A stretch of DNA of 64,000 nucleotides from a virus. The notes below the pieces were generated by a model that saw only the letters and a list, made by a program, of their open reading frames with translations, had not been told where the DNA came from and made no database searches. The DNA is taken from UHGV virus genome UHGV-0072281; one strand, given 5' to 3'. The translations under genes and the position numbers were made by a program. This document shows positions 1 through 64,000 of the stretch, one piece after another. Position 1 is the first letter of the stretch; each line of letters starts with the position of its first letter.

Positions 1-1
1 A

Positions 2-217
2 CGGGTAGAAGAACAAGGTAAGAATTGGGACGATGAGGTTCTTACCGTTAAGTATTTAAAAGACAACCAAAGCTGGGAAGCGTTACGTGATCACTACCGT
101 TTCGCCCACCACATTCTCACTGAAGGCGGTTGTCTGCACCATTTATTACTCGTGAAGCAAGACGACGATTACCGTTTAAAAGCGGCTGAAATCGTTGCTT
201 GTATTTTAGAGAATTAA
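2..217 (+). CDS. 3' end of an upstream CDS (5'-truncated by window edge), hypothetical protein
   Basis: Frame 2 is open from the window start to TAA at 215-217 and is followed by a hairpin terminator; no start codon in window. Confidence 0.4.
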   Translation, partial: RVEEQGKNWDDEVLTVKYLKDNQSWEALRDHYRFAHHILTEGGCLHHLLLVKQDDDYRLKAAEIVACILEN

Positions 218-224
218 TCACATA

Positions 225-259
225 CCCCTACCTTCGGGTAGGGGGTTATTTAATTTTTT
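225..259 (+). terminator. Rho-independent terminator
   Basis: Hairpin ccccTACC-ttcg-GGTAgggg followed by T-rich run. Confidence 0.6.
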
Positions 260-260
260 C

Positions 261-300
261 TCAGATATATATTACCTTAGTGAGATTACACAGTAATCTC
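261..300 (+). promoter_or_regulatory. Promoter-like motif TCAGATATATATTACC plus downstream inverted repeat (gagattac/gtaatctc)
   Basis: Same 15-16 nt motif recurs at 20149, 24537, 62581 (variants at 5299, 58236), each followed by a different short hairpin and then an RBS and gene. Confidence 0.5.
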
Positions 301-334
301 TTACGACTTGTTCTACAGATTAGGATTAATTATC

Positions 335-694
335 ATGGCTTACAATCACAACTCTATTGTTTTAGCAAAACGTAAATTCGGTCTTCATCTTTCTTACGTG
401 ATTCGTCATTTGACAGCGAAAGACATTACACAGCGTGAACTTGCCCAGCTTGCGAAAGTTTCACAACCGGTTATTTCATCTATTAAGAACGAACGCAGCG
501 AATGCCTGAGTCTCCCAATAATGATGAAGGTTGCTGATGCGATTCGTCTGAAATATCAGATTACGTTTAATTCTGTTAAAGGGAGTTGCTCAGTAACGGT
601 TCACGTAGAGTCTGCGTTGGACTACGTTGCAAATACGTCCCTTAAACGTACAGCGAAGAATATTCGTTTTGTTACTAACGGCGCAACACACTAA
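335..694 (+). CDS. Helix-turn-helix (XRE-like) DNA-binding protein
   Basis: HTH-like segment ITQRELAQLAKVSQPVISSIKN; AGGA RBS 10 nt upstream of ATG 335 (track ORF begins at in-frame TTG 308). Confidence 0.5.
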   Translation: MAYNHNSIVLAKRKFGLHLSYVIRHLTAKDITQRELAQLAKVSQPVISSIKNERSECLSLPIMMKVADAIRLKYQITFNSVKGSCSVTVHVESALDYVANTSLKRTAKNIRFVTNGATH

Positions 695-715
695 CCAACC
701 TAAAGGAGTATTATC

Positions 716-1402
716 ATGGCACCGAAAACTAAGAAAACTGAAGTTAAAGAAACTGAAGAAAAACCGGTTAACTTCTATAATGACGAACAGGTTAAGCAGA
801 CTGAGCCTAGCAAGAAGCTTGCGCTTATGCCGCCTACCACAGAAATACACGGGGATAAAATCTTAAGTTACACTCCGCGCATGAGTTTAGCGATCGATAT
901 TTACCATTACCCGGTATTCGACCTGTACACGCTTGTCTGTCGACTCGACGATGAGATACTGGCAGTCGTTCCAGGTATCCACAAAGAAAAACTGCTTACG
1001 GGTTCAGTCATTAGCGAGATTTTCCTGCGCCTGATGTTTAAATCAGACGATAAGAGAATCAGCCAGATTGCTGGTAAAATGACTGACTTCTTTGTTGAGG
1101 CTTCAACGTGGTTAGGCTTTCACCCAACGGCTTATTTCATTTTCGACACCAAAATGTTGTATGCTGAAATGGGCGACAGCGTTAAGTATCCTATCTTACT
1201 TAATGAAGAAGTCGTTCCGTTTTCCCTTTCCAGTCCTAACAAACATCTTCGCTTTCATCCGGCGTTAGAAAGCCTGATCGAACACCAACGGTTGGAAAAA
1301 TATTACGCTTATCATCGCATGTTCTTTGAGCTTCTGCGTGATAAATTAAGAGGCAAAGTTCCAGATTCTAGTGTATCGTTCACTAGTTCTAAGCTTTGGT
1401 AG
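716..1402 (+). CDS. Hypothetical protein
   Basis: 228-aa ORF with strong RBS AAAGGAG upstream of ATG. Confidence 0.65.
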   Translation: MAPKTKKTEVKETEEKPVNFYNDEQVKQTEPSKKLALMPPTTEIHGDKILSYTPRMSLAIDIYHYPVFDLYTLVCRLDDEILAVVPGIHKEKLLTGSVISEIFLRLMFKSDDKRISQIAGKMTDFFVEASTWLGFHPTAYFIFDTKMLYAEMGDSVKYPILLNEEVVPFSLSSPNKHLRFHPALESLIEHQRLEKYYAYHRMFFELLRDKLRGKVPDSSVSFTSSKLW

Positions 1403-1414
1403 TTTGTAACAAAC

Positions 1415-1443
1415 AGGGAGCTTCGGCTCCCTTTTTCTTTTTA
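1415..1443 (+). terminator. Rho-independent terminator
   Basis: Hairpin gggagc-ttcg-gctccc followed by TTTTTCTTTTT. Confidence 0.7.
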
Positions 1444-1488
1444 CAACTTTTTCTTTTGTTGTGAGGAAAGCCGATAAGGAGTATTAAA

Positions 1489-2475
1489 ATGGTATATCGT
1501 AAAACGATAGAAAGAACCTCTTCTGATTTAACAGTAGGACGCTTAGCCCGTAGAGATATTCGCAATCCTCAACTTCAGGCATGTTTAATGGGTCCTAACG
1601 GTGCGGTGATTCGTGAAGCACTGTGTAATACCGAGCTGAATACGTTCTCTTTACAAAAAGGAAAAACAATCCAAGGGTTTATCATCACAAAACACATTTA
1701 CGGTGATCCAACGTTACACTGCTTGTATATGCACGAAATTGTACCAGGCTGTTTGAACAAACTGAGTCTTCTATTGGTACTTGACTATACGGGTTTTACG
1801 TACCTTAACCGAATTGCCAGAGGCGTGGAAGAAATTGCTGAGCTTAACGATTTAGGGTTTAGACATACCCACACAGCATATCGTTTAGGTACACGTACGC
1901 TATCGGATGTCACTTTACCGACGAACGTGAAGAACGTCTCCGGCGACTTCTATAAAGACTTAACCGGAGCACAACGTGAGCAGCTCATGACATTGTTTGG
2001 CACTAGTGTCGTTGAAAATATCAATGCTGACCCTGTAACGCGTTCTCGACAAATAATGCCGCAAGTTGAAACATTGGTGGAGTTAGTGCGGCACGTCAAT
2101 CACTACACTTACGTTTGGATGGGCGGTAATGACGTTGTGGGTGTGGTGCAAGTTAAATCACGTAATCTTAGTGAGTGCGAACTAAAAGCCATTGCGGTAA
2201 GTGAATCACACCGGGGCCGTGGGATTGGGCGTGCGTTGCTGTATCGTGCTTTACAGATTGCATCGACAACAGCGGCACCATTAGAAATAGGGTGTTACAA
2301 TAACAATTCAGCATTTAGACACCTGGCTGTAGATTTGTTTAAATTCCGTCCCTACGAGTACGAATTTGTTTTAGTGCGCGACGACGATGTCGTCAGTTGG
2401 GAGCGTCGGAAAAACCGCGTCGCGTTAGTGTTAGGCGACGAAATGTCAACGTTACAAGGCGGAATTAATGCATAA
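1489..2475 (+). CDS. Protein with C-terminal GNAT-like acetyltransferase motif
   Basis: 328-aa ORF; segment IAVSESHRGRGIGRALLYRAL resembles the GNAT acetyl-CoA binding motif; RBS AAGGAG. Confidence 0.45.
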   Translation: MVYRKTIERTSSDLTVGRLARRDIRNPQLQACLMGPNGAVIREALCNTELNTFSLQKGKTIQGFIITKHIYGDPTLHCLYMHEIVPGCLNKLSLLLVLDYTGFTYLNRIARGVEEIAELNDLGFRHTHTAYRLGTRTLSDVTLPTNVKNVSGDFYKDLTGAQREQLMTLFGTSVVENINADPVTRSRQIMPQVETLVELVRHVNHYTYVWMGGNDVVGVVQVKSRNLSECELKAIAVSESHRGRGIGRALLYRALQIASTTAAPLEIGCYNNNSAFRHLAVDLFKFRPYEYEFVLVRDDDVVSWERRKNRVALVLGDEMSTLQGGINA

Positions 2476-3283
2476 ACCAATTATAAAGTGGATGGGTGGC
2501 AAATCGCGGATCATCGACACCTTACTACAAGTCTTACCTGAACGTACAACATTCGTTGAACCGTTTGTTGGTGCAGGGTCGGTGTTTTTGAACACACGTT
2601 ATAAACGTTACATTCTTGCTGACTCTAACCCTGACTTAATACAGTTGCTGAACGTGGCGAAAGACCAACCTGAAGAACTTATCTTAAAGTCGAAACCGCT
2701 ATTCGAAGACGGTAACGATTGTATTAAGTATATGGAGAGACGAGAACTGTTTAATCGCGAAACGGATATGGCCCCGTTAGACCGTGCTGCAATGTTTCTG
2801 TACTTAATGCGTCATGGTTTTAACGGGATGTGTCGTTACAACGGCGGCGGAGGTTTTAACGTTCCGTTTGGTCGCTATCCTAACGGTGTGTATTACCCGT
2901 TAGAAGAGATTCGTGGTTGGGCTAAACGTTGTCAAGAACCGGAATACTTAGAAATTGTTTGTGAAGATTTCCGAACAGTTTTAGAGCGTACACCGGAAGA
3001 CAGCGTGATTTACGCAGACCCACCTTATATACCGCTCTCAGAGACCGCTAAACACGCCCAATACCATCGGAAGGAGTTTTCCCAGGCTGACCATCGGGAA
3101 CTCGCCAGAGCGCTGTTTAAGCAGGTTGAGAAGGGGAATAGCGTTGTGTTGTCCAATGCAGATACGTTACTAACGCGTGAGATTTATTACGGGTTCGAAT
3201 GGCGTTCTGTGGAAGTAGGGCGGTATATGGGTGCATCGGGCGCTGCTCGTAAAACGGTAACGGAATTGTTAGGAGTGCTCTAA
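2468..3283 (+). CDS. dam: DNA adenine (N6) methyltransferase, Dam family
   Basis: Close match to E. coli Dam signature blocks: KWMGGK, VEPFVGAGSVFLNT, YILAD, and catalytic DPPY; overlaps upstream gene by 8 nt. Confidence 0.9.
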   Translation: MHKPIIKWMGGKSRIIDTLLQVLPERTTFVEPFVGAGSVFLNTRYKRYILADSNPDLIQLLNVAKDQPEELILKSKPLFEDGNDCIKYMERRELFNRETDMAPLDRAAMFLYLMRHGFNGMCRYNGGGGFNVPFGRYPNGVYYPLEEIRGWAKRCQEPEYLEIVCEDFRTVLERTPEDSVIYADPPYIPLSETAKHAQYHRKEFSQADHRELARALFKQVEKGNSVVLSNADTLLTREIYYGFEWRSVEVGRYMGASGAARKTVTELLGVL

Positions 3284-4056
3284 TGCGTATAGTGGATATC
3301 CACGATTATCGTAATGACCATTTAGCGATTGGTGTAGAAGGTAAAATGGTTTCGTTAACCCGTGTACGTAAAGGGTTAATGGAAAAGGAAATCATTCGGG
3401 AATCTGAAGACCCTACTTTTATCATCCTTTCGAATACTAACCAGTTACAGGGCATCTTTTCAGGGCGTGCAGACGGTAAGATTTTCTATATGTCCGCGAT
3501 CGTTGTGTTTGCGAAGAAGAACATCAACTTCGCCCAACTCAAACGTTTGTTAAACGTGAAGATGTTCGATGTCACGTACCCTGCTAACGACCTAAAACGT
3601 CGTAATCAATTAATGACGTTTTTAGGTATGCAACCAACGTCTATCGATTATGACCTTACGATTACTGAAAAGCCGGAAGTGCGCACTGACTTACCTGACG
3701 TAGACGATGTTGAATCCTTAACGTTAGAAGAGACGTTTACGATTCCTAAGGTTGTTAATGTCAACCTGGACACGCACTGTTTAGGGTTGTTAGCCGTAGG
3801 TGCAGCAGAAGGGTTGTGTTGTCGTAAAGACGGTAAGGTTGAAGGTATCTTAGTCTATTCGAAAATCAACGAAAAGACATTTGCCACCGAAGGCTTTTTC
3901 TATAACGATTGCACTTACGGAAACGCTCTACTAACCACGTATTTCCGTATTGCTTATCTGAAAGGCGCAACTGTACGCCTCACGTTTCCATACACAGCTC
4001 CACCGTCTATGGGTGGAGTTGAGGTAGAAGCATTAACCGGTCACTTTATCTTTTAA
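3283..4056 (+). CDS. Hypothetical protein
   Basis: 257-aa ORF, start overlaps previous stop (ATG/TAA overlap). Confidence 0.6.
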   Translation: MRIVDIHDYRNDHLAIGVEGKMVSLTRVRKGLMEKEIIRESEDPTFIILSNTNQLQGIFSGRADGKIFYMSAIVVFAKKNINFAQLKRLLNVKMFDVTYPANDLKRRNQLMTFLGMQPTSIDYDLTITEKPEVRTDLPDVDDVESLTLEETFTIPKVVNVNLDTHCLGLLAVGAAEGLCCRKDGKVEGILVYSKINEKTFATEGFFYNDCTYGNALLTTYFRIAYLKGATVRLTFPYTAPPSMGGVEVEALTGHFIF

Positions 4057-4065
4057 GGACGATGA

Positions 4066-4293
4066 ATGGAAATCAAACGTATTGTAACCAAAAACAAACA
4101 GATTGTTTACGTCGCAGGTGATAACGAATTCTCGGCGGTAATTAACAGCGAAAATGCGCTCATTATCGGTTATCCGGGTAAAGTTATTACGCGCAGTCAC
4201 CAACGTGCGATTGACAAACTTATCGCGAAAGCGAAAGCGCGCGACGGTGTTGGTTCAGTACAAACCCACACAGGGTTAACGCTGACCCTCTAG
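4066..4293 (+). CDS. Hypothetical protein
   Basis: 75-aa ORF with GGA-rich RBS. Confidence 0.5.
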   Translation: MEIKRIVTKNKQIVYVAGDNEFSAVINSENALIIGYPGKVITRSHQRAIDKLIAKAKARDGVGSVQTHTGLTLTL

Positions 4294-4332
4294 TCAGCAG
4301 GTAATATGACCTCTTAACTGGAGACTTTAATA

Positions 4333-4839
4333 ATGAGTGAGACTCTGGATTTTAATCAGCTCGAACAACACGATTTTGATCTCGGTGTTCGTGATATCGA
4401 TGCTGATCATGAAACACGTTGTAAAGAGCTGTTTAACCGTTACGGTCAGCTCATCACCGGTGCCTCTGATGACACCGAATTCAGTTTAGATGAGTTTGAA
4501 AAAGTTTTGTCGTGTTTTATCACCGATTGCCTGGCGAAGAAAGCGTTACTTGTAGAACTGAACTTAGACTCCGTCGAACCTACCGATGCCCACGCGGTGT
4601 TGAAAGAATCCATTATCCCAACTGATGAGATTATGGACACGGTAGCAGGTATTCGTGGTACGTTTGAAACCGCTGTAGATGAATACACGGAACAGCTTCG
4701 TGAGTCAGGACTGACGTTGTGTGCGCCAGCAGGCGAGCAATTACCGTCCGACGCAGAAACTGAAGAAGCGCGTAGCCGCTTAGCACGTTATGTTATCACG
4801 TCTATCTTGGTAGATGATCGCGAAGAGAATCTGCTGTAA
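4333..4839 (+). CDS. Hypothetical acidic protein
   Basis: 168-aa ORF, very acidic; followed by terminator. Confidence 0.6.
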   Translation: MSETLDFNQLEQHDFDLGVRDIDADHETRCKELFNRYGQLITGASDDTEFSLDEFEKVLSCFITDCLAKKALLVELNLDSVEPTDAHAVLKESIIPTDEIMDTVAGIRGTFETAVDEYTEQLRESGLTLCAPAGEQLPSDAETEEARSRLARYVITSILVDDREENLL

Positions 4840-4845
4840 GCTGCA

Positions 4846-4880
4846 CCCTCTCTCCAGACGGAGAGAGGGTGTATTTTTTT
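4846..4880 (+). terminator. Rho-independent terminator
   Basis: Hairpin ccctctctcc-agac-ggagagaggg followed by T7 run. Confidence 0.75.
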
Positions 4881-4935
4881 ACGCGTATAGCCGTAGTTAT
4901 GCACAAGTAAACAAAATTAATTGAGGAACAATCTG

Positions 4936-5253
4936 ATGTGGTTAAGTGCTATTCATCGCGATTTACCGAAAACGGCAGTGAGTTTTGCTAAGAAAACTCC
5001 TGTTCCTAACGTTGGTGTTGCTAAATTTGAACGAGTGGAAGAGGGGCAATTCGTTGTAACGGATCATAAAGAAAACGAATTTATGTTGTATCATCCAGAA
5101 GTGGATACCTCTGAAATTTGTGAGGGTGTTTTTTTATTGTCCTGGCAAGACCCTGAAACTAAAGAGTGGAAGTGGTGCACCGCTAAACCATTAAAAGAAA
5201 TCGAAAACGGTTATGGGATTGGAGAAATTTATGTCGAACCAGAACCACACTAA
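4936..5253 (+). CDS. Hypothetical protein
   Basis: ORF with GAGGA RBS before ATG 4936 (track begins at in-frame TTG 4921). Confidence 0.5.
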   Translation: MWLSAIHRDLPKTAVSFAKKTPVPNVGVAKFERVEEGQFVVTDHKENEFMLYHPEVDTSEICEGVFLLSWQDPETKEWKWCTAKPLKEIENGYGIGEIYVEPEPH

Positions 5254-5298
5254 TTTCGATATAACATCAGCATTGCGTTGTTAACGGTCTAAAAAATT

Positions 5299-5331
5299 TA
5301 AGATATATTTCATCTATGTGAGAATTCTCAC
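5299..5331 (+). promoter_or_regulatory. Promoter-like motif variant (AGATATATTTCATC) plus palindrome gtgagaattctcac
   Basis: Resembles the TCAGATATATATTAC family; sits 25 nt upstream of RBS of gene at 5355. Confidence 0.35.
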
Positions 5332-5354
5332 TTAACTAAATGGAGTAATCTAAA

Positions 5355-5624
5355 ATGGCTAAGATTTACATTGTTGAAAAACGTTCAGGTAATGTTCTTT
5401 CTTATCACGAAGAAGGCAAACCCGAAAGAGTTAAAACGCTCAAGCTTGAAGGTTTTGATGTGAAAAGCCTGCGTAAAGGCGTGAAGATTACTTTCAAAGG
5501 TTTGATTCGTGCAAGTAACTTACACATCATTAAAACGGACGGAACGATGGTTGCATTAGCACCGGCTACCGCTGCGAAAACGACAGCCGGTCGGGGTTGC
5601 TACGGCAGCAGTCGTAAGATTTAA
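5355..5624 (+). CDS. Hypothetical protein
   Basis: 89-aa ORF with RBS TGGAG. Confidence 0.6.
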   Translation: MAKIYIVEKRSGNVLSYHEEGKPERVKTLKLEGFDVKSLRKGVKITFKGLIRASNLHIIKTDGTMVALAPATAAKTTAGRGCYGSSRKI

Positions 5625-5630
5625 GCAGTG

Positions 5631-5669
5631 CCCCTCTCTCCTAGCGGAGAGAGGGTACTTTTATTTTTC
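5631..5669 (+). terminator. Rho-independent terminator
   Basis: Hairpin cccctctctcc-tagc-ggagagaggg followed by T-run; near-copy of the 4846 terminator stem. Confidence 0.75.
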
Positions 5670-5682
5670 TTCGAGGTGTGTG

Positions 5683-6171
5683 ATGACAACGGTATTAGTA
5701 ACAAAGGATTACATTTTAGCTGATCGTTTAGTGGAATATAGTGGAACAGTTAAAGAATTGCCCAAACTACACAAACACAAAAACAAGTTTGTTTTCTACA
5801 CGGGGGAACGTGTACTGGACACCGAGTTTTGGAAAATGTCGATGACCGTTACTATAGAAAAATATTTAGACGAGGATAAACGCAAGAAAGTTGAGCCGTT
5901 GCTTGTGGAACTTTTCGAAAAAGAGCAATTGTTTGATCAAATCGTCATTTTTACGGTCAGAGAAACCTATTGGCTAGGATTAGTATCAGATAAGTTTAAA
6001 ACGTTTGTAATAAATAAAAATGCGGTCTGGACGACGGGATCTGGTGGCGGCTTTGCGCGGGCAGCTTGGGCAACAGGAATATCAGAAAAGAAAATTATGC
6101 CATTGGTAGGATCAATTGATACAGCATCATCACAAACGTACGACTTGTTTTACAGGAAGCATTTACGATGA
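5683..6171 (+). CDS. Hypothetical protein
   Basis: ORF with GAGG RBS 6 nt before ATG 5683 (GTG at 5680 also possible). Confidence 0.6.
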   Translation: MTTVLVTKDYILADRLVEYSGTVKELPKLHKHKNKFVFYTGERVLDTEFWKMSMTVTIEKYLDEDKRKKVEPLLVELFEKEQLFDQIVIFTVRETYWLGLVSDKFKTFVINKNAVWTTGSGGGFARAAWATGISEKKIMPLVGSIDTASSQTYDLFYRKHLR

Positions 6172-6689
6172 AAATAAATGCGGTTTTAATTGGCGATGAA
6201 ATATTCGTTAATACAAAAACACAATATATGTGTTACGAAGGTATTACTGTAATAGACGATTATTACGGTAAATACGGTTGGTGGGTTCCGTCTCCTAATT
6301 CTTTACGATTAGAAGAGGCATTAACTGCCGAAGAGAACAAACTGGATGACGAATGGACTTATATCAGCTCCGTAATTGACGTCAGTGGACGAATTAAAGA
6401 CGTCTTCTGGGCTAAAGATATAGGGTGGCGTGTTACACTACACCAACCAACCCCGGTAAGATTGCTCTACGACCACGCCGATACTTCAGAGTTAGCGTTT
6501 ACCATTGAGACGCTCTCGGTACGTAAAGATTTAGATAACGTAGGTAAAGGGAAGTGGTCTATTGAACGCGTAGAGGAAATTCTTAGTCACTTTAAAGCCA
6601 ACAACAAATTTAAACGTTGGTGCACGTTACCTGAATTAGTAGAGGAGTTGAAAAAGCGGGATTGCAAGCCGCTACCTTTTAATCCGTAA
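6168..6689 (+). CDS. Hypothetical protein
   Basis: 173-aa ORF, ATGA overlap with upstream gene. Confidence 0.6.
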   Translation: MKINAVLIGDEIFVNTKTQYMCYEGITVIDDYYGKYGWWVPSPNSLRLEEALTAEENKLDDEWTYISSVIDVSGRIKDVFWAKDIGWRVTLHQPTPVRLLYDHADTSELAFTIETLSVRKDLDNVGKGKWSIERVEEILSHFKANNKFKRWCTLPELVEELKKRDCKPLPFNP

Positions 6690-6733
6690 CTTTTTACGAA
6701 TGTAGCTATTTTAATGATTAGGAGAATATAGAG

Positions 6734-7129
6734 ATGACAGCAATACTAGGTGTAATGACAAGAAAAGCCGATGCCATTGAAACGTTTATTGAACAATACA
6801 ACAACTCACCGTATACGCGTTTTAGATTGCATAAACCGAAGAATAGTACAGAATGGGTTCGTTGGTTTAGGATTTGGGATAAAACAATAAGTAAAATTGA
6901 TCCGTTATTTAGAATAACGGTTGAACCTGCTTATTGGATAGTAATGGAAATTTCGCTATTGCGTATTATCGAAAAACGTCCTATTGACACAAAGACGATG
7001 TTTGGGAATGATACGTATAAAATGTTGACTAACGGTTTTGTAGGTAATGGAGAACACACTTTGTATCAGGCGATGCTGGAAATGTGTTTGTTCGATTTAG
7101 TTACATACGAATTGGAGATTTCAAAATGA
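6734..7129 (+). CDS. Hypothetical protein
   Basis: 131-aa ORF with AGGAG RBS. Confidence 0.6.
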   Translation: MTAILGVMTRKADAIETFIEQYNNSPYTRFRLHKPKNSTEWVRWFRIWDKTISKIDPLFRITVEPAYWIVMEISLLRIIEKRPIDTKTMFGNDTYKMLTNGFVGNGEHTLYQAMLEMCLFDLVTYELEISK

Positions 7130-7590
7130 ATTGCTTCGAATCTAAAGAAATTGTTGAGTTGTTTAAACAGCGTGAGAAAACCTCTTTCCGTGACTTGTAC
7201 GATTCTGATTATCGTCCACTATTTGCGGTATTGTTGAAACTGGATAAAGAACCCGAAATCGCGTTAGCAGAAGTCCAACACCATCATGTCAGTTTCGTGT
7301 TAACTGAAAACAAGGAACGTTGGGTAGATGACATACTGAACCGTATCGCGCTTTTGGAAACGCCACATCGCTGGGAAGTGGTTATTCAGAAATCGTTGTT
7401 CCCGCGTGAAGACATTTTCAACAACTATCGTCCGAAACAATATTACAACCACGATGGGTCGCCAAAACGTGCTTTCCTGGCACCCCAGCATTTCGTAACC
7501 TACGTAACGTTGCGTTACAAAGACACCGTGGTGCCGTTTGACACCTATTTGGAAATGCGTGAGATAATTTTAGGGAAGAATCCGATATGA
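7126..7590 (+). CDS. Hypothetical protein
   Basis: ATGA start/stop overlap with upstream gene at 7126-7129; track ORF extends to 7084. Confidence 0.55.
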   Translation: MNCFESKEIVELFKQREKTSFRDLYDSDYRPLFAVLLKLDKEPEIALAEVQHHHVSFVLTENKERWVDDILNRIALLETPHRWEVVIQKSLFPREDIFNNYRPKQYYNHDGSPKRAFLAPQHFVTYVTLRYKDTVVPFDTYLEMREIILGKNPI

Positions 7591-8069
7591 TTCAATTTTG
7601 TGTTGACGCAGAAAGATTGGCGTCATTTAAAGAGCGTGCTCAGTTTGCAGTTAAAAACGGTTACATTGAGAAAGGTGTTCGTGATACTTGTAAACTAATC
7701 AACGACCATCCGCACCTGGCGACAATGTGGAGCTGTGAAGGCCACGGTATGTATTCTAAGTCGCCTGGAATTCTGCACATTGTTTTTGCAACAGATGCTA
7801 TTGGAAGCCAGCTTCCAATGCAGATTACGTCTGAACTTGCAAAATGCGATCTGCCCAATTTCTGGAATCTTAGTTTGCGTCGCCTTTTTTTACCTGACGA
7901 ATTTTCGGATTTGGTATATCTTGAACCCGATTACGGGTTAAACACAGACGACACTTCCTACTGGGCTTGGAGAGTCGGATACATGCGCTTGATTAATCGT
8001 CCTGCGTTAGTTGAAGCACGACAAGCTCTTTATAAAGCATTTCACACAGTATTAGTTGAGAATAAATAA
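7587..8069 (+). CDS. Hypothetical protein
   Basis: 160-aa ORF, ATGA overlap. Confidence 0.6.
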   Translation: MIQFCVDAERLASFKERAQFAVKNGYIEKGVRDTCKLINDHPHLATMWSCEGHGMYSKSPGILHIVFATDAIGSQLPMQITSELAKCDLPNFWNLSLRRLFLPDEFSDLVYLEPDYGLNTDDTSYWAWRVGYMRLINRPALVEARQALYKAFHTVLVENK

Positions 8070-8761
8070 TGGCTACCAAGCAAAAGAAACCTCGTAACAA
8101 AAAGTATAACCCGAAAGCAGCTGCTAACCGTACAGCACACGCCATTGCTGAAAATGCGCTAAACCGCATTACTTTCGTCGGTAGCTCTATTCGCCCCATC
8201 GGCCCGTATGCAGGACGCGGTTTCCAGTTTACAACGTCGCCGCGTATGCGCATGGCAGCCACCGATATGTTAATCGGTGGTTTGTTTGATGAACCGCGTA
8301 ATTGGAAGCTATGGGTTGCGCATTTGTACGAGATGGATAATGGCGTACAAGCAGAAACCATCGTTGCAACACTTGACGATTATACGTTGGGTGATTTCTG
8401 TCAACATGGTGATAAAATCATTAAGTCGCTACGTGAGACAGAAGAAAATTACTTCGGTTATGCTTTTGTTGCTGCACCTAACGAACGTTATGATTTCGAC
8501 CAGGGAGAAGAGCGCTTACTGGAAAACTTCATGCATTCTGGACTGTTAGACAAATCCTTACACTTACCTGAAGAAGAACTGGTGGTTACGCGTAAGGATA
8601 TGGTAACGTTGCTACTAGCCGATCGTGGTCGTTTTGATATTACTGAACCCCATGTACGTAAAGTACAGAAACTCGTGGATAAAGTAGACGAAACTGACCT
8701 GGACACTAACGAAGTCGCAACACGACTTCAGTCTGTGGTAAACCAGATTGAGGATTACTAA
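8069..8761 (+). CDS. Hypothetical protein
   Basis: 230-aa ORF, TAATG overlap with upstream gene. Confidence 0.6.
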   Translation: MATKQKKPRNKKYNPKAAANRTAHAIAENALNRITFVGSSIRPIGPYAGRGFQFTTSPRMRMAATDMLIGGLFDEPRNWKLWVAHLYEMDNGVQAETIVATLDDYTLGDFCQHGDKIIKSLRETEENYFGYAFVAAPNERYDFDQGEERLLENFMHSGLLDKSLHLPEEELVVTRKDMVTLLLADRGRFDITEPHVRKVQKLVDKVDETDLDTNEVATRLQSVVNQIEDY

Positions 8762-8763
8762 AC

Positions 8764-9294
8764 GTGATAGCGAGACTTATGAGTTGGTTTAAGCAATGTC
8801 GGGCAAAGGCGGTCGAATGGCCGCCTATTACGCACGATGAAAAGGTGGTTGCTTTTCTGAATTATAACAAAGACTTGAAGAGATTAGGCGAGTTAATGCG
8901 CTTAACGGAATGTCAGGTTTTTGCTAAGATTTCAAGTAGTGCTTTACGTAAACAGGTAATTCCCTACCTATCCTTTTCAGGGCAGGTTTATGCAATAACA
9001 GCAGAAGAATTTTTATCGATGGTGGGCAATGAAACCCCACGTATACGGTACTCGGTTGCGGGTTCATCTGATGCGGTCGGTACAGTTGATTTCGGACGGT
9101 TGTATCAGAGCATTAAAAGTGTGGGGCATATACATGTTAAGCGATTATCAGAAACTTCTGTAGTGATTTATCATCGCACTGAGCACGATTTGTTAGGGTG
9201 TGTTATAAGGCTAACAAATTTACATAGTTTTTACGTTGATTTACTTACAGAGTTTTATCCAGAATCATGGTGCTATATAGATGAAAATAAATGA
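8764..9294 (+). CDS. Hypothetical protein
   Basis: 176-aa ORF; GTG 8764 or ATG 8779 start, unresolved. Confidence 0.5.
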   Translation: MIARLMSWFKQCRAKAVEWPPITHDEKVVAFLNYNKDLKRLGELMRLTECQVFAKISSSALRKQVIPYLSFSGQVYAITAEEFLSMVGNETPRIRYSVAGSSDAVGTVDFGRLYQSIKSVGHIHVKRLSETSVVIYHRTEHDLLGCVIRLTNLHSFYVDLLTEFYPESWCYIDENK

Positions 9295-9493
9295 CGGATA
9301 TATCATCTCAGCAATTGTTTCAACTGCGTTGATTGTAGCGATGTTGATGTTCTACGTTAAGACGTTCGACGAATCACGTAGAGAGTCCCTTTATCGTGAA
9401 TGTATGTCAGGTACTACTGTAGATAACCCACGTTACGCTGAATTAGTAATGGCGTGTACGGAATACGCTAAACGAATGGGAGGCGGACGATGA
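9281..9493 (+). CDS. Small membrane protein (one predicted TM helix)
   Basis: 70-aa ORF with hydrophobic stretch IISAIVSTALIVAMLMFYV. Confidence 0.5.
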   Translation: MKINDGYIISAIVSTALIVAMLMFYVKTFDESRRESLYRECMSGTTVDNPRYAELVMACTEYAKRMGGGR

Positions 9494-9687
9494 AAATTTG
9501 GTTGCCGATTGTAGTTTTTATCCTTATCGCAGGGGCACTAGCGAACGCCGAGTACGAGAGTCGTGTTTTAGAAACGAAACGCATGTTGTATCTGAATTGT
9601 ATAAAGGATTATACACCAGGCACAGAGCTTCATGCACAGGCTGTAAAAAGCTGTGCATTGATGGCTGAATCACAGACTCGCTCCTAA
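9490..9687 (+). CDS. Small membrane or secreted protein
   Basis: 65-aa ORF; N-terminal hydrophobic segment WLPIVVFILIAGALANA; ATGA overlap. Confidence 0.5.
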   Translation: MKIWLPIVVFILIAGALANAEYESRVLETKRMLYLNCIKDYTPGTELHAQAVKSCALMAESQTRS

Positions 9688-10061
9688 TGCGTATCTGGAC
9701 GCTACAACTTGCTAAGTGGCGGTTAGCTAAGCAGAAAGGATTTCACGCAGTGGATATTACTGTGAAGTCAGGGCGAAAGGAACTCGCCCCCGACTGGGAT
9801 TTCCTAATGGCGTATAAAGTTTCTGCCCAGGACGCTACCGCTGAACGTGAGTACACGATAAAGTATTTGTACAAACTCGAACAACTGTTAGATACTGATG
9901 CCGAAGTTTTAGTGTCGTTACTCAGGCACGATGACTTGGTTTTGATGTGTTATTGTCCCGCAGGTAAGTTTTGTCATCGTTACTTACTGGCGAACAAACT
10001 TCAAGAAGTAGGAATGATATTCGGTATCGACGTTGAGTTATGTGGAGAATTAACCGAATGA
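9687..10061 (+). CDS. Hypothetical protein, possibly DUF488-like
   Basis: 124-aa ORF; motif LMCYCPAGKFCHRYLLA resembles the C-x-C...CHR block I associate with DUF488 (from memory, unverified). Confidence 0.45.
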   Translation: MRIWTLQLAKWRLAKQKGFHAVDITVKSGRKELAPDWDFLMAYKVSAQDATAEREYTIKYLYKLEQLLDTDAEVLVSLLRHDDLVLMCYCPAGKFCHRYLLANKLQEVGMIFGIDVELCGELTE

Positions 10062-10495
10062 AAGTAAAAGCAGCAGTAGAAGTTATTCCCAAAAAAGAAA
10101 TCGTAGTGTGTTCCGGTTTAGTATTCGAGCTGCCGCGCACTGAATGTTATAATAGCACCAATCCTGAAACGATAATTAGACGCCTTTCAAGACATTGCCT
10201 AAACTACTGTCAAGTTGTTACACCGACAAAGGATGGCGATATAGTCCAAGAACATTTGATTATTAATGAACTCGTGGGCGGTGTCCTTAACGGAATGGAG
10301 CTTGAAGAAGTGAATGGTTCGTTAAAGCTTTATGCCAACTTTCGTCCATGTGGACCACTGGGCAATAAAGTAAATGAATTTATTCAGTCACACGGGTATG
10401 TAAAGCTTAAACCACGTTTACACTATATCGATTCTAAAGTAGCTATGATTTCAGCTATCGATATTGACCTATCAAAACCTTCTGAAAATCACTAA
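10058..10495 (+). CDS. Hypothetical protein
   Basis: ATGA overlap with upstream stop at 10058-10061; track ORF begins at 10040. Confidence 0.5.
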   Translation: MKVKAAVEVIPKKEIVVCSGLVFELPRTECYNSTNPETIIRRLSRHCLNYCQVVTPTKDGDIVQEHLIINELVGGVLNGMELEEVNGSLKLYANFRPCGPLGNKVNEFIQSHGYVKLKPRLHYIDSKVAMISAIDIDLSKPSENH

Positions 10496-10526
10496 CCGTC
10501 CTTGATTTTCAGCTACAGATTAGTTT

Positions 10527-10572
10527 CCTACCGCCCGATTCTATGGGCGGTAGGTGTTTTATTTTTTTTTTT
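10527..10572 (+). terminator. Rho-independent terminator
   Basis: Hairpin cctaccgccc-gattctat-gggcggtagg followed by a long T-run. Confidence 0.8.
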
Positions 10573-10588
10573 GATCTTGGAGGGTTAA

Positions 10589-11152
10589 GTGGCCACATCT
10601 TACGTACCTGATTTGAGTCTGACCTCAGCAGAGCTAGTGGTCGCTTTAATCAATCATGATAACGGGTTACAGCTTACGCTAAACGAAATCCGTATTAGCG
10701 GAACCGTAACAAACCCATCACCAACAACTTCGCGTCGTAACACCATCACCGAAATCAGTAAAATCAGAAAACCGGATGGTGCGTCTGTTGTGGTCTACTA
10801 CGACAGACTTGACGCCGATGAGGTATTAACGTCTGAACCTATTTTGATTTCGTTAGACGGTACCGAAGCGAATATCCGTGACGTTCTGAGTGTTGTAAAT
10901 GAACACTGCGGTACGAACTTACAGCCTGAAGACTTACGCGTTTCTGATATTACTTCAGGTAACGATCCTATTGCCGTTAACGTTGCCGACGATTCACCTG
11001 CGTGGATGAATGCGTTTATGGTGACGTTATTTGATAAAACTGAGCGTGCGTTAGCGAACGAAGAAGATGAAATCTTCTGCATCGGTGACGATAGCGTTCT
11101 TACCTTTGAGGTTCCAGATGACGACTCAGCTGAAGAAAACCCGACTACATGA
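10589..11152 (+). CDS. Hypothetical protein, member of fibre-adjacent paralogue family
   Basis: GTG start with GGAGGG RBS; paralogous to 16883-17395 (shared PDLSLTS...NHD...YYDRLxA...GDDSV(V)LTF). Confidence 0.6.
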   Translation: MATSYVPDLSLTSAELVVALINHDNGLQLTLNEIRISGTVTNPSPTTSRRNTITEISKIRKPDGASVVVYYDRLDADEVLTSEPILISLDGTEANIRDVLSVVNEHCGTNLQPEDLRVSDITSGNDPIAVNVADDSPAWMNAFMVTLFDKTERALANEEDEIFCIGDDSVLTFEVPDDDSAEENPTT

Positions 11153-11357
11153 ACTTGATGATTTTTACCGGTAATGGAGGACAAAGCAAACTTTTATCAA
11201 GACTTAGCAAACCAAAATCATGAAAACGCGAAATTGAACATCGCTTTCACGTTAGAAGATGATGTATTAAAACCAGGGCAATAGTAACCCGCTTATAAAA
11301 AATTGGGGGGTAAACTACTCTCCTGATCTTTTAGCTCCCGATAGAGAATTAAATATC

Positions 11358-14300
11358 ATGGCTAAAGCGGTAAAGAAAATTCGTTTACACGATTTACGTC
11401 CATACACCGGTGATATCGGTGAAGGCGTTTTACTTTTCTCCAAGGATGAGAAAGATTATAAGTTACCAGTCCGTGAGGTTATTGCAGATATTGACACCGT
11501 ACGTAATGCGGTGGCTGATGCACAAACAGCAGCAGCACAATCACAAGAAGCTGCAACTCAGGCTACGCAAGCAAAAGTTTTAGCAGAAGCAGCAAAACAA
11601 CAAACTGACACAGTTGCGGCAACGGTTGCACAACAAGCGCAAACCGTAACCGAAAAAGCAACAGAAGTCAGTACAAAACATACCGAAGTGTTAGCCGCGA
11701 AAACGGCGGTAGACGCTCAGGCTGTGTCCATTAATGAGAAAGCACAAGCGGTAGCGACAAGTGAGGCAAACGTCACACAAGCAGAAACTACCGTTACGAA
11801 GAAAGCAGAAACTGTTGCCACACAAGCCGGGCGGGTCGAACAGTCACTTACGGCAGTTAACGAAGCTGTTGCGTCGGTAGAGTCGTCGAAAGCTGCCGTA
11901 GAAGCTAAAGCAACACAAGTTACTTCAGACAAAGAAACCGCAGAGAATGCGGCAACTCGTTCTGAGGCAGCCGCTAAGCGTGCGGAAGAAATCGTTGCTC
12001 AAGGTACTGTTGATGCAACAACGACCAGTAAAGGTGTCGTTAAACTTAATAATACCTTAACCAGTGACTCTGTTACTGAAGCGGCTACACCGTCAACGGT
12101 TAAGCAGTTAAATGATGAATTGCAGTTAAAAGCAAACCGTCACAACCCAACTTTTACCGGTGTGGTAAAAGCACCGACTCCTGCTTCGGATTCTAACGAC
12201 ACGAGCGTCTCAACGACTGCATGGGTACGGCAAGCGATTGCTGAATTAGTGGACTCTTCACCCGAGACGTTAGATACGTTATCAGAAATTGCAGCCGCGT
12301 TAGGAAACGATCCTAACTTTGCGACAACGATAACGAACCAACTAGCGGGTAAACAGCCGTTAAGTCCGTTACTGACAGCGATTGCCGCAGTCACCACCGC
12401 TGCAAACAAACTCCCTTACTTTACCGGTAGTAATCAGGTAGGGTTAGCGGATTTCACCTCGACTGCTCGCGAATTATTAGCGAAAGGGTCGACGGCCGAT
12501 ATCATCAGCTTCCTGGGGTTGAAAACCACCGTTGATAAAGCTGCGGGCGCTATGCAACGTAGTTCTAACGGTGCCGATATTCCCGATAAAGCCACCTTCG
12601 CGAAGAACATCGGGTTGTCAGCAGAGACGTACCTGAAGTTTAATGGGGAGATGCCAGTAGATGCAGACATCAACACCTTCGGCCCGGTTGAAGCGTTTAT
12701 GGGCGTTTGGTCTAAAGCCACGTCTACGAACGCAACAGTTGCAAAGAATTTTCCAGAAGAAAACGCAGTTGGTTGTTTAGAAGTTTTCAAAGCGGGTAAC
12801 TACAGCGGAAGTCAACGTTTTACTGTACGTAACGGTAACATCTATACACGTCATCTTACTGCTGCATGGAATGGGACAAACGGTCCTTGGTCAGAATGGC
12901 GTAATGTTGCTGGTTCCGCCAGAACGTTGAACGAACAAAATAATCTGAATGACTTGGGTGGTGAGGCCGCACTAGGTGTTTGGAGAAACAGTTCGAGTAC
13001 ATTAGCAACAACCGCGCTGAATTATCCTGAAGAAGGCTCTTTTGCCCAGGGCGTATTAGAAGTTCTCAAAGGTGGCAACTATAGTTACACACAACGCTAC
13101 ACTACCCGCAGAGGCAATGTATACGTTCGTTGTCTACAAGCCACGTGGGACGCTTCAAACCCGCAATGGGAAGAATGGCGCTGTGTTGGTCATCAATCTG
13201 TCAGCACATATTTCGAAGGCGATCTCGACACGTTAACTTCGCCTAACCGTTATAGCATTACTGATAAAGCGACAAACGTTCCTTTAATCGACGGTACTAA
13301 AATTATCGGTATCTTGGACGTCAGTCGTCGTTTTGATAACATTAGTGTCGAACAAAAATTCACCTCGTTTGGTTCTGGGAGCAAAACTACAGGGCGTATT
13401 TTCACACGTGTATTCTCCGGTCAATCAAACGGTAAATGGAGTGAGTGGCGAGAGGTTTTCACCTCGTATTCACTTCCGTTAGTTTTAGGTATCGGTGGGG
13501 TTGCAGCTAAGGTTGACCCGTTAGACTGGCAAACCTACGACTTCGTTCCTGGACAGATGTTAACGACGCCGTTGAACACCATGAAAAACATTCCTGCAGG
13601 AATGGATTGGGGTACTATTGACGGTAACTTAGTTAACATCCTTGTAGGGCCGTCTGACGACACCGGTACTGGTCGGAGTATGCTGGTTTGGCGTAGCACA
13701 GTGTCTGTTGCTAACTATCGCTTCTTTGCGGTACGTATCGCTGGTGAGAAGGGTAGTCGTACGATTACGCCGCGTCAGATGCCTGTGTTGAACGCAGCGC
13801 ACACCTGGTCAGAGAAACAAACGTTCTCTAAAGGTTTAGCGGGTGAATTAACCGGTAATGCTTCTTCAGCAACGAAACTTCAAACAGCCCGTTTAATCGG
13901 CGGCGTAAGTTTCGACGGCACCAAGGACATTGCACTCCCTGGCGTTAACGCACAAGGTACGCAGAACACCACTGGGAATGCGGCTACCGCAACCAAATTA
14001 CAAACGGCTAGAAATATCAACGGTGTGAAATTCGATGGCTCTGGAGACATCAATATCAACACCTTAGTAGGTCGTGGACGTGTCACTGCTCTGGCTGGAT
14101 CAAACAAAGGTACACCTGGTATCCAGATGTACGAGGTTTACAATAACGGTTATCCGACCGCGTATGGTAATTTACTGCATTTAGGTGGTGCTACTGCCGT
14201 AGGTGAAGGTGAACTACTGATCGGTTGGTCTGGTACCAGTGGCGCACACGCACCTGTTTATATCCGTAGTCGTCGAGACACTACAGATGCGCCGTGGTCA

Positions 14301-15674
14301 GAATGGGCGCAAGTTTATACTGCACGAGACAGCATTCCGGGTGTCAACACCACAGGTAATCAGGATACGACCGGAAACGCAGCTACCGCTACAAAACTTA
14401 AAACCACACGTAAAATAGGCGGGGTTAATTTTGACGGAACGGGTGATATTAACCTACCAGGTGTAAACCAGCAGGGCAACCAGAACACAACAGGTAACGC
14501 TGCGACAGCGACTAAACTCCAGACTGCCCGAAATATTGGTGGTGTGGCTTTCGATGGTACTAAAGACATCAGTTTACCTGGGGTAAACCAAACAGGGAAT
14601 CAGTCAACTACGGGGAACGCTGCTACTGCAACGAAGTTGCAGACAGCAAGAAGTATCAACAACGTACCATTCGATGGTTCGAAAGATATTACTCTAACGC
14701 CAAGTAATATCGGTGCGGCTGCCTCCTCAATGACTTGGTTAAATACCGGGGATAATGGTGCAGCGCTTAGTACAGATTCTTTTATTACTTTGTTGCAAAA
14801 TAACGGGGCTTTTAATTCCAGAACTTGGATAGCCCGATGCTCTTGGGCGTATGCTCAAAATGGCGTGATTCCAGATAGTGAAACAAAGTGCGGTACTATT
14901 CCACTTGCAGGCTCAGTTATTGAAGTTGTAAGTTTTGGGATGACCAACTACACCATTCGTATCACAACCCCTACGACGACATCGGTTAGCGGAGCAAAAA
15001 CCAACTCTGAGTTTATTTATTGCTATAATGGTAAAGATTATTCTCCAGGTTGGCGACGGCAGTATAACACTGTTAATAAACCGTCTGCTAGTGACGTTGG
15101 CGCTCTACCAACTGGTGGCGGTACTGTCAGTGGCGATTTGACGGTTAATGGTAAACTGGTTACGAAAAATGCCGATTTTCGAATTGCTTACGGTAGTTAC
15201 GGTTTCATTTTACGTAACGATGGCAATAGCACCTATTTCTTAGTAACAGCATCTGGTCAAGCTGCAACGGGTTCCTGGAATAACTTACGACCGATGTATT
15301 TTAGCAACTCTACCGGTCAAGTAACCTTCGGGCACAACGTTACTGGTAACGGGAACGGTTCGTTTAACGACGTACAGATTCGTTCTGACCGTCGTAACAA
15401 ACGTAATCTGGTGAAACTGGATAATGCATTAGACCGTTTAGAACTCCTTACCGGGTATCTGTACGAAGTTCAACATCCTGACGATGGATGGAATACTTCG
15501 GTAGGCTTAATTGCCCAGGATGCATTAGTTGCGTTACCTGAATTGGTTACTGAAGACGATGACGCTATTTCTGGTGAAAAACGTTTACGTTTGAACTATA
15601 ATGGTGTTATTGCGTTGTTGGTAGAGGGCATTAAAGACCTTCGTCGTGAGCTTAAGGAACTCAAGGGGAAATAA
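11358..15674 (+). CDS. Long tail fibre protein with C-terminal intramolecular chaperone (peptidase S74-like) domain
   Basis: 1438 aa; Ala/Thr/Gln-rich coiled-coil-like N-terminal region, about six copies of a ~30-aa repeat (TTGNAATATKLQTAR...FDG..DI.LPGVN), C-terminal block resembling the self-cleaving chaperone of endosialidase-type fibres. Confidence 0.8.
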   Translation: MAKAVKKIRLHDLRPYTGDIGEGVLLFSKDEKDYKLPVREVIADIDTVRNAVADAQTAAAQSQEAATQATQAKVLAEAAKQQTDTVAATVAQQAQTVTEKATEVSTKHTEVLAAKTAVDAQAVSINEKAQAVATSEANVTQAETTVTKKAETVATQAGRVEQSLTAVNEAVASVESSKAAVEAKATQVTSDKETAENAATRSEAAAKRAEEIVAQGTVDATTTSKGVVKLNNTLTSDSVTEAATPSTVKQLNDELQLKANRHNPTFTGVVKAPTPASDSNDTSVSTTAWVRQAIAELVDSSPETLDTLSEIAAALGNDPNFATTITNQLAGKQPLSPLLTAIAAVTTAANKLPYFTGSNQVGLADFTSTARELLAKGSTADIISFLGLKTTVDKAAGAMQRSSNGADIPDKATFAKNIGLSAETYLKFNGEMPVDADINTFGPVEAFMGVWSKATSTNATVAKNFPEENAVGCLEVFKAGNYSGSQRFTVRNGNIYTRHLTAAWNGTNGPWSEWRNVAGSARTLNEQNNLNDLGGEAALGVWRNSSSTLATTALNYPEEGSFAQGVLEVLKGGNYSYTQRYTTRRGNVYVRCLQATWDASNPQWEEWRCVGHQSVSTYFEGDLDTLTSPNRYSITDKATNVPLIDGTKIIGILDVSRRFDNISVEQKFTSFGSGSKTTGRIFTRVFSGQSNGKWSEWREVFTSYSLPLVLGIGGVAAKVDPLDWQTYDFVPGQMLTTPLNTMKNIPAGMDWGTIDGNLVNILVGPSDDTGTGRSMLVWRSTVSVANYRFFAVRIAGEKGSRTITPRQMPVLNAAHTWSEKQTFSKGLAGELTGNASSATKLQTARLIGGVSFDGTKDIALPGVNAQGTQNTTGNAATATKLQTARNINGVKFDGSGDININTLVGRGRVTALAGSNKGTPGIQMYEVYNNGYPTAYGNLLHLGGATAVGEGELLIGWSGTSGAHAPVYIRSRRDTTDAPWSEWAQVYTARDSIPGVNTTGNQDTTGNAATATKLKTTRKIGGVNFDGTGDINLPGVNQQGNQNTTGNAATATKLQTARNIGGVAFDGTKDISLPGVNQTGNQSTTGNAATATKLQTARSINNVPFDGSKDITLTPSNIGAAASSMTWLNTGDNGAALSTDSFITLLQNNGAFNSRTWIARCSWAYAQNGVIPDSETKCGTIPLAGSVIEVVSFGMTNYTIRITTPTTTSVSGAKTNSEFIYCYNGKDYSPGWRRQYNTVNKPSASDVGALPTGGGTVSGDLTVNGKLVTKNADFRIAYGSYGFILRNDGNSTYFLVTASGQAATGSWNNLRPMYFSNSTGQVTFGHNVTGNGNGSFNDVQIRSDRRNKRNLVKLDNALDRLELLTGYLYEVQHPDDGWNTSVGLIAQDALVALPELVTEDDDAISGEKRLRLNYNGVIALLVEGIKDLRRELKELKGK
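13850..14700 (+). repeat. In-frame tandem repeats inside the tail-fibre gene (coordinates approximate)
   Basis: Recurring nucleotide/peptide unit encoding NTTGNAATATKLQTAR-IGGV-FDG; repetition gives spurious antisense ORFs at 13880-14107 and 14360-14569. Confidence 0.7.
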
Positions 15675-15677
15675 AGG

Positions 15678-16220
15678 ATGGCAGTTGTTGAAGTTCCAGG
15701 TTATATCGGTTCTTCTGCAAAGGAAGTTACTGGCGAAGAGATGATGTCTGAAGCGATGACCGAACTCGGCGTTGTCGTACCAGGGATGATGTCTGAAATG
15801 GCAGGTCTGTCAATGGGTTGCTATGTAACGTTTGAGGAGTGGACTACCGTTGAAGATGGCCTTGATGTTCGATGGATCGGTGCGTCTACTTCCGAGTGGA
15901 CAGACGGCTACGGCAAACCGGTCGTTAAAGGAAAAATATCCGGGGCGAAGATGTTTGGTTTGAATGTCGAAGCGGAGCTGATCGGAATGCACTATAAAAA
16001 GCATCCGCGATTCCCTTGGTCAGTCGAACTAAAATGTCGCTGCGAAAAAGGTAGCAATTTCAGTTATACGTTAGACGGTGTAAGCGGTTCTGTATCGAGT
16101 GATGGTACCGGTACAACCGGAATGCAAATTCGTACATTCAAATTTAACAATTTCAGTGCAGCATTTAAGGAAAAGATAGAGCAAGTTGGTGTCAAGATGC
16201 CAACATCACGTAAATATTAA
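15678..16220 (+). CDS. Small Gly-rich protein immediately after the tail fibre gene (possible adhesin or assembly factor)
   Basis: 180 aa; paralogous to 16277-16780 (shared N-terminus MAV...G.SAK..TGE..MS.A...LG...P.MMS.M.G.SMGC). Confidence 0.6.
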   Translation: MAVVEVPGYIGSSAKEVTGEEMMSEAMTELGVVVPGMMSEMAGLSMGCYVTFEEWTTVEDGLDVRWIGASTSEWTDGYGKPVVKGKISGAKMFGLNVEAELIGMHYKKHPRFPWSVELKCRCEKGSNFSYTLDGVSGSVSSDGTGTTGMQIRTFKFNNFSAAFKEKIEQVGVKMPTSRKY

Positions 16221-16227
16221 AAGAGTA

Positions 16228-16253
16228 GCGTAGGGGTGACCTCCCCCCTACGC
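16228..16253 (+). other. Stem-loop (gcgtagggg...cccctacgc) in intergenic region
   Basis: Inverted repeat with 8-nt loop; no clear T-run. Confidence 0.3.
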
Positions 16254-16264
16254 GAATCTTAACA

Positions 16265-16274
16265 GGGGGGGGGG
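16265..16274 (+). repeat. Homopolymeric G10 tract 2 nt upstream of ATG 16277
   Basis: Direct count of 10 consecutive G; occupies the RBS position. Confidence 0.9.
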
Positions 16275-16276
16275 TA

Positions 16277-16780
16277 ATGGCGGTTAACTCGGGTTGGGTC
16301 GGTTCTTCGGCTAAGAGCGAAACGGGCGAACAGTGGATGAGCGCTGCGGGTGCCAAATTGGGATTGGGTAAACCTTTTATGATGAGTCAAATGGTGGGAC
16401 GATCTATGGGCTGTAAAATTTCAACTGCTGCATATAGTGATTCTTTAGGTAAGAAATGGGGTGCTGTGGGATCAAGTTGGCCATTAACTCAGAAAAATCA
16501 GGGAACCATTCAAAACGCGGGTAACTGCGGGGTGGGAACTTTAGTAGGTATAGAGTTACAATTAACGACGGTAGTTGCCAACGCAACGCCTACTCTAGCG
16601 GTCTATTTACAAGGCGGCAGGGCCTCTAACATCACTGCAAATCTAGGCGGTAACACTTGTGCGCTGACCTATCAGCAGGTTATTAATGGCCAACATTATT
16701 ACTGGACCAATAACATTAGTGCCGCGTTCCAAAACGTGATGAAATCGACCGGTACACTAAGAGATTTCAAAATTAGTTAA
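16277..16780 (+). CDS. Small Gly-rich protein, paralogue of 15678-16220
   Basis: 167-aa ORF; N-terminal similarity to upstream gene; poly-G immediately upstream. Confidence 0.6.
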   Translation: MAVNSGWVGSSAKSETGEQWMSAAGAKLGLGKPFMMSQMVGRSMGCKISTAAYSDSLGKKWGAVGSSWPLTQKNQGTIQNAGNCGVGTLVGIELQLTTVVANATPTLAVYLQGGRASNITANLGGNTCALTYQQVINGQHYYWTNNISAAFQNVMKSTGTLRDFKIS

Positions 16781-16817
16781 TTATTTTTCAAACGAATGTG
16801 TTTGAAAACGTAATCGA

Positions 16818-16827
16818 GGGGGGGGGG
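16818..16827 (+). repeat. Homopolymeric G10 tract in intergenic region
   Basis: Direct count of 10 consecutive G between genes 16277-16780 and 16883-17395. Confidence 0.9.
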
Positions 16828-16882
16828 TGAAGTGTTTTTAGCCAACATTTTATGTCTCCCCAACCGTAGGAGGTAAATATAC

Positions 16883-17395
16883 GTGGAACAATTCACGCCA
16901 GATTTGTCGTTAACTTCACTTAACATGGTTATTTCACTGGTTAACCATGACCTCCAACTTGACTTGCAAGAGAATGAGGTCGAAGTCAGTGACGTAAAGA
17001 CCAGTGACGAAATGGAACGTGACACCACTGCTGTTGTAAAGATAAAACGTTCTGGTAACAGAACGTTACAAATCTACTACAACCGTTTAACTGCAGAGCG
17101 GTGGTTAAACCGACAACCTGTACTTGTAAAAGTAACAGGCGAAGGGTTTAATGCGCACGATCTAATCGAATCCATCAACACCGTTTGTGGTGCTAACTTA
17201 CAAACCGACGATTTAACCGACCAGTCGTTCACGGTGGGTAAAGACGCGGTAATATTTAGCATCGCTCCGAGTTCCCTCGGCTACAAAGGTCAGTTCTCCG
17301 TGGTGGTTTTCGGTCCAGATGAAACACCGTGTGGTATCGGTGACGATTCTGTCGTGCTAACGTTTGACAATAAAATCTTAACCTTTGGAGAGTAA
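16883..17395 (+). CDS. Hypothetical protein, paralogue of 10589-11152
   Basis: GTG start with AGGAGG RBS; shared motifs with 10589 gene; precedes second fibre gene. Confidence 0.6.
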   Translation: MEQFTPDLSLTSLNMVISLVNHDLQLDLQENEVEVSDVKTSDEMERDTTAVVKIKRSGNRTLQIYYNRLTAERWLNRQPVLVKVTGEGFNAHDLIESINTVCGANLQTDDLTDQSFTVGKDAVIFSIAPSSLGYKGQFSVVVFGPDETPCGIGDDSVVLTFDNKILTFGE

Positions 17396-17398
17396 TAG

Positions 17399-19531
17399 AT
17401 GAGTCAGCCAATTGGAAAGAAGCGTATTCATGAGCTGGAAACATTTGAAGGTGAATTAGCAGGAGTCGTTCTGCTGATGTCCAAAGACGACAAAGAATAT
17501 AAACTTGACGCATCTCGTTTACAAAACGATAAGCTGTATCTAGCTTGCGGTACACCTTTTCCTAAACTAGTATTCCAAAACGATAAAACACTTTACAATA
17601 TTAATCCGTACAGTGACTACGACACTTATGAAGTTTCTGCAAATAAAGGTCGGGTATCTAAAGTTACTCGTGCCACATTTAGCGTGATGGCTGGGTCTTT
17701 ATCGGTTGGCGAGAAAATACAACTTACAGTTACGCGCAATGGCGTACCATTTCAATTTGAAGTTACCGTATCGGGACCGCGTATCACTACTCCCACTTGG
17801 ACACTTCCAGTTAATGGCGGTAAATTGAGCGTAACGCCAACCTTTGAAGTAACTGACTATCAAGCCTATCCATATACCAACACCGGTAATCAACAGACCG
17901 CTGCCAGTTGGGAAATTTCCACTAGTGAAGATTTCTCAACTACAGTTTTCCAATCACTGAACGACACCGTCAACAAAACAACCATCAGTATCCCAGAAGG
18001 TAAGTTAGAACCAGGTCAAACTTACTACGCACGTGTTCGCTTCCATAACGCAGTAACCGAAAGTGATTGGTCCGTTGTTCAATTCTCAGTCGGCGAAGCA
18101 TTTATTCAGCGTCCTGCACTGATCGAACCCACCGTAGACATGGTGTTAAGCGCATCGAATATTACACTTAAAACTGATGTTTTTAAATGGGTCGGTGACG
18201 AACCTGCGGAGACCCACGTATCGACTGACTGGCAGGTTACTTACGGTAGCAACGATTTTGACGAAATGAATAATCTCGTTAACCAATTAGAAGATGCGAT
18301 TAACCTGACGTCGCTTAAATTACCGTCTGATCGGGTTTACGTTAATAACAGTTATCGTGCACGCGTGCGTTTTCGTGGTGAGAGAAGCGTCAGTGATTGG
18401 TCTGAACCTTTAACGTTCCGTGTAAGTCGCGGGAACGTACCAACAAGTGAATTCCAGTCAATTTCTGCTTCTGGATTTACAGGTAATTCAATCGGTGCTG
18501 AGTTGGCATGTACTGACGACGGTTTGCTGTTTGCTGCTACTGGCGTTGCACAGAAAGCGAAATTCTTACATATCTTTAAGAAAGACTTCCCGTCTTACAA
18601 CAAAGTTGCCTCTTTAACAGCTGCTACTGAGGTTGACGCAGACAGAGATGGTCGCTGTCCGGTCAGTATGTCAGCCGACGGTAAGATTATTGTTGTCGGT
18701 GTTAGCGCATCTAAAGCTAACGAAGACCACGGCGAAGTTATCGTTTACCGTAACCCAGATAACGCTGAGTGGAGTACAATCAACGGAATAACTTTAGCGG
18801 GATTACCCACAGAAGGGTTCCATGGCCTTGCAGTAAAACTGTCAAAAGACGGCAATCGTTTGATTGTGGGTAACGGTACGAAAGTGCTGTCTATGTATTC
18901 CAATACCGATCAATTTGCTACACGTACGGCTGTGTCGCCGACACTAAGTGCCGAAGACGCCACTTGTGGTGGTATTGGTAGCATTGCAATGTCTGAAGAC
19001 GGTAACGGTTTAGTGCTTGGCGAAACTAACGGAACGAAATTCCACGTACTGGCTTGGGAATCGGATAGTTGGGTGACTAAGGCATCTATTACACCAAAAG
19101 ACTTGACTGAGAAAGCAACGATTAAAGTCGCTGCTTCTTCTGACTTGTCTACGATTCTTGTTTCTGTAGTTGAGACACACAAATACTACGTTTACAAGAA
19201 AACCGGTGATAGTTGGTCTCTGTTCCAAACCTTGGATTATACCGAACTGGATTACTCCATTACTTCTACCCGTTACCCGACGGGAGACATTAATGTTGCG
19301 CCTTCCGGAAGCTGGTTAATTTTCGGTATGGTGGGTTCGTTGGGTTCTATTTTCGAATTTCGTAATAGTACCTACCAACGACAAAATAGCATTTACGGCA
19401 GTAGTCTTAGCGATCCTGAGAATTACCACTTCTATACGTCACAAGCCATCAGTGCACAAAACGATTTGTTCGTCGGTGCTGATGTTAAAGAAAGTGCTTC
19501 GTACTTCCCACAAATCAAAGTTTACATGTAA
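17399..19531 (+). CDS. Tail fibre / tail spike-like protein with probable fibronectin type III-like repeats
   Basis: 710 aa; N-terminus (KKRIHELETFEGELAGVVLLMSKDDKEYKL) parallels N-terminus of 11358 fibre (KKIRLHDLRPYTGDIGEGVLLFSKDEKDYKL); repeated ~90-aa beta-rich units ending ..YYARVRFHN.., ..YRARVRFRG.. Confidence 0.65.
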   Translation: MSQPIGKKRIHELETFEGELAGVVLLMSKDDKEYKLDASRLQNDKLYLACGTPFPKLVFQNDKTLYNINPYSDYDTYEVSANKGRVSKVTRATFSVMAGSLSVGEKIQLTVTRNGVPFQFEVTVSGPRITTPTWTLPVNGGKLSVTPTFEVTDYQAYPYTNTGNQQTAASWEISTSEDFSTTVFQSLNDTVNKTTISIPEGKLEPGQTYYARVRFHNAVTESDWSVVQFSVGEAFIQRPALIEPTVDMVLSASNITLKTDVFKWVGDEPAETHVSTDWQVTYGSNDFDEMNNLVNQLEDAINLTSLKLPSDRVYVNNSYRARVRFRGERSVSDWSEPLTFRVSRGNVPTSEFQSISASGFTGNSIGAELACTDDGLLFAATGVAQKAKFLHIFKKDFPSYNKVASLTAATEVDADRDGRCPVSMSADGKIIVVGVSASKANEDHGEVIVYRNPDNAEWSTINGITLAGLPTEGFHGLAVKLSKDGNRLIVGNGTKVLSMYSNTDQFATRTAVSPTLSAEDATCGGIGSIAMSEDGNGLVLGETNGTKFHVLAWESDSWVTKASITPKDLTEKATIKVAASSDLSTILVSVVETHKYYVYKKTGDSWSLFQTLDYTELDYSITSTRYPTGDINVAPSGSWLIFGMVGSLGSIFEFRNSTYQRQNSIYGSSLSDPENYHFYTSQAISAQNDLFVGADVKESASYFPQIKVYM

Positions 19532-19540
19532 GGAAACGCG

Positions 19541-20101
19541 ATGAAATATGCTTATTTAAAAGACGGTAATGTGATCGACTGGAATGTTACCGAAGACATG
19601 ATTGCTTTGCGTGGCCACACTGTAGATATTTATACGCCTGTAGTAGAATCTGCTAAACCGGTTGTTAACCCTGATTGTTATATCGTGTTCGAAACAACAC
19701 CAAAACTGGTAAAAGGCAAGCTGGTTCAACAGTGGGTGACTGAAGTGCTGCCTAAAGAAACGGTAGTACGTAACCAGAAGGCACGTTTAGCGGAAATTCG
19801 TTATGCGAAAGAAACTGCCGGGATTACGTTTAAAGACCAAACTATTCCTACGACACGTGATGTACGTTATCAGTTAATTCAGTCTAAACACGTTGATTCT
19901 ACGCAACCTATTAACTGGAAGCTAGGCGATACGTGGCTAAGTCTTACTCAGGAAGACATTGATGCGCTGCTGGTTGCAATCGCAACTTATGTTGAGAAAT
20001 GCTACGCGGCAGAACGCACAGTCTCCGAGAAAATCACTAAGGTGAAAGCACCTGAAAAACTGGATGTAGAAACCTTATTTAACGACGCTTTCGCAGCGTA
20101 A
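19541..20101 (+). CDS. Hypothetical protein (possible fibre assembly factor by position)
   Basis: 186-aa ORF immediately downstream of fibre gene; function inferred only from position. Confidence 0.5.
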   Translation: MKYAYLKDGNVIDWNVTEDMIALRGHTVDIYTPVVESAKPVVNPDCYIVFETTPKLVKGKLVQQWVTEVLPKETVVRNQKARLAEIRYAKETAGITFKDQTIPTTRDVRYQLIQSKHVDSTQPINWKLGDTWLSLTQEDIDALLVAIATYVEKCYAAERTVSEKITKVKAPEKLDVETLFNDAFAA

Positions 20102-20104
20102 CAC

Positions 20105-20148
20105 GGTAGCAGGGGCTAAGCCCCTGCTACCTTTTTCTTTATTTTTTC
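20105..20148 (+). terminator. Rho-independent terminator
   Basis: Hairpin ggtagcagggg-ctaag-cccctgctacc followed by T-rich run. Confidence 0.8.
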
Positions 20149-20194
20149 TCAGATATATATTACCTAGAGGAGAGTGAAATTTACATTCACTCCA
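20149..20194 (+). promoter_or_regulatory. Promoter-like motif TCAGATATATATTACC plus downstream inverted repeat (gagtgaa/ttcactc)
   Basis: Exact motif copy; precedes gene 20222. Confidence 0.5.
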
Positions 20195-20221
20195 TTAGTT
20201 ATAGCCGAAAAGGAGGATTAG

Positions 20222-21073
20222 ATGTATCACCCGTATTATCTCCCGCACATTCTAGCAAATAGAGACCCTGGTTATTACTACGAACAAACAAAAGGATCTT
20301 TTAATCGGCTCTACATTCGCGAATTTAATACTGATGAAATGACCGATGACCAGTATCTGGAGTATCTAAAAGACCTCTACGGTTTTTCAAAATCGAATAA
20401 AGGTGGCTTTGGACGTTCCGCAGTTATTAGAGTTGGTGAATATCGTCATTTGGCTAAGCCCGTTACGTATCCTATTGTTACACGCGCTTATACATCGGAT
20501 AGGCAATATATTGCTGAACTAAAATTTCCTTTACGGATAGACGGGCCACAAATTAGCGCTATAGAAGTAGAAATTCAACCAATTGCTGAAGACTATATTG
20601 AAGTCTACTTCAAGAAAGCTAAAGAGGTACTCGAGGAGGGTTTAAGCTACTATGAAGAAGGAACGATTTGTCTTCTTTCGTTACTCACGAAGGCTTATGT
20701 CACAGCAAATTTCCGTATCTCCGACTCCAGTGACTATAACACATTTACCCCCTCTAAGGCAAAACCTGTTTATTGGGACGATCAGTTAGTCGACAGACAA
20801 CGCTGGCTTACTATCTTAGATAAAGTAAAATTCGAACCCCCTAAACACACTGAAGACAACTTTATTCTATCCCACAACTTCGAACCGATCTATATTCCGA
20901 CGCATTTTGAGCAAGCCTTACGTCATCGATTGAAGTATGTGTTGGAATTACGGTACGGGAAGATAAATGGGCTAACTTGTTCTGGTGAATTGAGTGAAGA
21001 AGAACGCGAGAAGATAAAAATCGTGTTTGATAAGTTGGTTGAAGATTACATTAAGAAGGAAGGACAGTTATGA
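20222..21073 (+). CDS. Hypothetical protein
   Basis: 283-aa ORF with AAGGAGG RBS. Confidence 0.65.
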   Translation: MYHPYYLPHILANRDPGYYYEQTKGSFNRLYIREFNTDEMTDDQYLEYLKDLYGFSKSNKGGFGRSAVIRVGEYRHLAKPVTYPIVTRAYTSDRQYIAELKFPLRIDGPQISAIEVEIQPIAEDYIEVYFKKAKEVLEEGLSYYEEGTICLLSLLTKAYVTANFRISDSSDYNTFTPSKAKPVYWDDQLVDRQRWLTILDKVKFEPPKHTEDNFILSHNFEPIYIPTHFEQALRHRLKYVLELRYGKINGLTCSGELSEEEREKIKIVFDKLVEDYIKKEGQL

Positions 21074-21513
21074 AACCAAATACTACTAACGGCATTATGT
21101 TACTTTGTGATTCTGAAACGTTAGCAAACCGTATTCGTGGTTTGATGCAAGTACGTTGGCAGCAAAAGGTTCGCGTGGATTATGCTGCTCCGTTTGTTCA
21201 CGTTAGTTGGTTGCCAGAAGCTAACGATTTCAAAGAAAATATCACCACGAAAAGAATTAAAAATTGGTTAATGGCAATCATTAACAAACAGATTACCGTT
21301 ATCAATTTCCAGTTGTTCGGTAGTAAAGAGGAACATGATACCTTAAAACGCTGTTTAAGGGGATTGGATCTTGCCTTTTCTGTTCGTGGAAATTGTTACA
21401 CAGCGTTCTTCATCGGTTCTCTCGAGTTATTTCAGGGAACATTAAACATTCAACTAAAAGAAGATTACGGGATTGTAAATAAGATTGATTTCGAATTCCC
21501 AGCAATGATTTAA
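21070..21513 (+). CDS. Hypothetical protein
   Basis: 147-aa ORF, ATGA overlap. Confidence 0.6.
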   Translation: MKPNTTNGIMLLCDSETLANRIRGLMQVRWQQKVRVDYAAPFVHVSWLPEANDFKENITTKRIKNWLMAIINKQITVINFQLFGSKEEHDTLKRCLRGLDLAFSVRGNCYTAFFIGSLELFQGTLNIQLKEDYGIVNKIDFEFPAMI

Positions 21514-21524
21514 GGAGTAGTAGC

Positions 21525-22352
21525 ATGTTACAGTTCGAACTCACCGAAGAAAGAAAAGTCGTTAACGAGTTTAAAATTTCCCCTATCCCTACCGAAAAAC
21601 AAATTAAAGAAATCGCTGAGTTACAAAATAAGTACAGCTTTTACTATAAAGTTAAATCGGAAACATTTAATATTTTCTGGACCGAAGACGAGGTCAATTT
21701 CCCTAACAAACTCATTAATGCGGCTCTAGATATTTTAGTACGGCCTGTTGAGACGTCTAAAGATCCAGAACAAACCACTTGTAGGTTGAAAGTCGAGCGC
21801 CCAGCGAAGGATGTTGCTTACTTCACAGACGAGATTCTACTTACCTCCAAACAGGCAGGTAAAATTGGATCAATATTATACCTTTTTTACAGCGACAAAT
21901 TCACTTATCTGGTTGAAAACAACGTACTTAAAGTGAACTATGAATATGCTAGTTATCGTGTTCTTTTAAATCAACTATTGGAAGACATAGAGGGAGAAAA
22001 TGTTCTGGTATTTACAGTTGAATATATTAGCAAAGCCGATGCTGGCGAGTTTATCCGCCGCGTGAAAGATGAACTCGAAGACCGTGAATTTATGATTTAT
22101 CAAAGCAAATATCTTGAAGGTAACTTGAATCTCTTGATCAGAAACGAATCATGGATTCTTAAAGTTTTGGAATCCCATGCGCAGAAAATTAAGAGAGGCA
22201 GTGATTGTTTTAAACAAATTTTCGAGAAATACGAAACGGAAATTAGACAACGGCTTGCATCCCACTGGGCCGTAGATCAGGATGTGGAATACGCCCAGCT
22301 ATTTGATAAGTTTTATAACGAGATGAGGAGGGTTTGGGATCTTAAACAATAG
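21525..22352 (+). CDS. Hypothetical protein
   Basis: 275-aa ORF with AAGGAG RBS. Confidence 0.6.
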   Translation: MLQFELTEERKVVNEFKISPIPTEKQIKEIAELQNKYSFYYKVKSETFNIFWTEDEVNFPNKLINAALDILVRPVETSKDPEQTTCRLKVERPAKDVAYFTDEILLTSKQAGKIGSILYLFYSDKFTYLVENNVLKVNYEYASYRVLLNQLLEDIEGENVLVFTVEYISKADAGEFIRRVKDELEDREFMIYQSKYLEGNLNLLIRNESWILKVLESHAQKIKRGSDCFKQIFEKYETEIRQRLASHWAVDQDVEYAQLFDKFYNEMRRVWDLKQ

Positions 22353-22432
22353 GCCGAAGATCATTTCCGTAAGTATTAAACAGGGGGATTTACGTCCCCT
22401 CAACACAGAGCAAACCCCTAAAGGAGCATTAA

Positions 22433-22948
22433 ATGTCAGTAAATATTAACATGAATCTTTATACTAAACGTGAACGTCAGATTCTGGCGAATCAACCCGG
22501 TGTTACGACTATTGACGGTAAACCCATTGACCGTTTAAAAGTTATCGTTGCGCGAAATTGCCATGAACGCGATTGGGACATTACCTACTTCCGTTGTTGT
22601 TCGGTCGCAAACGCGCTTACCCAACTCTCCAACTACCACCCAGGGCCGTTATTAAAAGACTGGGTTTGGTTAGTACCCAAAACACCTTCGGCGATTGAAT
22701 ACCCCTCAGGGTTGGTTTATATCCGTCCTGTTGCTTATCCAGAACGTCTGAAAGAGTATCTTGAAGTTATCTGGAACCGTCCTCGTAAAGAGCTGGTGAC
22801 GATCATTAATTTACTGCAACAGATCGATATCCCCGGAGTTTTGAATTTGAAACTCACGTCTCGCGATATTAACCAGGCTTACTGGGAACTAGAGTGGACA
22901 GAACCGAAATTCGAAAACACTAACCGTATTTTCTTGCACCGGGGGTAA
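22433..22948 (+). CDS. Hypothetical protein
   Basis: 171-aa ORF with AAAGGAG RBS. Confidence 0.6.
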   Translation: MSVNINMNLYTKRERQILANQPGVTTIDGKPIDRLKVIVARNCHERDWDITYFRCCSVANALTQLSNYHPGPLLKDWVWLVPKTPSAIEYPSGLVYIRPVAYPERLKEYLEVIWNRPRKELVTIINLLQQIDIPGVLNLKLTSRDINQAYWELEWTEPKFENTNRIFLHRG

Positions 22949-22950
22949 AA

Positions 22951-23232
22951 ATGTTAAATTGGTTGTTGGGTTTAATTAACTCACGTCAACAGGAGCTTTA
23001 TAAAGAAAACACACGATTACGGCAGGAACTTAATAACAATCGTCAGACCAAACGACAATTAATTCGGATGGTAAAACAACAGGCGCGTTGTATACGGGAT
23101 ATCGATTATCAGTATCACCGTCTGAATACCTTAGACCCAACAACAAAAGCTTTAGGTAGTACGATTGGACACGCACGTAAAGTCAGTCACGATGCGTTAG
23201 TTCGAATCGATACAATAGAAGAGAAACTGTGA
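22951..23232 (+). CDS. Hypothetical coiled-coil protein
   Basis: 93-aa ORF, basic/Gln-rich heptad-like sequence. Confidence 0.5.
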   Translation: MLNWLLGLINSRQQELYKENTRLRQELNNNRQTKRQLIRMVKQQARCIRDIDYQYHRLNTLDPTTKALGSTIGHARKVSHDALVRIDTIEEKL

Positions 23233-23275
23233 TTAGCACTCCCTCGGTTTTCCCGAGGGAGATAAGGTGTTTTGC

Positions 23276-23665
23276 ATGAAGCGTTTATCTTACTTAAAAA
23301 GACGTTTGTTACTAAAGGTCCAATTATTCATCAATGGGAAAGTTAAAAACTGGCTATGTGGTGAAAGGGTACAACGTATCGTCAGTGAGGGCGACTGGTA
23401 TACGGAAATCGTGGTTTCCCCAAATGGCGAGCTTATAAACGTTACCATTCGTGACGTTTTGGTTAAGATTGGCAGGGAAGGTGGTTTGCTGTTTGAATCG
23501 GAAACTACAAAAGTCGTTGCTAAACAATTGAAAGAAGGTCGGATTATATTCAACGTTGCTGCCCAAAAATACTACGACAATTTATTCGAATGTCAACGAG
23601 CAATAGGCAGAATGACTCGTGAGATGCGAAGAATGCACATCACGGAGATCACTATAGGAGTTTAA
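23276..23665 (+). CDS. Hypothetical protein
   Basis: ATG 23276 with TAAGG RBS (track begins at GTG 23267). Confidence 0.5.
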   Translation: MKRLSYLKRRLLLKVQLFINGKVKNWLCGERVQRIVSEGDWYTEIVVSPNGELINVTIRDVLVKIGREGGLLFESETTKVVAKQLKEGRIIFNVAAQKYYDNLFECQRAIGRMTREMRRMHITEITIGV

Positions 23666-23667
23666 CG

Positions 23668-23976
23668 ATGGAAAATAAAATCGCAAACACAACGGCACCT
23701 GAGAACATCGTCAACTATATTCTCAGTGGCGGGTTATTAGAAGACAACAAAGAAACGTGCGATAAACTCGTTTCACAACTACTGCCTATTCGTTCAGAAT
23801 ACTGCGAAATCGTTATCTTAGGTTCTGAGTATTGCGTACGTTCTTACTGTCGTCGTTTCGAAGCCTTACGCGTTCCACGTACGTTAGGTGGCGTGATACT
23901 CTTAGTCTCTAACTTTCACAGTGCACACGTTCGTGTTGCAACCTGGATTGCAAACGGTGGCGATAATGGTTTTTAA
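23668..23976 (+). CDS. Hypothetical protein
   Basis: 102-aa ORF, TAACGATG overlap region. Confidence 0.5.
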   Translation: MENKIANTTAPENIVNYILSGGLLEDNKETCDKLVSQLLPIRSEYCEIVILGSEYCVRSYCRRFEALRVPRTLGGVILLVSNFHSAHVRVATWIANGGDNGF

Positions 23977-24065
23977 TTTATTTAAACGTAAGGAATGTCC
24001 TGTCTGCGAAACCTGCGAAAAAAATTATCTCTACGCAAGATGAGCTAATCAAACAGCAAGATAAG

Positions 24066-24254
24066 TTGCTCACTGAAATGGGCGAACTCTATTTTAAACT
24101 TTGTGCTATTACCGAACTGGTTAGTGAAGGTGTGTTAACGAAAGACGGTGGATTAGAGTTGGTCAAGAAGGCAACGATTCACTGTCGTCCTGAAGTAGAA
24201 AAATATAAACTTGAAGTGAAACGTGAAATGTGGGAGATTATTAATGAAGCGTGA
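24066..24254 (+). CDS. Hypothetical small protein (start uncertain)
   Basis: 62-aa ORF from TTG; weak RBS. Confidence 0.3.
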   Translation: MLTEMGELYFKLCAITELVSEGVLTKDGGLELVKKATIHCRPEVEKYKLEVKREMWEIINEA

Positions 24255-24525
24255 AACAGTTGTATTTCGTAGTAATGGTGATGTGGTTTTGTATCGTGGT
24301 AAGAAACGTATTCGTACGTTAGAATACCGTGAAGCAAAACGTTTTGTTGAAGAGTGTGCATGGTTAATGCATTACGAAGGGAACTATCGTGCTATCTTAG
24401 AAGCTCCGCGTTTAGAACGTGCGGTTGCACAGATGGCAATAGGTAATCCTAAGAACTGTTACCTGGCCCGTAAGCCAAAATACTTACAGCGTCTTTCGTT
24501 AGGCAGCTTTATTGCTGGATTTTAA
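24244..24525 (+). CDS. Hypothetical protein
   Basis: ATG 24244 with GGAG RBS, overlapping upstream stop; track ORF begins 24223. Confidence 0.45.
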   Translation: MKRETVVFRSNGDVVLYRGKKRIRTLEYREAKRFVEECAWLMHYEGNYRAILEAPRLERAVAQMAIGNPKNCYLARKPKYLQRLSLGSFIAGF

Positions 24526-24536
24526 TAAAAATAATT

Positions 24537-24577
24537 TCAGATATATATTACCTAGGTGAGAGTTCAGTTACTCTCAC
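24537..24577 (+). promoter_or_regulatory. Promoter-like motif TCAGATATATATTACC plus downstream inverted repeat (gtgagagt/actctcac)
   Basis: Exact motif copy; precedes gene 24608. Confidence 0.5.
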
Positions 24578-24607
24578 TTAACCAAAACCATTTTAGGAGC
24601 ATATACC

Positions 24608-25102
24608 ATGAACTTCACTAGACTTGACTACACTAACGAATTAGTCGACAAAGAAAAATACAAATTCACCGTTGGCTTGGGTTACGGATTACTGGACGTA
24701 GAAAAAGACGTCCTGCACAAAGAATTCCGTGAACAGTTCGGTGCTCTGTTCTGCGCAGGTTTCCGCAGAAACACTATCGATATCGGTTATAGCGCAACAG
24801 CGTATACCGACGAAGAAATGTTTAAGCTGGTAACACAGATTATCGGTACGCGTGGAGCCAAACGACTCAACTATTCCAACGAACTTGTTTCGAAAGAACA
24901 TTACAAGTTCACCGTTAGACTACCTGTTCCCCTCACAGAAGAGGATAAGAACATCCTCTATAAAGCCCTTCAAACCGAATTCGGTAAAACGCTCAAAGTA
25001 GGGTTCCGTAATCGTAGTATCGATATCGGAATTAGTGTAGACGTATGCAGTGACGATGACCTTTACGAACTAGTTTCGGAAGTTATCGGAAAACATCTTT
25101 AA
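24608..25102 (+). CDS. Hypothetical protein built from two tandem ~80-aa repeats
   Basis: Two internal copies: L(D/N)Y(T/S)NELV(D/S)KE(K/H)YKFTV.L....E.....L...F...FG...(C/K).GFR(R/N)(N/R)(T/S)IDIG(Y/I)S..........(M/L)(F/Y)(K/E)LV(T/S)..IG. Confidence 0.65.
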   Translation: MNFTRLDYTNELVDKEKYKFTVGLGYGLLDVEKDVLHKEFREQFGALFCAGFRRNTIDIGYSATAYTDEEMFKLVTQIIGTRGAKRLNYSNELVSKEHYKFTVRLPVPLTEEDKNILYKALQTEFGKTLKVGFRNRSIDIGISVDVCSDDDLYELVSEVIGKHL

Positions 25103-25145
25103 CGTAAATTAACACTTCGACTTGTAAATCTAAAAGGAAAATAAA

Positions 25146-25937
25146 ATGGCTACTTTAACTATTGCTAATACTCTTACTCCTCGTAAAATGAAACGTCTTA
25201 CGACTTTTATCTCTCGCTGCACACCTAGCGTCAAATTGGAAACGACCTCTGACAAAATCACGTTTTGGACTTATAGTGACGTAGAACTTGAAACTGTGAA
25301 AGGGTTTGTTAATGGGCTAGTTGAAAATACCGCATCATCACTCGTTATTAGCTTCACTAGCGAAAATAGCGAGATGAACGAAGCAACAATTTCGGATGCA
25401 ATCTATTACGCGACTGGCAATAATTTTGATACCGCCGACAGACTTAATCTTTCTAATAACCTTTGTAAAATCGACGACAAGACTTACATCCTGTATTTTA
25501 ATAGTCCGTTCCCACAAATCGGAGGTTTTAAACATTATCTTTCAATGAAACCTATCTTGGGTATAGAAGTTTTCTCTACGGATCTTGAAGACAATGTACA
25601 GCTAAACCGTATTCGTTATCGTGGTAAACGTCCAACCGAAACAGATTCTGAATACGGTGCTTGTGCTGAATGTATTCTGGTTCATAAAGATCGCTTCGCT
25701 TACTACAACCAAGACGATATTGAACGTCTTGTAGAAGCCGTCAATTTATACACTCGCGATTTTGCATTCCGATTGGTTTATAACACTTATCCGAATGGTG
25801 TAACGGCTTTCTATATCCCTCCCTACCTTTTCGACAAGGTTTATTGTATTCTGTCTAAAGAACTGGAAAAAATTAAACCGGTTTTCGTGGGCGAAGACGC
25901 TATGGCTTATATCAGGAGTGGTGCTAATGTCCTCTAA
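25146..25937 (+). CDS. Hypothetical protein
   Basis: 263-aa ORF with AGGAAAA RBS-like region. Confidence 0.6.
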   Translation: MATLTIANTLTPRKMKRLTTFISRCTPSVKLETTSDKITFWTYSDVELETVKGFVNGLVENTASSLVISFTSENSEMNEATISDAIYYATGNNFDTADRLNLSNNLCKIDDKTYILYFNSPFPQIGGFKHYLSMKPILGIEVFSTDLEDNVQLNRIRYRGKRPTETDSEYGACAECILVHKDRFAYYNQDDIERLVEAVNLYTRDFAFRLVYNTYPNGVTAFYIPPYLFDKVYCILSKELEKIKPVFVGEDAMAYIRSGANVL

Positions 25938-26358
25938 ACTTAAAGATGAATTGCGTGATTACATTCGTAAATACCCAGCCAGTATTCCGGTACTGGCTTC
26001 ACTCTCTCTGTCGGGTATGGACCTTAATACCTTAACGGTAGAAAAATTCCACGAAGTGGTAAAATCATCGTACCAAATTGTTACCGATATGTCAGTGCGG
26101 AAACGTGCTGACTACCCAGACGGTGATTTCGGTACGGAGATGTTCACAGACTACGCAGTTGCGTATCTGATGGGACGTCACTTTATCGATAAACTCAATA
26201 CGGCTGTAGAAGGAGAAACAGTTTCGGAAATTGTCAATGCTTGGCAACAACGTACTGTGAGTGATGCTTACTGTCGTCAAGCCTTAAAGAAAATGTCGGC
26301 AGTAGCGCTAACCAATGACCAACGTGCTTTAGAGTTCCTTAAGCACAATTACGAATAA
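25927..26358 (+). CDS. Hypothetical protein, paralogue of 27642-28073
   Basis: ATG 25927 with GGAG RBS; N-terminus LKDELRDYIRKYPASIPVLA parallels LKDDIRNYIRNNPIALGVLA. Confidence 0.55.
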   Translation: MSSKLKDELRDYIRKYPASIPVLASLSLSGMDLNTLTVEKFHEVVKSSYQIVTDMSVRKRADYPDGDFGTEMFTDYAVAYLMGRHFIDKLNTAVEGETVSEIVNAWQQRTVSDAYCRQALKKMSAVALTNDQRALEFLKHNYE

Positions 26359-26379
26359 TTTACCAAAAGGAAAAGTACC

Positions 26380-27564
26380 ATGTTTAATATTGAAATTACC
26401 CCGCTCGTTAAAACTAAAATCCGTCCGGTTCCCGAAGCACAATTACTCGTACAGCTTTATCATGTATTCCTAGATAAAGGTGTGGATTTCCGTGTAGAAC
26501 AGGTCAACGATGAAAGCATCGTATTCTACTGGACTCACAGCAATGATTACCTTTACACTATCGTGAAAGAAATCGGTGAGTTACTCAACCCAGTAGCCAC
26601 GAACGCCTGGGTAGAATCGACCGAGACTGAACAACCGAAAGTCGAAGAACAGCAACAGTCTATAAACAAGAGTCACGACCCGTACGTTTGCCGATATGAT
26701 GTCGAAACGATCGAGAAAATTAAAGAAGTGTTAGAGATCTTCTATCCTGATGACTTATACATCAGTCGGCAATACGACATGTTAGCTGTCAGTATGAAGG
26801 AATTCGATCCTAAGATCATGAAAGATATTCGTAGCATCATTGCTTCGATTGTTTACGACACCGTTCGACTTATTTCGTTTCAAGGTATCGGAAAAGGTGA
26901 AGCGGACGAATTCATGCGTATGGCTGTTCACGAACACAAGGAGAAAATTCGCCAGTCTAATTACGCTAACGATACTTTAACTGTGCTTGTTGATAATGAC
27001 CCTGTTGTTATTAACCAGCTGAACATCCGTATGCGTCAGTTAACAAAGAAAATTTTTCTTAAAGAGGAGCAATCGCTTGAAGAGTCCAAAGTGTCGAAAG
27101 TCTTTACTTACACTGGCCCAGATGCCAAAGCGATTGACGATACTTTGACAGCTTTCTATTCTAGCAAAGTGGAGACTAAACTCGAGGGCGAAGAACTCAC
27201 TATTAAATGGAAATGGTGGGACATTGCTCTTGAAGAAGAAATTCATAGTCTCATTAAAGAGATTGTTGACGACCGTCTACGTCTTCTAACAATCACTACT
27301 ATTGGGAAAGAAGATGCCGATACGTTTATGCGTGGTATCACTCGTTGGTTCCCTGAGAAAGTCCGTCAGTGGACTTACACAAACGATACACTTACCATTC
27401 TGCTCAATTATGAACCCGGTATTATTGGAAAGTTAAAAACTCATCTGCGTGACTTGTGGTCAGTTCGTTTTCTTAATAATAACGAGCACTTACTCGACGC
27501 GTACTTTAGAGAAATATCTTCTGGCGTAGGTTGCAACTGCCCTAACTGTCAAAAACGTCGTTAA
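26380..27564 (+). CDS. Hypothetical protein with internal repeats and C-terminal Cys motif
   Basis: 394 aa; repeated (I/T)GK(G/E)(E/D)AD.FMR.......EK(I/V)RQ..Y.NDTLT(V/I)L(V/L) units; ends GCNCPNCQKRR. Confidence 0.6.
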   Translation: MFNIEITPLVKTKIRPVPEAQLLVQLYHVFLDKGVDFRVEQVNDESIVFYWTHSNDYLYTIVKEIGELLNPVATNAWVESTETEQPKVEEQQQSINKSHDPYVCRYDVETIEKIKEVLEIFYPDDLYISRQYDMLAVSMKEFDPKIMKDIRSIIASIVYDTVRLISFQGIGKGEADEFMRMAVHEHKEKIRQSNYANDTLTVLVDNDPVVINQLNIRMRQLTKKIFLKEEQSLEESKVSKVFTYTGPDAKAIDDTLTAFYSSKVETKLEGEELTIKWKWWDIALEEEIHSLIKEIVDDRLRLLTITTIGKEDADTFMRGITRWFPEKVRQWTYTNDTLTILLNYEPGIIGKLKTHLRDLWSVRFLNNNEHLLDAYFREISSGVGCNCPNCQKRR

Positions 27565-27587
27565 TTAACGACTTTCTAAATTCATCT

Positions 27588-27625
27588 AGAGGGGTGGTTT
27601 ACCACCCCTCTATTATTGTATTTAC
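27588..27625 (+). terminator. Rho-independent terminator (probable)
   Basis: Hairpin agaggggtgg-ttt-accacccctct followed by T-rich sequence. Confidence 0.6.
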
Positions 27626-27641
27626 CTAAAGGAGTATTAAA

Positions 27642-28073
27642 ATGTTTTTCGTATTAAAAGATGATATCCGTAACTACATTCGTAACAACCCTATTGCTCT
27701 GGGCGTTTTAGCAGGTTTCTGTCGTCCAAATACTGATTTCGATTTAGTTAAGTTAGAAGAATATCAGGAAATTGTGAATACTAACTACATGCACATCTGT
27801 AGCTGGGGTAAACGTCCTCGCGAAGAGTACCCTGTAGGTGAGTTAGGTGACACTATGCATCGTGACCAGAATCTGATGCACGAATTCGTTGAATACACAC
27901 TGGAAAATCTTAACTATCCGCTTCTGGTCGACACTGTACCAGAAATGGTTGACGAATGGTTAAGTCGTGTTTACAATGACCCTACTGCCAGCACTCTACT
28001 GAGTCAGATGTCGCAAACTTCTCGTGATATCGACACCCGGACCCTGATGTACCTAGCACACAACGTTCGCTAA
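27642..28073 (+). CDS. Hypothetical protein, paralogue of 25927-26358
   Basis: 143-aa ORF with AAAGGAG RBS. Confidence 0.6.
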   Translation: MFFVLKDDIRNYIRNNPIALGVLAGFCRPNTDFDLVKLEEYQEIVNTNYMHICSWGKRPREEYPVGELGDTMHRDQNLMHEFVEYTLENLNYPLLVDTVPEMVDEWLSRVYNDPTASTLLSQMSQTSRDIDTRTLMYLAHNVR

Positions 28074-28080
28074 CCTTACT

Positions 28081-28140
28081 CCGCTATAGGCTTCGGTCTA
28101 TAGCGGAATTAATTTTCTTTCCCTTTTCTTTTTTGTTATT
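28081..28140 (+). terminator. Rho-independent terminator
   Basis: Hairpin ccgctatagg-cttcgg-tctatagcgg followed by long T-rich tract. Confidence 0.7.
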
Positions 28141-28239
28141 TTGACACCACTTTACTTACACCCTACCCGACTATTCCTATGCTGGCTGAGGGATGTAAAA
28201 CGACCTCTTAAACCTTTTTACTTACTGTGAGTTAACGCG

Positions 28240-29088
28240 ATGTCTCTTACGTCAAAACAGAAACTGCTAAAACTCATCAACACTGAAAACAATATTAGTC
28301 CACCGTTGACTTTCAGTGATGTTGATATCGGAGAACCTACTGGTACTGGGGTTGATACCCAGGTGGTTCTGACCTCTAAACTCAAAGGCGATGAGTCTAC
28401 TACTTTAACAGTGACTTACCACCGTCGTAATTTACCTGACTACTTAACCGGTGAGTTGGTTTTCGGTAACGACAGTGTGGTAACCGCATCAGATTTGCTT
28501 AATGCGATCAACGCAAAATACAACCTAAATATTTTACCCTCGGATATCGTTGACGCAAAAGTTGAAGGTGAAACCCATCAGCTTACCGCTAACGAGAAAT
28601 CTTACGAGTGGTGCGGTGTAGTAACACTTACGCTGCGTGATCCTATTGACCTGACTGAACTGTTACCAGTTACTCAATTAGAGAATCTGGTAGAGTATCC
28701 GTCCACTAAGAAAGGTAACGCTGCGGTTTATTCTCACCCGATCGATTTCACCGCAGAAAAAGATTACCTTGACCCGATTACTATCAACGACACCGTAGAC
28801 TTGGTCGAGTTAGCCGCTAAACTGGATGGCGTCGTTGACGAGAAATGGGTAAGTGTGCCTAAGAACGCGACTAACAACCTGTACGGTGCGAAGGTTATTT
28901 ACGATGGCCCAACCGCAGGTTACGAAGGCGCAAATACGAAGTTCACTCGTGTGTTGGTGCTGACGCTCAGCCCGCTGTGTTCTAACCTGACAGGTAATCT
29001 GTTAATCCACTTTAACGGTACCGATCGTCCGAAGTCGAAGATTGAATTAGCACAGACTAATCCGGTCTTACCGGGATTCTTAGATTAA
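28240..29088 (+). CDS. Hypothetical protein, fibre-adjacent-type paralogue family
   Basis: 282-aa ORF; N-terminal region similar in pattern to 29102 and 32238/32820/33394 family. Confidence 0.55.
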   Translation: MSLTSKQKLLKLINTENNISPPLTFSDVDIGEPTGTGVDTQVVLTSKLKGDESTTLTVTYHRRNLPDYLTGELVFGNDSVVTASDLLNAINAKYNLNILPSDIVDAKVEGETHQLTANEKSYEWCGVVTLTLRDPIDLTELLPVTQLENLVEYPSTKKGNAAVYSHPIDFTAEKDYLDPITINDTVDLVELAAKLDGVVDEKWVSVPKNATNNLYGAKVIYDGPTAGYEGANTKFTRVLVLTLSPLCSNLTGNLLIHFNGTDRPKSKIELAQTNPVLPGFLD

Positions 29089-29101
29089 GAGGATTACAGT
29101 A

Positions 29102-29581
29102 ATGACCAATCAAGAAACTATCTTCGACCTTATTAAAAAGGCTAACCCAGACGCTGAGTTCGACACCACCAAAGTCACACTGGGTGACCCGGTCGTAACC
29201 ACCGGTACGTACAATACCGAAATCACAGTTGCGTCAATTAAGAATCTCGGTTATACTAACGAACAAACGTTCCAGTATAACCGGATCGACGCAGGTTTGT
29301 ATTTCCTGAACGTATTACCGAAACTGTTGGTGGAATCGGCAACAACGACCGCTGACTTACTGCCTGTCATTAACGAGCAGTACAGCCTAACCCTTACAGA
29401 AGACGATGTATGGGTAGAGCAGGTTGGTGAGTTACCGTTAGACGGAAGCGCAATCGAACACGGTATTTTCTTCCGTCCTGAGTGTCTGACCTGGGTTGGC
29501 GGTTTTACAGTGCGAGTTGCGCGTAAACCGGCTGGCGCTACGCCACCCGAGACGGGGGCTCGCGCTAAGAAGAAAAAATAA
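29102..29581 (+). CDS. Hypothetical protein, same family
   Basis: 159-aa ORF, GAGGA RBS; basic C-terminal tail ARAKKKK. Confidence 0.55.
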   Translation: MTNQETIFDLIKKANPDAEFDTTKVTLGDPVVTTGTYNTEITVASIKNLGYTNEQTFQYNRIDAGLYFLNVLPKLLVESATTTADLLPVINEQYSLTLTEDDVWVEQVGELPLDGSAIEHGIFFRPECLTWVGGFTVRVARKPAGATPPETGARAKKKK

Positions 29582-29585
29582 TTAC

Positions 29586-29620
29586 AGGGTGGGGTAATCC
29601 CCACCCTCTTTTCTTTTTTG
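29586..29620 (+). terminator. Rho-independent terminator
   Basis: Hairpin agggtgggg-taat-ccccaccct followed by T-run. Confidence 0.8.
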
Positions 29621-29643
29621 TGTAAAATAGGAGTTAAACGAAA

Positions 29644-30234
29644 ATGGCTGAACGTTGGACTAAAGAAGGTATTATTGAATCCAAAACCGATTTGGAAGGT
29701 GGGTACGTAAACGACCCTGACGACAAAGGTGGAGAAACCTGTCACGGGGTAACCTTAAAAACTGCACGCGAGTACGGATACACAGGGAAAATGAAAGACC
29801 TAACGCGCGCACAAGCGTTTGATATTTACGATCGGGGTTGGTGGAAGAAACTCAAACTCGATGAAATTTTCGCTATCTCACCGTTACTCGCAGACCGGAT
29901 GTTTGATTTTGGTATTAACGCAGGGCGTGCTAACTGTGTGAAATCGTTACAACGTATTCTCAACGTTTTAAACAACGAAGGGAAACTTTACGCAGATATT
30001 GACACCGACGGCGGTATGGGTCCTAAGACACTGGGTGCGTTGAACGCGTACCTGAAATATCGTAAAGATGAAGGATTGAGCATTTTAATCTTTGCGTTAA
30101 TCTCTCACCAAGTAACTTACTACACGGAAATCTCCGAAAAACGTAAGAGAAACGAGAAATACACCTACGGCTGGTACGCACGTGTGTTTAGAGAAATGGC
30201 AGATTATACGGTAAAAGCGGGATTAGTAAAATGA
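29644..30234 (+). CDS. Endolysin, glycoside hydrolase family 108-like with C-terminal peptidoglycan-binding region
   Basis: N-terminal motif EGGYVNDPDDKGGETCHGVT matches GH108 signature (EGGY..DP.D.GG.T..GIT); C-terminal W/G-containing region. Confidence 0.75.
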   Translation: MAERWTKEGIIESKTDLEGGYVNDPDDKGGETCHGVTLKTAREYGYTGKMKDLTRAQAFDIYDRGWWKKLKLDEIFAISPLLADRMFDFGINAGRANCVKSLQRILNVLNNEGKLYADIDTDGGMGPKTLGALNAYLKYRKDEGLSILIFALISHQVTYYTEISEKRKRNEKYTYGWYARVFREMADYTVKAGLVK

Positions 30235-30335
30235 ACTGGTTTGCTAAACTCTTAGCGTTATTGTGGAAAGCGTTAACGTCTGGTCGAAAACGTAAAGACG
30301 AAAAACGTGGGCAAGAGTTCTTCTGGTTTTTGTAA
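30231..30335 (+). CDS. 34-aa amphipathic/basic peptide (MNWFAKLLALLWKALTSGRKRKDEKRGQEFFWFL), candidate lysis accessory
   Basis: ATG overlaps endolysin stop (ATGA); too short for ORF track; hydrophobic N-half and highly basic C-half. Confidence 0.35.
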   Translation: MNWFAKLLALLWKALTSGRKRKDEKRGQEFFWFL

Positions 30336-30350
30336 GGAAAGGTGTGGGTA

Positions 30351-31016
30351 ATGGAGAAGCTTCAATATAAACGTTTAGACAATAAGTGGTTTGTATTAAC
30401 GGAGGATTACCATTATCCGTTTACGTTACGTGAGATTTATCACGACCACGTACACTTAGACCGTGCGGTTTATTTAACGGGTGTATTGCCTGACACGCAA
30501 CTGTGGTTAACAGCACCTAAAGGGTTCGTTACTGATTTAGCGTCAATTCCTGAACACCTCCAGGGAATTTTCCATCCTGACGGACCGTGGGCACCTGCGG
30601 CCTGCATTCACGACTTACTGTATCAAAAATGTAACACGGAGCGTAGCTATCCCATGACACCGGGTGGTAACGTTTCGCGTATTATCGATAAAGAGTTCTC
30701 TGACTTAACATTCCTGCGTATTATGCAGTCGTTGGAAATCTCACCGTATATCTGCCAAACGTTTTATAAAGCCGTGGCGGGGTTCGGTTGGGATGCTTAC
30801 GTAGACCCTAACGCGAAACCGTCTTATACCACTAACGATTACCGTACGTTAGATTACAATCGAAACTATTTGTTCGTTCGTGAGTTTAAGGAGCCTGCTA
30901 TTCCTGACCACGAACGTGTTGATATCACCACAGGTTGTCCCGTTAATGTCAAATACCTGAACATCAAACGGGCTTTTCTGTCTGGGAGGGAAGATGTTTC
31001 ATCCAAATCCGAGTAA
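30351..31016 (+). CDS. DUF1353-like protein
   Basis: Motif FVTDLASIP resembles the TDxASIP block of DUF1353 (from memory); ATG 30351 with AAGGAAAGG RBS (track begins at GTG 30342). Confidence 0.45.
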   Translation: MEKLQYKRLDNKWFVLTEDYHYPFTLREIYHDHVHLDRAVYLTGVLPDTQLWLTAPKGFVTDLASIPEHLQGIFHPDGPWAPAACIHDLLYQKCNTERSYPMTPGGNVSRIIDKEFSDLTFLRIMQSLEISPYICQTFYKAVAGFGWDAYVDPNAKPSYTTNDYRTLDYNRNYLFVREFKEPAIPDHERVDITTGCPVNVKYLNIKRAFLSGREDVSSKSE

Positions 31017-31509
31017 CTTTAAACTCAAAGAGTTAGTACCACAATCGTACATCGCCAAATACGGTGATTCTGCAATTCGGTTTATGAACCCGTTGTTAAT
31101 GATCTCCCTACAACAGATTCGTAACCGTTTCGGCAGAATGGTGATTAACTCGTCTGCTGCGCAACAGCGTGGCCTAAGAACCTTAGACTTTTTCATCAAC
31201 CAAGAAAAGCCTAAGGGTGGTAACTATAAACAACGTGCGTTACAACTCTACTCTGATTCAGGGAGTCAACACAAGTTCGGTAATGCATTTGACGCGACAC
31301 TGTTAGACTCAACGGTAAAACAAGTCCACGACTATATCGCCGCTAATCCTGACGAATTTCCGTTCATTCATTTTATCGAATGCGACATCAGTTGGTTGCA
31401 TATCGACGTTCGTAACCAACCGAATATCACGTTCTGGTCACCGAATCGCGGTACTGTGAAAGTCGTGAAACAAAGCCCTATCGATTGGAGCGCCTTAGTT
31501 AAAATCTAA
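30994..31509 (+). CDS. Peptidase M15-like cell-wall hydrolase (L-Ala-D-Glu endopeptidase / carboxypeptidase fold)
   Basis: Motif SQHKFGNAFD fits the Zn-binding S.H..G.A.D block of M15 peptidases; GGGAGGG RBS. Confidence 0.5.
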   Translation: MFHPNPSNFKLKELVPQSYIAKYGDSAIRFMNPLLMISLQQIRNRFGRMVINSSAAQQRGLRTLDFFINQEKPKGGNYKQRALQLYSDSGSQHKFGNAFDATLLDSTVKQVHDYIAANPDEFPFIHFIECDISWLHIDVRNQPNITFWSPNRGTVKVVKQSPIDWSALVKI

Positions 31510-31579
31510 GCGCATAATCCTTAACTTAGGGTGATTGTACCTTATTTTGTATAAACCGTCTTAGAACGCGTTCTACGGA

Positions 31580-31625
31580 CAAAATAAGCCTACCCTCCTG
31601 CTAAGCAGGAGGGTATTTATTATTC
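31580..31625. terminator. Bidirectional rho-independent terminator between convergent genes
   Basis: Hairpin accctcctgc-taa-gcaggagggt flanked by A-run upstream and T-run downstream. Confidence 0.75.
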
Positions 31626-32099
31626 TACCGGGTGCAGCATAGTGCCGGTATCCGGAATGCTGCCTTCGTGACATCTGAAGAACGTTACACCTTTACCTTC
31701 ACCCGTTTTGTAGCTGATGCTAGAATAGGCAAACGTTGGGGTTTTTGACAGTAACCCGTTTACACGGTAATAGCGCTCACCGGTAACGACGTTTAAGTTA
31801 CTGTCCACCTTACCTAACAAATCTTTATAAAGTTGCGGAGATTCGATTTTACCTTCGTTCCATGTAGCGACCCAATTCGCCCCTGTATCCATGACTAACA
31901 CCGAAAGGGGCATCAGTTTTAGACTAGACGGTACCGGTTTAAAATCCACGAATTCTTGAGAAGCACCTGTACAGGTGTAAATGACCATATCGTGTTGGTC
32001 AACAGGTACGGTGGAGAACTGACCTTCTGCGTTCGGCTGAATAGCACAACTTGCCAATGTCATTACAAAAGCAACGACCACGAGAATGCGTTTTAGCAT
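31620..32099 (-). CDS. Putative lipoprotein
   Basis: N-terminus MLKRILVVVAFVMTLASC has signal peptide plus lipobox-like LASC; lone minus-strand gene among plus-strand genes. Confidence 0.6.
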   Translation of the reverse strand: MLKRILVVVAFVMTLASCAIQPNAEGQFSTVPVDQHDMVIYTCTGASQEFVDFKPVPSSLKLMPLSVLVMDTGANWVATWNEGKIESPQLYKDLLGKVDSNLNVVTGERYYRVNGLLSKTPTFAYSSISYKTGEGKGVTFFRCHEGSIPDTGTMLHPVE

Positions 32100-32237
32100 A
32101 ATCTCACCCTTATTAAAATTAAGAAAAAATATTTTTTCAGGTTAGCGCCTACTGCCAACCGTCATATCTATATTTTACGAAATGTCTAAAATAACATTCT
32201 TATGCAATCCACCCCTACCACTTACGAGGTAAAAACG

Positions 32238-32768
32238 ATGGCTAAAGCCTTCAATCAGCAGCTTATCGAAGCTGTAAAAGCCAAAAACCCTGAAACTTCT
32301 TCTAATCTAACCGTAGAAGACGTTGACTTTGGTGCCGTGGAAGCACATAGCGGAAATGGTGGCCGTAACACCAAAGTTACGCTGACTGCAAAAGAAGAAA
32401 GTGCTAACTTTACTGGCAGCAAAGAATTCCACTACACTCGTCTGGCTTCCCAAGACTTGATCGGTGCCAAAGCTTACGAACAAGCTGGTAATCTCGATCT
32501 GGAAAACTCAGCCATCGTAACCAAACTCAACGAAGAAATGGTTACTAAAGGTTATACCGACGACGCGTTTGTCGAAAATGAACTGACAATTGAGAAAACT
32601 GACGGCGATAGCGGTGCTAAAGTTTACACTATCAAAGTAAAAGATGCCCACATCAAATTCTTGACCGGCACCATTGCCACTTTCACTTATACCAACCCAG
32701 CGCCTGAAAAAGTAGCCCTTAGCGGTCTGGAAGGTGAACTTGATGGCTTCACAGCCCCAAAAGACTAA
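32238..32768 (+). CDS. Hypothetical protein, first of three tandem paralogues
   Basis: ATG 32238 with GAGG RBS (track begins 32202); shared core ..NTKVT(L/M)TA...S.NF.G...(L/F).Y.RL....GELDGF(T/K). Confidence 0.6.
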   Translation: MAKAFNQQLIEAVKAKNPETSSNLTVEDVDFGAVEAHSGNGGRNTKVTLTAKEESANFTGSKEFHYTRLASQDLIGAKAYEQAGNLDLENSAIVTKLNEEMVTKGYTDDAFVENELTIEKTDGDSGAKVYTIKVKDAHIKFLTGTIATFTYTNPAPEKVALSGLEGELDGFTAPKD

Positions 32769-32819
32769 TGCTTTAACAACCAAACTAAGGCGGTAAATCC
32801 GCCTTATTAGGAGAAAAAA

Positions 32820-33359
32820 ATGGATAGTCAAGCTACTAACCAAATGCAGCTAGTCGAGTTATATAACGCTGCCAACACTGGTTTGCCGCACAAATTGGTG
32901 TCGTCTGAAGTAAAATTTGGTCTGCCCTCTGCAAACGACGACGGTGAAAAAAATACCAAAGTTACAATGACCGCTTTACCCGGCTCAGAAAATTTCCGTG
33001 GTCAGATTGAACTTAAGTACGACCGATTAAACCCCTCCATAATTTCTGATTCTCTGGGAGTGGTCAAACTCGAGGGGGAGATAGAAAAATGGCGGGAAGA
33101 TAACTATGTTCGCGCCTATCTGCAACATTATATTAACCAAGTAAAACCCAGAGACACAATAGCCACAGGCGATATTGTTTATAGTTACGAAGAAGTAAAA
33201 GAACAGGATAAACTTGTCGCACTACGAGTTACCTGCACTGTCGCTGAAAGAAACCATAAATATCTGCAAGGCGTAATGCTTGTCTTTGAAGTTAGTCCAG
33301 AAAAGATCGATCTTTCCACCACTAACGGAGAGTTGGACGGCTTTAAACCGACCGAGTAA
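32820..33359 (+). CDS. Hypothetical protein, tandem paralogue
   Basis: 179 aa; strong similarity to 33394 gene (QM.LV.LYNAANTGLPH...KNTKVTMTAL.GSENF.G.IELKYDRL). Confidence 0.65.
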   Translation: MDSQATNQMQLVELYNAANTGLPHKLVSSEVKFGLPSANDDGEKNTKVTMTALPGSENFRGQIELKYDRLNPSIISDSLGVVKLEGEIEKWREDNYVRAYLQHYINQVKPRDTIATGDIVYSYEEVKEQDKLVALRVTCTVAERNHKYLQGVMLVFEVSPEKIDLSTTNGELDGFKPTE

Positions 33360-33393
33360 CCACTAACAACCAACTTTTATAGAGATTAAATTA

Positions 33394-33924
33394 ATGGCAG
33401 CTACTAACCAGATGATGTTGGTCGCGTTGTATAATGCTGCTAATACTGGGCTACCGCATCAGATTACTGATAAAGAAGTGTCCTTTGGTCAACCTGTTGC
33501 GCTGGAAGGCGAAGGTAAAAACACCAAAGTTACCATGACAGCATTGGCGGGTTCCGAAAACTTTAAAGGCTCAATCGAACTGAAATACGATCGACTGGAA
33601 CCGGGTGTTGTAGGGCGTATTGAACTAACTGACGATCTGTCTCGTTGGGTAGAAGAGAACGAACTGCGAGCCTGGTTACAGTATTATATCAACAAAGTAA
33701 AACCTAACGACACGATCGCGCCGGGAGATGTTGTTTATTCTACAGAAGACCAAAAAGACGAGCATGAAAACGTTACTCTGCGAACAGTAACGTGTACCGT
33801 TACCGAAAGAAACCTCCGTTATAAACCAGGTGTAATGGCAACTTTCGTAATTACACCGAAGGTTGTCGATAATCGTATTGACCTGGCCACCACCAACGGT
33901 GAATTGGACGGTTTTACTGCTTAA
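33394..33924 (+). CDS. Hypothetical protein, tandem paralogue
   Basis: 176 aa; see previous. Confidence 0.65.
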   Translation: MAATNQMMLVALYNAANTGLPHQITDKEVSFGQPVALEGEGKNTKVTMTALAGSENFKGSIELKYDRLEPGVVGRIELTDDLSRWVEENELRAWLQYYINKVKPNDTIAPGDVVYSTEDQKDEHENVTLRTVTCTVTERNLRYKPGVMATFVITPKVVDNRIDLATTNGELDGFTA

Positions 33925-33944
33925 TCGCTAAGTCAACTACTATA

Positions 33945-34000
33945 ACAAAAAAAAACAATAAGTTTACCTACCTCCTTTACGGAGGTAGGTATTTTTTATT
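33945..34000. terminator. Bidirectional rho-independent terminator between convergent operons
   Basis: A9 run, hairpin cctacctcc-tttac-ggaggtagg, T-run. Confidence 0.75.
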
Positions 34001-34670
34001 CTAATCCCATTTCCAGTGCAAGTGCACGGATAGTGTCGTAGTCACGCTGTTCAGCTAAGAGGCGAAGCTCTTTTTTCTGTGCGGTCATTTGTCCATGCAA
34101 CTTCTGATCACGTTTTACGATCTCGGACAATAATTCCTTACACTCTTCTAATGTAAAGGGTTCTAAACGTGTATTGGCGGTATCCAACCAATATTCTGGC
34201 GCAGTTTCAGATTGGATGTATTGCCCTAACATTTGTCGGGAGATTGCATCAGCCTGAAAATGACGTTCATTTAGCTGAATTGGTTCGTAACGTTGTGCTT
34301 CGTAACGCTTCTCCAACGCCATCATGATCTTTTGAACATCTAAATAAATATATCGTGCTGTTGAACGAACGTTACTTCGAATCTCATCCAGATCTATCTC
34401 CAATTTATCTGAAATGAACTCTTTTGCTTTTTTCAAGGTGAAATTTGCTTCAATATCTGACATATTGTAACTACGCATTTGATCTAACGCGTCTTCATCG
34501 GACATGCCGTCGAGTAGTTTGTAATGAAGCAGTGTACAAAAACCCGTTCTGCCGCGATCTTCAGTACCTATATGGCCCAAAAAGTTTCCGTGGCGATCAA
34601 TTGGGGAAAGTCGGCTAAAAAATCTGGCGCGAATATCTTCGTTTATTAAGCTTTTGTCAAGAGCAGGCAT
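33996..34670 (-). CDS. Hypothetical protein, last gene of the radical SAM/peptide locus
   Basis: 224-aa ORF, overlaps upstream gene by 25 nt (translational coupling). Confidence 0.55.
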   Translation of the reverse strand: MPALDKSLINEDIRARFFSRLSPIDRHGNFLGHIGTEDRGRTGFCTLLHYKLLDGMSDEDALDQMRSYNMSDIEANFTLKKAKEFISDKLEIDLDEIRSNVRSTARYIYLDVQKIMMALEKRYEAQRYEPIQLNERHFQADAISRQMLGQYIQSETAPEYWLDTANTRLEPFTLEECKELLSEIVKRDQKLHGQMTAQKKELRLLAEQRDYDTIRALALEMGLE

Positions 34671-35218
34671 TCGTCTTCTCCTTTAATTAAACCCAGCTCG
34701 ATCAGAAGATCAAAATCGATTTTACGAAACTTACTATCAAAATTTGAGTCCCAGTCAATATGTAGTCCTTGACGTTCGTCTTCTGTAAACTCGGGATAAA
34801 CTAAACTATGAAAAGTTTCCCTTTCATCGTAAAAACCATCGATGGTGGACTCTGGGTTTCGTGTGACATAAATTGTTACACCGGGAAACGATAAGCCTAG
34901 GGCGGCTACAGATTCAACACTCGGCTCTTGCAAAGCGCGTCGCAAAAGAACGATTTTATGTTTAGGGAATTCCAGCACGCGCTGTTCAAAACCTGGGTTT
35001 CGTTTCTCGATTTCAGCCACAGAAAGATCGGTAAGTTCTGTACAATACATCGGAATAACAACGGTAACTCCGTGACGAATTAATAATCGCTTAACATCGT
35101 CATTGAAATCTTCGCCGTTAATCTGTACATAACAGCCAAACAGTTTCGTAGTTTCTAAAAACTTTTCCAGAAAACGGAATTTACGCTTCGTAATATTGTG
35201 GATCAGAATTGGCTTCAT
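34646..35218 (-). CDS. Hypothetical protein in radical SAM/peptide locus
   Basis: 190-aa ORF overlapping the SPASM rSAM gene end. Confidence 0.5.
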   Translation of the reverse strand: MKPILIHNITKRKFRFLEKFLETTKLFGCYVQINGEDFNDDVKRLLIRHGVTVVIPMYCTELTDLSVAEIEKRNPGFEQRVLEFPKHKIVLLRRALQEPSVESVAALGLSFPGVTIYVTRNPESTIDGFYDERETFHSLVYPEFTEDERQGLHIDWDSNFDSKFRKIDFDLLIELGLIKGEDECLLLTKA

Positions 35219-36503
35219 CTTTGGCTTCTCTCAATTGTTTTTCTTTCTGGGCGCGTTCACGTACACAGCGAGGACAGTAACACATGCTATTATCGTGAAA
35301 ATCCTTCACGGATGTTGTGCCCATTTTCTGCTTCCAATATTCCGCAACCATCAATTTTGCAGTTGTCCAACCACACTGACGACGTTCAGCGTGATATGCT
35401 TTACGGTCTTCTAACGTCCCTTCCCCATTCTCGTAGGAAGCTGCTGCACAGCTACCACAAGCGTGTTTCATTGGACAACCTAAGCACGTCTCAGGATAGT
35501 TGGTGTATTGCGTCTGAATCTCTTCCAGCAGTTTCCCACCGTCTAAACTAACGAATTCGCGACCGACTAACTCAAATACCGCAGAGCGTGACGTTACAGT
35601 CGACATGAAACGGTTACAACCGAAAATCTTCCTGTCAAACCCTAAACAAGTCATGTGCGTTAATGTCCCGCAGAACGGGCGCAAGCGTTCCGGGTTTAAA
35701 CGTACAGTATCGTTGTAAAGTAGCTGATCACGCCAGTTCGGTTCCCAGATAGTGTCGAAATCTAACCCTTCCGGGATGATATGCGAAAGGGTATTACGTG
35801 GGTTGGTGTGTAAACCCTTTTCAACCCAATAATCGACTACATCCATCATTTGTAGCGCTATCGACGTAGCCATACTCCGTGGCATAATGTCTTCGAAGGT
35901 TACGTTACCAGAAATGGTTCCACCTCCCGCCAAATCGATTAGGGATTTCATACCCGCCGCATAATGTGGGAGTGTCTCCAAAGTAAATGTCGCTTTAACC
36001 CCAAGCTCCGCGATACCTACTTCTTTTAGATAATTGTAACCACGTACAGCGGCCTCGTAGGAACCTTCGCGACTCGTTGTAAAAATACGGTACTTATCGT
36101 GCGACTCAGGTAACCCATCAATAGATACCCCGATAGAAAGTCTGTCCTTCCAACGTTCAATAATTTCCCTGTTCAACGGCCTATCTAATAATGTCCCATT
36201 AGTAGAGATACTAAACATAAACGGACGTTTATGTTCTTCACACAACTGCTCGGCTGTTTCGAAAGCAGTCATTAGAAGCTTAGGCTGCATAAACGGTTCA
36301 CCGCCGATAATGTCAATGATGACTTCTACGTTTGGTAAATCTTTATCGCGTTCAAAGCAGGCATGAAGAAAGTCTACAATATCCGCTGCTTTGTTATTGC
36401 GGGGATATTTACGCTCGTAACAATACTCACAGTCCAAATTACACGACAAGTTTGTAACAATCTGGTAAGTCAACTGTTTCGGGTAATTATTTTCTTGGTT
36501 CAT
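35181..36503 (-). CDS. Radical SAM enzyme with C-terminal SPASM-like Cys-rich domain (putative peptide-modifying maturase)
   Basis: N-terminal CNLDCEYC (C-x3-C-x2-C), IIGGEPF glycine-rich SAM motif, C-terminal Cys clusters incl. CLGCPMKHACGSC. Confidence 0.8.
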   Translation of the reverse strand: MNQENNYPKQLTYQIVTNLSCNLDCEYCYERKYPRNNKAADIVDFLHACFERDKDLPNVEVIIDIIGGEPFMQPKLLMTAFETAEQLCEEHKRPFMFSISTNGTLLDRPLNREIIERWKDRLSIGVSIDGLPESHDKYRIFTTSREGSYEAAVRGYNYLKEVGIAELGVKATFTLETLPHYAAGMKSLIDLAGGGTISGNVTFEDIMPRSMATSIALQMMDVVDYWVEKGLHTNPRNTLSHIIPEGLDFDTIWEPNWRDQLLYNDTVRLNPERLRPFCGTLTHMTCLGFDRKIFGCNRFMSTVTSRSAVFELVGREFVSLDGGKLLEEIQTQYTNYPETCLGCPMKHACGSCAAASYENGEGTLEDRKAYHAERRQCGWTTAKLMVAEYWKQKMGTTSVKDFHDNSMCYCPRCVRERAQKEKQLREAKDEANSDPQYYEA

Positions 36504-37410
36504 TTAATACTCCACTATTACGGTTGGCCATAACCACTCGTCGAATATACTCGTAGGCTTCTAACCCGATGGAACAAGCTAATTGGTTACATCCCGATTC
36601 TAATAATCTCGGGGCATTTTGCAACTGATATTCGGTTCCATCTGCTCTTAACCATAAACTATTGCTGCATACGTTACACCCACCATCAAAAACTTTGCTT
36701 ACGACATAGTCACACCTTTTCGAGTTGGAAACATTCAGTCTTTCTATATTTTCCTGAATTCTAAAATACCCGTAAATAAAGTTCATAACGTGATCGGGAG
36801 ATAACGGTTTTGGCATATTTGCGTCTAACAGCAACGTCATGGTACGATAACCGTAGTGATAGATCGCATTATGAAGCTCAATAATGTCTTCATGCCACCG
36901 TTTGTTACCCAACTGTTCTCGAGTTAAAACGGCCCATGTATGAACATTTTCAAGCTCATGCATTACTTCTAAAGCTTCGTAGCAATCATCGCTAATAAAA
37001 CGCTTAAAAGGGCGTTCAGACAACTCAAACCCGTCGATGCTAACATATACGTTATCAAATTGTTTTAACAACGGTAGATGCGTTTTACGCATCTTTAAGC
37101 CATTGGTGTATAACTGATGTTTGAGTTCTGGGCGAACTGCTTTTAACTCGTCAACAAACGCCTCAATTTTACGAGTGGCTAACAAAGGCTCACCACCCGT
37201 CCATTGAATCTCGGTAATTGTTGGGTTAGCTTCTAACGCCTCCATAATTCGGTCACGTTGAAACTCTCGAGAAGAATCTTCACGATTCATGTAATAGGCT
37301 CCGCCGCAGAAACTACAGTCCAGATTACATTTGGATGTAGTAATAACGGCTAATATAGTTGGATTATCAAATAGCTGATCTGATAATTTTGGTTCCGCAT
37401 TGGTCGCCAT
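36487..37410 (-). CDS. Radical SAM enzyme (paralogue B)
   Basis: VITTSKCNLDCSFCGG (C-x3-C-x2-C), WTGGEPLL; C-terminal Cys residues; paralogue of 39018-39929 with blocks of perfect nucleotide identity. Confidence 0.8.
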   Translation of the reverse strand: MATNAEPKLSDQLFDNPTILAVITTSKCNLDCSFCGGAYYMNREDSSREFQRDRIMEALEANPTITEIQWTGGEPLLATRKIEAFVDELKAVRPELKHQLYTNGLKMRKTHLPLLKQFDNVYVSIDGFELSERPFKRFISDDCYEALEVMHELENVHTWAVLTREQLGNKRWHEDIIELHNAIYHYGYRTMTLLLDANMPKPLSPDHVMNFIYGYFRIQENIERLNVSNSKRCDYVVSKVFDGGCNVCSNSLWLRADGTEYQLQNAPRLLESGCNQLACSIGLEAYEYIRRVVMANRNSGVLNEPRK

Positions 37411-37432
37411 TGCAGGTGACTCCGTTAATTAT

Positions 37433-38320
37433 TTAATTATAGTCGATAGCGAACAATGGATCTTCGTCGAAATTGACTCCAGGTTTTAAAACCTTAGTCG
37501 AATTATACGCCTCTAGCAACCGATTAAGATCGTTATAACGACTATTCATTCTTTTGAGGTCTTCTAAGGTCACAATACGATCAAGCATCGGCTTAACGGC
37601 CTCGGCTTCTTCATCAGTCAATTCAACCTTAGACAACAAAAAACTAACAAGTTTAGAAATATCAGCCTCGGTTACTGGACTTTGGCCAAATCGTATTTGA
37701 ACAAGATGTTGCATCCATGGTTTACGAATACGCTTCGTAATAACATGCTCATCAGTAATGGCTTTCCAAACAGAACGTTCACGAATCCATTCGAACTTAT
37801 AGCTATAGGCCATTAAATCAGCTAAATGTGCAATCCCGAGGTCCTGATAACCTTCAATGTTGGTGTATGGTTCACTGTCGGAATACTCTTCAACATCCTT
37901 ACCAACAAGAGTATAGTAATACGGAAAAGCCCCCATGTAATCTGGACTCCACCATCTCCGAACCATAGGCTTAGCGTCAAGCTCAGCAAACGGTGTAAAA
38001 AAAAGTTCTAAATCGCTACCAGCATTTAGAACTCCGTCACTGAAGAAGTATTTACCATCAACAATCATTCCATAAAGTTCATCATCTCCTGTAAAAACTA
38101 TCACACGTTCGACCGGCAGATCACGAATTGTAAAAGTATTTTCTACAGAGATATTATCACGGTTGACGATATCACGACCCCGTAATTTCGGCCATTCGCC
38201 AGGTAGCATGGTAATTAAACGAACGTCGTCACTTAAATGATAACGTACAGAATCTGGAGAAGAGATTTGCAAAGGATGGTTAAATGTAGTGTTATATGCT
38301 AAATGTAAATCGTTTTTCAT
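37433..38320 (-). CDS. Hypothetical protein between precursors and radical SAM gene
   Basis: 295-aa ORF; no recognisable motif. Confidence 0.55.
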   Translation of the reverse strand: MKNDLHLAYNTTFNHPLQISSPDSVRYHLSDDVRLITMLPGEWPKLRGRDIVNRDNISVENTFTIRDLPVERVIVFTGDDELYGMIVDGKYFFSDGVLNAGSDLELFFTPFAELDAKPMVRRWWSPDYMGAFPYYYTLVGKDVEEYSDSEPYTNIEGYQDLGIAHLADLMAYSYKFEWIRERSVWKAITDEHVITKRIRKPWMQHLVQIRFGQSPVTEADISKLVSFLLSKVELTDEEAEAVKPMLDRIVTLEDLKRMNSRYNDLNRLLEAYNSTKVLKPGVNFDEDPLFAIDYN

Positions 38321-38343
38321 TGAATACCTCTGACACGTTTCTA

Positions 38344-38553
38344 CTACTTATTACCGCCAGCACCACGGCTACAACTACCGCTACAGGACCAGCTACACCC
38401 ACCGTTACAGTTATAGTGACTCAACGGTAAACCAGAAAGGTTATTAGTGGACGACACCGTACCCTGGTTTGCAATATAGTTGTTTGCTCCTGCTGTGGTA
38501 ATGTATCCTTCCGCCGTTACTAATCTGTCGCGTATGTTTTTAAGACTTATCAT
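38344..38553 (-). CDS. Cys-rich precursor-like peptide A (leader + short CxxxC core)
   Basis: 69 aa: leader MISLKNIRDRL...HYN then core CNGGCSWSCSGSCS; conserved leader and junction shared with B and C. Confidence 0.65.
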   Translation of the reverse strand: MISLKNIRDRLVTAEGYITTAGANNYIANQGTVSSTNNLSGLPLSHYNCNGGCSWSCSGSCSRGAGGNK

Positions 38554-38556
38554 TTC

Positions 38557-38955
38557 TCATCTTCCCGTACACGATTGCGAACAGCCACCATGACAGGTAC
38601 GACTACATGTACCTGTACATGTAGTCGTACATTGACCTATACATGTCCCCGTGCACCCACCAGAACATGAACTAGTACAACCTGAACATCCAGAACTACA
38701 ACCAGAAACACAGTTTGCTGAACATGAGGAACCACAACCTCCAGAAGCATTACCGGTACAACCACCAGAACAACTGGAGCACGTCCAGCTACAGCTACCA
38801 CCACAGTCGTAATGATTTTTAGGTTGCCCGCCAAATAGGTCGACATTATTCGTAGCCTTTCCACGAATATAGTTCTGTACTGCTCCAGTGTTTTTTAGCG
38901 CGGAAGAATCTATATTATCCAAGCGCGCTTTTAAAGAAGATAAACCAATCGCCAT
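38557..38955 (-). CDS. Cys-rich precursor-like peptide B (leader + long CxxxC-periodic core)
   Basis: 132 aa: ~50-aa leader then ~80-aa core with about 20 Cys at regular 4-residue spacing in G/S/T background, beginning DCGGSCSWTCS. Confidence 0.7.
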   Translation of the reverse strand: MAIGLSSLKARLDNIDSSALKNTGAVQNYIRGKATNNVDLFGGQPKNHYDCGGSCSWTCSSCSGGCTGNASGGCGSSCSANCVSGCSSGCSGCTSSCSGGCTGTCIGQCTTTCTGTCSRTCHGGCSQSCTGR

Positions 38956-39017
38956 TTTAACACCTACTGGTTCAGTGCCAGCTAAGGCACATTATAATTC
39001 ATTCTCTGTAAAAAATA

Positions 39018-39929
39018 TCACAATTTTGCCGGAATCCTATTCTTAGCCCCTACTACTCGTCGTATATAATCGTAAGCATCTAAGCCAACCTTTCTGGCTA
39101 AGTCACTACAGCCATGTTGCGTTACGATTTCAACGTTTTTTACTTGATTCTGGACACCGTCAGACTCGATACGTAAACAACGACTACATGTATTACAGGG
39201 TTCATCAAATAACGCGTTTAGCGTAAACGCGCACTCGCTTCGATTGGACGAATTCAGTCTTTCTATATTTTCCTGAATTCTAAAATACCCGTAAATAAAG
39301 TTCATAACGTGATCGGGAGATAACGGTTTTGGCATGTTTTTGTCCAAAACTAGCGACATCTCGCAAAAACCGTAATGGTAGATGTGATTATGTAGCGCAA
39401 TTATATCCTCATACCAGCGTTTATCACCGATACGTTCTCGTGTCAAGACTGCCCAGGTACGAATATTTTTCAATTCGTAAATTGTCTCCAACACCTCGTA
39501 TTGTTTTTCTTCGATAATCCGCATAAATGGACGCTCTGATTCTTTGAATCCGTCCATGCTAAAAAAGATGCTATCGAAACCCTTTAACAACGGTAGATGC
39601 GTTTTACGCATCTTTAAGCCATTGGTGTACAGGTAATGATCACAGCGAGGATACTTCTCCCTTATCTCTTCTATAAGGGCATCAATTTTACGCGAAGCGA
39701 GTAATGGTTCACCTCCCGACCACTGAATATTTGTGATGGTCGGGTTATTTTCCAGCGCCTCGATAATACTTTTCTTTTGTACTTCTGCGGTTGTATCCTC
39801 TCTATGCATGTAATAGGCTCCGCCGCAGAAACTACAGTCCAGATTACATTTGGATGTAGTAATAACATTTAACGTTCTTGGTTCAGAATACAATTGATCG
39901 GATACTGTCGGTGTGGTTAACTCTATCAT
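39018..39929 (-). CDS. Radical SAM enzyme (paralogue C)
   Basis: VITTSKCNLDCSFCGG, WSGGEPLL; immediately downstream of precursor C. Confidence 0.8.
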   Translation of the reverse strand: MIELTTPTVSDQLYSEPRTLNVITTSKCNLDCSFCGGAYYMHREDTTAEVQKKSIIEALENNPTITNIQWSGGEPLLASRKIDALIEEIREKYPRCDHYLYTNGLKMRKTHLPLLKGFDSIFFSMDGFKESERPFMRIIEEKQYEVLETIYELKNIRTWAVLTRERIGDKRWYEDIIALHNHIYHYGFCEMSLVLDKNMPKPLSPDHVMNFIYGYFRIQENIERLNSSNRSECAFTLNALFDEPCNTCSRCLRIESDGVQNQVKNVEIVTQHGCSDLARKVGLDAYDYIRRVVGAKNRIPAKL

Positions 39930-39953
39930 CAGTAATAGTACCTATCTGTTAAA

Positions 39954-40346
39954 TTAAGTCGGTCCTGAACAAGACGCACATGCGCCACTACATCCCGAGC
40001 TACAACGCCCGGAGCATCTACCACTGCATGTAGCGCTGCAACCAGTGCACCCACCAGAACACGTAGCGCTGCAACCAGTGCATTGATTACCGCAGGCGGA
40101 TGAACAGCTTCCAACACACACTGAGGTGCACGTACCAGAACAACTTGTACAACCATGCGTACAACCGTTCGAGCACGTCCAGCTACAGCTACCACCACAG
40201 TCTAATCGACCCGGTGTCCAGCCTGAAAAAGAATCTGCGGCATTGTGAGCTTTTGATGCAACCTGTGGATCGACGCGGGGTCCTGTCGCCATTTGATTCT
40301 CTACGTTGGTGATTCGATCGCGAACGTTTTTAACACTAATCGCCAT
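39954..40346 (-). CDS. Cys-rich precursor-like peptide C (leader + long CxxxC-periodic core)
   Basis: 130 aa: leader MAISVKNVRDRI...GRLD then core CGGSCSWTCS... with about 21 Cys; AAGGA RBS. Confidence 0.7.
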   Translation of the reverse strand: MAISVKNVRDRITNVENQMATGPRVDPQVASKAHNAADSFSGWTPGRLDCGGSCSWTCSNGCTHGCTSCSGTCTSVCVGSCSSACGNQCTGCSATCSGGCTGCSATCSGRCSGRCSSGCSGACASCSGPT

Positions 40347-40358
40347 TCCGTATCCTTA

Positions 40359-40400
40359 AAATAAAAAAAGAGGAGGACTACGCCCATAAGCATAGTTCCT
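40359..40400 (-). terminator. Rho-independent terminator (minus strand) after gene 40413-41618
   Basis: On minus strand: hairpin aggaggaact...agtcctcct followed by TTTTTTTATTTT. Confidence 0.6.
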
Positions 40401-40412
40401 CCTGTAATAAAG

Positions 40413-41618
40413 TTATTTCGTACCCGCTTCCGCCTGTACGTCATCACGAGACGTCAAGTTAGCGTTAACGTGTACTGGGGCCTGAACCACACCACCGTAT
40501 TTCTTGTGGAGATAACCGGTATGTGGGTTATCTGCCGCAATGTGGTTTTGTAGGTTCTGGTTCGCCTGACTGATTGCGTTCGTGTTGTTAGCAACTTGCT
40601 TTTTGAGCGCATCCAGGTTCTGTTGTAACTGATCGATTTTCTGATCGGTTTCTTGACCCTGTTGCTCTAACGCGTCAACACGCTGAATAACCTGATTCAG
40701 TTTCGTGTTCAAATCGTTAATGCTCTTTTGCAGCTGTAACACTAACGAGTTCAGGTTCGCTAACGCTAAAGCCATTTTCTGGTAGTTTTGAGCAACCACG
40801 TTAAGTTGGTCGTTCCACGCTTCCAGAGAGTTGACAACAGCGTCAATACGCTTACCTAAAGCTTCATCTGCTTTCTTCAGTGCATTGATTTCCGTAATCG
40901 TTGCGTCGATAGCAGACTGGACGTCACGAATAAGCGCACGGATTTCAGTTTCTGTTAACCCGTTAACCTGATGAATATCAAGATGGTGAACGTTACCGGT
41001 TGCGTTAATGTGTGCATTTAAAGCGTCTAAGAAGTCATTTTTCAGGCTTTCTAAAATCGCTTTAATGTTCTCTAACTGTACCGCGTCACCAGAACTGATC
41101 GCATCTTTAATACCCGCCAATACGGTAATGATATATTCAAAACCGTAAATATCACCTACGTCTTTATACGTCGGTGCAGAAGGGAATGTATCTGGTACGT
41201 TACGCAGGTCTTTAAACGCAACCGTACGGTTATCGAGGTTTAATTCAGCAATCGCCTGTTCGATAGCCACGATGTTCGCAGACTGTGGGCCACCAACGAC
41301 CTGCGCAGATACCGTAATATCTGTTGGAATCGCTGTGTTAGTGACCACCACCGCCATAACAATCTCGCGGTTTTTAGTCAGCTTTTCATAAGTCGGGTGT
41401 GCAAAAATCAACTCATAATCGGTACCACGTTCGTAGGTTGCATCCGGTCGGTTAGCAACGCGTAAACGGAACGTGTCCGCAAAGAACGGGCCGTCAGGAA
41501 AAGCAAAAGCACGGTTTACTTTACCTGTACCTAACGTAATCTGACGCTCCACAGCGTTAGACGTTAGCGAGCCCGTTAAATCTAAAGGATATTGATAAAC
41601 AATGGAGGCCATGGCCAC
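40413..41618 (-). CDS. Fibre-like structural protein with N-terminal shared anchor module and coiled coil
   Basis: 401 aa; N-terminal block (FPDGPFFADTFRLRV...GTDYEL) shared with the three giant proteins upstream; long heptad-like segment; C-terminal NPH motif. Confidence 0.6.
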   Translation of the reverse strand: MAMASIVYQYPLDLTGSLTSNAVERQITLGTGKVNRAFAFPDGPFFADTFRLRVANRPDATYERGTDYELIFAHPTYEKLTKNREIVMAVVVTNTAIPTDITVSAQVVGGPQSANIVAIEQAIAELNLDNRTVAFKDLRNVPDTFPSAPTYKDVGDIYGFEYIITVLAGIKDAISSGDAVQLENIKAILESLKNDFLDALNAHINATGNVHHLDIHQVNGLTETEIRALIRDVQSAIDATITEINALKKADEALGKRIDAVVNSLEAWNDQLNVVAQNYQKMALALANLNSLVLQLQKSINDLNTKLNQVIQRVDALEQQGQETDQKIDQLQQNLDALKKQVANNTNAISQANQNLQNHIAADNPHTGYLHKKYGGVVQAPVHVNANLTSRDDVQAEAGTK

Positions 41619-41652
41619 TCTCCTTTATTCGAGACGTCCTTGTCCCGAGTCA

Positions 41653-44600
41653 TTAAGATGTAAACATAAGATTGAACTGGAGTTTGTCGATATCGCGAGT
41701 TTCTGCTGGATTCACGCCGTCGTACGCGGTCGCTACGTAAACCGTTAGCGTACCGTCAGCGTACGAGGATATTACCGGTGGGTTAGTTCCGGTCTGACCA
41801 TCTCGCACAATGAGTGCAGGCTCGCTGGGAAGATTATCAAACTGCCCTTTAACCGCTTTGTATACCAAACCGGACTGTGCAGATAACTCCGTGTCTGTGT
41901 ACACACAGAACGGTGTATCGATGTCAGCTTGTTTGATAGTGGTACCGGATTCGACATCAACCAACTGTACTGCTCCAAACTTCGTGCGATAACTTTCATA
42001 TTCGTTCTTCGGAATAACAAAAGTAACGTGAACACGAACTTCTTCAGCGGGCTTAAAGCCAGTATGTTCTTTTTCCAAATACTGGTTGGCTGATAGTGTC
42101 ACTTTTTGTTCGGCCATCGAACCACCTGCCTGATTTATTCCGTACCGGGCTTCAACAATACCGGTTGGTGCAGCAAGTCGCAATTTCAGAGTCCGATTCG
42201 CCGTTCCTGGATTACCTGGCACTTGAACGCGCAAACTCAATGCTAAGTAAGCATACGTTCCGGTAGTCGGTTTCGTATACGCACCTATCCATTTCATGTT
42301 CGCAGACGCTGCCTGCGTGTTCTCAGAAGCAATGGCTGTCGTAATGTTAGCAGCTACCGCTTTCTGCCAGAATTGGTCGGCGCAGTTCTCATACGCTACT
42401 CTGGCCACGCTCTTATAACCCGAATACGTTTCCTGAATTGGTAACTTAGGACGCGTCGTGATGCCAGACAATGAACCCCATTTTTGACCGTCAACATACC
42501 CTTCGCCCTTCGACGCAGCCGCCGTAGGTGCTTTAACGGGCTTGTTAACCAGGGTTAATAGAGGACCCGTCTTTCTGTCAAACGCTGCTGCTACATCGTG
42601 TTGGTCGATAATTGCTGCGTGGTCTTCCAGCTCTTTCACACGACCCAAGCGTTTTACTTTGTCGATACTGATATCAGTAATACGGCTGGAATCGGTGGTT
42701 ACTGTCCCGACGAACAGTCTCGTTGAAGTATCGGCTAACTGCTCCAAACCGATGCGGTATTGTGCGGTAGAATCCGACACCTCAGCGTGCACGTAGAACG
42801 TCTGGTTAGCGTGATTGGACGGGAACTCGCTGCTTAAATCCACAGACCACGTTGGGAGTGTGTAGCTGCTGCTACCGAAGTCTAATTTGACTTCTTCTGT
42901 CAAATACAGAATCCAACCTTCCGCTGTCTCCACACCAGCAATAATAACCGCCTGACCACCGGTTGAGAACGTCGTGTCGTTAACGAACTCTGCGGCTGTA
43001 TACGCGTTACCTGAACAGAAAACACGGTCAGCTTTAGAGAAAATCAACGCCATCTTGTCCCAATTACCGGCACCCATATAGCATCCAGATTCTGGGTTAT
43101 GCGCAGGAGCCATCTGACGTAACTGCGACTTACCAGGAACGCGAGACCAACCTGAACCTGGGTCGTAGGTATACTTCGCGGCGTAACCTAGTGCGTTTAA
43201 GTCCCCGATATTTCGGATAGTTAACGTATAAGGTAGCCAGATACCGAAGTTAGTTCCATCCGCAGAAGCGAAAATAGGCTGTCCGACGCGACGGGTCTTA
43301 TTACCAGCCTCCTCTCTTAACGACTGATAACTTAAACCGTAGTCTTTATCCAGGAACCAATCCACCAACTTAAAGTTAGCGGAGTTGAACCGTAAGTAAC
43401 CATTCTCTTTAGATGGACTCACCATGAAGTAATAGATGTCAAGAATTCGACGACCGTTACTTAAGGTTTTCATGCACGAAACTTGCAACAAGTCAAATTC
43501 GCACACGGTGTTGATACCCAACATCCAAAGAGCAAACAATGCATTACCGGTTTGATGGGCAGCACTAATACGTTCGTTCGCGTATCCGTTCGCTTGGCCA
43601 GAAGGTGCACCGTCAACGATCATCCGAATCATTTTCTGTCGATCGGCTTCTTCTAGCGTTAAGCGTTCGGAAGACAACGCGAAGTTACCGTAGATGTTAC
43701 GATACGGGAACGTTTCTGCTTTGGTCAAATACCAACCGTTTAACTGTCCGTGACGCTCCTCAGGAGTCATGCACGCAGCCATACAGCTAAGCTGCTCATA
43801 TAGCGTTGGATCGACTTCACGACGGTTGTTGTTCGGACCGTATCCGCTATAACCCGGAACATCGTAAGGTTTGTTCGGATCAACTTCTACTTCGATGGTG
43901 TAACGGTTACGTGGGTTAGACATCCACACTTTGTTCGAACCACCAATCCCAACAGGATGGGAAAGACCAATGGTATAAATAGAACCACGACCTTTATCCC
44001 AGGTAAACGTTCCTTCGCCTGAGGTATTGTTTGGGTTATCGTAACGCAGATAATCGAAAAATTCTTTGCCTTGTGTTCCTTTAATAGAAACGTTAGGCAT
44101 TTGGTCCGCGTCGTTAATCTGCCAGCAGGAAAGCATCATTCCTGTTCCATTAGGCTTAGCGTACGTTGCAAAACAACGATTGTTTGCTTGACCACCGCCC
44201 CACTTACGGCTGGTTTCTACAGTTGAACCATCCGCGAAAGAGAGTGTAGTAGCATCAGCCTTGATGGGAAAGCGTTCGCGGCCTTCTAACGTAACCTTGC
44301 CCGTCGACGTATCGATTGTAAAACTTGTTGCCCACTGACGAAAGTTAATTTGTGAGCTGTCAGCCGCTGCAAACCACACAGTAGGCATATGGTTCACACG
44401 AATCACGCCGTCGCGCACTGCACAAGCATGGTTACATTCTGGACCGTGAACAAAGTTGCAACCAATTGTCCATTTAGCCCGTGCTTCCGGCGTCAAATAC
44501 GTAAAGAACTGACCCGTTTGTGACTCTTCGGTTTTCTGGCCAATGCGTAGGCAGAGGTTATCTCCGAATTGTCCCATCTCCCCGTTTAGTGTTACGCGTT

Positions 44601-46836
44601 CAAACTCCAGCGTGGTGCTAGTAGACAAATCGTCCTTACGTAGACGCCAAGCTGCTACTGCGTAAGCAGAGTTATTTACCGTAGAGCGGAGAAGATAAAC
44701 GTAATCCTCAACCAACACAACATCATCGGCTTCTGGCCACGGATTCCAGGTTTGTTCCACAGTACCGCTGGGGTTGCCGTTACGGTACACGGGCATCGTA
44801 ACGCGACATACCACCGTGTGTTTAGTGTGATCCATCGAACCATTAAACAACACCAAATAACGGTTATTATCAGAACCCAGACAAATAATCGCTTCCTGAC
44901 CACCGATCAATATAGCTTTCAGGGTCACTCCAGGATATTTACTCATCCCGGCAGGGTGATATTTCACTGAGGTCTGCTGCGGATTTACAAACGCGTTTGA
45001 CGTGTTAATGTCAGCATAGCCGTAATAAATGGCTTCTGTACCCGGTACGCCGTTAGAACCGTTACGGAGCGAATAAACCTTACCCTGCTGATACCCAACA
45101 ACCCCTTTTTGATAAGACTGGTTTTTGGTATAACCCGAATAGTTACCTAGCGCTGGGATAGGTAAGAAGTTCTTGTTACCGAACTTCGCACCACCTACCG
45201 TCCACGCCGGTAAGATGGTATTCAGTTTATCAGAGACTTTCTTAATCTCTTTTGCGAACAGCCACCCTTGACGCGACGTGACAGCTTTATCGTTAGTAGT
45301 GTCAATCGCATCCCAGAGCTGCAAGATACCGTCAACCGATGCACTACCAATTGGAATGTTATCCAAGTCAGCAGTGGTGTGTGTATGCGTCTTCAAACTC
45401 TTGTTTTTCAACACGTTCGTTAACGCTTTCGTCACCGGCTTAGCACTTGGCGTGGTGTTATCCATCTTATCGGTACCGAAATCGGTTTTCGTTAAGGTTA
45501 ACACCATACTGTCGCCTACCTTAACAAACCCTTTACCGTTAACGGTATAGTCATCGTCAACGTACAGGTCCAAGCGGTCTTTTAATTCGGTTACGGCTTT
45601 CTGGGAGATAGCAGTACCTAACGCCGCAGACGTGGAGATATTCGTAATCGAGAACAACCCATAAACTGATTCGGTCGCTGTGGGAATATTCGCGTTTAAC
45701 GTAACCGGGTTAGTCTGTTTTGCGGTACCGTACGGTTTTACAGTGTCTGACGCTTTGAAATACGCGTTTGCTTCGAGCAACGTTACTGACGTCAGGTACA
45801 TGTTCACCATTTCTGGCGTAACCAGATACACGGAGTTATAAACCGGCGCTAATACATCCTGTTCTGACCCCGAGTGAACCCAAAGCGTATTCAGACCCGC
45901 ACTGAATTCAACCGCTAAACCTGATTCGTTGTTGTCCTGGTCTGCTTTAATCACCAACGGTTGTGGCGAGGTAATTAACCACTTATCACCGCGAATACTG
46001 ATGATGTGGCCACCTGACGTTTTAAACGTTAATTCAATACCGTTAGTAGTGCCCCATCGACCGTAAACAGTACCGAGGGCTTCACCCATTAACTGGTCAA
46101 CGTCTGATTGCTCAATACCCGCTGAACCCATCAGCGTAGCCAACTCGTCAATCGTCAACCCAAACGCTTTTGTAGCGTCAACAGCGCGGCCTAATACCGG
46201 GAGAGCAGCAATGTCGTCAGTGGTATAATGATGAGCGTTAGGATTCCGGTGGTGTTGGTATAACTCTTCGTCGAAAACCTTTTTACCGTTCTCGTAAATC
46301 AGGTTAGTAACTTCACTAAACGCAGCATCTAACTCTGTAGAACGCTTAATGATTTTCTTACGAATGTCTTCTAACGCCTTAACAACCTCATCTCTCAGAA
46401 TAGCTTCTTCTAAGTTAGCAGGCGGGTCGATTGGTTGAATAACCGGCGCATACGCCATTAGTTCAGACCAGTCCACGTTACGTGGGTCTTTCAGGTCAGT
46501 ACGAACTAAGAACTTCCCGATTTCAGATTGCGGTACACGATATTGACGTGCTACCCCTAAAATCTCATATTCGATTTCTGTTGCAGTAAGCAACATAAAC
46601 CCGCCGTAAATCTGATCTTGTTCAGCTTCTGCGAGTTCTTTAAAGTAATAGCCTAAATAGTAGTCCAACCCCTCAATCAGAGTACGACGTCCGTTAGGCG
46701 CGGTATCGTCGGCTACTGTGAGTTTTAATCCGATACGATAAAAAGGTCCTTCAGGTGGAATGACCACGTTAAATCGGTTAGGGTACGTTGCTGTGCTTAG
46801 CGTACCGTTAAACTGCGCCGCGTCTTCTCTCGGCAT
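41653..46836 (-). CDS. Giant tail fibre / tail spike-like structural protein
   Basis: 1727 aa; N-terminal block PPEGPFYRIGLKL...GLDYYL homologous to neighbours; AGGAG RBS. Confidence 0.65.
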   Translation of the reverse strand: MPREDAAQFNGTLSTATYPNRFNVVIPPEGPFYRIGLKLTVADDTAPNGRRTLIEGLDYYLGYYFKELAEAEQDQIYGGFMLLTATEIEYEILGVARQYRVPQSEIGKFLVRTDLKDPRNVDWSELMAYAPVIQPIDPPANLEEAILRDEVVKALEDIRKKIIKRSTELDAAFSEVTNLIYENGKKVFDEELYQHHRNPNAHHYTTDDIAALPVLGRAVDATKAFGLTIDELATLMGSAGIEQSDVDQLMGEALGTVYGRWGTTNGIELTFKTSGGHIISIRGDKWLITSPQPLVIKADQDNNESGLAVEFSAGLNTLWVHSGSEQDVLAPVYNSVYLVTPEMVNMYLTSVTLLEANAYFKASDTVKPYGTAKQTNPVTLNANIPTATESVYGLFSITNISTSAALGTAISQKAVTELKDRLDLYVDDDYTVNGKGFVKVGDSMVLTLTKTDFGTDKMDNTTPSAKPVTKALTNVLKNKSLKTHTHTTADLDNIPIGSASVDGILQLWDAIDTTNDKAVTSRQGWLFAKEIKKVSDKLNTILPAWTVGGAKFGNKNFLPIPALGNYSGYTKNQSYQKGVVGYQQGKVYSLRNGSNGVPGTEAIYYGYADINTSNAFVNPQQTSVKYHPAGMSKYPGVTLKAILIGGQEAIICLGSDNNRYLVLFNGSMDHTKHTVVCRVTMPVYRNGNPSGTVEQTWNPWPEADDVVLVEDYVYLLRSTVNNSAYAVAAWRLRKDDLSTSTTLEFERVTLNGEMGQFGDNLCLRIGQKTEESQTGQFFTYLTPEARAKWTIGCNFVHGPECNHACAVRDGVIRVNHMPTVWFAAADSSQINFRQWATSFTIDTSTGKVTLEGRERFPIKADATTLSFADGSTVETSRKWGGGQANNRCFATYAKPNGTGMMLSCWQINDADQMPNVSIKGTQGKEFFDYLRYDNPNNTSGEGTFTWDKGRGSIYTIGLSHPVGIGGSNKVWMSNPRNRYTIEVEVDPNKPYDVPGYSGYGPNNNRREVDPTLYEQLSCMAACMTPEERHGQLNGWYLTKAETFPYRNIYGNFALSSERLTLEEADRQKMIRMIVDGAPSGQANGYANERISAAHQTGNALFALWMLGINTVCEFDLLQVSCMKTLSNGRRILDIYYFMVSPSKENGYLRFNSANFKLVDWFLDKDYGLSYQSLREEAGNKTRRVGQPIFASADGTNFGIWLPYTLTIRNIGDLNALGYAAKYTYDPGSGWSRVPGKSQLRQMAPAHNPESGCYMGAGNWDKMALIFSKADRVFCSGNAYTAAEFVNDTTFSTGGQAVIIAGVETAEGWILYLTEEVKLDFGSSSYTLPTWSVDLSSEFPSNHANQTFYVHAEVSDSTAQYRIGLEQLADTSTRLFVGTVTTDSSRITDISIDKVKRLGRVKELEDHAAIIDQHDVAAAFDRKTGPLLTLVNKPVKAPTAAASKGEGYVDGQKWGSLSGITTRPKLPIQETYSGYKSVARVAYENCADQFWQKAVAANITTAIASENTQAASANMKWIGAYTKPTTGTYAYLALSLRVQVPGNPGTANRTLKLRLAAPTGIVEARYGINQAGGSMAEQKVTLSANQYLEKEHTGFKPAEEVRVHVTFVIPKNEYESYRTKFGAVQLVDVESGTTIKQADIDTPFCVYTDTELSAQSGLVYKAVKGQFDNLPSEPALIVRDGQTGTNPPVISSYADGTLTVYVATAYDGVNPAETRDIDKLQFNLMFTS

Positions 46837-46931
46837 CGTAAAGACTCCTACTTTTTAAATAAAATGGATACCCCTCCCCATTACAGGGAGGGGTTACCTA
46901 CGGACACACAACTGCCCGCAGGCAGCCTGTC

Positions 46932-49900
46932 CTAAGTACGATCCCCTAACTGCTTCCCGTTAAGTTCTCGTTTCAGTACAGAAAGTATCCATTTCCACGC
47001 TTTACTCGTGATATGGTACGGATTGCGTTTCTCCATTAAGAACTGCTTTTCACCGCTACGCAGTTCAAAGCTCTGCGCATTAAGGTAGTCCTGACGATAG
47101 ATTTTCTCATCAAAAACTTCCAATGAACAGGTAAAGTTAAGTTCGTACCCTTCAGGATTATTACCCGGCGGGTCTAAGACAATATAGATGTCCTGGCCTA
47201 CACGTAAATCCGTTGGAGTGATGGTAATCGCTTTACCCACATCGGCGTTAGTCGACAGAGCAAACTCCGCACTGTCCGTAGACGCTAAGAATGGGTCTTT
47301 CCCTGCGTCGCCAATAATCACTTTACCTGGCCAGTTACTTTTTATCGTTCCCGTCACTTTTGCAATTCGATATTGCTGTTTATCAACACCTTGTGCAAAA
47401 CGGAGAATGAGTTTGTGACGATAACGACTTGCAGCAACCTTAGTCGTACTCCACACATTGTTCCAGGAAGTGTGCAGTTCATTGTTCTTCGCCATCAACG
47501 CACCACGAGACAGTTTACGGTCAAAGAACTGCGCAGGTAACTGCCCATCGTGAGAAACCGCAACACTTCCCTGACCAGTTGGCAAGGCAATGCTCTCCGT
47601 GGCACGGTATTTTTGACTAATCTCATAAGTCGCAGGGTCAATCACAGACTGACTATAATCAGCGTCTTTGTTATCAGCCAAATACCCAACGGATGAATCC
47701 AGATACGACTCAAACAACGAACGTAAGTAATGATACTTATCAATGTCGATATTGTTCGTAACCGGATCAATCAGTGCGTGGCTAATCGTTACTCGGCATT
47801 TCGCGCTCAGTTCTTTAAACGATAATCCTATTCCGTCACCGGTGAAATAATCCACTAAGTCGAACGGGAATTGAATTTCCAACTGACGTTGTTTAACTGT
47901 CGTCGTCCCAAACTGCGAGAACGACAACGCTAAACGTAACACACGCGTACTTACGTTATAACGGTAACGAATCATCCCACGAGGTGCATGGTTTGCAGAG
48001 ATTTTATCTCGGGCGGCGCCCCAGCCAATCAAATCGAGAATCGCAGCATTCGTTTCTTCACCGTTGAACAACACATCCTTAAACGTTGCATTCACCGCTG
48101 TTTCCCCAGACTCTTCCATTACCAACGGAATGTCAGTAACGGCAGAATCTGAACGGGAACCAATCCCCAGCTTACACGCTTTGGCAGTTAGGTCAATGCG
48201 CAGATAGCGACGTTTAACGCTACTCCCTTGCGTTGACGAGCATAGAACCAAATCCGGCGCAGCAGCAAGGGCTTGCGTCCCACCAACATCGTCAACATCG
48301 AATGCAAACGAGCCTTCGAAAGTCGGTGCGTTGTTTTCTTTCGGGTTAAACGGTGTAAACCAACAATACGGCGTAGCACCTTCAGGTATCACAACGTATT
48401 GAAGACTGGATTTCACGTTTTGGTTGTGTGCGTAAGTATAAAGACCGCGACTGACAAGATGGAAAACATCACCTGTACCGGCTGTTAACGCTTTCCTAAA
48501 GATACACGCTCTCGGTTCGGCAATAGCACGGTTTAATAACGGCAAACGTGGGTTATCCGTTAGCGTCCAGTCCACAGAACTGAGTCCGTGCGCTTTACGA
48601 GTGTCGATGTGTTCACTAACCTCGGCACTTTTCCCGAAATCGAACGTGGTTTCGAACCCAACTGTTTTATTCGCGTAATTCTCACCAGCAACAATATCAA
48701 CGTAACCGATATAACCACGTTCAGGATCAACTGCGATGCTCTGAATAGGTTCAGCACGCGAATATAGAGAGCCTGTGAGCATGTTAACGTACAGATAGTG
48801 ACGAATCCCTACGTGGGTTGTAACAAACTCCTGGAGAAGCTCTACGCGCGTTTCAGGGCCACTGAAGTAAACAGGGTAATCACCGTCGTAAACTTCAAAT
48901 TGCACAGCTGCTGATTTTGCAGTGTCACTGCATTCTGCTTTAACAGCGATTGTGTAATTTTCAACATCTAACGACGTTGTGTAGTTCATTAACAACGGAG
49001 ATTCACCGGTAGCGGCCACAACACCATTTACATAAATGGTTATCCTTCCACCGCCAGCGGCGTAAACAAACAGCCTATTCTGATAAGCTTTGACCCGTAT
49101 TTTAGCCAACACTGATACAACGGACTGTTCACCCATCTGTGTAGCGCTTTTACCTACCGGAACTGACTGAAACCCCATTGTTGGAGGATCAACAATTCCA
49201 TCCCAACTAATCCCAGTACCTCTACTAACTTTCCCCGTAGGCCAAGTCAGCTCAAGCTGGTTGTTCGGTGAGAACCAGTTAAACATCGGGGTGGTTTGTA
49301 AGTCAATCGCACCAGTAACGACACCGTCGGCCTTTCCTCCATTCAGCAAATAGAAGTATTTCAAATCCTGAACGGAGATTGTCGTACCCTGGCTATTAAA
49401 ACGCCAGTCTGCGCCTTTTACAGCAGCGAAATCAGTTACTGTTCCTTCTTTCGCGTTTGCTATCGCAGCGGCCACCACATCTAAACGTGCTGAAAGCTCT
49501 TTTAAGATGTTCGGTACCACTGCTCGGTTTTCAACTAAACCGTTCTGGTTAGTTGCGTAACGGCCAATACCGTAAATAGACTGCGAGGCTTTATAAATGC
49601 CTAACTCTGACCAGCCGTGATGGTGGCCGACATCTGCTAAACCGCTAACCGATGTATTCAATGCGGTAGACAACGGTTTGTCAAGGTCTGCGGTGTTGTC
49701 CGCTTGCCCTAATCCCAGATCGGCTTTCGTGATTGTCCTGGAACCGTCGTCCATCGCTTTACCGTTAATCATGGTCGTTTTAGTCACGTACCCTGATAAG
49801 TCGGTTGAATACGGCGTTAATGACGCAGGGGTTGCAGCAACCCCAACCGTTTCTGTGCCTTTACCGGTTTTAAGTTTAACGACACCTTTTTCAGTGGTTG

Positions 49901-51116
49901 ACGCTTTCGTCGGGTCGATAGCCCCCACGATAGGATCGGCTCGAGAACCTTTACCAGTGAAACTGATCCCATTACGGCCTTCGATATACACTTTGGAGTC
50001 ATCAGGGTCGCTACCGCCACCAGAACCCGCATCAGGGTCTTGTTGGTATTCCATAAGTGCGGTGGTGGTCAGTAACGGGTTACCGTTCAGGGTGAGTTTG
50101 TTCATCCCTAAAACATCGCCCGTTGACTCGATGCGTAACATGTTTTTACCCGCACGCCAGTTAATGTAACGTCCCGCGCTAGTGCCTTCCAAATGACCTA
50201 CCGCCAATACCACAGAACCGTTGGATTTTAACGTAAAGCCGTCATTCGCAAAAATGATTTCTGACTCACCGTTTTTCGAACGGAATTGTGCGCGGTTTCC
50301 TGACACCGTACAGTTAAACACACCCCGTACTTCCGAAGAAATCCAGTGGGAGATATACGTGTCAATAACCGACTGTGGTAAACGAAACGCTTTCAGCTCA
50401 TCCGTCAACGCTTTCAACTTTAACCCGTACGCCATAAAGGTGTCAGGGGTTTTCAGGTTAACGGGATGTGCATTAATTTGTGCACTTGTGGTTTCGTGTG
50501 GGTTCGTCGCGGCAATATGTGCTGGGTAGTTAAACGCTTCGATTTCTTTACCCAACGCGGTCACTAACGCTTTAACTTCAGCTAATTTATCTTTAATTAG
50601 CTGGTTAGCGTCATCGGTTTTCAGCTCGATATCGTGAATCGCCGACGCTAAGTATTTTTTGTTCAGCAAATCCGCCCAGGACGTTGCCGCAGGCGTAGCT
50701 GGGTATAGCGACGGTCTACCGTCTAACAACAACCAGTCTGCACTGACTGGGTTATTCAAATATTTCACCAACTCGTCGAGCATCTCAACGAACGGGTCGT
50801 AGAACGTACCGCCGAGCATTTGTCCTTCAAAGGTTACGATGCCTTTGATGGATGGGTTGATAAGGTGTACCCCACAATACACGTTGGCTGCTACCGAGTC
50901 ATCCAGTTCCGTCAGCTGATATTGTAGTTCGTAGTCCACCCCACGACTCAGTGGGGTGGTTGAACCCGGTTGTCTGACGACTAAGTCTTCAAAGAACGGG
51001 CGATGGTCTAAAATCACCACCCGGTCGTTGTTGTTTTCTGACCCGATGATACGCTCCTCTAAGAAGTGATTCTCGGTTTTCGTCCCCCGAGGATCGTAAG
51101 GATACGCTTTCATCAA
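46932..51116 (-). CDS. Giant tail fibre / tail spike-like structural protein
   Basis: 1394 aa; N-terminal block DHRPFFEDLVVRQ...GVDYEL homologous to neighbours. Confidence 0.65.
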   Translation of the reverse strand: MMKAYPYDPRGTKTENHFLEERIIGSENNNDRVVILDHRPFFEDLVVRQPGSTTPLSRGVDYELQYQLTELDDSVAANVYCGVHLINPSIKGIVTFEGQMLGGTFYDPFVEMLDELVKYLNNPVSADWLLLDGRPSLYPATPAATSWADLLNKKYLASAIHDIELKTDDANQLIKDKLAEVKALVTALGKEIEAFNYPAHIAATNPHETTSAQINAHPVNLKTPDTFMAYGLKLKALTDELKAFRLPQSVIDTYISHWISSEVRGVFNCTVSGNRAQFRSKNGESEIIFANDGFTLKSNGSVVLAVGHLEGTSAGRYINWRAGKNMLRIESTGDVLGMNKLTLNGNPLLTTTALMEYQQDPDAGSGGGSDPDDSKVYIEGRNGISFTGKGSRADPIVGAIDPTKASTTEKGVVKLKTGKGTETVGVAATPASLTPYSTDLSGYVTKTTMINGKAMDDGSRTITKADLGLGQADNTADLDKPLSTALNTSVSGLADVGHHHGWSELGIYKASQSIYGIGRYATNQNGLVENRAVVPNILKELSARLDVVAAAIANAKEGTVTDFAAVKGADWRFNSQGTTISVQDLKYFYLLNGGKADGVVTGAIDLQTTPMFNWFSPNNQLELTWPTGKVSRGTGISWDGIVDPPTMGFQSVPVGKSATQMGEQSVVSVLAKIRVKAYQNRLFVYAAGGGRITIYVNGVVAATGESPLLMNYTTSLDVENYTIAVKAECSDTAKSAAVQFEVYDGDYPVYFSGPETRVELLQEFVTTHVGIRHYLYVNMLTGSLYSRAEPIQSIAVDPERGYIGYVDIVAGENYANKTVGFETTFDFGKSAEVSEHIDTRKAHGLSSVDWTLTDNPRLPLLNRAIAEPRACIFRKALTAGTGDVFHLVSRGLYTYAHNQNVKSSLQYVVIPEGATPYCWFTPFNPKENNAPTFEGSFAFDVDDVGGTQALAAAPDLVLCSSTQGSSVKRRYLRIDLTAKACKLGIGSRSDSAVTDIPLVMEESGETAVNATFKDVLFNGEETNAAILDLIGWGAARDKISANHAPRGMIRYRYNVSTRVLRLALSFSQFGTTTVKQRQLEIQFPFDLVDYFTGDGIGLSFKELSAKCRVTISHALIDPVTNNIDIDKYHYLRSLFESYLDSSVGYLADNKDADYSQSVIDPATYEISQKYRATESIALPTGQGSVAVSHDGQLPAQFFDRKLSRGALMAKNNELHTSWNNVWSTTKVAASRYRHKLILRFAQGVDKQQYRIAKVTGTIKSNWPGKVIIGDAGKDPFLASTDSAEFALSTNADVGKAITITPTDLRVGQDIYIVLDPPGNNPEGYELNFTCSLEVFDEKIYRQDYLNAQSFELRSGEKQFLMEKRNPYHITSKAWKWILSVLKRELNGKQLGDRT

Positions 51117-51126
51117 AAAATTCTCC

Positions 51127-54100
51127 TTAATCGCGAATGATTACCGCCTGCACTAAATTGTTGGTGTCGATAAACGACATTACGCGCTCCTTGTTAAGAT
51201 AAGGAGGTATCGGTAACGCAGCGTAATCCGCCAGGTTGTTATTAAACTCGGTTGCCACTAGCGCATTAAGCGTTTCAGGGTCTGAGCTTGTCCCGGCCAA
51301 TTCCATAACACGTACACGATTTAACGAGGAATAGTTGCTGATATAATCCAACAGCGTACCGTAGAGTTTATTCCCGGTTATGCTGTCCGCCGTAGAGCGG
51401 ATATTGGCACGCACTTCGTCCTCATAAAGTCCCCCTAATCCGTAGTAAATAGGGGTATACGGATCGTTAACGATAGGCGCGAGGTTGAACCCGGTTAAAC
51501 GGTCGGTCAGCGAGATTTTCTGCGTAGTACCACCTACCGCCGTACAGCTTACGTATTTATCTGCGGCAGATAAATACACCACAATAGTGTAAACAGTACC
51601 TGCTAAGGTCAGCGTTGCGTTAAACGTTAATTCGTTATTCGCATCACGCGTATGGCTAAATGACACATCGGGTTGTAACGTACTCCACGGTGCAGGTGTA
51701 ACACGTTTCGTTGGCGTGAAACCTAACACCACAGATTTCCCGTTACCGAAGTTTAAACCAAACCCGGCGTAACAATATTCACCATTACTGTCAGTTAAAC
51801 GATAGCCGCGAGTGATAAGTAACGACAACCGCATAAACTCGCCATCGGTGTTTTTCCAACAACCTAAAATGGTTTCTAACACCGTGCCGGTTTTTGCGTT
51901 GCTTTCGGTTTCCCAACTGACTCGCATCCCCGCATTGCTAAATAGGGGGAACAGGTTGTGGATAAATCCATGAACGTTATCACTTACCCCTTTCGCGTCA
52001 AACATCCACTTCGCCGTAAGCTGATCGTATTTCACACCGTCGAGCGCTTTATAACCGTCTCCAACCACATAACGCCAGTCTGCTTCACCACGCACAACCG
52101 CTTGGAGTCCAGAAGCCCAGCAGGGCGCACCTACTGTTAAATTGCTTAACCCCAACACCGCGCGCGAGGCATAACGTTGAATGTGTGCGTTATCGTTAGC
52201 GACGTGGTCTTTCAGCTCACGGAAATCGCCTAACCGCGTCACGTTACGCAACTCCACTACGTCCACTTCGGAAAGATCATTAACAACGAGCCTTCCCACA
52301 CGCGTCATGGTATCCGTCTCAGCTTGATTATAGCTGTCGTGAATAATGTACTTCGCTTTGTTATCGACAATGTCAACAAAAATCCCTGCGTAAACTTCCT
52401 TATTCAGATTCGGGAAACGTTCGGTGACGTTAACCGACATCAACGGTACGTCGTACGTTTCACCACCAATGAAATACGTGGAAGCAGGAAGTGTCACCAG
52501 GATATTGTCTTTAACCGTAACGTCAATTAAGTCGTTACCAGACTTACCAAAACGAATAATGTCAATGCGAGCGCCTGAGTCAACACCACCGACAGTGTTC
52601 TCCAAATCTTCAATCTGGGAAGTCTGCGCCATCACCACACTACTATCGAGTGCTAAAGTGTCATCATCCACATCCAGACCGAATTTAATCAGACCCCGTT
52701 TCGTGGTGTCTGCGTTAGCAACACCGAATACGGAAGACGGGTGTTGGTGAACCTTCGGTGAGTATTTGTCCAGCTCGGTCTGCTGTGCAACAGAAATCGG
52801 TAAGTCAACGTCCGGGGTATTCGCAACGTTACCTAAACCAAAGGTAATTTTGTCGATAGTAACCGAACTGGTAAGCTGCATGTCGTTGATGTACGACTTG
52901 GCGGCAACTAACTTACCGGTAAACTCTGCGTCCAGTTTTTCAATTAACGCGGGTGTCGCTGCAAGGTTTTCAGCCGTACCGAATTCGTCCGTTAACTGCC
53001 AGCAGGCTAAGGTAGTAACGTCATTGGCAACCGGAAGGATAAACGTTACGACAAAGGGCGATGCTTTAATCCCGCTGCCAGTAAGTTCTACGGTAGACGT
53101 AGACGCACCGTAGAACAGACCTGTACCGCCTGCGGTATTACCCGGCAAATACGGCCCGACTGTAGTGGGGTCTAAGAGCTTCTTACCACGCCACAGTAAT
53201 CCACGGTCATCAGGATATAGCACAAGCTGGTTATCGCCCGCCTGTAACGTTACCGGGTTGTTACCCACGTTAACGTCAGTAGAACCTTGACCGATGAACT
53301 TAATGGATTTCGGATCAACGACAAACTGGGCACCTAAACGTGTCTCGTCAACAACATCAGGTGCTTTCTTAATGGTAACCGTGTTACCTTTGTTTTGCGA
53401 ACTAATGGTGACAGCATCAGCAACGTTGTTAATCCACGTTTTAAAATGATATTGATTTTCCAACGCTTCTAGCGCAGAATCCATGTTATCAAAATTAATT
53501 CTGGCACTGTAAGTTTTACCGTTTACCGTAACGACAGCATCGAACACGTTCCCCGTGCGCTTCAACTGGAAACGTAATGAGAAATCGCTGTTAGGTATTG
53601 CCGGATCAGGAGCTTGAGAAATATACCTTACCTGCGGAACTGTACCAACAGTATTAAGGCTTAGCGAAACTTCAATAGAGATAGTATCGCCCCAGATTCC
53701 GGCTTTTATCTCGACAAACTTGCCAGCGATTGTGCCCGGGTTCTCGTAAAACCGCATAATCGCGGAACCGACCGCCTCATTACCCGACGCAGTTTTTATA
53801 CCAGTGACAATAAAGTCAATATCTTGCAGGTTAGCGGGTACCGCATTAAAAGAAGCACTAAATCCATTCTTCGTTCCTGTGTAACGAAGCGCGCCGTGAT
53901 ACCTGTGACCACTACTAACATAGTTTTCGCTAAAATAAGGGTTCACGTATTTAGACATCGAAACCGGATCAACTTCTGTCGTGAACGAAGTAAAACCGGG
54001 CAGCGTTCCAATGGTTCCGTCGGCCGTTTTCGTAGTTGACGTGCGCAGTAGTTTCTTTTGCGCAATCAATGTTTCTTGCGTTGGATACTTAGCATTAACA

Positions 54101-55452
54101 TAATCTGTTAACTGCGGCTTCGTTTTTCCGTAAGCTAACGCTGTATCCGTCGCAATACCATTCAACTCTAACGCACGGATCGCCCCCCACGTGTCGCTGT
54201 GCGGGTTGTCCTTACGTGTAACGTGTTCGTGTGCGGGTGCGTTACGATACAACTGCTCAACTAACTGATGGTACTTAACGATTAACTGATAAACGTCATT
54301 ACTTACGTCAGCTTCTGGCGAACCAGGTAACGCAAGGAATTGAGCGTAATCGTTTTCAGCCGCCCACCAGTTTAAGTTAACGTTGGTTTTGTATTTCAGC
54401 CACTTCGCAACGTCTGTTTTGCTGTAACCTGCTGAGAATTCGTCTGGCGGTGTGTCAACGTTAAACGTATAGTCCATGGACTGTTTGTTAGTCGTCACCT
54501 CGATAACGTATACACCGTTACCCGGTTGACGGACAACGCTAAACGTTAACTCGCCTTTTAATTCATCGTCGGTCAAACCGTTGATTAACGTATAATCGTA
54601 ATCGGTTGAACCACTGCCTAACGCAACCGTCAGTCGTAGGCCAATTTTACGTTGTTTTAATTGGAGACGAAGGATACTTGCGCCACCGTTCGCGTAGCAC
54701 AACATCCAATCGATTTGTTCATTCGGGTTAATACTCCCCATATTCGGAAAAATAGCCGGAATACGGTATTTCATCGACAGGGAATATTCATTTAACGTGG
54801 TGGTTTTGTACGTAACGGAGAAACGACGTTTGGCGGTGTTGTAGGTATACCCACCTTTGTTATCGTACGTTGCGTACTGTTCAGACGTGATAACCGTACC
54901 ATTAGCACGATGTTCGATATCTAACGTGTTGCGCGCAATCGGGTCTAACCGATTCACCACGTTGCCTAACGAATCACCTAAGCCTGCAATGGCCTGCATT
55001 AATTCCAGTTCACCTTTCCAGTTTTCCCAGTCGAACTGAATGTCAACCGGTGGAAAGTAAACATCACCAATAACGGTATCCCATTGACACGCAGACGGGT
55101 ATTTATCTTTATTGAGTTCGCGTTCTGCGGTAATCTGTTCTTGGGTCGCTTCACCACAACCTACGGCGTGGTAATCTACCGTGAAATTCGATTTGTATTT
55201 GTCGTTAACAATCCAAATCATCCCGTGCACGAGATAGGCTGTGCGCAACATACCGGTCTCGTACGGGTGTGTAATAACGTAATCGTCGCCTAAGGTCAGT
55301 ATTTTGCCGCCGCTCTTGACCACCAGGGATGTGGTGAAAAAAGGGGCGTGGGCAGGTACCAACATTCGGTACTTCGTACCAATGACGGCGACCGCTTCAC
55401 CGGTTATTTTATTCCCCGGTTCTTTGAAGTGTGGGTCTAGGACGACAGCCAT
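51127..55452 (-). CDS. Giant tail fibre / tail spike-like structural protein
   Basis: 1441 aa; N-terminal block AHAPFFTTSLVVK...GDDYVI homologous to neighbours; first gene of minus-strand operon. Confidence 0.65.
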   Translation of the reverse strand: MAVVLDPHFKEPGNKITGEAVAVIGTKYRMLVPAHAPFFTTSLVVKSGGKILTLGDDYVITHPYETGMLRTAYLVHGMIWIVNDKYKSNFTVDYHAVGCGEATQEQITAERELNKDKYPSACQWDTVIGDVYFPPVDIQFDWENWKGELELMQAIAGLGDSLGNVVNRLDPIARNTLDIEHRANGTVITSEQYATYDNKGGYTYNTAKRRFSVTYKTTTLNEYSLSMKYRIPAIFPNMGSINPNEQIDWMLCYANGGASILRLQLKQRKIGLRLTVALGSGSTDYDYTLINGLTDDELKGELTFSVVRQPGNGVYVIEVTTNKQSMDYTFNVDTPPDEFSAGYSKTDVAKWLKYKTNVNLNWWAAENDYAQFLALPGSPEADVSNDVYQLIVKYHQLVEQLYRNAPAHEHVTRKDNPHSDTWGAIRALELNGIATDTALAYGKTKPQLTDYVNAKYPTQETLIAQKKLLRTSTTKTADGTIGTLPGFTSFTTEVDPVSMSKYVNPYFSENYVSSGHRYHGALRYTGTKNGFSASFNAVPANLQDIDFIVTGIKTASGNEAVGSAIMRFYENPGTIAGKFVEIKAGIWGDTISIEVSLSLNTVGTVPQVRYISQAPDPAIPNSDFSLRFQLKRTGNVFDAVVTVNGKTYSARINFDNMDSALEALENQYHFKTWINNVADAVTISSQNKGNTVTIKKAPDVVDETRLGAQFVVDPKSIKFIGQGSTDVNVGNNPVTLQAGDNQLVLYPDDRGLLWRGKKLLDPTTVGPYLPGNTAGGTGLFYGASTSTVELTGSGIKASPFVVTFILPVANDVTTLACWQLTDEFGTAENLAATPALIEKLDAEFTGKLVAAKSYINDMQLTSSVTIDKITFGLGNVANTPDVDLPISVAQQTELDKYSPKVHQHPSSVFGVANADTTKRGLIKFGLDVDDDTLALDSSVVMAQTSQIEDLENTVGGVDSGARIDIIRFGKSGNDLIDVTVKDNILVTLPASTYFIGGETYDVPLMSVNVTERFPNLNKEVYAGIFVDIVDNKAKYIIHDSYNQAETDTMTRVGRLVVNDLSEVDVVELRNVTRLGDFRELKDHVANDNAHIQRYASRAVLGLSNLTVGAPCWASGLQAVVRGEADWRYVVGDGYKALDGVKYDQLTAKWMFDAKGVSDNVHGFIHNLFPLFSNAGMRVSWETESNAKTGTVLETILGCWKNTDGEFMRLSLLITRGYRLTDSNGEYCYAGFGLNFGNGKSVVLGFTPTKRVTPAPWSTLQPDVSFSHTRDANNELTFNATLTLAGTVYTIVVYLSAADKYVSCTAVGGTTQKISLTDRLTGFNLAPIVNDPYTPIYYGLGGLYEDEVRANIRSTADSITGNKLYGTLLDYISNYSSLNRVRVMELAGTSSDPETLNALVATEFNNNLADYAALPIPPYLNKERVMSFIDTNNLVQAVIIRD

Positions 55453-55519
55453 TATCTACTCCTATAGTCCGTGGGCGTCGAGTTCATACTATGACTTGAA
55501 TCTATTGAGGAAAAGAGCT

Positions 55520-56782
55520 GTGACTACTGCTTATCAAGTACGGCCTGACAGCGCTTTTGGCTTCTCTCGAGAGACCCGTACCTGGGGAGCCATCGACGTC
55601 ACGCAACCCTTAGAAACCTTGTGTTCTGATTACCATATTTTCGAAGTCGGTCTGAGTGCGCTTGGTAAAGACTATACGTTAATTAGCCAATATCACCTCG
55701 CTGACTTACAAAACCGTACCGATACTTTACAAGACTGGCTGAATGAAAAAGCCGGTATCGTTATCTCTGAGTTGAATGACGGTTTACCGACGTTAGAGTT
55801 TGATTGGGCACACTACCAATCGATTAATGCCGATGTTCCGGTAGAAACCTACCTGTGTCCTCCCGGTTATCACTACAGTCAAGATTTCAGTATAGACGAT
55901 GCTGACGACGTTGTGATAGTGTGTGAAGATAAATGGAAAGACAAATACCGTAACGGGGTGTTGTACAACATCAACGGACAGTGGGTACCGCATCAATCCG
56001 ATACTGTTGGTGTACGTTTACCAGGTGCGGGTAAGATAGTACGTCGTGCAGGGACACCGGATATCGGGTGCATGGTCTTTAGTAAATTGGGGAATGTTAA
56101 AACGTACCCCATTGCTAACTTGACCTTAAACAAGCTCGACACCACCCGTGACTATTATTCCACGTTAATGATTTCTTTACCGGAATCTATTACGGGTAAA
56201 ACCGTGGGGTTTGTTATCGGGGGACTGATACACTGGTTGCCTGTTACTGGGTACTTCTCCGACAAAGCCATTATGGTGTCGCTACCGAACTTTGACGTTG
56301 CGCGTACTGTGTTAGAAACGCGTCGTTATTACGACTGGGATAGCATAGGCGTTGGCGATTTGTCATCACCGACCAGTGTGCAGCGTATCCGTAACCCAGA
56401 AACGTTAAAGGCGCTTTTAACCCACGAGTCGTCGTTTATCTTTACGGTGGATAATCCGTACCTGGAAGAAGAAGTTGTGGGGGTTTCTCACAACGCTATC
56501 TGGGGACGTTTATACCTTAAAGATCCTAATGACCCTGACGGTGAGAAACAACTGGGGTATCTGTTAAACCGCTTCGGTAAAACTGTTGCTTATTGGCCGA
56601 CGTGGGAAGAAGGGGAATGGGTATTTAACACCACGGAATTCGACAGTCAAAACTACGTGTTCCGTGAGGCCCGTTGGTATAACCAGAATAAAATTAACGA
56701 TGCACAGGCAATCGTAGGGCCTTTCGGTCCCTGGGAAAAAGTCTATTTGGAAATGCATCGTTTCCGTGCAAGAAAAAAATAA
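55520..56782 (+). CDS. Hypothetical protein
   Basis: GTG 55520 with GAGGA RBS; track ORF begins at 55304 but that would overlap the divergent minus-strand gene by ~150 nt. Confidence 0.5.
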   Translation: MTTAYQVRPDSAFGFSRETRTWGAIDVTQPLETLCSDYHIFEVGLSALGKDYTLISQYHLADLQNRTDTLQDWLNEKAGIVISELNDGLPTLEFDWAHYQSINADVPVETYLCPPGYHYSQDFSIDDADDVVIVCEDKWKDKYRNGVLYNINGQWVPHQSDTVGVRLPGAGKIVRRAGTPDIGCMVFSKLGNVKTYPIANLTLNKLDTTRDYYSTLMISLPESITGKTVGFVIGGLIHWLPVTGYFSDKAIMVSLPNFDVARTVLETRRYYDWDSIGVGDLSSPTSVQRIRNPETLKALLTHESSFIFTVDNPYLEEEVVGVSHNAIWGRLYLKDPNDPDGEKQLGYLLNRFGKTVAYWPTWEEGEWVFNTTEFDSQNYVFREARWYNQNKINDAQAIVGPFGPWEKVYLEMHRFRARKK

Positions 56783-56830
56783 GTAACCTCCTACCCTCTA
56801 AGAGGGTAGGAGTAGCACGTTTTTTTTTTC
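56770..56830. terminator. Bidirectional rho-independent terminator
   Basis: A-run, hairpin cctaccctc-taag-agggtagg, then T10 run. Confidence 0.75.
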
Positions 56831-56832
56831 AC

Positions 56833-57042
56833 TTAGTCTTTTTTGTAGACAATCGCGTTACCGTGCAGTTTGTTGTTACCGGAAATACCGATAACTTTAA
56901 ACGCTTCACCGCCGATCTTTTCAGCTTCGACAGCCAGCTTAGCAGTAACGTCGTCTACGGTATCACCGAAAGCGCTTACGTTACCAATTTTCTTGAACTC
57001 TTCAGGAATGTGTTCAGCAGAAGAGAATTCTTTAATAGCCAT
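56833..57042 (-). CDS. Small protein resembling the DUF1471 (YdgH/BhsA/McbA) domain, without signal peptide
   Basis: 69 aa; C-terminal ISGNNKLHGNAIVYKK resembles the conserved G.NnkL.GTA..YK end of that family (from memory); GGAGAG RBS. Confidence 0.45.
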   Translation of the reverse strand: MAIKEFSSAEHIPEEFKKIGNVSAFGDTVDDVTAKLAVEAEKIGGEAFKVIGISGNNKLHGNAIVYKKD

Positions 57043-57103
57043 AGCTACTCTCCAGTTAAAGAAAGGAAGGACTGTATCGTGTTACAACCAAAGCATATGA
57101 TAG

Positions 57104-57124
57104 CTCCTCCCCGAAGGGAGGAGA
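57104..57124. other. Stem-loop ctcctcccc-gaa-gggaggag
   Basis: Perfect 8-9 bp inverted repeat between two minus-strand genes; T-run geometry not canonical for either strand. Confidence 0.3.
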
Positions 57125-57241
57125 GAGTGCGCGAAAAAAGTGGCCTGCTTAACTAAACGATGAGGTTTAAGAAAAGTGTTGATAAGAAGCTTACCAACGT
57201 CAGGTCACAATATATAATACCAACGTAAGAAAAAGGGGAAA

Positions 57242-58207
57242 TCAGCGTGGGCCTGAAGTTGGGCCATGGACGCCGTCATGGATGTGTACGCTGAAGGTAA
57301 TACCGGAAATAACCGCATCCTTAACCGTAAAGATACCCACGCCTTCGCCCGTACCACCGTATTTGAAGTTCTTAGCAACTTCCAAATTACCGGTGAACAT
57401 CGCTTCTTTACCTTCTTGCTTAAAGTTCGGCGTTTTATACGTTGTTGAACCAGAAGCTTCAGTTAGCCAGGTTTCTGTTTTAAAGGTGACCGATTTCGAC
57501 GCTTCGGTATTCCGAACTTCGCATTTCTCATTAATCGTTTTCGTTTCCAGGTTAATCGAACGTTTTGCGTAAATGAATGCATCTTCTTTATTGATGTTCA
57601 CTTTTGAAAGCATCGCGTTCTCAAAACCTAAATCGTCTTCCACCGAGTTAATGTAATACTTATTCCCTTTATGGTCAACGCACTGCCACGACCCGTTAGC
57701 GTTATCGAATTGGAATAACCACGCCGCTTTCTCCCCATTCACCATACTTGTTCTTAGGGTAACGTGTTTGTCAATCGTTGAGACGTTTAACACATACGCG
57801 TTCGACAAGTCATCCGCCATCTGGTTTTCAGGGTCAGCCGACCACGCGTAAACCGCATCTTCTAATCGCTTAACGTTAGCGAAATTCAGATCAATCCAAA
57901 AATAAATATCCGTTTTCCCCAAACGTAACAAGATAACGTAATCTTCTCGTTTAACGTCAGGGGAATTAATTCGGTTGGAGTTAAACTTCCACCACTTTGC
58001 CGTTATCGTGTTACCCGTCTTAATGGTTAGGTTATCTGTTGCACCAGATGTTTCATGCGTCTTTTCAGTTGCTGAAGAAACAGATTGTACCACGGTAGGG
58101 TTAGCAAAGTTAGTTTCAATTGGTATCACTTTTACCCGATCTGTACCACGGGGTTTGTCTTCCGCGACGATACCAATTGAGAAAAAATCAACGCTGGATT
58201 TCTCCAT
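57242..58207 (-). CDS. Hypothetical protein
   Basis: 321-aa ORF on minus strand. Confidence 0.55.
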   Translation of the reverse strand: MEKSSVDFFSIGIVAEDKPRGTDRVKVIPIETNFANPTVVQSVSSATEKTHETSGATDNLTIKTGNTITAKWWKFNSNRINSPDVKREDYVILLRLGKTDIYFWIDLNFANVKRLEDAVYAWSADPENQMADDLSNAYVLNVSTIDKHVTLRTSMVNGEKAAWLFQFDNANGSWQCVDHKGNKYYINSVEDDLGFENAMLSKVNINKEDAFIYAKRSINLETKTINEKCEVRNTEASKSVTFKTETWLTEASGSTTYKTPNFKQEGKEAMFTGNLEVAKNFKYGGTGEGVGIFTVKDAVISGITFSVHIHDGVHGPTSGPR

Positions 58208-58235
58208 TAGGTCGTTCCTTAGATCGGAAATAGAT

Positions 58236-58290
58236 TCAGATATATTTTACTTAAGTGAATAGGAGCTGAAGTGCGAATTCAGCTCCTATA
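58236..58290 (+). promoter_or_regulatory. Promoter-like motif variant (TCAGATATATTTTAC) plus 11-bp-stem hairpin (taggagctgaa/ttcagctccta)
   Basis: Motif family member; sits in divergent intergenic region. Confidence 0.4.
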
Positions 58291-58595
58291 GGCACGTTTC
58301 TTTCGAAACGGAGTTACCACGTGATTAAGAGACAGACCAATGTCTACTGAGAAGAAAAGCGGATTGGACGAAGTCATCGAACTGTTCAAACGCTACAACC
58401 CAGCTATTCCTCGGTAATCATAGTATTACTTAAAATTTACAGATTGTCCCTTTATTCTGCTACTCGGGATACCGGTAGGGGGTAGGGGGCAATATGTATA
58501 CGGATATAAATAGCGGAGGTATACGTAGTATACCGACATACTCTTCCCAGAGGAACGTAGTGACTTCCTTATTCCAGTTTAGGAGAATAAACCCC

Positions 58596-59330
58596 ATGAG
58601 AGAATTATTAGACGATATCTTTACCAACACCAGTTTAGAACTTTCTTCTACGCTGGTTAACGAGCTAATAAAACAATACCAACCTGCTAAGTTAATCTCT
58701 GTCTGGATAGTTAAACCCGAAGAATATCCAGACAGTGACATTATCGACTGTATGATTGACGAATACGCTATAGGCAGTTACGCCAACCAGATCTACTTTA
58801 TTCTTAATACCGAAACCAGCATCATGTTAATCTATAAGTTGATCAGTGACGCCGAACTTGAAGTTGTGGCTGACCACATTCGTCTTCTTGCGAATGCGCC
58901 TACTGGTTACAAAGTTGCGCTTATTGGTGACGGTTGGCCTTTGCCACCGCTATTCACTTACTTCCCTCTGTTTAAACATGGGATAGGGTTACTCCGTCAT
59001 GCAGAAAATCTTCCCGATAACGTAGAGTTATCACTGCTTGGGCCCGGCATCGATCTTTATCCATTAAAAGACGAGGGCACGCTATATGGTTTGCGCATCT
59101 ATGTTTCTGTGTTAAAGGGATACCGCGTTATTGAATTGATTGCATCAGACTTAGCAAAACAGATCCCCGAAGCAGAAACGATTTCTAAAGCCACCCACCT
59201 GGTTGAAATTAACCCGGACGATCCGTTATTACGGTATCACAAAGAAATTGACCTTCGTAAAATCGCCACGATAAGAGGATGGGATTGTGCTGAGATTACG
59301 AATAATAACCTGTTACTAGTACGTAAGTAA
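58596..59330 (+). CDS. Hypothetical protein (possible member of tandem paralogue family)
   Basis: ATG 58596 with AGGAG RBS (track begins 58494); C-terminus GW...NNNLLLV loosely matches family motif. Confidence 0.5.
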   Translation: MRELLDDIFTNTSLELSSTLVNELIKQYQPAKLISVWIVKPEEYPDSDIIDCMIDEYAIGSYANQIYFILNTETSIMLIYKLISDAELEVVADHIRLLANAPTGYKVALIGDGWPLPPLFTYFPLFKHGIGLLRHAENLPDNVELSLLGPGIDLYPLKDEGTLYGLRIYVSVLKGYRVIELIASDLAKQIPEAETISKATHLVEINPDDPLLRYHKEIDLRKIATIRGWDCAEITNNNLLLVRK

Positions 59331-59350
59331 AAAACCTAAAGGAGAATAAA

Positions 59351-59908
59351 ATGTCTACTATTGAACTGAAACAACAAGTTATTGGGTTTATTAAGCTGGG
59401 TACAGGTAAACACCGACTTGATTATCCTTGCGTTATACAGTCTAACATTATCCCGGTCGATACAATGATTACCGGTCTTCAGGTTGAAGAATTTGATGGA
59501 GATGCTGTGGTTTGGGAACGCCATTTCACACGACTTAATTATCGTAAAGTCGGAGATAGTTTTACCGAAATATTCCGTCATCTGTTTTCCGGTACCGGAT
59601 GGAAAGTAACGAGTGCGTTCTACGGTGGCAATGTTGTTACGCTTCTAGACAGAGGAGATGCACGTTATCTCGTGAACTTTACTTTCGCAAGACACTATGC
59701 GTATTTCCCTAACCCTCTTACGTGTACGTTAAGTAACCCAGGAATACTACTAACAGATAAAGAAGCAGACGTTCTACTCGCCGAACTGCGAAAAGACGGT
59801 TGCGACGTTGACGATTGGGAAACATTAATCGCGGTTGCCAAAGCACACGGTTGGTACAGCGTACGTAAAATCGGTCAGCAGTTATTATTCTTAGCTTACC
59901 CTGTTTAA
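59351..59908 (+). CDS. Hypothetical protein, tandem paralogue family
   Basis: 185 aa; C-terminal HGWYSVRKIGQQLLFLA; conserved upstream CCTAAAGGAGAATAAAATG. Confidence 0.6.
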   Translation: MSTIELKQQVIGFIKLGTGKHRLDYPCVIQSNIIPVDTMITGLQVEEFDGDAVVWERHFTRLNYRKVGDSFTEIFRHLFSGTGWKVTSAFYGGNVVTLLDRGDARYLVNFTFARHYAYFPNPLTCTLSNPGILLTDKEADVLLAELRKDGCDVDDWETLIAVAKAHGWYSVRKIGQQLLFLAYPV

Positions 59909-59938
59909 GTAACAAAAAAACCTAAAGGAGAGTAAAAA

Positions 59939-61090
59939 ATGCGAAATATTATTTCTAAACCAGGACATGTCAAGATCCTAAAAGAACTGATGGACAGATG
60001 CTATAATCGGACTTGGCCTCTGCCAAGCTTAACCATCGAGTCTTCATTACAACGCGAGTTGTTTGGTTATAACTTGGGCTGCTGCGTACTGAGTGAATAC
60101 GATGAGATTATCGCGCCTGTCGATGTCTGTACTTACGATGAAGAAATTGAAGGTTACCAGTTCGAGGTTTACACAAATTCTGGACTAAATTACCGTAAAC
60201 TCGTTGTTAGAGAAAAGAGTAGCGGCCGGAAGATTATGTTTAAGGTCTTCCCAAGCGGTAAAGTCAGTAGTTTATGTTTTCAGCTTGAGCAAGTGTCCTT
60301 TCACGGCGCAGCTATTTTAACTAAAGCAGAACGTGCGTTATTAAGCGGGTTAATCGGCTTTGAAGCAAAAACCATCAAAGTAGAACAGGAACTCACACGA
60401 AACGATTTCGGCTCGACCTGGTACGAAAGTTTCTTCCGCTACGAAATTTTAAGTGATAAAGCTATCAAACTCACTTACCGTTCTACCGACGATCTCGTTT
60501 ACCACATTTTAATTAGCGGCGAACCCCATCTGATTATTGAAGACAAAGGAGAAAATCAAATGTCTGGCTTAAGAGACGAATTAGCCCAATTCATTCGTGA
60601 CGTCGAAGAGAAAAGCAAGAGCGATCACATTTTCTCACAACGCTATCCTGAACTTATTGACGAAACCACCGATAGTGTCGTCGATGTTATACGCATTTTC
60701 CCAAGTGGTTTTGCAATCTACCGACTGCCTAGCGTTAATCAGCTTAAAGTCATGGAAATGCTAAAAGACGTTTTAGCAGAAGCGGGTTGGGAATATCGTT
60801 TCGATTGCAATTTCGAAGGGATGGCGTTATTCGTTACAAAGAAAAATTATACGTTGTCAATCGATCTGCCCAAAAGTCAATATTACAGTTTCTTCCCAAA
60901 AGCGTATGACCGCACTGAAAAAGAACCTGCGTTGTTACTCGATGCGGCAGAATCCAATACGCTAATGATGCGTCTGCGGATGGTTGACAAAAAGTTAAAT
61001 ACCGGCCATCTAACGACGATCGGTAAAGATTACGGTTGGAAATCTGTCGAACCGTACGGCAGTCAGCTGCTGTTTGTTGCTGACCTTTAA
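59939..61090 (+). CDS. Hypothetical protein, tandem paralogue family
   Basis: 383 aa; C-terminal YGWKSVEPYGSQLLFVA. Confidence 0.6.
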   Translation: MRNIISKPGHVKILKELMDRCYNRTWPLPSLTIESSLQRELFGYNLGCCVLSEYDEIIAPVDVCTYDEEIEGYQFEVYTNSGLNYRKLVVREKSSGRKIMFKVFPSGKVSSLCFQLEQVSFHGAAILTKAERALLSGLIGFEAKTIKVEQELTRNDFGSTWYESFFRYEILSDKAIKLTYRSTDDLVYHILISGEPHLIIEDKGENQMSGLRDELAQFIRDVEEKSKSDHIFSQRYPELIDETTDSVVDVIRIFPSGFAIYRLPSVNQLKVMEMLKDVLAEAGWEYRFDCNFEGMALFVTKKNYTLSIDLPKSQYYSFFPKAYDRTEKEPALLLDAAESNTLMMRLRMVDKKLNTGHLTTIGKDYGWKSVEPYGSQLLFVADL

Positions 61091-61117
61091 TAAGTAAAAA
61101 TACACTTTCTCTAACTG

Positions 61118-61143
61118 CCGCGCTTTAGTCGCGGCTTTTGTTA
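61118..61143 (+). terminator. Rho-independent terminator (probable)
   Basis: Hairpin gccgcg-ctttagt-cgcggc followed by TTTTGTT. Confidence 0.55.
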
Positions 61144-61157
61144 AGAAGGAAAAAGAA

Positions 61158-61931
61158 ATGAAAATCCATTTAGATCACCTCTTTAAATCTGAACCGTATA
61201 TGGTTAAAGGTTCGCTGGCTTCATTGTTGCTAGACGATAGATTTCATCGAACGCTGCAATTACAATCGGTCGAATCCGCGCCAACAGAAGACGTGGGTCT
61301 TTATCAACGTATCACTTATACACGTGGAGAATATCGGCGATATAAACCTGATACGCTAACCGTTAAGCTCTGGCAAGTGGCCACAGGCAAAGTATTAACT
61401 TATCGCGCTGTTGGTCTGTACTACGTTGAACGTGCCTACGCATGGTTAGAAGAAGTTAAAGAAATGGATTACGACCGTTTAAGCAAAAGACTACGCGATA
61501 ATAACGCCAGTTTACCGCTACGTAATTATTTCTCCACAATTGAAAATAGTCGTTGTTTCGTTTCACGCGAATCCATGATATTGCCTGGGGCTGATGTTCA
61601 GACGACACTAAAAGATGTGGTTGTGAGGAAAATCTTTCATGAATCTGAACACGTTGGATTTCGTATCTATTTAACGCACAAGAGGCCATTTACCGTGATT
61701 CATCTTGTTACCGTACCCGAAGGCTCGGCAGTCGTACGTGAACTTCCTGACGCACGTGACCGTAGCCCTAATGAGCCACTTTACTTAATGTCAGGAACAA
61801 AATCAGAATCTTTGATGTCCCGTTACAGCATGGTTGATGTTGTTGATACTGCTATGAAATTAGGTTGGAAAGAAGTACAGCAACACGGCAAACAATTGCT
61901 GTTTATCGCAGATGTAAATCTCAATAACTAA
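61158..61931 (+). CDS. Hypothetical protein, tandem paralogue family
   Basis: 257 aa; C-terminal LGWKEVQQHGKQLLFIA. Confidence 0.6.
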   Translation: MKIHLDHLFKSEPYMVKGSLASLLLDDRFHRTLQLQSVESAPTEDVGLYQRITYTRGEYRRYKPDTLTVKLWQVATGKVLTYRAVGLYYVERAYAWLEEVKEMDYDRLSKRLRDNNASLPLRNYFSTIENSRCFVSRESMILPGADVQTTLKDVVVRKIFHESEHVGFRIYLTHKRPFTVIHLVTVPEGSAVVRELPDARDRSPNEPLYLMSGTKSESLMSRYSMVDVVDTAMKLGWKEVQQHGKQLLFIADVNLNN

Positions 61932-61943
61932 AGAGGTGGTACC

Positions 61944-62522
61944 GTGTACCGATTAATAGAAATGAGAAAAGACGTTTGGTTGGAAAACCTCGTCGATGGG
62001 GAGCTTGAGGGAATAGAGCTTTCCTTACCAGAGAGAGCGGACACGGTATTGGCCTTTCTGGTAAAACAGGCAGACCGTGAACCGGTAGGAATCTTCACTG
62101 TGGACTATAAAGACCCGCGAGGGATTCATTTACGGAACATTTGCAGTGGTTTGGAAAACTTACCGGCTAATCCGTTCTTAAACTACGCAAAACGTAAACT
62201 CCGACCGGGACAACACCTCTGGGTAACGTTAGCGCCTGACATTAGAATCATGCGTGACGATTACTCGGCGTTTGTACAGGCAACGAAAGTCAGTCTGTAT
62301 AACCCGAACGCAGAGCGTACCGATATGCCGTTTATAATTACCTTAGAAGACGATGGAACGCAAGAAGGTATTGAGGCAATTACGGAATTAGTAAACTCTT
62401 ATCCGGTTGCCACTATCGAGTTAGAAAACCCAGGTCGTTTACAACTGGGTGACCTGCTCGAATGGATTGAACTGAATACAGAATTCTTAATCAATTCTCG
62501 TCAGTATCGATTCGACGTTTAA
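61944..62522 (+). CDS. Hypothetical protein
   Basis: GTG start with AAGAGGTGG RBS. Confidence 0.55.
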   Translation: MYRLIEMRKDVWLENLVDGELEGIELSLPERADTVLAFLVKQADREPVGIFTVDYKDPRGIHLRNICSGLENLPANPFLNYAKRKLRPGQHLWVTLAPDIRIMRDDYSAFVQATKVSLYNPNAERTDMPFIITLEDDGTQEGIEAITELVNSYPVATIELENPGRLQLGDLLEWIELNTEFLINSRQYRFDV

Positions 62523-62526
62523 CAAC

Positions 62527-62560
62527 GGTGGGGTGTAAACCCCACCTTTTATTTTTTGTT
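62527..62560 (+). terminator. Rho-independent terminator
   Basis: Hairpin ggtggggt-gtaa-accccacc followed by T-run. Confidence 0.8.
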
Positions 62561-62580
62561 CTCTAACATTAAAAATAATC

Positions 62581-62620
62581 TCAGATATATATTACTTAGG
62601 TGAGAGTTAAGATTAACTCT
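62581..62620 (+). promoter_or_regulatory. Promoter-like motif TCAGATATATATTAC plus downstream inverted repeat (gagagttaa/ttaactct)
   Basis: Exact motif copy directly after terminator; precedes gene 62652. Confidence 0.5.
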
Positions 62621-62651
62621 TTTACTTGTTAACCCCACGAGGAGAAAAACA

Positions 62652-63113
62652 ATGAAAATTTTCACTTCCTTTTTAATCGTTCTTTTCGCAATCGGATTCA
62701 ATACTGCACACGCTGCAATCAATAGTTGGGAACAACTACAGAACCCAGGTCAGGCTGTTTACGAAATTGAAGACACCGCCGGAAACGGACTGTCTATCAA
62801 CTGTGACACTGAAACTGCGAATCGCAAATTTTACGGTCGCATGGTTTGGTATTACGGGGAACCTGTAGGTGCAACTAACGCTGAAGACAACACGCTGGAT
62901 ATCGTCGTAAATGGCAAAACTTACAACATCCCTACCGTGGATGGTAGTGACAAAGCAGAACACGCTTGGGTGGCTTTCGTTAATGCTATCGGCAATGCCA
63001 AAACTTTCAGTGTGAATATCAACGGAAACGAAGCCGCTAACTTTACCGTAGAAGGTGAACGTCTGTCTGAAACTTTCTTCCAGAACTGTGGACACACCCG
63101 TCCTAACAAATAA
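62652..63113 (+). CDS. Secreted protein (signal peptide)
   Basis: N-terminus MKIFTSFLIVLFAIGFNTAHA-A typical Sec signal with AxA site; GAGGAG RBS. Confidence 0.6.
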   Translation: MKIFTSFLIVLFAIGFNTAHAAINSWEQLQNPGQAVYEIEDTAGNGLSINCDTETANRKFYGRMVWYYGEPVGATNAEDNTLDIVVNGKTYNIPTVDGSDKAEHAWVAFVNAIGNAKTFSVNINGNEAANFTVEGERLSETFFQNCGHTRPNK

Positions 63114-63141
63114 GTATTAATCTTTTTTAGAGTGCGTGAAA

Positions 63142-63528
63142 ATGAATATCAGAACTATACTTTATACCATCATTATTTTCTGTGCAGTCGGTATTACTGC
63201 CACTTATGCTTTCGGTGAATCGGATGTCCGCTATTACGAACCGGCTCCTGACTCACCGATTATCAACCCGGATGAGACGCCTACGTTAATGCGCAGTTTC
63301 GGTAAACTGCAAGTTTATCGTTTAGTGCGTGGTGAAACGTGTACGGGATTGCTCATTGCTGACACTCGTGCACAAGTCTACCAACGTCTGACGGATATCG
63401 CCTGCGAACAACCAAAAGTCATGTCGGTCAGTATTCATCCGTTAGAGGTCGGTAACTATACTGCTGTGGACTTCTTCCATAATGCAGAACTGATTGGTCG
63501 TATTACTTTAAATCGTAGCGCTGAATAA
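63142..63528 (+). CDS. Secreted or membrane-anchored small protein
   Basis: N-terminal hydrophobic segment ILYTIIIFCAVGITATYA; ATG 63142 (track begins GTG 63136). Confidence 0.55.
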   Translation: MNIRTILYTIIIFCAVGITATYAFGESDVRYYEPAPDSPIINPDETPTLMRSFGKLQVYRLVRGETCTGLLIADTRAQVYQRLTDIACEQPKVMSVSIHPLEVGNYTAVDFFHNAELIGRITLNRSAE

Positions 63529-63546
63529 TTTAATGGAGAATTTACA

Positions 63547-64000
63547 ATGAAACGTTTACATACCCTGATGCTCTTCGTGGCTATTCTGTTCACGGGCTTT
63601 AACTTTAACGCAGAAGCGGCTAGTGTAAAACAAGCACTTAGCTGTAACCCGGAAGCCTGGGCTGAACAACCTGGTGCGTGTCCTGATATCAATACGCTCT
63701 ATACCGACGACGCTACTTATAAAGCCGCAATCGATAAAGCGTTGAAACCTGTCGGACTAGACGGGTTATTCGGTAAAGATGGCGTGATGGATGGTCCTGG
63801 CGGCGATGTTTTCCCTGTACAAATCAACGGCAAAGTCTGGCTTGAGTCTACCTCTTGCAAAAGCAATGCTTGTGGTTGGGAATACATCACGACGCTTTAT
63901 AACCCGCAGACCCATGTCGTGGTAGGTTACTATTACAACGTCGACCCAGGTTACCTGGTTTGGTTTGGCGATATCGGCGTTAATGAATTCGCCTATCTGG
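63547..64000 (+). CDS. Secreted protein, 3'-truncated by window edge
   Basis: ATG 63547 with GGAGAA RBS; signal peptide MKRLHTLMLFVAILFTGFNFNAEA; frame open to window end. Confidence 0.55.
   Translation, partial: MKRLHTLMLFVAILFTGFNFNAEAASVKQALSCNPEAWAEQPGACPDINTLYTDDATYKAAIDKALKPVGLDGLFGKDGVMDGPGGDVFPVQINGKVWLESTSCKSNACGWEYITTLYNPQTHVVVGYYYNVDPGYLVWFGDIGVNEFAYL

What the first reader, a model, noticed from the sequence alone, without database searches (positions are those of the whole stretch)
35181..36503. Third, SPASM-type radical SAM enzyme distinct from the two paralogues
Seen in sequence: 440-aa protein with CNLDCEYC near the N-terminus and at least two C-terminal Cys clusters (e.g. 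CLGCPMKHACGSC, CGWTT...CYCPRC). Established knowledge: SPASM/twitch auxiliary [4Fe-4S] clusters are typical of peptide-modifying rSAMs (anSME, AlbA, PqqE-like). Inference: it may install a second modification type or act on all three precursors after the paralogues.
Basis: partly seen in the sequence, partly recalled or inferred. Interest (0 to 1): 0.7.

Follow-up and report, generated by a model that had tools for sequence, protein, structure and literature searches.

The report
Radical SAM maturase for tail-fibre tips
This gene of a giant (jumbo) phage encodes an iron-sulfur "radical SAM" enzyme that, judging from its relatives and neighbours, chemically modifies cysteine-repeat proteins which in other phages are the ends of tail fibres; I found no study of such a modification in the papers I could search.

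Summary
The ORF is real: 440 aa on the minus strand, with an RBS, CX3CX2C at C21/25/28 and the Cys clusters as described. It is a radical SAM enzyme with a SPASM-type C-terminal domain. Seven Cys are invariant in 32 homologues. A family profile aligns over the whole length with CteB (E 3.8e-35) and anSME. The AF2 model (pLDDT 89) matches CteB, ChlB and anSME. The SPASM HMMs themselves fail: TIGR04085 scores 24 against a cut-off of 27, and Pfam finds no SPASM domain.

It is the orthologue (83.5% identity) of the uncharacterised Salmonella phage SPN3US gp163. Its closest families are TIGR04115 (CXXX-repeat maturase) and PapB, both below threshold, so it belongs to a sister clade.

The neighbouring "precursors" are C-[ST]-G-x repeat proteins. 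Homologous repeat domains form the C-termini of bona fide tail fibres in unrelated prophages, and there the same enzyme and a ~250-aa partner protein follow the fibre gene; a short radical SAM enzyme is also present in all but one.

A Cys-repeat ORF lies within 2.2 kb in 80 of 80 viral loci, against 3 of 66 control loci.

Best reading: this is the core maturase of tail-fibre-tip Cys-repeat proteins, probably forming thioether cross-links. The chemistry and the virion location are inferred, not shown.

The parts
35181..36503 (-). Long radical SAM/SPASM enzyme (440 aa): the finding. Orthologue of SPN3US gp163.
36420..36443 (-). CX3CX2C radical SAM cluster motif CNLDCEYC (C21, C25, C28).
   Evidence: Invariant in 32 homologues.
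35373..35672 (-). SPASM-like region C278...C377: C-x7-C-x9-C, gap, CX2CX5CX2C, gap, C.
   Evidence: Seven invariant Cys. TIGR04085 at 24 bits, E 3.9e-5. Aligned with the CteB and anSME SPASM Cys.
35265..35282 (-). Extra C-terminal CxCxxC (C408, C410, C413), specific to the jumbo-phage clade; role unknown.
36487..37410 (-). Short radical SAM enzyme b (307 aa), orthologue of SPN3US gp164. Overlaps the start of the long enzyme by 17 nt.
37433..38320 (-). 295-aa partner protein (phrog_8030; no Cys; orphan fold), present in every tier-1 cassette.
38344..38553 (-). pepC, a 69-aa short Cys-repeat protein with 4 Cys (CNGGCSWSCSGSC).
38557..38955 (-). pepB, a 132-aa CXXX-repeat protein with 20 Cys.
39018..39929 (-). 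Short radical SAM enzyme a (303 aa), an extra paralogue found in this lineage (absent from SPN3US, L086 and L087).
39954..40346 (-). pepA, a 130-aa CXXX-repeat protein with 21 Cys.
40413..41618 (-). 401-aa coiled-coil virion structural protein, homologue of SPN3US gp167.
41653..46836 (-). 1727-aa baseplate/fibre protein, homologue of SPN3US gp168, which is a tail protein by proteomics.
34646..35218 (-). 190-aa protein (phrog_7988, gp162 homologue). Overlaps the end of the long rSAM by 38 nt. Found only in the jumbo-phage clade.
33996..34670 (-). 224-aa DUF4376 protein (gp161 homologue), last gene of the minus-strand block.

Best explanation
The 440-aa protein is the core radical SAM/SPASM maturase of a phage tail-fibre-tip maturation cassette.

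Shown by sequence and structure prediction: it has the SAM-cleaving [4Fe-4S] site (C21/25/28 and the GGE motif) and a SPASM-like domain whose seven invariant Cys would hold two auxiliary clusters.

Inferred from conserved gene neighbourhood, a gene fusion and domain homology: its substrates are the adjacent C-[ST]-G-x repeat proteins pepA, pepB and pepC. These are stand-alone versions of the Cys-repeat domain that ends the tail fibres of unrelated prophages. It works together with the short rSAM(s) and the 295-aa partner, which occupies the position of a fibre chaperone.

Inferred by analogy with its closest characterised relatives (CteB, PapB, QhpD): 5'-deoxyadenosyl radical chemistry abstracts an H atom from a carbon of a neighbouring residue, and a Cys sulfur is joined to it. 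Repeated about 20 times per chain, this would give a ladder of thioether cross-links. Such links can be made in the reducing cytoplasm, where disulfides cannot form, and would rigidify or protect the fibre tip.
For: Enzyme class:
- Pfam Radical_SAM, E 2e-14.
- Best NCBIfam hits are TIGR04115 'CXXX-repeat target' maturase (1.3e-34, profile positions 3-344 of 359) and PapB (1.8e-32).
- TIGR04085 SPASM, E 3.9e-5.
- Seven invariant SPASM-pattern Cys.
- The family profile hits CteB at 3.8e-35 across rSAM plus SPASM.
- AF2 model has pLDDT 89; Foldseek top hits are CteB, ChlB, anSME, SuiB and TigE over about 400 columns.

Substrate link:
- pepA and pepB have 20-21 Cys, mostly at period 4, with consensus C-[ST]-G-[GST].
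- pepB weakly hits the TIGR04114/TIGR04117 Cxxx-target models.
- A same-strand Cys-repeat ORF lies within <=2.2 kb of the enzyme's relatives in 80 of 80 viral loci and 10 of 14 full-length genome loci, against 3 of 66 loci of other rSAM families.

Tail-fibre link:
- In prophages and phages L002, L003, L089, L090 and L091 the Cys repeat is the C-terminus of proteins with strong tail-fibre PHROG/Pfam matches, and it matches phrog_6085, the family of pepA, pepB and pepC.
- The junction ...G-x7-C-x3-C-x3-C-x3-C is shared by all eight aligned sequences; the CSW[TS]CS form of it is shared by pepA/B/C and the L002 and L091 fibres.
- The cassette sits between tail/baseplate genes.

Partners:
- The 295-aa family is found in all 11 tier-1 loci and nowhere else among 171 loci.
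- Short and long rSAM are fused into one 686-aa ORF in L090.
Against: - No experiment exists. I found no paper on gp163-166 of SPN3US or on rSAM modification of tail fibres.
- The SPASM and TIGR04115/PapB HMMs are all below their curated cut-offs.
- The repeats contain none of the acceptor residues known for ranthipeptides (Asp/Glu in PapB and QhpD). The acceptor, and therefore thioether chemistry itself, is a guess.
- In this window the Cys-repeat proteins are stand-alone 69-132-aa proteins, so their presence in the virion is inferred only from fused homologues.
- The main text of the SPN3US essential-gene and proteome paper does not mention gp163-167.
Confidence: 0.55

Rival explanations
1. 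It is a conventional RiPP pathway. pepA/B/C are leader-plus-core precursors, modified by the three rSAMs and released at lysis as free bioactive peptides (bacteriocin-like, metal-binding or signalling).
For: Each peptide has a ~49-aa Cys-free N-terminal part followed by a Cys-rich core. The closest enzyme families are all annotated as peptide maturases. In this window the peptides are separate small genes.
Against: No protease, transporter or immunity gene was detected in the cassette. The N-terminal parts and the junction are homologous to the region preceding the Cys repeat in 300-480-aa tail fibres. The cassette is embedded in tail/baseplate gene blocks in myo-, sipho- and jumbo-type phages. 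The enzyme has no N-terminal RRE-type domain, because CX3CX2C starts at residue 21.
Confidence: 0.15
2. The substrates are the same, but the chemistry is different. The SPASM enzyme might oxidise Cys (anSME-like formylglycine), or form heterocycles, epimers or C-C links rather than thioethers. Thioether or other links might instead be the job of the short rSAMs.
For: anSME is a full-length structural and profile match. The C-terminal half weakly hits the thio(seleno)oxazole maturase SbtM (E 0.007). The repeats lack the Asp/Glu acceptors of PapB and QhpD. Two different rSAM types in one cassette suggest two reactions.
Against: The best sequence and fold matches are to thioether-forming enzymes: CteB is top, and PapB is second. 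The extreme Cys density, one residue in four, fits Cys acting as the cross-linking partner.
Confidence: 0.2
3. The Cys-repeat domains are simply metal-binding or disulfide-forming structural modules. On this view the rSAM enzymes act on something else (nucleotide, cofactor or host target), and the adjacency is a matter of genome organisation only.
For: Cys/Gly/Ser/Thr-rich repeats resemble metal-binding proteins (my own knowledge). Earlier phage papers assumed phage rSAM genes boost host metabolism (PMC2853527), although those Campylobacter phage genes match only the N-terminal rSAM core.
Against: Co-occurrence is 80 of 80 against 3 of 66 in controls, across families that share only 24-40% identity. 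Tier-2 relatives are true members of TIGR04115, the family defined by its CXXX-repeat targets. The neighbourhood is conserved in unrelated phage morphotypes.
Confidence: 0.07

Closest known systems
TIGR04115 / TIGR04114 'CXXX-repeat target' radical SAM peptide maturase system (NCBIfam; a curated, bioinformatically defined family; I found no biochemical characterisation)
   Same: It is the best HMM hit, at 1.3e-34 over nearly the whole profile. The substrate type is the same: Cys at every fourth residue, and pepB weakly hits TIGR04114/TIGR04117. The CX3CX2C motif also starts at the N-terminus with no RRE-type domain. True TIGR04115 members on viral contigs also follow baseplate/tail genes.
   Different: The score is 120 bits against a cut-off of 350; tier-1 relatives score 120-183. 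Tier 1 additionally has a short rSAM and the 250-295-aa partner. It lacks the ~100-aa protein conserved in tier-2 loci. Identity to true members is 24-29%.
PapB (freyrasin ranthipeptide maturase, NF047865)
   Same: It is the second-best family hit (1.8e-32). For some tier-1 members it scores equal to or better than TIGR04115. It makes several thioether macrocycles on a repeat substrate (PMC11002830).
   Different: The score is 113 bits against a cut-off of 340. PapB's related QhpD-type chemistry uses Asp/Glu acceptors, and the phage repeats contain almost no acidic residues.
CteB (SCIFF/thermocellin thioether maturase; PDB 5wgg)
   Same: It is the best solved-structure match by sequence (8e-11), by profile (3.8e-35) and by fold (E 4e-15, 406 columns). 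The SPASM Cys are aligned.
   Different: Sequence identity is 18%. The matches begin at about residue 105 of CteB, so CteB has an N-terminal region (an RRE by my own knowledge) that is absent here. CteB has CX2CX5CX3C where this family has CX2CX5CX2C. Its substrate is a short SCIFF peptide.
QhpD/QhpC (quinohemoprotein amine dehydrogenase maturation)
   Same: It is an rSAM/SPASM enzyme that installs Cys thioether cross-links in a protein that remains a structural subunit of a complex, not a secreted peptide (PMC11002830). The family TIGR03906 is hit (1.6e-15).
   Different: The similarity is distant. The acceptors are Asp/Glu. It has no repeat substrate and no phage context.
HxsB/HxsC paired radical SAM system (His-Xaa-Ser repeat peptides)
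   Same: The architecture is the same: a short-period repeat substrate plus a long SPASM rSAM and a short rSAM. The long enzyme hits HxsB (1e-21), and the short ones hit HxsC (5.8e-11 and 1e-10).
   Different: All scores are far below the cut-offs. The repeat is different (HXS against CXXX).

Membership tests
Radical SAM superfamily (PF04055) | CX3CX2C motif for the SAM-binding [4Fe-4S] cluster, and an HMM score above the gathering threshold | tested here: met
   C21-x3-C25-x2-C28, invariant in 32 homologues. PF04055 scores 54.5 bits against 29.5.
Radical SAM superfamily (PF04055) | GGE SAM-binding motif and a partial TIM-barrel core fold | tested here: met
   G67, G68 and E69 are invariant. 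The AF2 model has alternating strand-helix elements over residues 9-240 and matches rSAM crystal structures.
SPASM domain (TIGR04085 / PF13186) | HMM score at or above the curated cut-off | tested here: not met
   TIGR04085 scores 24.0 bits against a cut-off of 27 (E 3.9e-5, profile positions 1-86 of 93). Pfam finds no SPASM family, even at E<=10.
SPASM domain (TIGR04085 / PF13186) | Seven-Cys pattern C...C, gap, CX2CX5CX3C, gap, C | tested here: inconclusive
   Seven invariant Cys occur in the right order (C278, C296, C340, C343, C349, C352, C377) and align with the CteB and anSME SPASM Cys. The box is CX2CX5CX2C, and the first pair is spaced C-x17-C with an extra, mostly conserved C286.
SPASM domain (TIGR04085 / PF13186) | SPASM fold C-terminal to the rSAM core | tested here: met
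   Foldseek aligns about 400 of 440 residues with CteB, ChlB, anSME and SuiB. The model has pLDDT 89.
SPASM domain (TIGR04085 / PF13186) | Binds two auxiliary [4Fe-4S] clusters | not testable with these tools
   This needs Fe/S quantification and EPR or Moessbauer spectroscopy of reconstituted protein.
TIGR04115 CXXX-repeat-target maturase (equivalog domain) | HMM score >= 350 bits | tested here: not met
   The score is 120.2 bits. True members on viral contigs score 434-497.
TIGR04115 CXXX-repeat-target maturase (equivalog domain) | Encoded next to a protein with CXXX Cys repeats | tested here: met
   pepA, pepB and pepC lie within 3.9 kb on the same strand. The association holds in 80 of 80 viral loci.
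PapB-family ranthipeptide maturase (NF047865) | HMM score >= 340 bits | tested here: not met
   The score is 112.9 bits.
PapB-family ranthipeptide maturase (NF047865) | Substrate with Cys-X3-Asp/Glu motifs (acidic acceptor) | tested here: not met
   In 92 CXXX units, D is rare (2 at +2, 2 at +3) and E does not occur. The positions are dominated by S/T, G and G/S/T.
Canonical RiPP cluster | Short precursor with a leader, plus leader protease and/or exporter, giving a released product | tested here: not met
   No protease or transporter family was found in 10 cassette proteins. Homologous Cys-repeat domains are the C-termini of 300-480-aa tail fibres.
Thioether (sactionine/ranthionine)-forming rSAM | Enzyme-dependent S-C cross-link (-2 Da) in the substrate | not testable with these tools
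   This needs co-expression or in-vitro assay with HR-MS/MS and NMR.
Phage tail-fibre component (for pepA/B/C) | Homology to tail-fibre proteins, and presence in the virion | tested here: inconclusive
   Homology to fibre C-termini is shown. Presence in the virion is not shown. The core regions have almost no tryptic sites, and the genes are mostly unannotated, so published proteomes could have missed them.

The most novel reading that the evidence does not exclude
Phages use radical SAM enzymes to staple the distal tips of their tail fibres with dense ladders of non-reducible S-C cross-links. This would be an enzymatic radical post-translational modification of a virion structural and receptor-binding protein. 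As a corollary, the long-known but uncharacterised 'CXXX-repeat peptide' rSAM systems (TIGR04114/TIGR04115) would be mostly phage tail modules rather than bacteriocin-like RiPPs.
Probability: 0.4. Interest if true: 0.85.

Novelty: new variant of a known kind. Interest (0 to 1): 0.68.

Why it matters
If correct, this adds a new kind of virion maturation chemistry, alongside proteolysis, HK97-type isopeptide links and glycosylation. It concerns the host-recognition organelle.

It would give a function to genes conserved in more than 60 isolated SPN3US-like jumbo phages (Salmonella, Escherichia, Erwinia, Cronobacter, Proteus) and in many gut-phage contigs. Those genes are currently labelled only "radical SAM superfamily protein", and in one record "AlbA".

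It would reassign an in-silico RiPP class to phage tails.

It would expose a set of systematically mis-annotated Cys-repeat genes.

SPN3US is a genetic model phage with amber mutants, so the idea is directly testable.

Densely thioether-stapled Gly/Ser/Thr scaffolds would also interest peptide engineers, as PapB already does.

Tried and rejected
- Megablast of the 7.8-kb cassette against phage genomes gave no DNA match. Protein-level search was needed instead.
- Campylobacter (CP220-type) and Vibrio phage rSAM genes looked like relatives at first. They match only residues 12-139, the generic rSAM core, and are not orthologues. The 'boost host metabolism' literature about them therefore does not apply.
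- Pfam SPASM: no hit.
- The 295-aa partner: AF2 model with pLDDT 87.5, but no fold match in the PDB (best E 0.2) or in BFVD other than its own orthologue. It has no Pfam or NCBIfam hit. An RRE or chaperone assignment could not be made.
- I tested whether the ~100-aa protein conserved in tier-2 loci is related to the 295-aa partner. HMM search and hhalign were both negative.
- Short rSAMs: no SPASM or twitch model hit. Only 2-3 semi-conserved C-terminal Cys, and these are absent in the fused L090 version.
- Ten literature searches found no paper on rSAM modification of tail fibres, on CXXX-repeat maturases or on SPN3US gp163-166. The paper I recall as the original family description (Haft and Basu 2011; my own knowledge) was not held.
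- The promoter/terminator scan was no better than shuffled sequence.
Full report
**Observation.** The window carries a 440-aa ORF on the minus strand at 35181-36503.
- It starts at an ATG preceded by GGAG at a 6-nt spacing. It overlaps the stop codon of the upstream 307-aa gene by 17 nt and the start of the downstream 190-aa gene by 38 nt. It is therefore one cistron of a tightly packed minus-strand operon.
- In an alignment of 32 homologues reaching down to 30% identity, C21, C25, C28, C278, C296, C340, C343, C349, C352 and C377 are invariant, as is the GGE motif (G67, G68, E69). The CxCxxC trio is confined to the jumbo-phage clade.

**Enzyme class.**
- Pfam gives Radical_SAM (E 2e-14, above threshold) and Fer4_12, but no SPASM domain, even when the C-terminal half is scanned alone at E<=10.
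- NCBIfam's SPASM model TIGR04085 matches the C-terminal half over profile positions 1-86 of 93, at E 3.9e-5. The score of 24.0 bits is below the cut-off of 27.
- Three independent lines nevertheless show a SPASM-type domain.
  1. There are seven invariant Cys in the SPASM order.
  2. A profile built from the family matches the thioether-forming SCIFF maturase CteB (PDB 5wgg) at E 3.8e-35, and anSME at about 1e-15. These matches run through the rSAM core and the C-terminal domain with the Cys columns aligned. The only difference is a CX2CX5CX2C box where CteB has CX2CX5CX3C.
  3. An AlphaFold2 model (pLDDT 89, pTM 0.87) aligns over about 400 columns with CteB, ChlB, anSME, SuiB and TigE, all of them full-length SPASM enzymes.
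- The radical SAM motif begins at residue 21, so there is no N-terminal RRE-type domain. In this respect it resembles TIGR04115 and PapB, whose profiles it matches from their first positions, and differs from most other maturase models.

**Family placement.**
- The best family hit is TIGR04115, 'radical SAM peptide maturase, CXXX-repeat target family' (1.3e-34, 120 bits, profile positions 3-344 of 359). Next is the PapB ranthipeptide maturase (1.8e-32). Both are far below their curated cut-offs of 350 and 340 bits.
- Among isolated phages, full-length orthologues occur only in SPN3US-like jumbo phages of Salmonella, Escherichia, Proteus, Erwinia and Cronobacter. There are 61 records at 60-84% identity. 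[quoted passage not shown]
- The closest named relative is SPN3US gp163 (83.5% identity).
- The window itself comes from an uncultivated relative of about 225 kb, seen in gut-associated metagenome assemblies.
- Campylobacter and Vibrio phage rSAM genes match only the generic N-terminal core and are not orthologues.

**The neighbours.** Reading 5' to 3' on the minus strand, the block contains:
- a 1727-aa protein, homologue of SPN3US gp168, which is a tail (baseplate/fibre) protein by proteomics (PMC5105663);
- a 401-aa coiled-coil virion protein (gp167 homologue);
- pepA (130 aa);
- a 303-aa short rSAM;
- pepB (132 aa);
- pepC (69 aa);
- a 295-aa protein;
- a 307-aa short rSAM;
- the 440-aa enzyme;
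- a 190-aa protein;
- a 224-aa DUF4376 protein.

Further details:
- pepA and pepB carry 21 and 20 Cys after a Cys-free N-terminal part of about 49 residues. The Cys spacing is 4 in most cases and 3 in the rest.
- Pooled over tier-1 proteins, the spacing is 4 in 92 of 120 intervals and 3 in 23, and the unit is C-[ST]-G-[GST].
- pepB weakly hits the Cxxx-target models TIGR04114/TIGR04117.
- The two short rSAMs are 63% identical to each other. They resemble the long enzyme only over about 135 N-terminal residues, at 24-26% identity.

**What the relatives show.** Distant homologues of the long enzyme (31-40% identity) sit in the tail modules of unrelated prophages and phages.
- L003: a P2-like prophage of Campylobacter pinnipediorum. 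The order is baseplate J/I, tail fibre, 250-aa protein, long rSAM, short rSAM, DUF1353, sheath.
- L002: a GpJ-type siphovirus-like prophage of Deferribacter abyssi.
- L089: another lambda-like element.
- L091: a P2-like element.
- L090: a 284-kb jumbo contig.

In each of these loci:
- The gene directly upstream of the cassette is a tail fibre by PHROG or Pfam. L003, L089 and L090 have tail-fibre families at E 1e-25 to 1e-55. L091 has weaker tail-family hits (best labelled hit 2.5e-10). L002 is recognised only by its HxH repeats and its position.
- The fibre's C-terminus is a Cys repeat of the same type. In L002, L090 and L091 that C-terminus matches phrog_6085, the family of pepA, pepB and pepC. 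In L003 and L089 the similarity rests on the Cys-repeat scan and the junction alignment.
- The junction '...G-x7-C-x3-C-x3-C-x3-C' is invariant between the stand-alone proteins and all five fibre C-termini. The CSW[TS]CS form of it is shared by pepA/B/C and the L002 and L091 fibres.

Other conserved components:
- A homologue of the 295-aa protein (241-299 aa) is present in all 11 tier-1 loci and in none of the other 160 loci. A profile built without L003 still finds the L003 protein at 6.5e-17.
- The family is rare: 45 representatives at E<=1e-3 among 1.84 billion proteins.
- The short rSAM is present in most cassettes. It is absent in L089 and fused to the long rSAM in a single 686-aa ORF in L090.

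It follows that the long SPASM enzyme, the Cys-repeat domain and the 295-aa-type partner are the invariant core. The short rSAM is a common but dispensable companion.

**A wider tier.** Relatives at 24-29% identity on IMG/VR contigs (largely one gut-associated collection) are true TIGR04115 members, scoring 434-497 bits.
- They too are flanked by a Cys-repeat protein (150-570 aa) and by a different conserved ~100-aa protein.
- They lie directly downstream of baseplate-wedge and tail genes, and usually upstream of what look like lysis genes.
- Across all fetched loci, a same-strand Cys-repeat ORF lies within 2.2 kb (median 730 bp) in 80 of 80 viral loci and 10 of 14 full-length genome loci. In loci of other rSAM families, which serve as a built-in control, the figure is 3 of 66.

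**Mechanism (inference).** The closest characterised relatives by sequence, profile and fold are thioether-forming SPASM enzymes.
- These are CteB, PapB and QhpD. QhpD cross-links a protein that stays in a complex (PMC11002830).
- I therefore propose that the enzyme reductively cleaves SAM and abstracts an H atom from a carbon of a residue near each Cys. The auxiliary clusters would then help couple the Cys sulfur to that carbon, giving a ladder of about 20 S-C links per chain.
- Ser/Thr at +1 or Gly at +2 are the only conserved candidate acceptors.
- Such links can form in the reducing cytoplasm and would give a rigid, protease- and reductant-resistant fibre tip.
- The short rSAM(s) may carry out a second reaction, or a subset of the links. 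The 295-aa protein occupies the position of a tail-fibre chaperone and may present the substrate. Its fold has no detectable relative.
- None of this chemistry is shown. The absence of the Asp/Glu acceptors used by PapB and QhpD is a real gap.
- Rival readings are scored in the Rival explanations section: a free RiPP, other chemistry, or mere adjacency.

**Novelty.**
- The enzyme class and the idea of a CXXX-repeat target family are known (NCBIfam TIGR04114/TIGR04115).
- The gene itself is an orthologue of an annotated but unstudied SPN3US gene.
- As far as I could establish from ten full-text searches, three things are undescribed: that these systems belong to phage tail-fibre modules; that the repeat is a fibre C-terminal domain; and that there is a distinct clade with a paired short rSAM and an orphan-fold partner.
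- The SPN3US papers checked do not mention radical SAM in their main text. Their supplement lists gp161-165 as shared only with PhiEaH2 and CR5, and these genes lie beside homologues of phiKZ structural genes.
- I classify the finding as a new variant of a known kind.

**Verdict.**
The enzyme is SPASM-like by profile alignment and predicted fold, although the domain HMMs themselves fall below threshold. The 'peptide-modifying rSAM' reading is supported by family placement and neighbourhood. The enzyme is the core rather than an accessory component. The likely substrates are tail-fibre-tip proteins rather than free RiPP precursors.

Noticed in passing
L001 6085-6483 and 6902-7120 (SPN3US); L169 4136-4534 (CR5); L171 4142-4945 (Phobos); L166/L167 2111-2575: The Cys-repeat genes are systematically mis-annotated. 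SPN3US RefSeq annotates only a 111-aa piece of pepB and omits pepA and pepC. CR5 and Phobos carry opposite-strand 'hypothetical proteins' over these genes. Metagenome gene callers-aa and 89-aa ORFs where pepA lies; the 89-aa call has the length of the wrong-frame ORF at window 39929-40198.
   Followed up: partly
window 38344-38553; L086 5799-6032; L087 5818-6024; L001 6902-7120: pepC, a ~68-aa protein with only four Cys (CNGGCSWSCSGSCS[KR]GAGG...), is conserved in the SPN3US-like loci L001, L086 and L087 alongside pepA and pepB. It is a real third member, not a decaying copy. Three paralogous chains raise the possibility of a heterotrimeric fibre tip.
   Followed up: partly
window 36725-37393 and 39244-39912: The two short rSAM genes are a diverged in-situ duplication: 73-78% DNA identity at a constant 2519-bp spacing. 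SPN3US, L086 and L087 have only one short rSAM, so the 303-aa copy between pepA and pepB is particular to the window's lineage.
   Followed up: yes
L090 7131-9188: On a 284-kb jumbo-phage contig the short and long rSAMs are fused into one 686-aa ORF, a Rosetta-stone link between the two enzyme types.
   Followed up: partly
window 35265-35282: A C-terminal CxCxxC trio, followed by a charged helix, is conserved only in the jumbo-phage clade of the long enzyme. It could be an extra metal site or a docking element.
   Followed up: no
window 30342-31016 (+); L003 10068-10433: A DUF1353 protein lies near the cassette both in the window's phage and in the Campylobacter P2-like prophage, where it directly follows the short rSAM.
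   Followed up: no
window 32202-33924 (+): Three tandem paralogues of 176-188 aa (DUF7941, ending ...TNGELDGF...) lie convergent with the cassette. A perfect 11-bp stem-loop at 33965-33991 sits between the two blocks.
   Followed up: no
L092-L165 (tier-2 viral loci), e.g. L102 7574-7900: A conserved ~100-aa protein sits between the Cys-repeat gene and the true TIGR04115 maturase in 51 loci. It is unrelated to the 295-aa partner by HMM and hhalign, and is a candidate substrate-recognition subunit.
   Followed up: partly
L002 5490-6398: The Deferribacter prophage fibre combines HxHDxRYYTExE repeats with the CXXX domain. From my own knowledge these resemble the metal-binding HxH motifs of other phage fibres and spikes.
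   Followed up: no

What the first reader, a model, noticed from the sequence alone, without database searches (positions are those of the whole stretch)
36487..39929. Radical SAM paralogues B and C carry islands of perfect nucleotide identity (recent duplication or gene conversion)
Seen in sequence: three stretches are identical base-for-base between the two genes although flanks have diverged. These are roughly 36733-36816 vs 39252-39335 (~84 nt, encoding MPKPLSPDHVMNFIYGYFRIQENIERLN), 37067-37110 vs 39586-39629 (~44 nt, YTNGLKMRKTHLPLL) and 37289-37346 vs 39808-39866 (~58 nt, the VITTSKCNLDCSFCGGAYYM cluster motif). Inference: the precursor-plus-enzyme module was duplicated and is being homogenised by recombination, implying selection for two enzyme specificities with a shared catalytic core.
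Basis: seen in the sequence. Interest (0 to 1): 0.6.

Follow-up and report, generated by a model that had tools for sequence, protein, structure and literature searches.

The report
Gene-conversion patches between phage radical-SAM paralogues
Two old, strongly diverged copies of a small radical SAM enzyme gene in a giant (SPN3US-like) phage keep three short stretches base-for-base identical because the copies keep overwriting each other there by recombination; this is a clean but ordinary case of gene conversion, not a recent duplication.

Summary
rSAM B (36487-37410, minus strand) and rSAM C (39018-39929, minus strand) share exact runs of 84, 47 and 60 nt at a constant offset of 2519 nt. Elsewhere they are 57.6% identical, with synonymous sites saturated (pS 0.79). 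All 59 degenerate same-amino-acid codons inside the runs are identical, against 46 of 115 outside.

The cause is ongoing short-tract gene conversion. In five complete genomes from two lineages, each island is essentially identical between B and C within a genome, but its allele differs between genomes at six sites. The same segments are synonymously saturated between single-copy orthologues, so no intrinsic nucleotide constraint explains them.

- The duplication is old, not recent.
- Only the enzyme gene is extra. The three Cys-rich precursors are already adjacent in single-copy relatives such as SPN3US, and C sits in the 10-nt P1-P2 spacer.
- Only 64 residues are shared; the rest of the core is 58% identical.

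B's islands follow C's shallower divergence between lineages, which suggests C-to-B polarity. A fourth concerted island (32 nt) links precursors P1 and P2. Short metagenome contigs show B/C hybrids joined at the islands; whether these are real recombinants or assembly chimeras is undecided. This is a known kind of process and of moderate interest.

The parts
36487..37410 (-). rSAM B, 307 aa. It is the orthologue of the single small radical SAM gene of SPN3US-like phages, and its stop overlaps rSAM A by 17 nt.
   Evidence: It matches Pfam PF04055 at 52 bits against a cutoff of 29.5. It is 63% identical in amino acids to the SPN3US homologue in tblastn. Its position after the 295-aa gene and before rSAM A is conserved.
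39018..39929 (-). rSAM C, 303 aa. This is the extra paralogue, inserted between precursor genes P1 and P2.
   Evidence: It matches PF04055 at 51 bits. All 62 related GenBank phages have one copy only. C-type orthologues are found only in two-copy genomes.
36733..36816 (-). Island I1, B copy (gene columns 595-678). It encodes MPKPLSPDHVMNFIYGYFRIQENIERLN, the loop after strand 6 plus the start of the long helix that leads into the C-terminal Cys domain.
   Evidence: It is an exact 84-nt match to 39252-39335. The position in the fold comes from the AF2 model, mean pLDDT 83.5.
39252..39335 (-). Island I1, C copy.
   Evidence: In lineage 2 (L010, L011) the run is 95 nt and carries GAG instead of GAA at column 660 in both copies.
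37064..37110 (-). Island I2, B copy (columns 301-347), encoding YTNGLKMRKTHLPLL. It contains the hairpin AGATGCGT-AAA-ACGCATCT at 37076-37094.
   Evidence: It is an exact 47-nt match. Four sites differ between the window and L003/L018, but B = C in each genome. The hairpin folds with z = -4.4.
39583..39629 (-). Island I2, C copy (hairpin at 39595-39613).
37288..37347 (-). Island I3, B copy (columns 64-123), encoding VITTSKCNLDCSFCGGAYYM, the radical SAM CX3CX2C cluster loop.
   Evidence: It is an exact 60-nt match. Column 99 is T in both copies of lineage 1 and C in both copies of lineage 2.
39807..39866 (-). Island I3, C copy.
39954..40346 (-). Precursor P1, 130 aa: an N-terminal leader followed by a CXXX-repeat, Cys-rich core.
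   Evidence: It matches phrog_6085 at E = 2e-40. Orthologues lie in the same place in SPN3US and L004.
38557..38955 (-). Precursor P2, 132 aa, a paralogue of P1.
   Evidence: It matches phrog_6085 at E = 1e-38. It has weak, sub-threshold NCBIfam hits to TIGR04117 and TIGR04114, the CXXX-repeat rSAM target families.
38344..38553 (-). Precursor P3, 69 aa, a short paralogue.
   Evidence: It matches phrog_6085 at E = 2e-24.
40171..40202 (-). Fourth island, P1 copy. It is 32 nt and encodes DCGGSCSWTCS at the leader/core junction.
   Evidence: It is an exact match to 38777-38808. It evolves in concert across genomes, and the identity is absent in the single-copy phages even though they encode the same or a closely similar peptide motif.
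38777..38808 (-). Fourth island, P2 copy.
37433..38320 (-). A conserved 295-aa gene of unknown function (phrog_8030) lying between the two paralogues.
   Evidence: It matches phrog_8030 at E = 5e-136. It is present in the related loci examined here: SPN3US, L003, L004, L010 and L018.
35181..36503 (-). rSAM A, 440 aa, a SPASM-type peptide-maturase-like enzyme. It is not part of the B/C conversion.
   Evidence: Its best NCBIfam match is TIGR04115, the CXXX-repeat target family maturase, at 120 bits, E = 1e-34, which is below the curated cutoff of 350.

Best explanation
B and C are old paralogues lying as direct repeats 2.5 kb apart, and they exchange short patches of DNA by non-allelic homologous recombination (gene conversion).

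Shown:
- One small rSAM gene is ancestral in this phage group.
- A second copy sits between P1 and P2 in one clade only.
- The two copies are saturated at synonymous sites everywhere except three segments of 47-95 nt.
- Those segments are essentially identical between B and C in every complete two-copy genome examined, yet carry different alleles in different genomes. This is concerted evolution.

Inferred:
- The three segments are the most constrained parts of the protein, so they kept enough nucleotide identity for strand invasion or template switching.
- Each event re-creates perfect identity and so makes the next event easier.
- Diverged flanks stop the tract, which gives sharp island edges.
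- B's islands share C's shallow between-lineage divergence rather than B's own deep one, so the flow is probably mostly C to B.
- Crossovers in the same patches would delete or duplicate the intervening 2.5 kb and create B/C hybrid genes.

The result is two enzymes with an identical Fe-S cluster loop, strand-3 segment and core-to-tail linker, but a different remaining core and, above all, a different C-terminal Cys domain.
For: Synonymous identity:
- 59 of 59 same-amino-acid codons are identical inside the islands, against 46 of 115 outside. Permutation p is at most 1.5e-5 for the longest run and 0 in 200,000 for the second and third.
- Nei-Gojobori pS for B against C is 0 in the islands and 0.79 outside.

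No intrinsic constraint:
- Between the single-copy orthologues L004B and SPN3US, pS is 0.77 in the island segments and 0.77 outside.
- Between winB and SPN3US it is 0.81 against 0.90.

Concerted evolution:
- Exact B = C runs are 60/47/84 nt in the window, 60/47/83 in L003, and 51/38/95 in L010 and L011.
- Alleles differ between genomes at columns 99, 312, 318, 328 (a Thr/Ser change), 336 and 660, always in both copies.
- I2 differs at four sites between the window and L003/L018, although their B genes are 98.2% identical and their C genes 96.1%.

Age of the paralogues:
- C forms its own long branch inside the Salmonella/E. coli phage group.
- All 62 GenBank relatives are single-copy.

Polarity:
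- Between winB and L010B, pS is 0.18 in the islands and 0.77 outside.
- Between winC and L010C it is 0.21 and 0.41.

Generality: a fourth island between P1 and P2 behaves the same way.

Recombination at the islands: hybrid contigs L005, L006 and L007 have every breakpoint inside an island.
Against: - No reads were available, so non-reciprocal transfer was not observed directly and the tracts are inferred from end products.
- The polarity rests on only about 38 synonymous sites in the islands. It could also arise if B's flanks had been replaced by exchange with other phages.
- I2 contains a strong hairpin (z = -4.4), so a sequence-level role for that one island is not fully excluded.
- Whether C arose by duplication inside the genome or by acquisition from a related phage is unresolved. 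Bootstrap support is 44% or lower.
- The hybrid contigs could be assembly chimeras. Several large contigs break exactly at the islands.
Confidence: 0.85

Rival explanations
1. Recent duplication: the islands are what remains of a young duplicate whose other parts diverged quickly.
For: The two genes are collinear, with a constant offset and no indels until the last codons.
Against: - Synonymous sites outside the islands are saturated (pS 0.79) and dN is 0.41, as deep as B against SPN3US.
- C-type genes from two phage lineages with pS 0.41 between them both carry the islands.
- Island alleles change in concert after the lineages split, which a one-off duplication cannot produce.
Confidence: 0.02
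2. Selection on the nucleotide sequence itself: the islands are RNA or DNA elements (structure, regulatory site, recombination signal) that must be kept exact in both genes.
For: I2 folds into an 8-bp hairpin with z = -4.4. All four islands of the window lie in one gene cluster.
Against: - The same segments are synonymously saturated between single-copy orthologues (pS 0.77-0.81).
- Island alleles differ between two-copy genomes at synonymous sites and at one non-synonymous site.
- I1, I3 and the P1/P2 island show no unusual folding (z = +1.1, -1.5 and +1.6).
- In L018 B the I2 hairpin loop is inverted and the gene is still intact.
Confidence: 0.05
3. Assembly or consensus artefact: reads from one paralogue were used to build or polish the other.
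For: The islands do disturb assemblies. Contigs L012 and L013 end in I1, L014 starts in I1, and L015 and L016 start near I3.
Against: - The same three islands are seen in contigs of 107-227 kb from IMG/VR (two), NCBI GCA_015624795.1 and ENA (metaSPAdes-style NODE and MEGAHIT k141 names), with lineage-specific alleles.
- De Bruijn assemblers break or mis-join at repeats. They do not create identity between sequences that differ.
Confidence: 0.02
4. The islands are mainly crossover points for exchanging gene segments between co-infecting phages (mosaicism). On this view B's non-island parts were swapped in from other phages while the islands stayed, rather than B being converted by C.
For: - The locus is mosaic between lineages: per-gene nucleotide identity ranges from 67% to 90%, and the left block is 86.5% against 77% for the right block.
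- B's flanks are as deep as its neighbours, the 295-aa gene and A.
- The hybrid contigs switch parent exactly at the islands.
Against: - Exchange with outside phages cannot make B equal to C inside a genome, nor make both copies change together.
- Single-copy relatives are only 82-91% identical in the islands, with no long exact runs to recombine with.
- This process can add to intragenomic conversion but cannot replace it.
Confidence: 0.2
5. Adaptive recombination joints: the islands are kept because they let the phage shuffle the catalytic core and the C-terminal domain, or drop the cassette between them, producing hybrid maturases as a source of diversity.
For: - Hybrids of both reciprocal types exist as contigs: c-core + B-tail directly followed by rSAM A (L005, and P0031 on four more contigs), and b-core + C-tail followed by P2 (L007, a MEGAHIT k141 contig, and L006).
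- I1 lies exactly at the domain boundary.
Against: - The deletion-type hybrid lacks P2, P3 and the conserved 295-aa gene.
- All hybrids are on short contigs (8.4 kb or less), from the kind of repeat that breaks assemblies.
- No complete genome carries a hybrid.
- Conversion alone explains the islands without invoking any benefit.
Confidence: 0.1

Closest known systems
Ectopic gene conversion and concerted evolution of bacterial paralogues, for example rRNA operons in E. coli (PMC8022953) and tufA/tufB in Salmonella (the latter from my own knowledge)
   Same: Paralogues in one genome stay identical over tracts while orthologues drift. Identity includes synonymous or neutral sites, and the process depends on homologous recombination.
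   Different: Here the paralogues are otherwise saturated. Conversion is confined to three micro-tracts of 38-95 nt inside a 0.9-kb gene, in a phage genome, and the copies have clearly different C-terminal domains.
Recombination at conserved motifs ('His boxes') in T-even phage tail-fibre adhesin genes (Tetart et al. 1998, from my own knowledge; not checked here)
   Same: Short conserved coding motifs embedded in diverged phage genes act as recombination sites and delimit swappable segments.
   Different: That system acts mainly between phages and swaps host-range domains. Here the partners are two paralogues in one genome, and the demonstrated outcome is homogenisation, not swapping.
Radical SAM / CXXX-repeat peptide systems (NCBIfam TIGR04115 maturase with TIGR04114 and TIGR04117 targets) and SPASM/twitch RiPP maturases such as SuiB, anSME and EpeE
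   Same: The cluster context matches: Cys-rich CXXX-repeat peptides next to rSAM enzymes. TIGR04115 is the best hit of rSAM A. The best fold matches of B are SuiB, DesII, viperin, anSME and EpeE.
   Different: All scores are far below the curated cutoffs. B and C are short (about 305 aa) with only three invariant C-terminal cysteines. The cluster sits in a jumbo-phage baseplate/fibre module, and its chemistry is unknown.

Membership tests
Ectopic (interparalogue) gene conversion | Donor and acceptor are paralogous sequences in the same genome. | tested here: met
   B and C are on one contig, 2519 nt apart and in the same orientation. The same holds in L003, L010, L011 and L018.
Ectopic (interparalogue) gene conversion | Tracts whose identity exceeds the background at silent sites beyond chance. 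| tested here: met
   pS is 0 inside and 0.79 outside. 59 of 59 same-amino-acid codons are identical inside against 46 of 115 outside. Permutation p is at most 1.5e-5.
Ectopic (interparalogue) gene conversion | Inside the tract, paralogues group by genome; outside it, they group by orthology. | tested here: met
   Six island sites vary between genomes but are B = C within every genome. Outside the islands B groups with B and C with C.
Ectopic (interparalogue) gene conversion | Transfer is non-reciprocal: one copy is overwritten and the donor is unchanged. | not testable with these tools
   This needs parent and product molecules or reads. Only an indirect polarity signal is available: B's islands have C-like divergence.
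Recent tandem or segmental duplication | Uniformly low divergence over the duplicated unit, including silent sites. | tested here: not met
   Nucleotide identity is 57.6% and pS 0.79 outside the islands. The flanking precursor genes are not part of the duplicated unit.
Radical SAM superfamily (PF04055) | A CX3CX2C motif and a Pfam score above the gathering threshold. | tested here: met
   B scores 52.3 bits and C 51.3 bits against a cutoff of 29.5. C28, C32 and C35 are invariant in 21 homologues.
SPASM / twitch auxiliary-cluster domain | A C-terminal Cys motif binding one (twitch) or two (SPASM, 7 Cys) auxiliary Fe-S clusters. | tested here: inconclusive
   Only C245, C248 and C274 are invariant in the tail. 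No SPASM Pfam hit was found. The fold resembles SuiB, anSME and EpeE at TM about 0.5.
TIGR04115 CXXX-repeat-target rSAM maturase (for neighbour rSAM A) | A score at or above the curated NCBIfam cutoff (350 bits). | tested here: not met
   The score is 120 bits, E = 1e-34. It is the best hit but below the cutoff.

The most novel reading that the evidence does not exclude
The islands may be more than by-products of conversion. They could work as built-in joints that let this phage clade re-assort the radical SAM core and the C-terminal (substrate or auxiliary-cluster) domain of its two peptide maturases, and delete or duplicate the P2-P3-295aa cassette. That would create hybrid enzymes and precursor sets that exist as real subpopulations, as the hybrid contigs from at least three samples (L005, L006, L007) and the P0031 contigs hint.
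Probability: 0.12. Interest if true: 0.6.

Novelty: new member of a known kind. Interest (0 to 1): 0.35.

Why it matters
This is an unusually clean natural example of micro-tract gene conversion in a virus. There are four patches of 32-95 nt in one gene cluster. Each stays identical within a genome and drifts between genomes, while the rest of the genes are saturated.

Three practical consequences follow.
- Trees or identity values for these rSAM genes are misleading unless the islands are masked.
- The 84-95-nt repeats break or mis-join metagenome assemblies of these jumbo phages. The resulting B/C hybrid proteins are already in public protein collections.
- The pattern marks which parts of the two enzymes are interchangeable (Fe-S loop, strand-3 segment, core-tail linker) and which carry the difference (the C-terminal Cys domain). 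That is a useful guide for anyone dissecting the still uncharacterised Cys-rich-peptide/rSAM cluster next to the baseplate/fibre genes of SPN3US-like phages.

It does not reveal a new kind of mechanism.

Tried and rejected
- A megablast of the 6.7-kb locus against 50,697 GenBank phage records found nothing. tblastn was needed to place the window among SPN3US-like phages.
- Exact-pattern scans with part of I1 found only the two known IMG/VR contigs, only JACXXQ010000002.1 in the JGI metagenomes, and nothing in the GTDB genomes. No further two-copy lineages came from these scans.
- Literature searches for SPN3US + radical SAM, jumbo phage + radical SAM + cysteine-rich, and CXXX repeat + radical SAM gave nothing on this cluster. 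PMC5105663 only identifies the neighbouring 188-kDa protein (gp168) as a baseplate/fibre protein.
The reality of the hybrids stays open.
- NJ trees of the island-masked core and tail could not place the origin of C. Support is 44% or lower.
- The direction of conversion could not be polarised from single-copy outgroups, because C never occurs alone. Only the between-lineage pS argument was possible.
- RNA folding of the islands showed that only I2 is unusual.
- I considered and dropped a diversity-generating retroelement and homing-endonuclease-driven conversion. The repeats are exact rather than A-biased variants, and I did not search the window for a reverse transcriptase or endonuclease.
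- PDB sequence and fold searches gave only generic rSAM and peptide-maturase matches.


Full report
**What is there**

The window comes from an SPN3US-like jumbo phage. The locus has no DNA match at 85% identity or more in GenBank phages. The proteins of the region match Seoulvirus and Erwinia jumbo phages.

All the genes below lie on the minus strand:

| Gene | Coordinates | Note |
|---|---|---|
| 1727-aa protein | 41653-46836 | SPN3US gp168 type, baseplate/fibre protein (PMC5105663) |
| 401-aa virion protein | 40413-41618 | |
| Precursor P1 | 39954-40346 | Cys-rich CXXX-repeat peptide |
| rSAM C | 39018-39929 | extra paralogue |
| Precursor P2 | 38557-38955 | |
| Precursor P3 | 38344-38553 | |
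| 295-aa gene | 37433-38320 | conserved, unknown function |
| rSAM B | 36487-37410 | |
| rSAM A | 35181-36503 | SPASM-type; best NCBIfam hit is the CXXX-repeat-target maturase family, below cutoff |

At a fixed offset of 2519 nt, B and C share exact runs of 84, 47 and 60 nt.

- Outside these runs the genes are 57.6% identical in nucleotides and 50% in amino acids.
- The key control is silent sites. Among codons that encode the same degenerate amino acid in both genes, 46 of 115 are identical outside the islands and 59 of 59 inside.
- A conservative permutation of that codon string reaches the longest run in 3 of 200,000 shuffles, and the second and third longest never.
- Nei-Gojobori pS is 0 inside and 0.79 (saturated) outside, with dN 0.41.

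Amino-acid conservation therefore cannot explain the islands.

**It is not a recent duplication, and not a duplicated precursor-plus-enzyme module**

SPN3US (L001) and a closer IMG/VR relative (L004) carry P1, P2 and P3 directly adjacent, with a 10-nt P1-P2 spacer. These are followed by the 295-aa gene, one small rSAM gene and rSAM A. All 62 related GenBank phages have exactly one small rSAM gene. The only extra element in this phage is gene C, placed in the P1-P2 spacer.

The silent-site divergence between B and C is as deep as that between B and the SPN3US orthologue. With the islands masked, C forms its own long branch within the Salmonella/E. coli phage group. Its exact origin, internal duplication or acquisition from a relative, is unresolved because bootstrap support is 44% or lower.

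**It is gene conversion: the islands evolve in concert**

I recovered further two-copy genomes:
- Lineage 1: L003 (IMG/VR, 225 kb) and L018 (ENA, 225 kb).
- Lineage 2: L010 (GCA_015624795.1, 223 kb) and L011 (ENA, 227 kb).

In every one of them the same three segments are exact B = C runs. The lengths are 60/47/83 nt in L003 and 51/38/95 nt in L010 and L011. In L018, I2 is interrupted only by a loop inversion in the B copy, described below.

The island alleles nevertheless differ between genomes, always in both copies together. This holds at columns 99, 312, 318, 328 (a Thr/Ser replacement), 336 and 660. The sharpest case is I2. The window and L003/L018 differ there at four sites in both B and C, although their B genes are 98.2% identical and their C genes 96.1%. 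At least one conversion event therefore post-dates that very recent split.

Paralogues that match within genomes while orthologues differ is the defining signature of concerted evolution.

**Rivals tested**

- Nucleotide-level constraint is excluded. In single-copy phages the very same segments are silent-site saturated: pS between L004B and SPN3US is 0.77 inside and 0.77 outside, and between winB and SPN3US it is 0.81 inside and 0.90 outside. Three of the four islands also fold no better than shuffles.
- Only I2 contains a strong hairpin (AGATGCGT-AAA-ACGCATCT, z = -4.4). In L018 B its loop is exactly inverted (AAA to TTT, Lys to Phe). This is a template-switch signature and shows that the sequence is not untouchable.
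- An assembly artefact is very unlikely. The islands recur in independent assemblies made with different pipelines, and each carries lineage-specific alleles.

**Polarity (inference)**

Between lineages 1 and 2, B is deeply diverged outside the islands (pS 0.77) but not inside them (0.18). C shows 0.41 outside and 0.21 inside. B's neighbours, the 295-aa gene and A, are as diverged as B's flanks, at 67-84% nucleotide identity. C is the best conserved gene of the locus, at 90%.

B's islands thus share the history of C rather than that of B's own block. The simplest explanation is conversion mostly from C into B. Replacement of B's flanks by exchange with other phages is an alternative contribution.

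**Why there**

The islands are the most conserved protein segments of the family. They are 88% identical to SPN3US, against 51-61% for the rest of the core. In an AlphaFold model of B (mean pLDDT 83.5) they map as follows:
- I3 is the CX3CX2C cluster loop after strand 1.
- I2 is the end of strand 3 plus the next loop and helix.
- I1 is the loop after strand 6 plus the first part of the long helix that leads into the C-terminal domain.

That C-terminal domain carries the three further invariant cysteines C245, C248 and C274. It is the most diverged part between B and C, at 39% amino-acid identity and dN 0.53.

My reading is inferred. Protein constraint kept enough nucleotide identity at these segments for recombination to start. 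Each event restores perfect identity and favours the next. Diverged flanks end the tract.

Both genes are under purifying selection (for C, dN 0.027 against dS 0.58 between lineages). Two functional enzymes that differ mainly in the tail domain is therefore a reasonable but untested conclusion.

**Hybrids**

Three short ENA contigs are mosaics of a lineage-2 B and C, with every switch inside an island:
- L005 is P1 - C(1..I1) + B(I1..end) - rSAM A, a deletion-type junction.
- L007 is the 295-aa gene end - B(1..I1) + C tail - P2, the reciprocal junction, on a MEGAHIT k141 contig.
- L006 is P1 - C(1-72) + B(73-678) + C tail - P2.

A second L005-type protein (P0031) is on four more contigs of up to 8.4 kb, but could not be fetched.

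These are what unequal crossing-over at the islands would produce. They are also what a mis-resolved 84-95-nt repeat would produce. Large contigs demonstrably break at the islands: L012 and L013 end in I1, L014 starts in I1, and L015 and L016 start near I3. I cannot decide between the two without reads.

**A fourth island**

P1 and P2 share an exact 32 nt (40171-40202 = 38777-38808) encoding DCGGSCSWTCS at the leader/core junction. Its allele differs between the window, L003/L018 and L010, but P1 equals P2 in each, apart from one edge mismatch in L011 and in L018. The single-copy phage L004 encodes the identical peptide motif with six silent differences, and SPN3US encodes closely similar motifs with more differences.

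These four islands are the only exact repeats of 30 nt or more in the 64-kb window.

**Verdict**

The module-duplication and recent-duplication parts are wrong, and "shared catalytic core" overstates what is shared. The process is a known kind (ectopic gene conversion between paralogues) in a new and very clean setting. It has practical consequences for phylogeny and assembly of these phages, and it gives a hint about which enzyme parts carry specificity.

Noticed in passing
window 40171-40202 and 38777-38808: This is a fourth exact-identity island (32 nt, peptide DCGGSCSWTCS) between precursor genes P1 and P2. Its alleles differ between genomes, but P1 equals P2 in each two-copy genome. The single-copy phages L004 and SPN3US encode the same or a similar motif without this identity.
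   Followed up: yes
window 37076-37094 and 39595-39613; L018 5001-5924 (B gene, columns 325-327): Island I2 contains a perfect 8-bp-stem hairpin, AGATGCGT-AAA-ACGCATCT (RNA z = -4.4). In L018 the B copy alone has the loop inverted (AAA to TTT, Lys to Phe), which is the exact reverse complement of the palindrome and so a template-switch signature.
   Followed up: partly
L005 488-1411, L006 449-1363, L007 156-1070; protein P0031: Short metagenome contigs encode B/C hybrid rSAM genes whose breakpoints all lie inside the islands. One of them joins P1 directly to rSAM A through a hybrid gene. A second hybrid protein (P0031) is on four more contigs of up to 8.4 kb. Real recombinants and assembly chimeras cannot be told apart without reads.
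   Followed up: partly
L012 (end at 9623), L013 (end at 9602), L014 (start), L015 and L016 (start): Contigs of up to 230 kb end or start exactly inside island I1 or near I3. The 84-95-nt repeats therefore break assemblies of these phages.
   Followed up: partly
window 38597-38630: A 34-nt perfect palindrome (GTACGACTACATGTAC AG GTACATGTAGTCGTAC) lies inside the P2 coding region. It is present in lineage 1 (window, L003) and absent from L010, L004 and SPN3US.
   Followed up: partly
window 38975-38990 (C-P2 spacer): The spacer holds a hairpin, GTGCC-TTAGCT-GGCAC, directly after a TATAAT-like motif. In lineage 2 it reads GTGTCC-TAGG-GGACAC, so the stem is kept through changes on both sides. It could be a promoter- or processing-associated element in front of P2.
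   Followed up: no
L010 about 7590-8042: Lineage-2 phages carry an extra non-Cys-rich ORF between P3 and the 295-aa gene that the window lacks. As a result the B-C spacing there is 2963 nt instead of 2519.
   Followed up: no
window 39018-39929 compared with L010: C is the best conserved gene of the whole locus between the two lineages, at 90% nucleotide identity. P1 is 81%, P2 76%, the 295-aa gene 67%, B 76% and A 84%. The locus is mosaic, with a break near 38330-38370.
   Followed up: partly
window 253-277 and 20141-20165: This is an exact 25-nt AT-rich direct repeat (ATTTTTTCTCAGATATATATTACCT) at two distant sites. It is possibly a shared promoter or regulatory motif.
   Followed up: no

What the first reader, a model, noticed from the sequence alone, without database searches (positions are those of the whole stretch)
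38344..40346. Three Cys-rich ORFs share a conserved leader and a strictly periodic CxxxC core
Seen in sequence: the N-termini align (M-I-x-(L/V)-K-N-(I/V)-R-D-R-(L/I)), and the leader-core junction is conserved (HY(N/D)-C-(N/G)-G-(G/S)-C-S-W-(S/T)-C-S). After the junction almost every 4th residue is Cys in a Gly/Ser/Thr background, with about 20 Cys in B and C and 4 in A. The nucleotide stretch gtccagctacagctaccaccacagtc is identical in B and C. Inference: the leader is a recognition element for the modifying enzymes and the core is the substrate; A may be a truncated or minimal substrate.
Basis: partly seen in the sequence, partly recalled or inferred. Interest (0 to 1): 0.9.

Follow-up and report, generated by a model that had tools for sequence, protein, structure and literature searches.

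The report
Radical-SAM-modified cysteine-ladder proteins of phage tail fibres
Three small, mostly unannotated cysteine-ladder genes in a giant phage belong to a widespread, uncharacterised cassette that sits behind phage tail-fibre genes with radical-SAM enzymes, so they are probably enzyme-cross-linked fibre parts, not secreted peptides.

Summary
Three minus-strand ORFs, A (69 aa, 4 Cys), B (132 aa, 20 Cys) and C (130 aa, 21 Cys), share an alignable ~50-residue N-terminus, a C-x-G-x-C-S-W junction and a Gly/Ser/Thr core with Cys mostly every fourth residue.

They are real genes. Each has a Shine-Dalgarno site. Synonymous sites are saturated while non-synonymous change is low. Cys counts are conserved across five genera of SPN3US-like jumbo phages, where B and C are mostly unannotated or called in the wrong frame.

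The window is such a phage. The cassette follows the tail protein gp167 homologue and holds three radical-SAM enzymes and two unknown proteins. The 440-aa SPASM enzyme is closest, below cut-off, to NCBIfam's "CXXX-repeat target" maturases, then to PapB.

The key result is context. Distant homologues of this enzyme lie beside Cx3C proteins in 62-65 of 68 viral loci and 6 of 6 sampled genome or metagenome loci, always in tail modules. In several prophages the same junction and Cys ladder form the C-terminus of a tail-fibre protein.

The "substrate" reading is therefore supported. The "cleaved RiPP leader" reading is not. The most likely role is radical-SAM cross-linked fibre-tip proteins. The chemistry and virion location are untested.

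The parts
39954..40346 (-). Gene C: 130 aa, 21 Cys. N-terminal region is aa 1-49 (40200-40346). Cys-ladder core is aa 50-130 (39957-40199).
   Evidence: ORF. AAGGA Shine-Dalgarno site 8 nt upstream, and 21 Cys in all 12 phages compared. pS 0.73-0.94 against pN 0.15-0.40. Hits phrog_6085 at E 2e-40.
38557..38955 (-). Gene B: 132 aa, 20 Cys. N-terminal region is aa 1-50 (38806-38955). Core is aa 51-132 (38560-38805).
   Evidence: Hits phrog_6085 at E 1e-38. Sub-threshold hits to TIGR04114 (17.0 bits, cut-off 20) and TIGR04117. Residues 33-67 match the Deferribacter prophage protein L015 at 56% identity. Residues 41-132 match the L029 568-aa protein at 41% identity.
38344..38553 (-). Gene A: 69 aa, 4 Cys. 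Minimal paralogue with the N-terminal region, the junction and one further Cx3C unit.
   Evidence: Hits phrog_6085 at E 2e-24. pN 0.03-0.2 against pS 0.6-1.1 versus the closer relatives (L001, L007, L003, L002). Orthologues in Derbicusvirus and Wellingtonvirus keep only CNGSCSW.
40177..40202 (-). Junction motif of C (DCGGSCSWT). 26 nt identical to the copy in B.
38783..38808 (-). Junction motif of B (DCGGSCSWT). 26 nt identical to the copy in C.
35181..36503 (-). rSAM/SPASM enzyme, 440 aa (SPN3US gp163 homologue, 83% identity). Proposed maturase of the Cys ladder.
   Evidence: Radical_SAM domain in Pfam. Best NCBIfam hit is TIGR04115 'CXXX-repeat target family' (120 bits, E 1e-34, cut-off 350), followed by PapB. 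C21/C25/C28 and seven C-terminal Cys are invariant in 28 homologues.
36487..37410 (-). Small radical-SAM enzyme a, 307 aa (SPN3US gp164 homologue, 63% identity).
   Evidence: CxxxCxxC and three C-terminal Cys (C245, C248, C274) are invariant in 16 homologues, including prophage ones.
39018..39929 (-). Small radical-SAM enzyme b, 303 aa. Extra divergent paralogue inserted between C and B.
   Evidence: 63% identical to enzyme a. Only 55% identical to SPN3US gp164. Each of 62 related phage records has a single place matching it.
37433..38320 (-). 295-aa cassette protein of unknown fold (SPN3US gp165 homologue; phrog_8030).
34646..35218 (-). 190-aa cassette protein (SPN3US gp162 homologue; phrog_7988). 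Predicted radical-SAM-like partial barrel without cluster cysteines.
33996..34670 (-). DUF4376 protein, 224 aa (SPN3US gp161 homologue). Last gene of the co-linear block.
   Evidence: Pfam PF14301. Conserved in all relatives. A DUF4376 gene also follows the rSAM pair in L100.
40413..41618 (-). 401-aa coiled-coil tail protein directly upstream of C (SPN3US gp167 homologue; phrog_2163).
   Evidence: phrog_2163 at E 3e-103. SPN3US gp167 is an abundant tail protein: 880 PSMs in virions and about 0 in tailless particles. The same PHROG matches the tail-fibre gene preceding the rSAM/Cx3C pair in gut-phage locus L053.
40362..40396 (-). Terminator-like hairpin plus T-run between the 401-aa gene and C.
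   Evidence: and the sequence. T-rich tracts also precede C in the related phages.
33965..33991 (.). Strong hairpin just past the end of the block: 11-bp stem with 6 G-C pairs. Scored on both strands, with the T-run on the + strand only.

Best explanation
A, B and C are small proteins of the tail-fibre module of an SPN3US-like jumbo phage.

Proposed anatomy. Each protein has three parts:
- an N-terminal amphipathic helix;
- a short fibre-type segment (K-A-T-N-N-x-x-L-x-G-x-x-x-x-x-Y);
- a C-x-G-x-C-S-W junction followed by a Cys-every-fourth-residue ladder in a Gly/Ser/Thr background.

Proposed mechanism. The ladder is modified in the reducing cytoplasm by the cassette's rSAM/SPASM enzyme. The small rSAM enzyme(s), the 295-aa protein and the cluster-less 190-aa rSAM-like protein probably help. 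The most likely chemistry is Cys-derived thioether cross-links, as made by the nearest characterised relatives (PapB, SCIFF and QhpD maturases). The product stays a protein and is probably built into or onto the distal part of the tail fibres as a covalently stapled, redox-insensitive rod or tip. In other phages the same domain is fused to the fibre's C-terminus.

What is shown:
- the genes are real and under purifying selection;
- the cassette is conserved across five phage genera;
- the enzyme family and Cx3C proteins co-occur in diverse tail modules;
- fused versions exist;
- in SPN3US the 440-aa rSAM, p190 and the DUF4376 protein are non-virion, and the small rSAM and p295 were not seen in the virion tables, while the upstream gp167 is a tail protein.

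What is inferred:
- that the Cys ladder is the substrate;
- that the links are thioethers;
- that A/B/C end up in the virion.
For: Real genes:
- Shine-Dalgarno sites, conserved lengths and Cys counts (21 / 20 / 4) in 12 phages.
- pS about 0.6-1.0 against pN about 0.03-0.4 in the named frame, for both N-terminus and core; the one exception is the short A core versus the most distant phage, L011.
- All three hit phrog_6085.

Enzyme link:
- The 440-aa rSAM's best family is TIGR04115, then PapB.
- The full SPASM Cys set is invariant.
- In 65 of 68 distant viral loci an ORF with at least 4 Cys spaced 2-3 apart lies within 6 kb. In 62 of 68 the run has at least 8 Cys, always on the enzyme's strand.
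- The window shows no such ORF outside A, B and C.
- The L053 enzyme is a true TIGR04115 member (470 bits).

Fibre link:
- L034 and L053 show the order baseplate wedge, tail protein, tail fibre, then the Cx3C gene and rSAM.
- 45 of 68 loci have a BLASTP-detectable fibre gene nearby.
- 6 of 6 homologues sampled from general genome and metagenome data lie in phage or prophage tail modules.
- The Cys ladder is the C-terminus of longer fibre proteins in L016 (a bona fide tail fibre, E 1e-55), L015, L029 and L099. Three of them (L015, L029, L099) carry the same ...GGQxxxxY-C-x(2-3)-C-S-W... junction.
- The p295 homologue is also present in L015.

SPN3US proteomics: gp167-170 are tail proteins, and gp161-163 are non-virion (PMC10052503 supplement).
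Against: - No direct evidence that A, B or C are in virions. The SPN3US proteomics databases lacked these ORFs.
- No chemistry was observed.
- The cores have no Asp or Glu, the acceptor residues used by PapB and QhpD. The cross-link type is therefore a guess.
- The rSAM scores are far below every curated family cut-off.
- The first ~17 N-terminal residues have no counterpart in the fused fibre proteins. They could still be an enzyme-recognition leader.
- No homology was found between the A/B/C N-terminus and the ~110-aa N-domain of the gut-phage Cx3C proteins.
Confidence: 0.6

Rival explanations
1. Classical RiPP natural product. A, B and C are precursors whose N-terminal leaders guide the rSAM enzymes. 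The leaders are then cleaved by a host or unlinked protease. The cross-linked cores are released at lysis as an antimicrobial, a signal or an anti-defence peptide.
For: The layout resembles leader-junction-core. The nearest enzyme families are RiPP maturases. A 62-aa peptide with a helical leader and a Cx3C tail sits next to an rSAM in a fecal phage contig, L014. The first ~17 residues are absent from the fused fibre versions.
Against: - No protease, transporter or RRE was found in the cassette.
- The N-terminal regions are about as strongly conserved as the cores.
- The position is fixed inside tail-fibre modules in unrelated phages.
- In L015, L016, L029 and L099 the Cys ladder is the C-terminal domain of 258-568-aa fibre proteins.
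- Cores of about 80 residues with 20 Cys are much larger than in known sacti- or ranthipeptides (from established knowledge).
Confidence: 0.12
2. Modified, but not structural. The Cys-ladder proteins are matured by the rSAM enzymes and act only during assembly, for example as a fibre-assembly scaffold or chaperone, or as a metal or Fe-S carrier. They are absent from the finished particle.
For: The gene after a fibre gene is often an assembly chaperone (established phage genetics). Three downstream cassette proteins (gp161, gp162, gp163) are listed as non-virion in SPN3US, and gp164/gp165 did not appear in the virion tables. The Cys-rich sequence could bind metals.
Against: Fused versions place the ladder at the C-terminus of the fibre protein itself. 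It would have to be cleaved off to be absent from the particle. Strict conservation of Cys number and spacing over five genera suggests a defined structure.
Confidence: 0.15
3. Unmodified structural fibre proteins. The Cys ladder forms ordinary disulfides or binds metal after lysis, and the rSAM enzymes act on something else, such as another tail protein or a small molecule.
For: Fibre context. Cys- and Thr-rich repeats can build disulfide-braced beta-helices, as in beetle antifreeze proteins (from memory, not tested).
Against: Near-obligate co-occurrence of the SPASM enzyme with a Cx3C ORF across very divergent phages: 62-65 of 68 loci and 6 of 6 sampled. The enzyme's nearest families all modify Cys-containing peptides.
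Confidence: 0.08

Closest known systems
NCBIfam 'CXXX-repeat' radical-SAM target system (TIGR04115 maturase; TIGR04114, TIGR04117 and Pfam PF27846 targets). A bioinformatically defined family for which I found no experimental work.
   Same: - It is the best-scoring family for the 440-aa enzyme.
- The SPASM enzyme lacks an N-terminal RRE extension.
- The targets have Cys every fourth residue in a Gly/Ser/Thr background.
- True members (L053, 470 bits) sit in the same place, after a tail-fibre gene.
   Different: - Scores are far below the cut-offs: 120 against 350 bits for the enzyme, and 17 against 20 bits for B. C has no hit.
- This cassette adds one or two small rSAM enzymes, a 295-aa protein and a cluster-less rSAM-like protein.
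- The targets are three short paralogues with a C-x-G-x-C-S-W junction and a different N-terminus.
PapB / freyrasin ranthipeptide system, and the SCIFF maturases (CteB, Tte1186)
   Same: PapB is the second-best family for the enzyme (113 bits). These are SPASM rSAM enzymes acting on a substrate with repeated Cx3 units. Their known chemistry is the Cys thioether (established literature, e.g. PMC9413430, PMC12373016).
   Different: The score is below the cut-off (340). The cores contain no Asp or Glu acceptors. There is no N-terminal RRE domain. The substrates are 130-aa proteins with 20 Cys, and no leader protease or exporter is encoded.
QhpD / QhpC (quinohemoprotein amine dehydrogenase gamma subunit)
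   Same: An rSAM/SPASM enzyme installs several Cys thioethers in a small protein that remains a subunit of a larger assembly and is not released as a peptide. This is the best functional analogy. TIGR03906 appears in the hit lists.
   Different: QhpC is a different protein family. Its acceptors are Asp and Glu. It is periplasmic and enzymatic, not part of a virion.
Separate tail-fibre tip proteins encoded after the fibre gene (e.g. the gp38 adhesin of T2/S16-type phages, with Gly-rich motifs)
   Same: A small protein encoded immediately downstream of a fibre gene. It has an N-terminal attachment part and a low-complexity, small-residue-rich distal domain. This is an analogy from established knowledge.
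   Different: No sequence relationship was tested or expected. gp38 has no Cys ladder and needs no rSAM enzyme.

Membership tests
TIGR04115 rSAM peptide maturase, CXXX-repeat target family | Score at or above the curated cut-off (350 bits) | tested here: not met
   120.2 bits at E 1e-34, covering profile positions 3-344 of 359. By comparison L053 scores 470 and L034 scores 308.
TIGR04115 rSAM peptide maturase, CXXX-repeat target family | CxxxCxxC cluster motif plus the seven-Cys SPASM domain | tested here: met
   C21/C25/C28, C278, C296, C340, C343, C349, C352 and C377 are invariant in 28 homologues.
TIGR04115 rSAM peptide maturase, CXXX-repeat target family | Encoded next to a protein with Cys-x-x-x repeats | tested here: met
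   A, B and C lie within 5 kb on the same strand. The same holds in 62-65 of 68 homologous loci.
TIGR04114 / PF27846 Cxxx-repeat target | Score at or above the cut-off (20 bits) | tested here: not met
   B scores 17.0 bits and A 11.8 bits. C has no hit. There is no Pfam hit in the local copy.
TIGR04114 / PF27846 Cxxx-repeat target | Runs of Cys every fourth residue | tested here: met
   16 Cx3C pairs in each of B and C. None of 100,000 shuffles reached this number.
RiPP precursor peptide (generic) | Leader recognised by an RRE domain in the maturase or a partner | tested here: inconclusive
   The rSAM starts at the catalytic core. Alignments to RRE-bearing maturases begin at about profile position 84. 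The AF2 models of p295 and p190 did not match a winged-helix RRE. p295 has no match at all, and p190 is rSAM-like. Binding was not tested.
RiPP precursor peptide (generic) | Leader removed; a protease and/or exporter in the cluster | tested here: not met
   No protease or transporter family was found in any cassette protein. Cleavage itself cannot be tested here.
Ranthipeptide / sactipeptide | Cys-to-carbon thioether cross-links | not testable with these tools
   This needs mass spectrometry or NMR of co-expressed product.
Ranthipeptide (PapB type) | Cx3(D/E) acceptor motifs, and enzyme score at or above 340 bits | tested here: not met
   No D or E is listed among the eight commonest core residues or at any Cx3-unit position, and none is visible in the three core sequences. 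The PapB score is 112.9 bits.
Phage tail-fibre (tip) protein | Gene lies within the tail-fibre module, directly after a tail protein gene | tested here: met
   C follows the gp167 homologue. gp167-170 are tail proteins in SPN3US.
Phage tail-fibre (tip) protein | Homologous domain is part of recognised fibre proteins | tested here: met
   The L016 tail fibre (E 1e-55 to tail PHROGs) ends in a Cys ladder. L015, L029 and L099 carry the same junction.
Phage tail-fibre (tip) protein | Protein present in purified virions | not testable with these tools
   The published SPN3US proteomics used an annotation that lacks these ORFs.

The most novel reading that the evidence does not exclude
Phage tail fibres carry RiPP-like, radical-SAM-installed covalent cross-links. 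The orphan 'CXXX-repeat' rSAM system would then be a tail-fibre maturation system used by myo-, sipho- and podo-type phages and jumbo phages. It would staple a cysteine ladder at the fibre tip inside the reducing cytoplasm. To my knowledge this would be the first enzyme-made thioether (or related) cross-link in a virion structural protein, and a new determinant of fibre stability or receptor binding.
Probability: 0.4. Interest if true: 0.9.

Novelty: new variant of a known kind. Interest (0 to 1): 0.8.

Why it matters
If correct, several things follow.

- An orphan radical-SAM "RiPP" family gets a biological home: phage tail fibres.
- Three conserved genes are added to the annotation of SPN3US-like jumbo phages. 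These phages are therapy candidates and a genetic model.
- Phages would have a way to make covalently braced fibre tips without disulfides.
- rSAM cross-linking would become something to consider when engineering receptor-binding proteins.

The idea is directly testable. SPN3US has amber-mutant genetics, tailless mutants and deposited virion mass spectra.

Tried and rejected
1. The 26-nt B/C identity as a conserved nucleic-acid element. Rejected: in 11 related phages the same codons differ at synonymous sites.

2. Alternative-frame or opposite-strand ORFs over the cores, which several GenBank records annotate (e.g. SPN3US gp100/0166). Rejected: substitution patterns and Shine-Dalgarno sites support only the Cys-rich frame.

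3. Homology between the A/B/C N-terminus and the ~110-aa N-domain of gut-phage Cx3C proteins. None found (hhalign probability 0.3%).

5. Sequence similarity between p190 and the small rSAM. None. Only the predicted fold is rSAM-like.

6. Pfam gives nothing for A, B or C. The 5.8-billion-protein database has only 3 hits to C, probably because gene callers often miss these ORFs, as seen in the GenBank records.

7. Literature. Nine full-text searches found nothing that links rSAM/SPASM enzymes and Cx3C proteins to tail fibres, or that characterises the CXXX-repeat family. The Haft & Basu 2011 paper is not held.

8. Correlation of the conserved Trp junction with the presence of the small rSAM. Not consistent: L016, L097, L098 and L100 have the small rSAM but no Trp.
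Full report
**What is there.** The stated span holds three minus-strand ORFs.
- A: 38344-38553, 69 aa, 4 Cys.
- B: 38557-38955, 132 aa, 20 Cys.
- C: 39954-40346, 130 aa, 21 Cys.
- A 303-aa radical-SAM gene (39018-39929) lies between C and B.

The three proteins align along their whole N-termini, and the invariant block is C-x-G-x-C-S-W-x-C-S. After it, Cys recurs mostly every fourth residue in a core made of Cys, Gly, Ser and Thr. B and C each have 16 Cx3C gaps, plus 2 (B) or 4 (C) Cx2C phase slips. B also has one 7-residue gap where a Cys is replaced by Ala. None of 100,000 composition-preserving shuffles reached 16 Cx3C pairs. No other ORF in the 64-kb window has such a run. The 26-nt identity between B and C is exact. 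It is specific to this phage, because relatives use different synonymous codons there. "Strictly periodic" is slightly overstated, and B's first residues and C's "HY" position deviate from the quoted motifs.

**Are they genes?** Yes.
- The window is an SPN3US-like jumbo phage. IMG/VR contig UViG_3300045988_078609 carries an identical 440-aa rSAM gene and appears to be the same phage.
- tblastn finds the N-terminal 56 residues of C at 70-80% identity in 60 phage records.
- In 12 phages from five genera (Seoulvirus, Machinavirus, Erskinevirus, Derbicusvirus, Wellingtonvirus) the three genes are present in the order C, B, A.
- Each gene has a Shine-Dalgarno site. Lengths are nearly constant. Cys counts are fixed at 21 for C, 20-23 for B, and 4 for A (2-3 in the two most distant genera).
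- Synonymous sites are saturated (pS about 0.6-1.0) while pN is about 0.03-0.4, in both the N-terminal part and the core.
- All three hit PHROG 6085, a family of unknown function.
- GenBank records mostly miss B and C or annotate overlapping wrong-frame or opposite-strand ORFs. SPN3US gp100/0166 is a wrong-frame call.
- The 5.8-billion-protein collection holds only three hits to C.

**The cassette.** Reading downstream on the minus strand, the gene order is as follows.

| Position | Product |
|---|---|
| 40413-41618 | 401-aa coiled-coil tail protein (SPN3US gp167 homologue, phrog_2163) |
| 40362-40396 | terminator-like hairpin |
| 39954-40346 | C |
| 39018-39929 | small rSAM b |
| 38557-38955 | B |
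| 38344-38553 | A |
| 37433-38320 | 295-aa protein |
| 36487-37410 | small rSAM a |
| 35181-36503 | 440-aa rSAM/SPASM |
| 34646-35218 | 190-aa protein |
| 33996-34670 | DUF4376 protein |
| 33965-33991 | strong hairpin terminator |

These assignments rest. All protein genes are conserved in the 12 phages, but only this phage has the second small rSAM.

- The 440-aa enzyme has CxxxCxxC plus seven invariant C-terminal Cys, a full SPASM set.
- Its best NCBIfam match is TIGR04115, "radical SAM peptide maturase, CXXX-repeat target family". It scores 120 bits against a cut-off of 350, so it is a relative and not a member. PapB is next.
- It starts at the catalytic core and so lacks the N-terminal RRE extension of many RiPP maturases.
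- The small rSAMs keep CxxxCxxC and three conserved C-terminal Cys.
- The 295-aa protein gives a confident AF2 model with no structural neighbour.
- No protease, transporter or RRE was detected anywhere in the cassette.

**The decisive context.** I asked where distant relatives of the 440-aa enzyme live.
- In IMG/VR, 68 loci outside the SPN3US group (24-37% identity) were retrieved.
- 65 of them have an ORF with at least 4 Cys spaced 2-3 apart within 6 kb. 62 have a run of at least 8 Cys, always on the enzyme's strand.
- Most of these ORFs are proteins of 200-570 aa with a long Cx3C/Cx2C region.
- In two annotated examples the gene order is baseplate wedge, tail protein, tail fibre, then the Cx3C protein and rSAM. 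The L053 enzyme is a true TIGR04115 member at 470 bits.
- At least 45 of the 68 loci have a BLASTP-detectable tail-fibre gene alongside.

Six homologues sampled from general genome and metagenome data all lie in phage or prophage tail modules with a Cys-ladder ORF. In several of them the ladder is not a separate peptide.
- The Campylobacter pinnipediorum P2-like prophage fibre (a bona fide tail fibre, E 1e-55) ends in CNGCSGSCSGSCSSGC...
- The Deferribacter prophage protein L015 (302 aa) reads ...KATNADQLGGQAGSYYRCSDCSWTCSSSCTGSC...
- L099 reads ...ASKLAGQTSGYYRCSGCSWTCTTNC...
- The 568-aa protein of jumbo contig L029 reads ...VTLGGQPPDFYTCGGSCSWSCLSTC...

The second half of the A/B/C "leader" plus the junction is therefore homologous to an internal piece of these longer proteins. 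The phrog_6085 profile matches L015 from profile position 17 onward. The Deferribacter cassette also has a homologue of the 295-aa protein (hhalign 97.4%; phrog_8030) and a small rSAM.

Published SPN3US proteomics (PMC10052503, supplement) lists gp167-170 as tail proteins and gp161, gp162 and gp163 as non-virion. gp164 and gp165 did not appear in the virion tables I could search. The three Cys-ladder ORFs were not in that database. gp168 is considered a baseplate/fibre protein (PMC5105663).

**Interpretation.**
- Well supported by co-occurrence: the Cys ladder is the target of the rSAM/SPASM enzyme.
- Less well supported: the ladder proteins are a removable-leader RiPP. There is no peptidase, exporter or RRE. 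The N-terminus is at least as conserved as the core. The position in tail modules is fixed. Fused fibre versions exist.

My best reading (confidence about 0.6) is as follows. A, B and C are small fibre-module proteins. Their ladders are cross-linked in the cytoplasm, most plausibly by Cys thioethers as in the nearest characterised enzymes (PapB, SCIFF and QhpD maturases). They then stay attached to the fibres as a covalently braced distal element. QhpC is the closest functional analogy: a small protein cross-linked by an rSAM enzyme that remains a subunit.

Several points remain unknown:
- the type of link (the cores lack the Asp/Glu acceptors of PapB and QhpD);
- the roles of the small rSAMs, p295 and p190;
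- the stoichiometry. Three paralogues are conserved 1:1:1, which is compatible with a heterotrimer or with one cap per paralogous giant fibre protein gp168-170. Both ideas are speculation.

The rivals are a true released RiPP (0.12), a modified assembly factor absent from virions (0.15), and unmodified disulfide- or metal-bound fibre proteins with the rSAMs acting elsewhere (0.08).

**Novelty.** The kind, an rSAM/SPASM enzyme with a CXXX-repeat target, exists as NCBIfam and Pfam models. Nine full-text searches found no experimental work on it and nothing tying it to tail fibres. This cassette is a divergent, sub-threshold variant with extra components and three short targets. I classify it as a new variant of a known kind. 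A substantial chance (about 0.4) remains that it reveals a new class of virion post-translational modification.

Noticed in passing
window 39018-39929 (-): An extra small radical-SAM paralogue lies between C and B. It is 63% identical to the copy at 36487-37410 and only 55% identical to SPN3US gp164. Each of 62 related phage records shows a single copy. Its origin (duplication or acquisition) and its target are unknown.
   Followed up: partly
[not shown]
   Followed up: partly
window 37433-38320 (-): The 295-aa protein gives a confident AF2 model (pLDDT 84, pTM 0.79) with no structural neighbour in the PDB or BFVD apart from its own orthologue. It may be a new fold. Its C-terminal half recurs in a Deferribacter prophage cassette.
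   Followed up: partly
L001 (SPN3US NC_027402) 9001-10030; also L002-L008, L011-L013: GenBank and RefSeq records of SPN3US-like phages lack C and B or annotate wrong-frame or opposite-strand ORFs over them. SPN3US gp100/SPN3US_0166 is one example, and several Erwinia phage 'hypothetical proteins' are others.
   Followed up: yes
L097 4021-4251 and L098 4017-4256: In two metagenome-assembled genomes, 76-79-aa Cys-ladder ORFs (MSRFF(T/S)RPNQQG...) were not called by the gene finder. The ORF start overlaps the stop of a T7-type tail-fibre gene in L097 and lies just past it in L098. This suggests translational coupling or a fusion.
   Followed up: no
L087 (IMGVR_UViG_3300042922_000542) 952-10260: A 246-kb viral contig has ORFs at 952, 3393 and 4514 that carry the CNL(N/R)CKYC radical-SAM motif near their N-termini, plus the 603-aa ORF (5449-7260) holding the query match. 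Next to them are two very large Cys-ladder proteins (551 aa with 52 Cys; 421 aa with 78 Cys).
   Followed up: no
L010 2578-3609: In a DGR-carrying phage contig, the protein next to the Cx3C protein has a SPASM domain but no CxxxCxxC motif. It is either a pseudo-rSAM or an assembly error, since contig coverage is only 2.8x.
   Followed up: no
window 40362-40396 (-) and 33965-33991: A terminator-like hairpin with a T-run separates the abundant tail-protein gene from C. A strong hairpin closes the block after the DUF4376 gene. This suggests the Cys-ladder and enzyme genes are expressed by read-through at a lower level.
   Followed up: no
L014 (MT836223) 1899-2087: A fecal phage contig has a 62-aa peptide (helical N-terminus, then CKGTCRGTCGGSCNGR) right after an rSAM that is 25% identical to the window enzyme. 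This looks more like a conventional short RiPP precursor.
   Followed up: no
window 41653-55452 (-): Three very large paralogous tail/fibre genes (1727, 1394 and 1441 aa; homologues of SPN3US gp168-170) lie upstream. Their number equals the number of Cys-ladder paralogues. A one-to-one pairing is pure conjecture.
   Followed up: no
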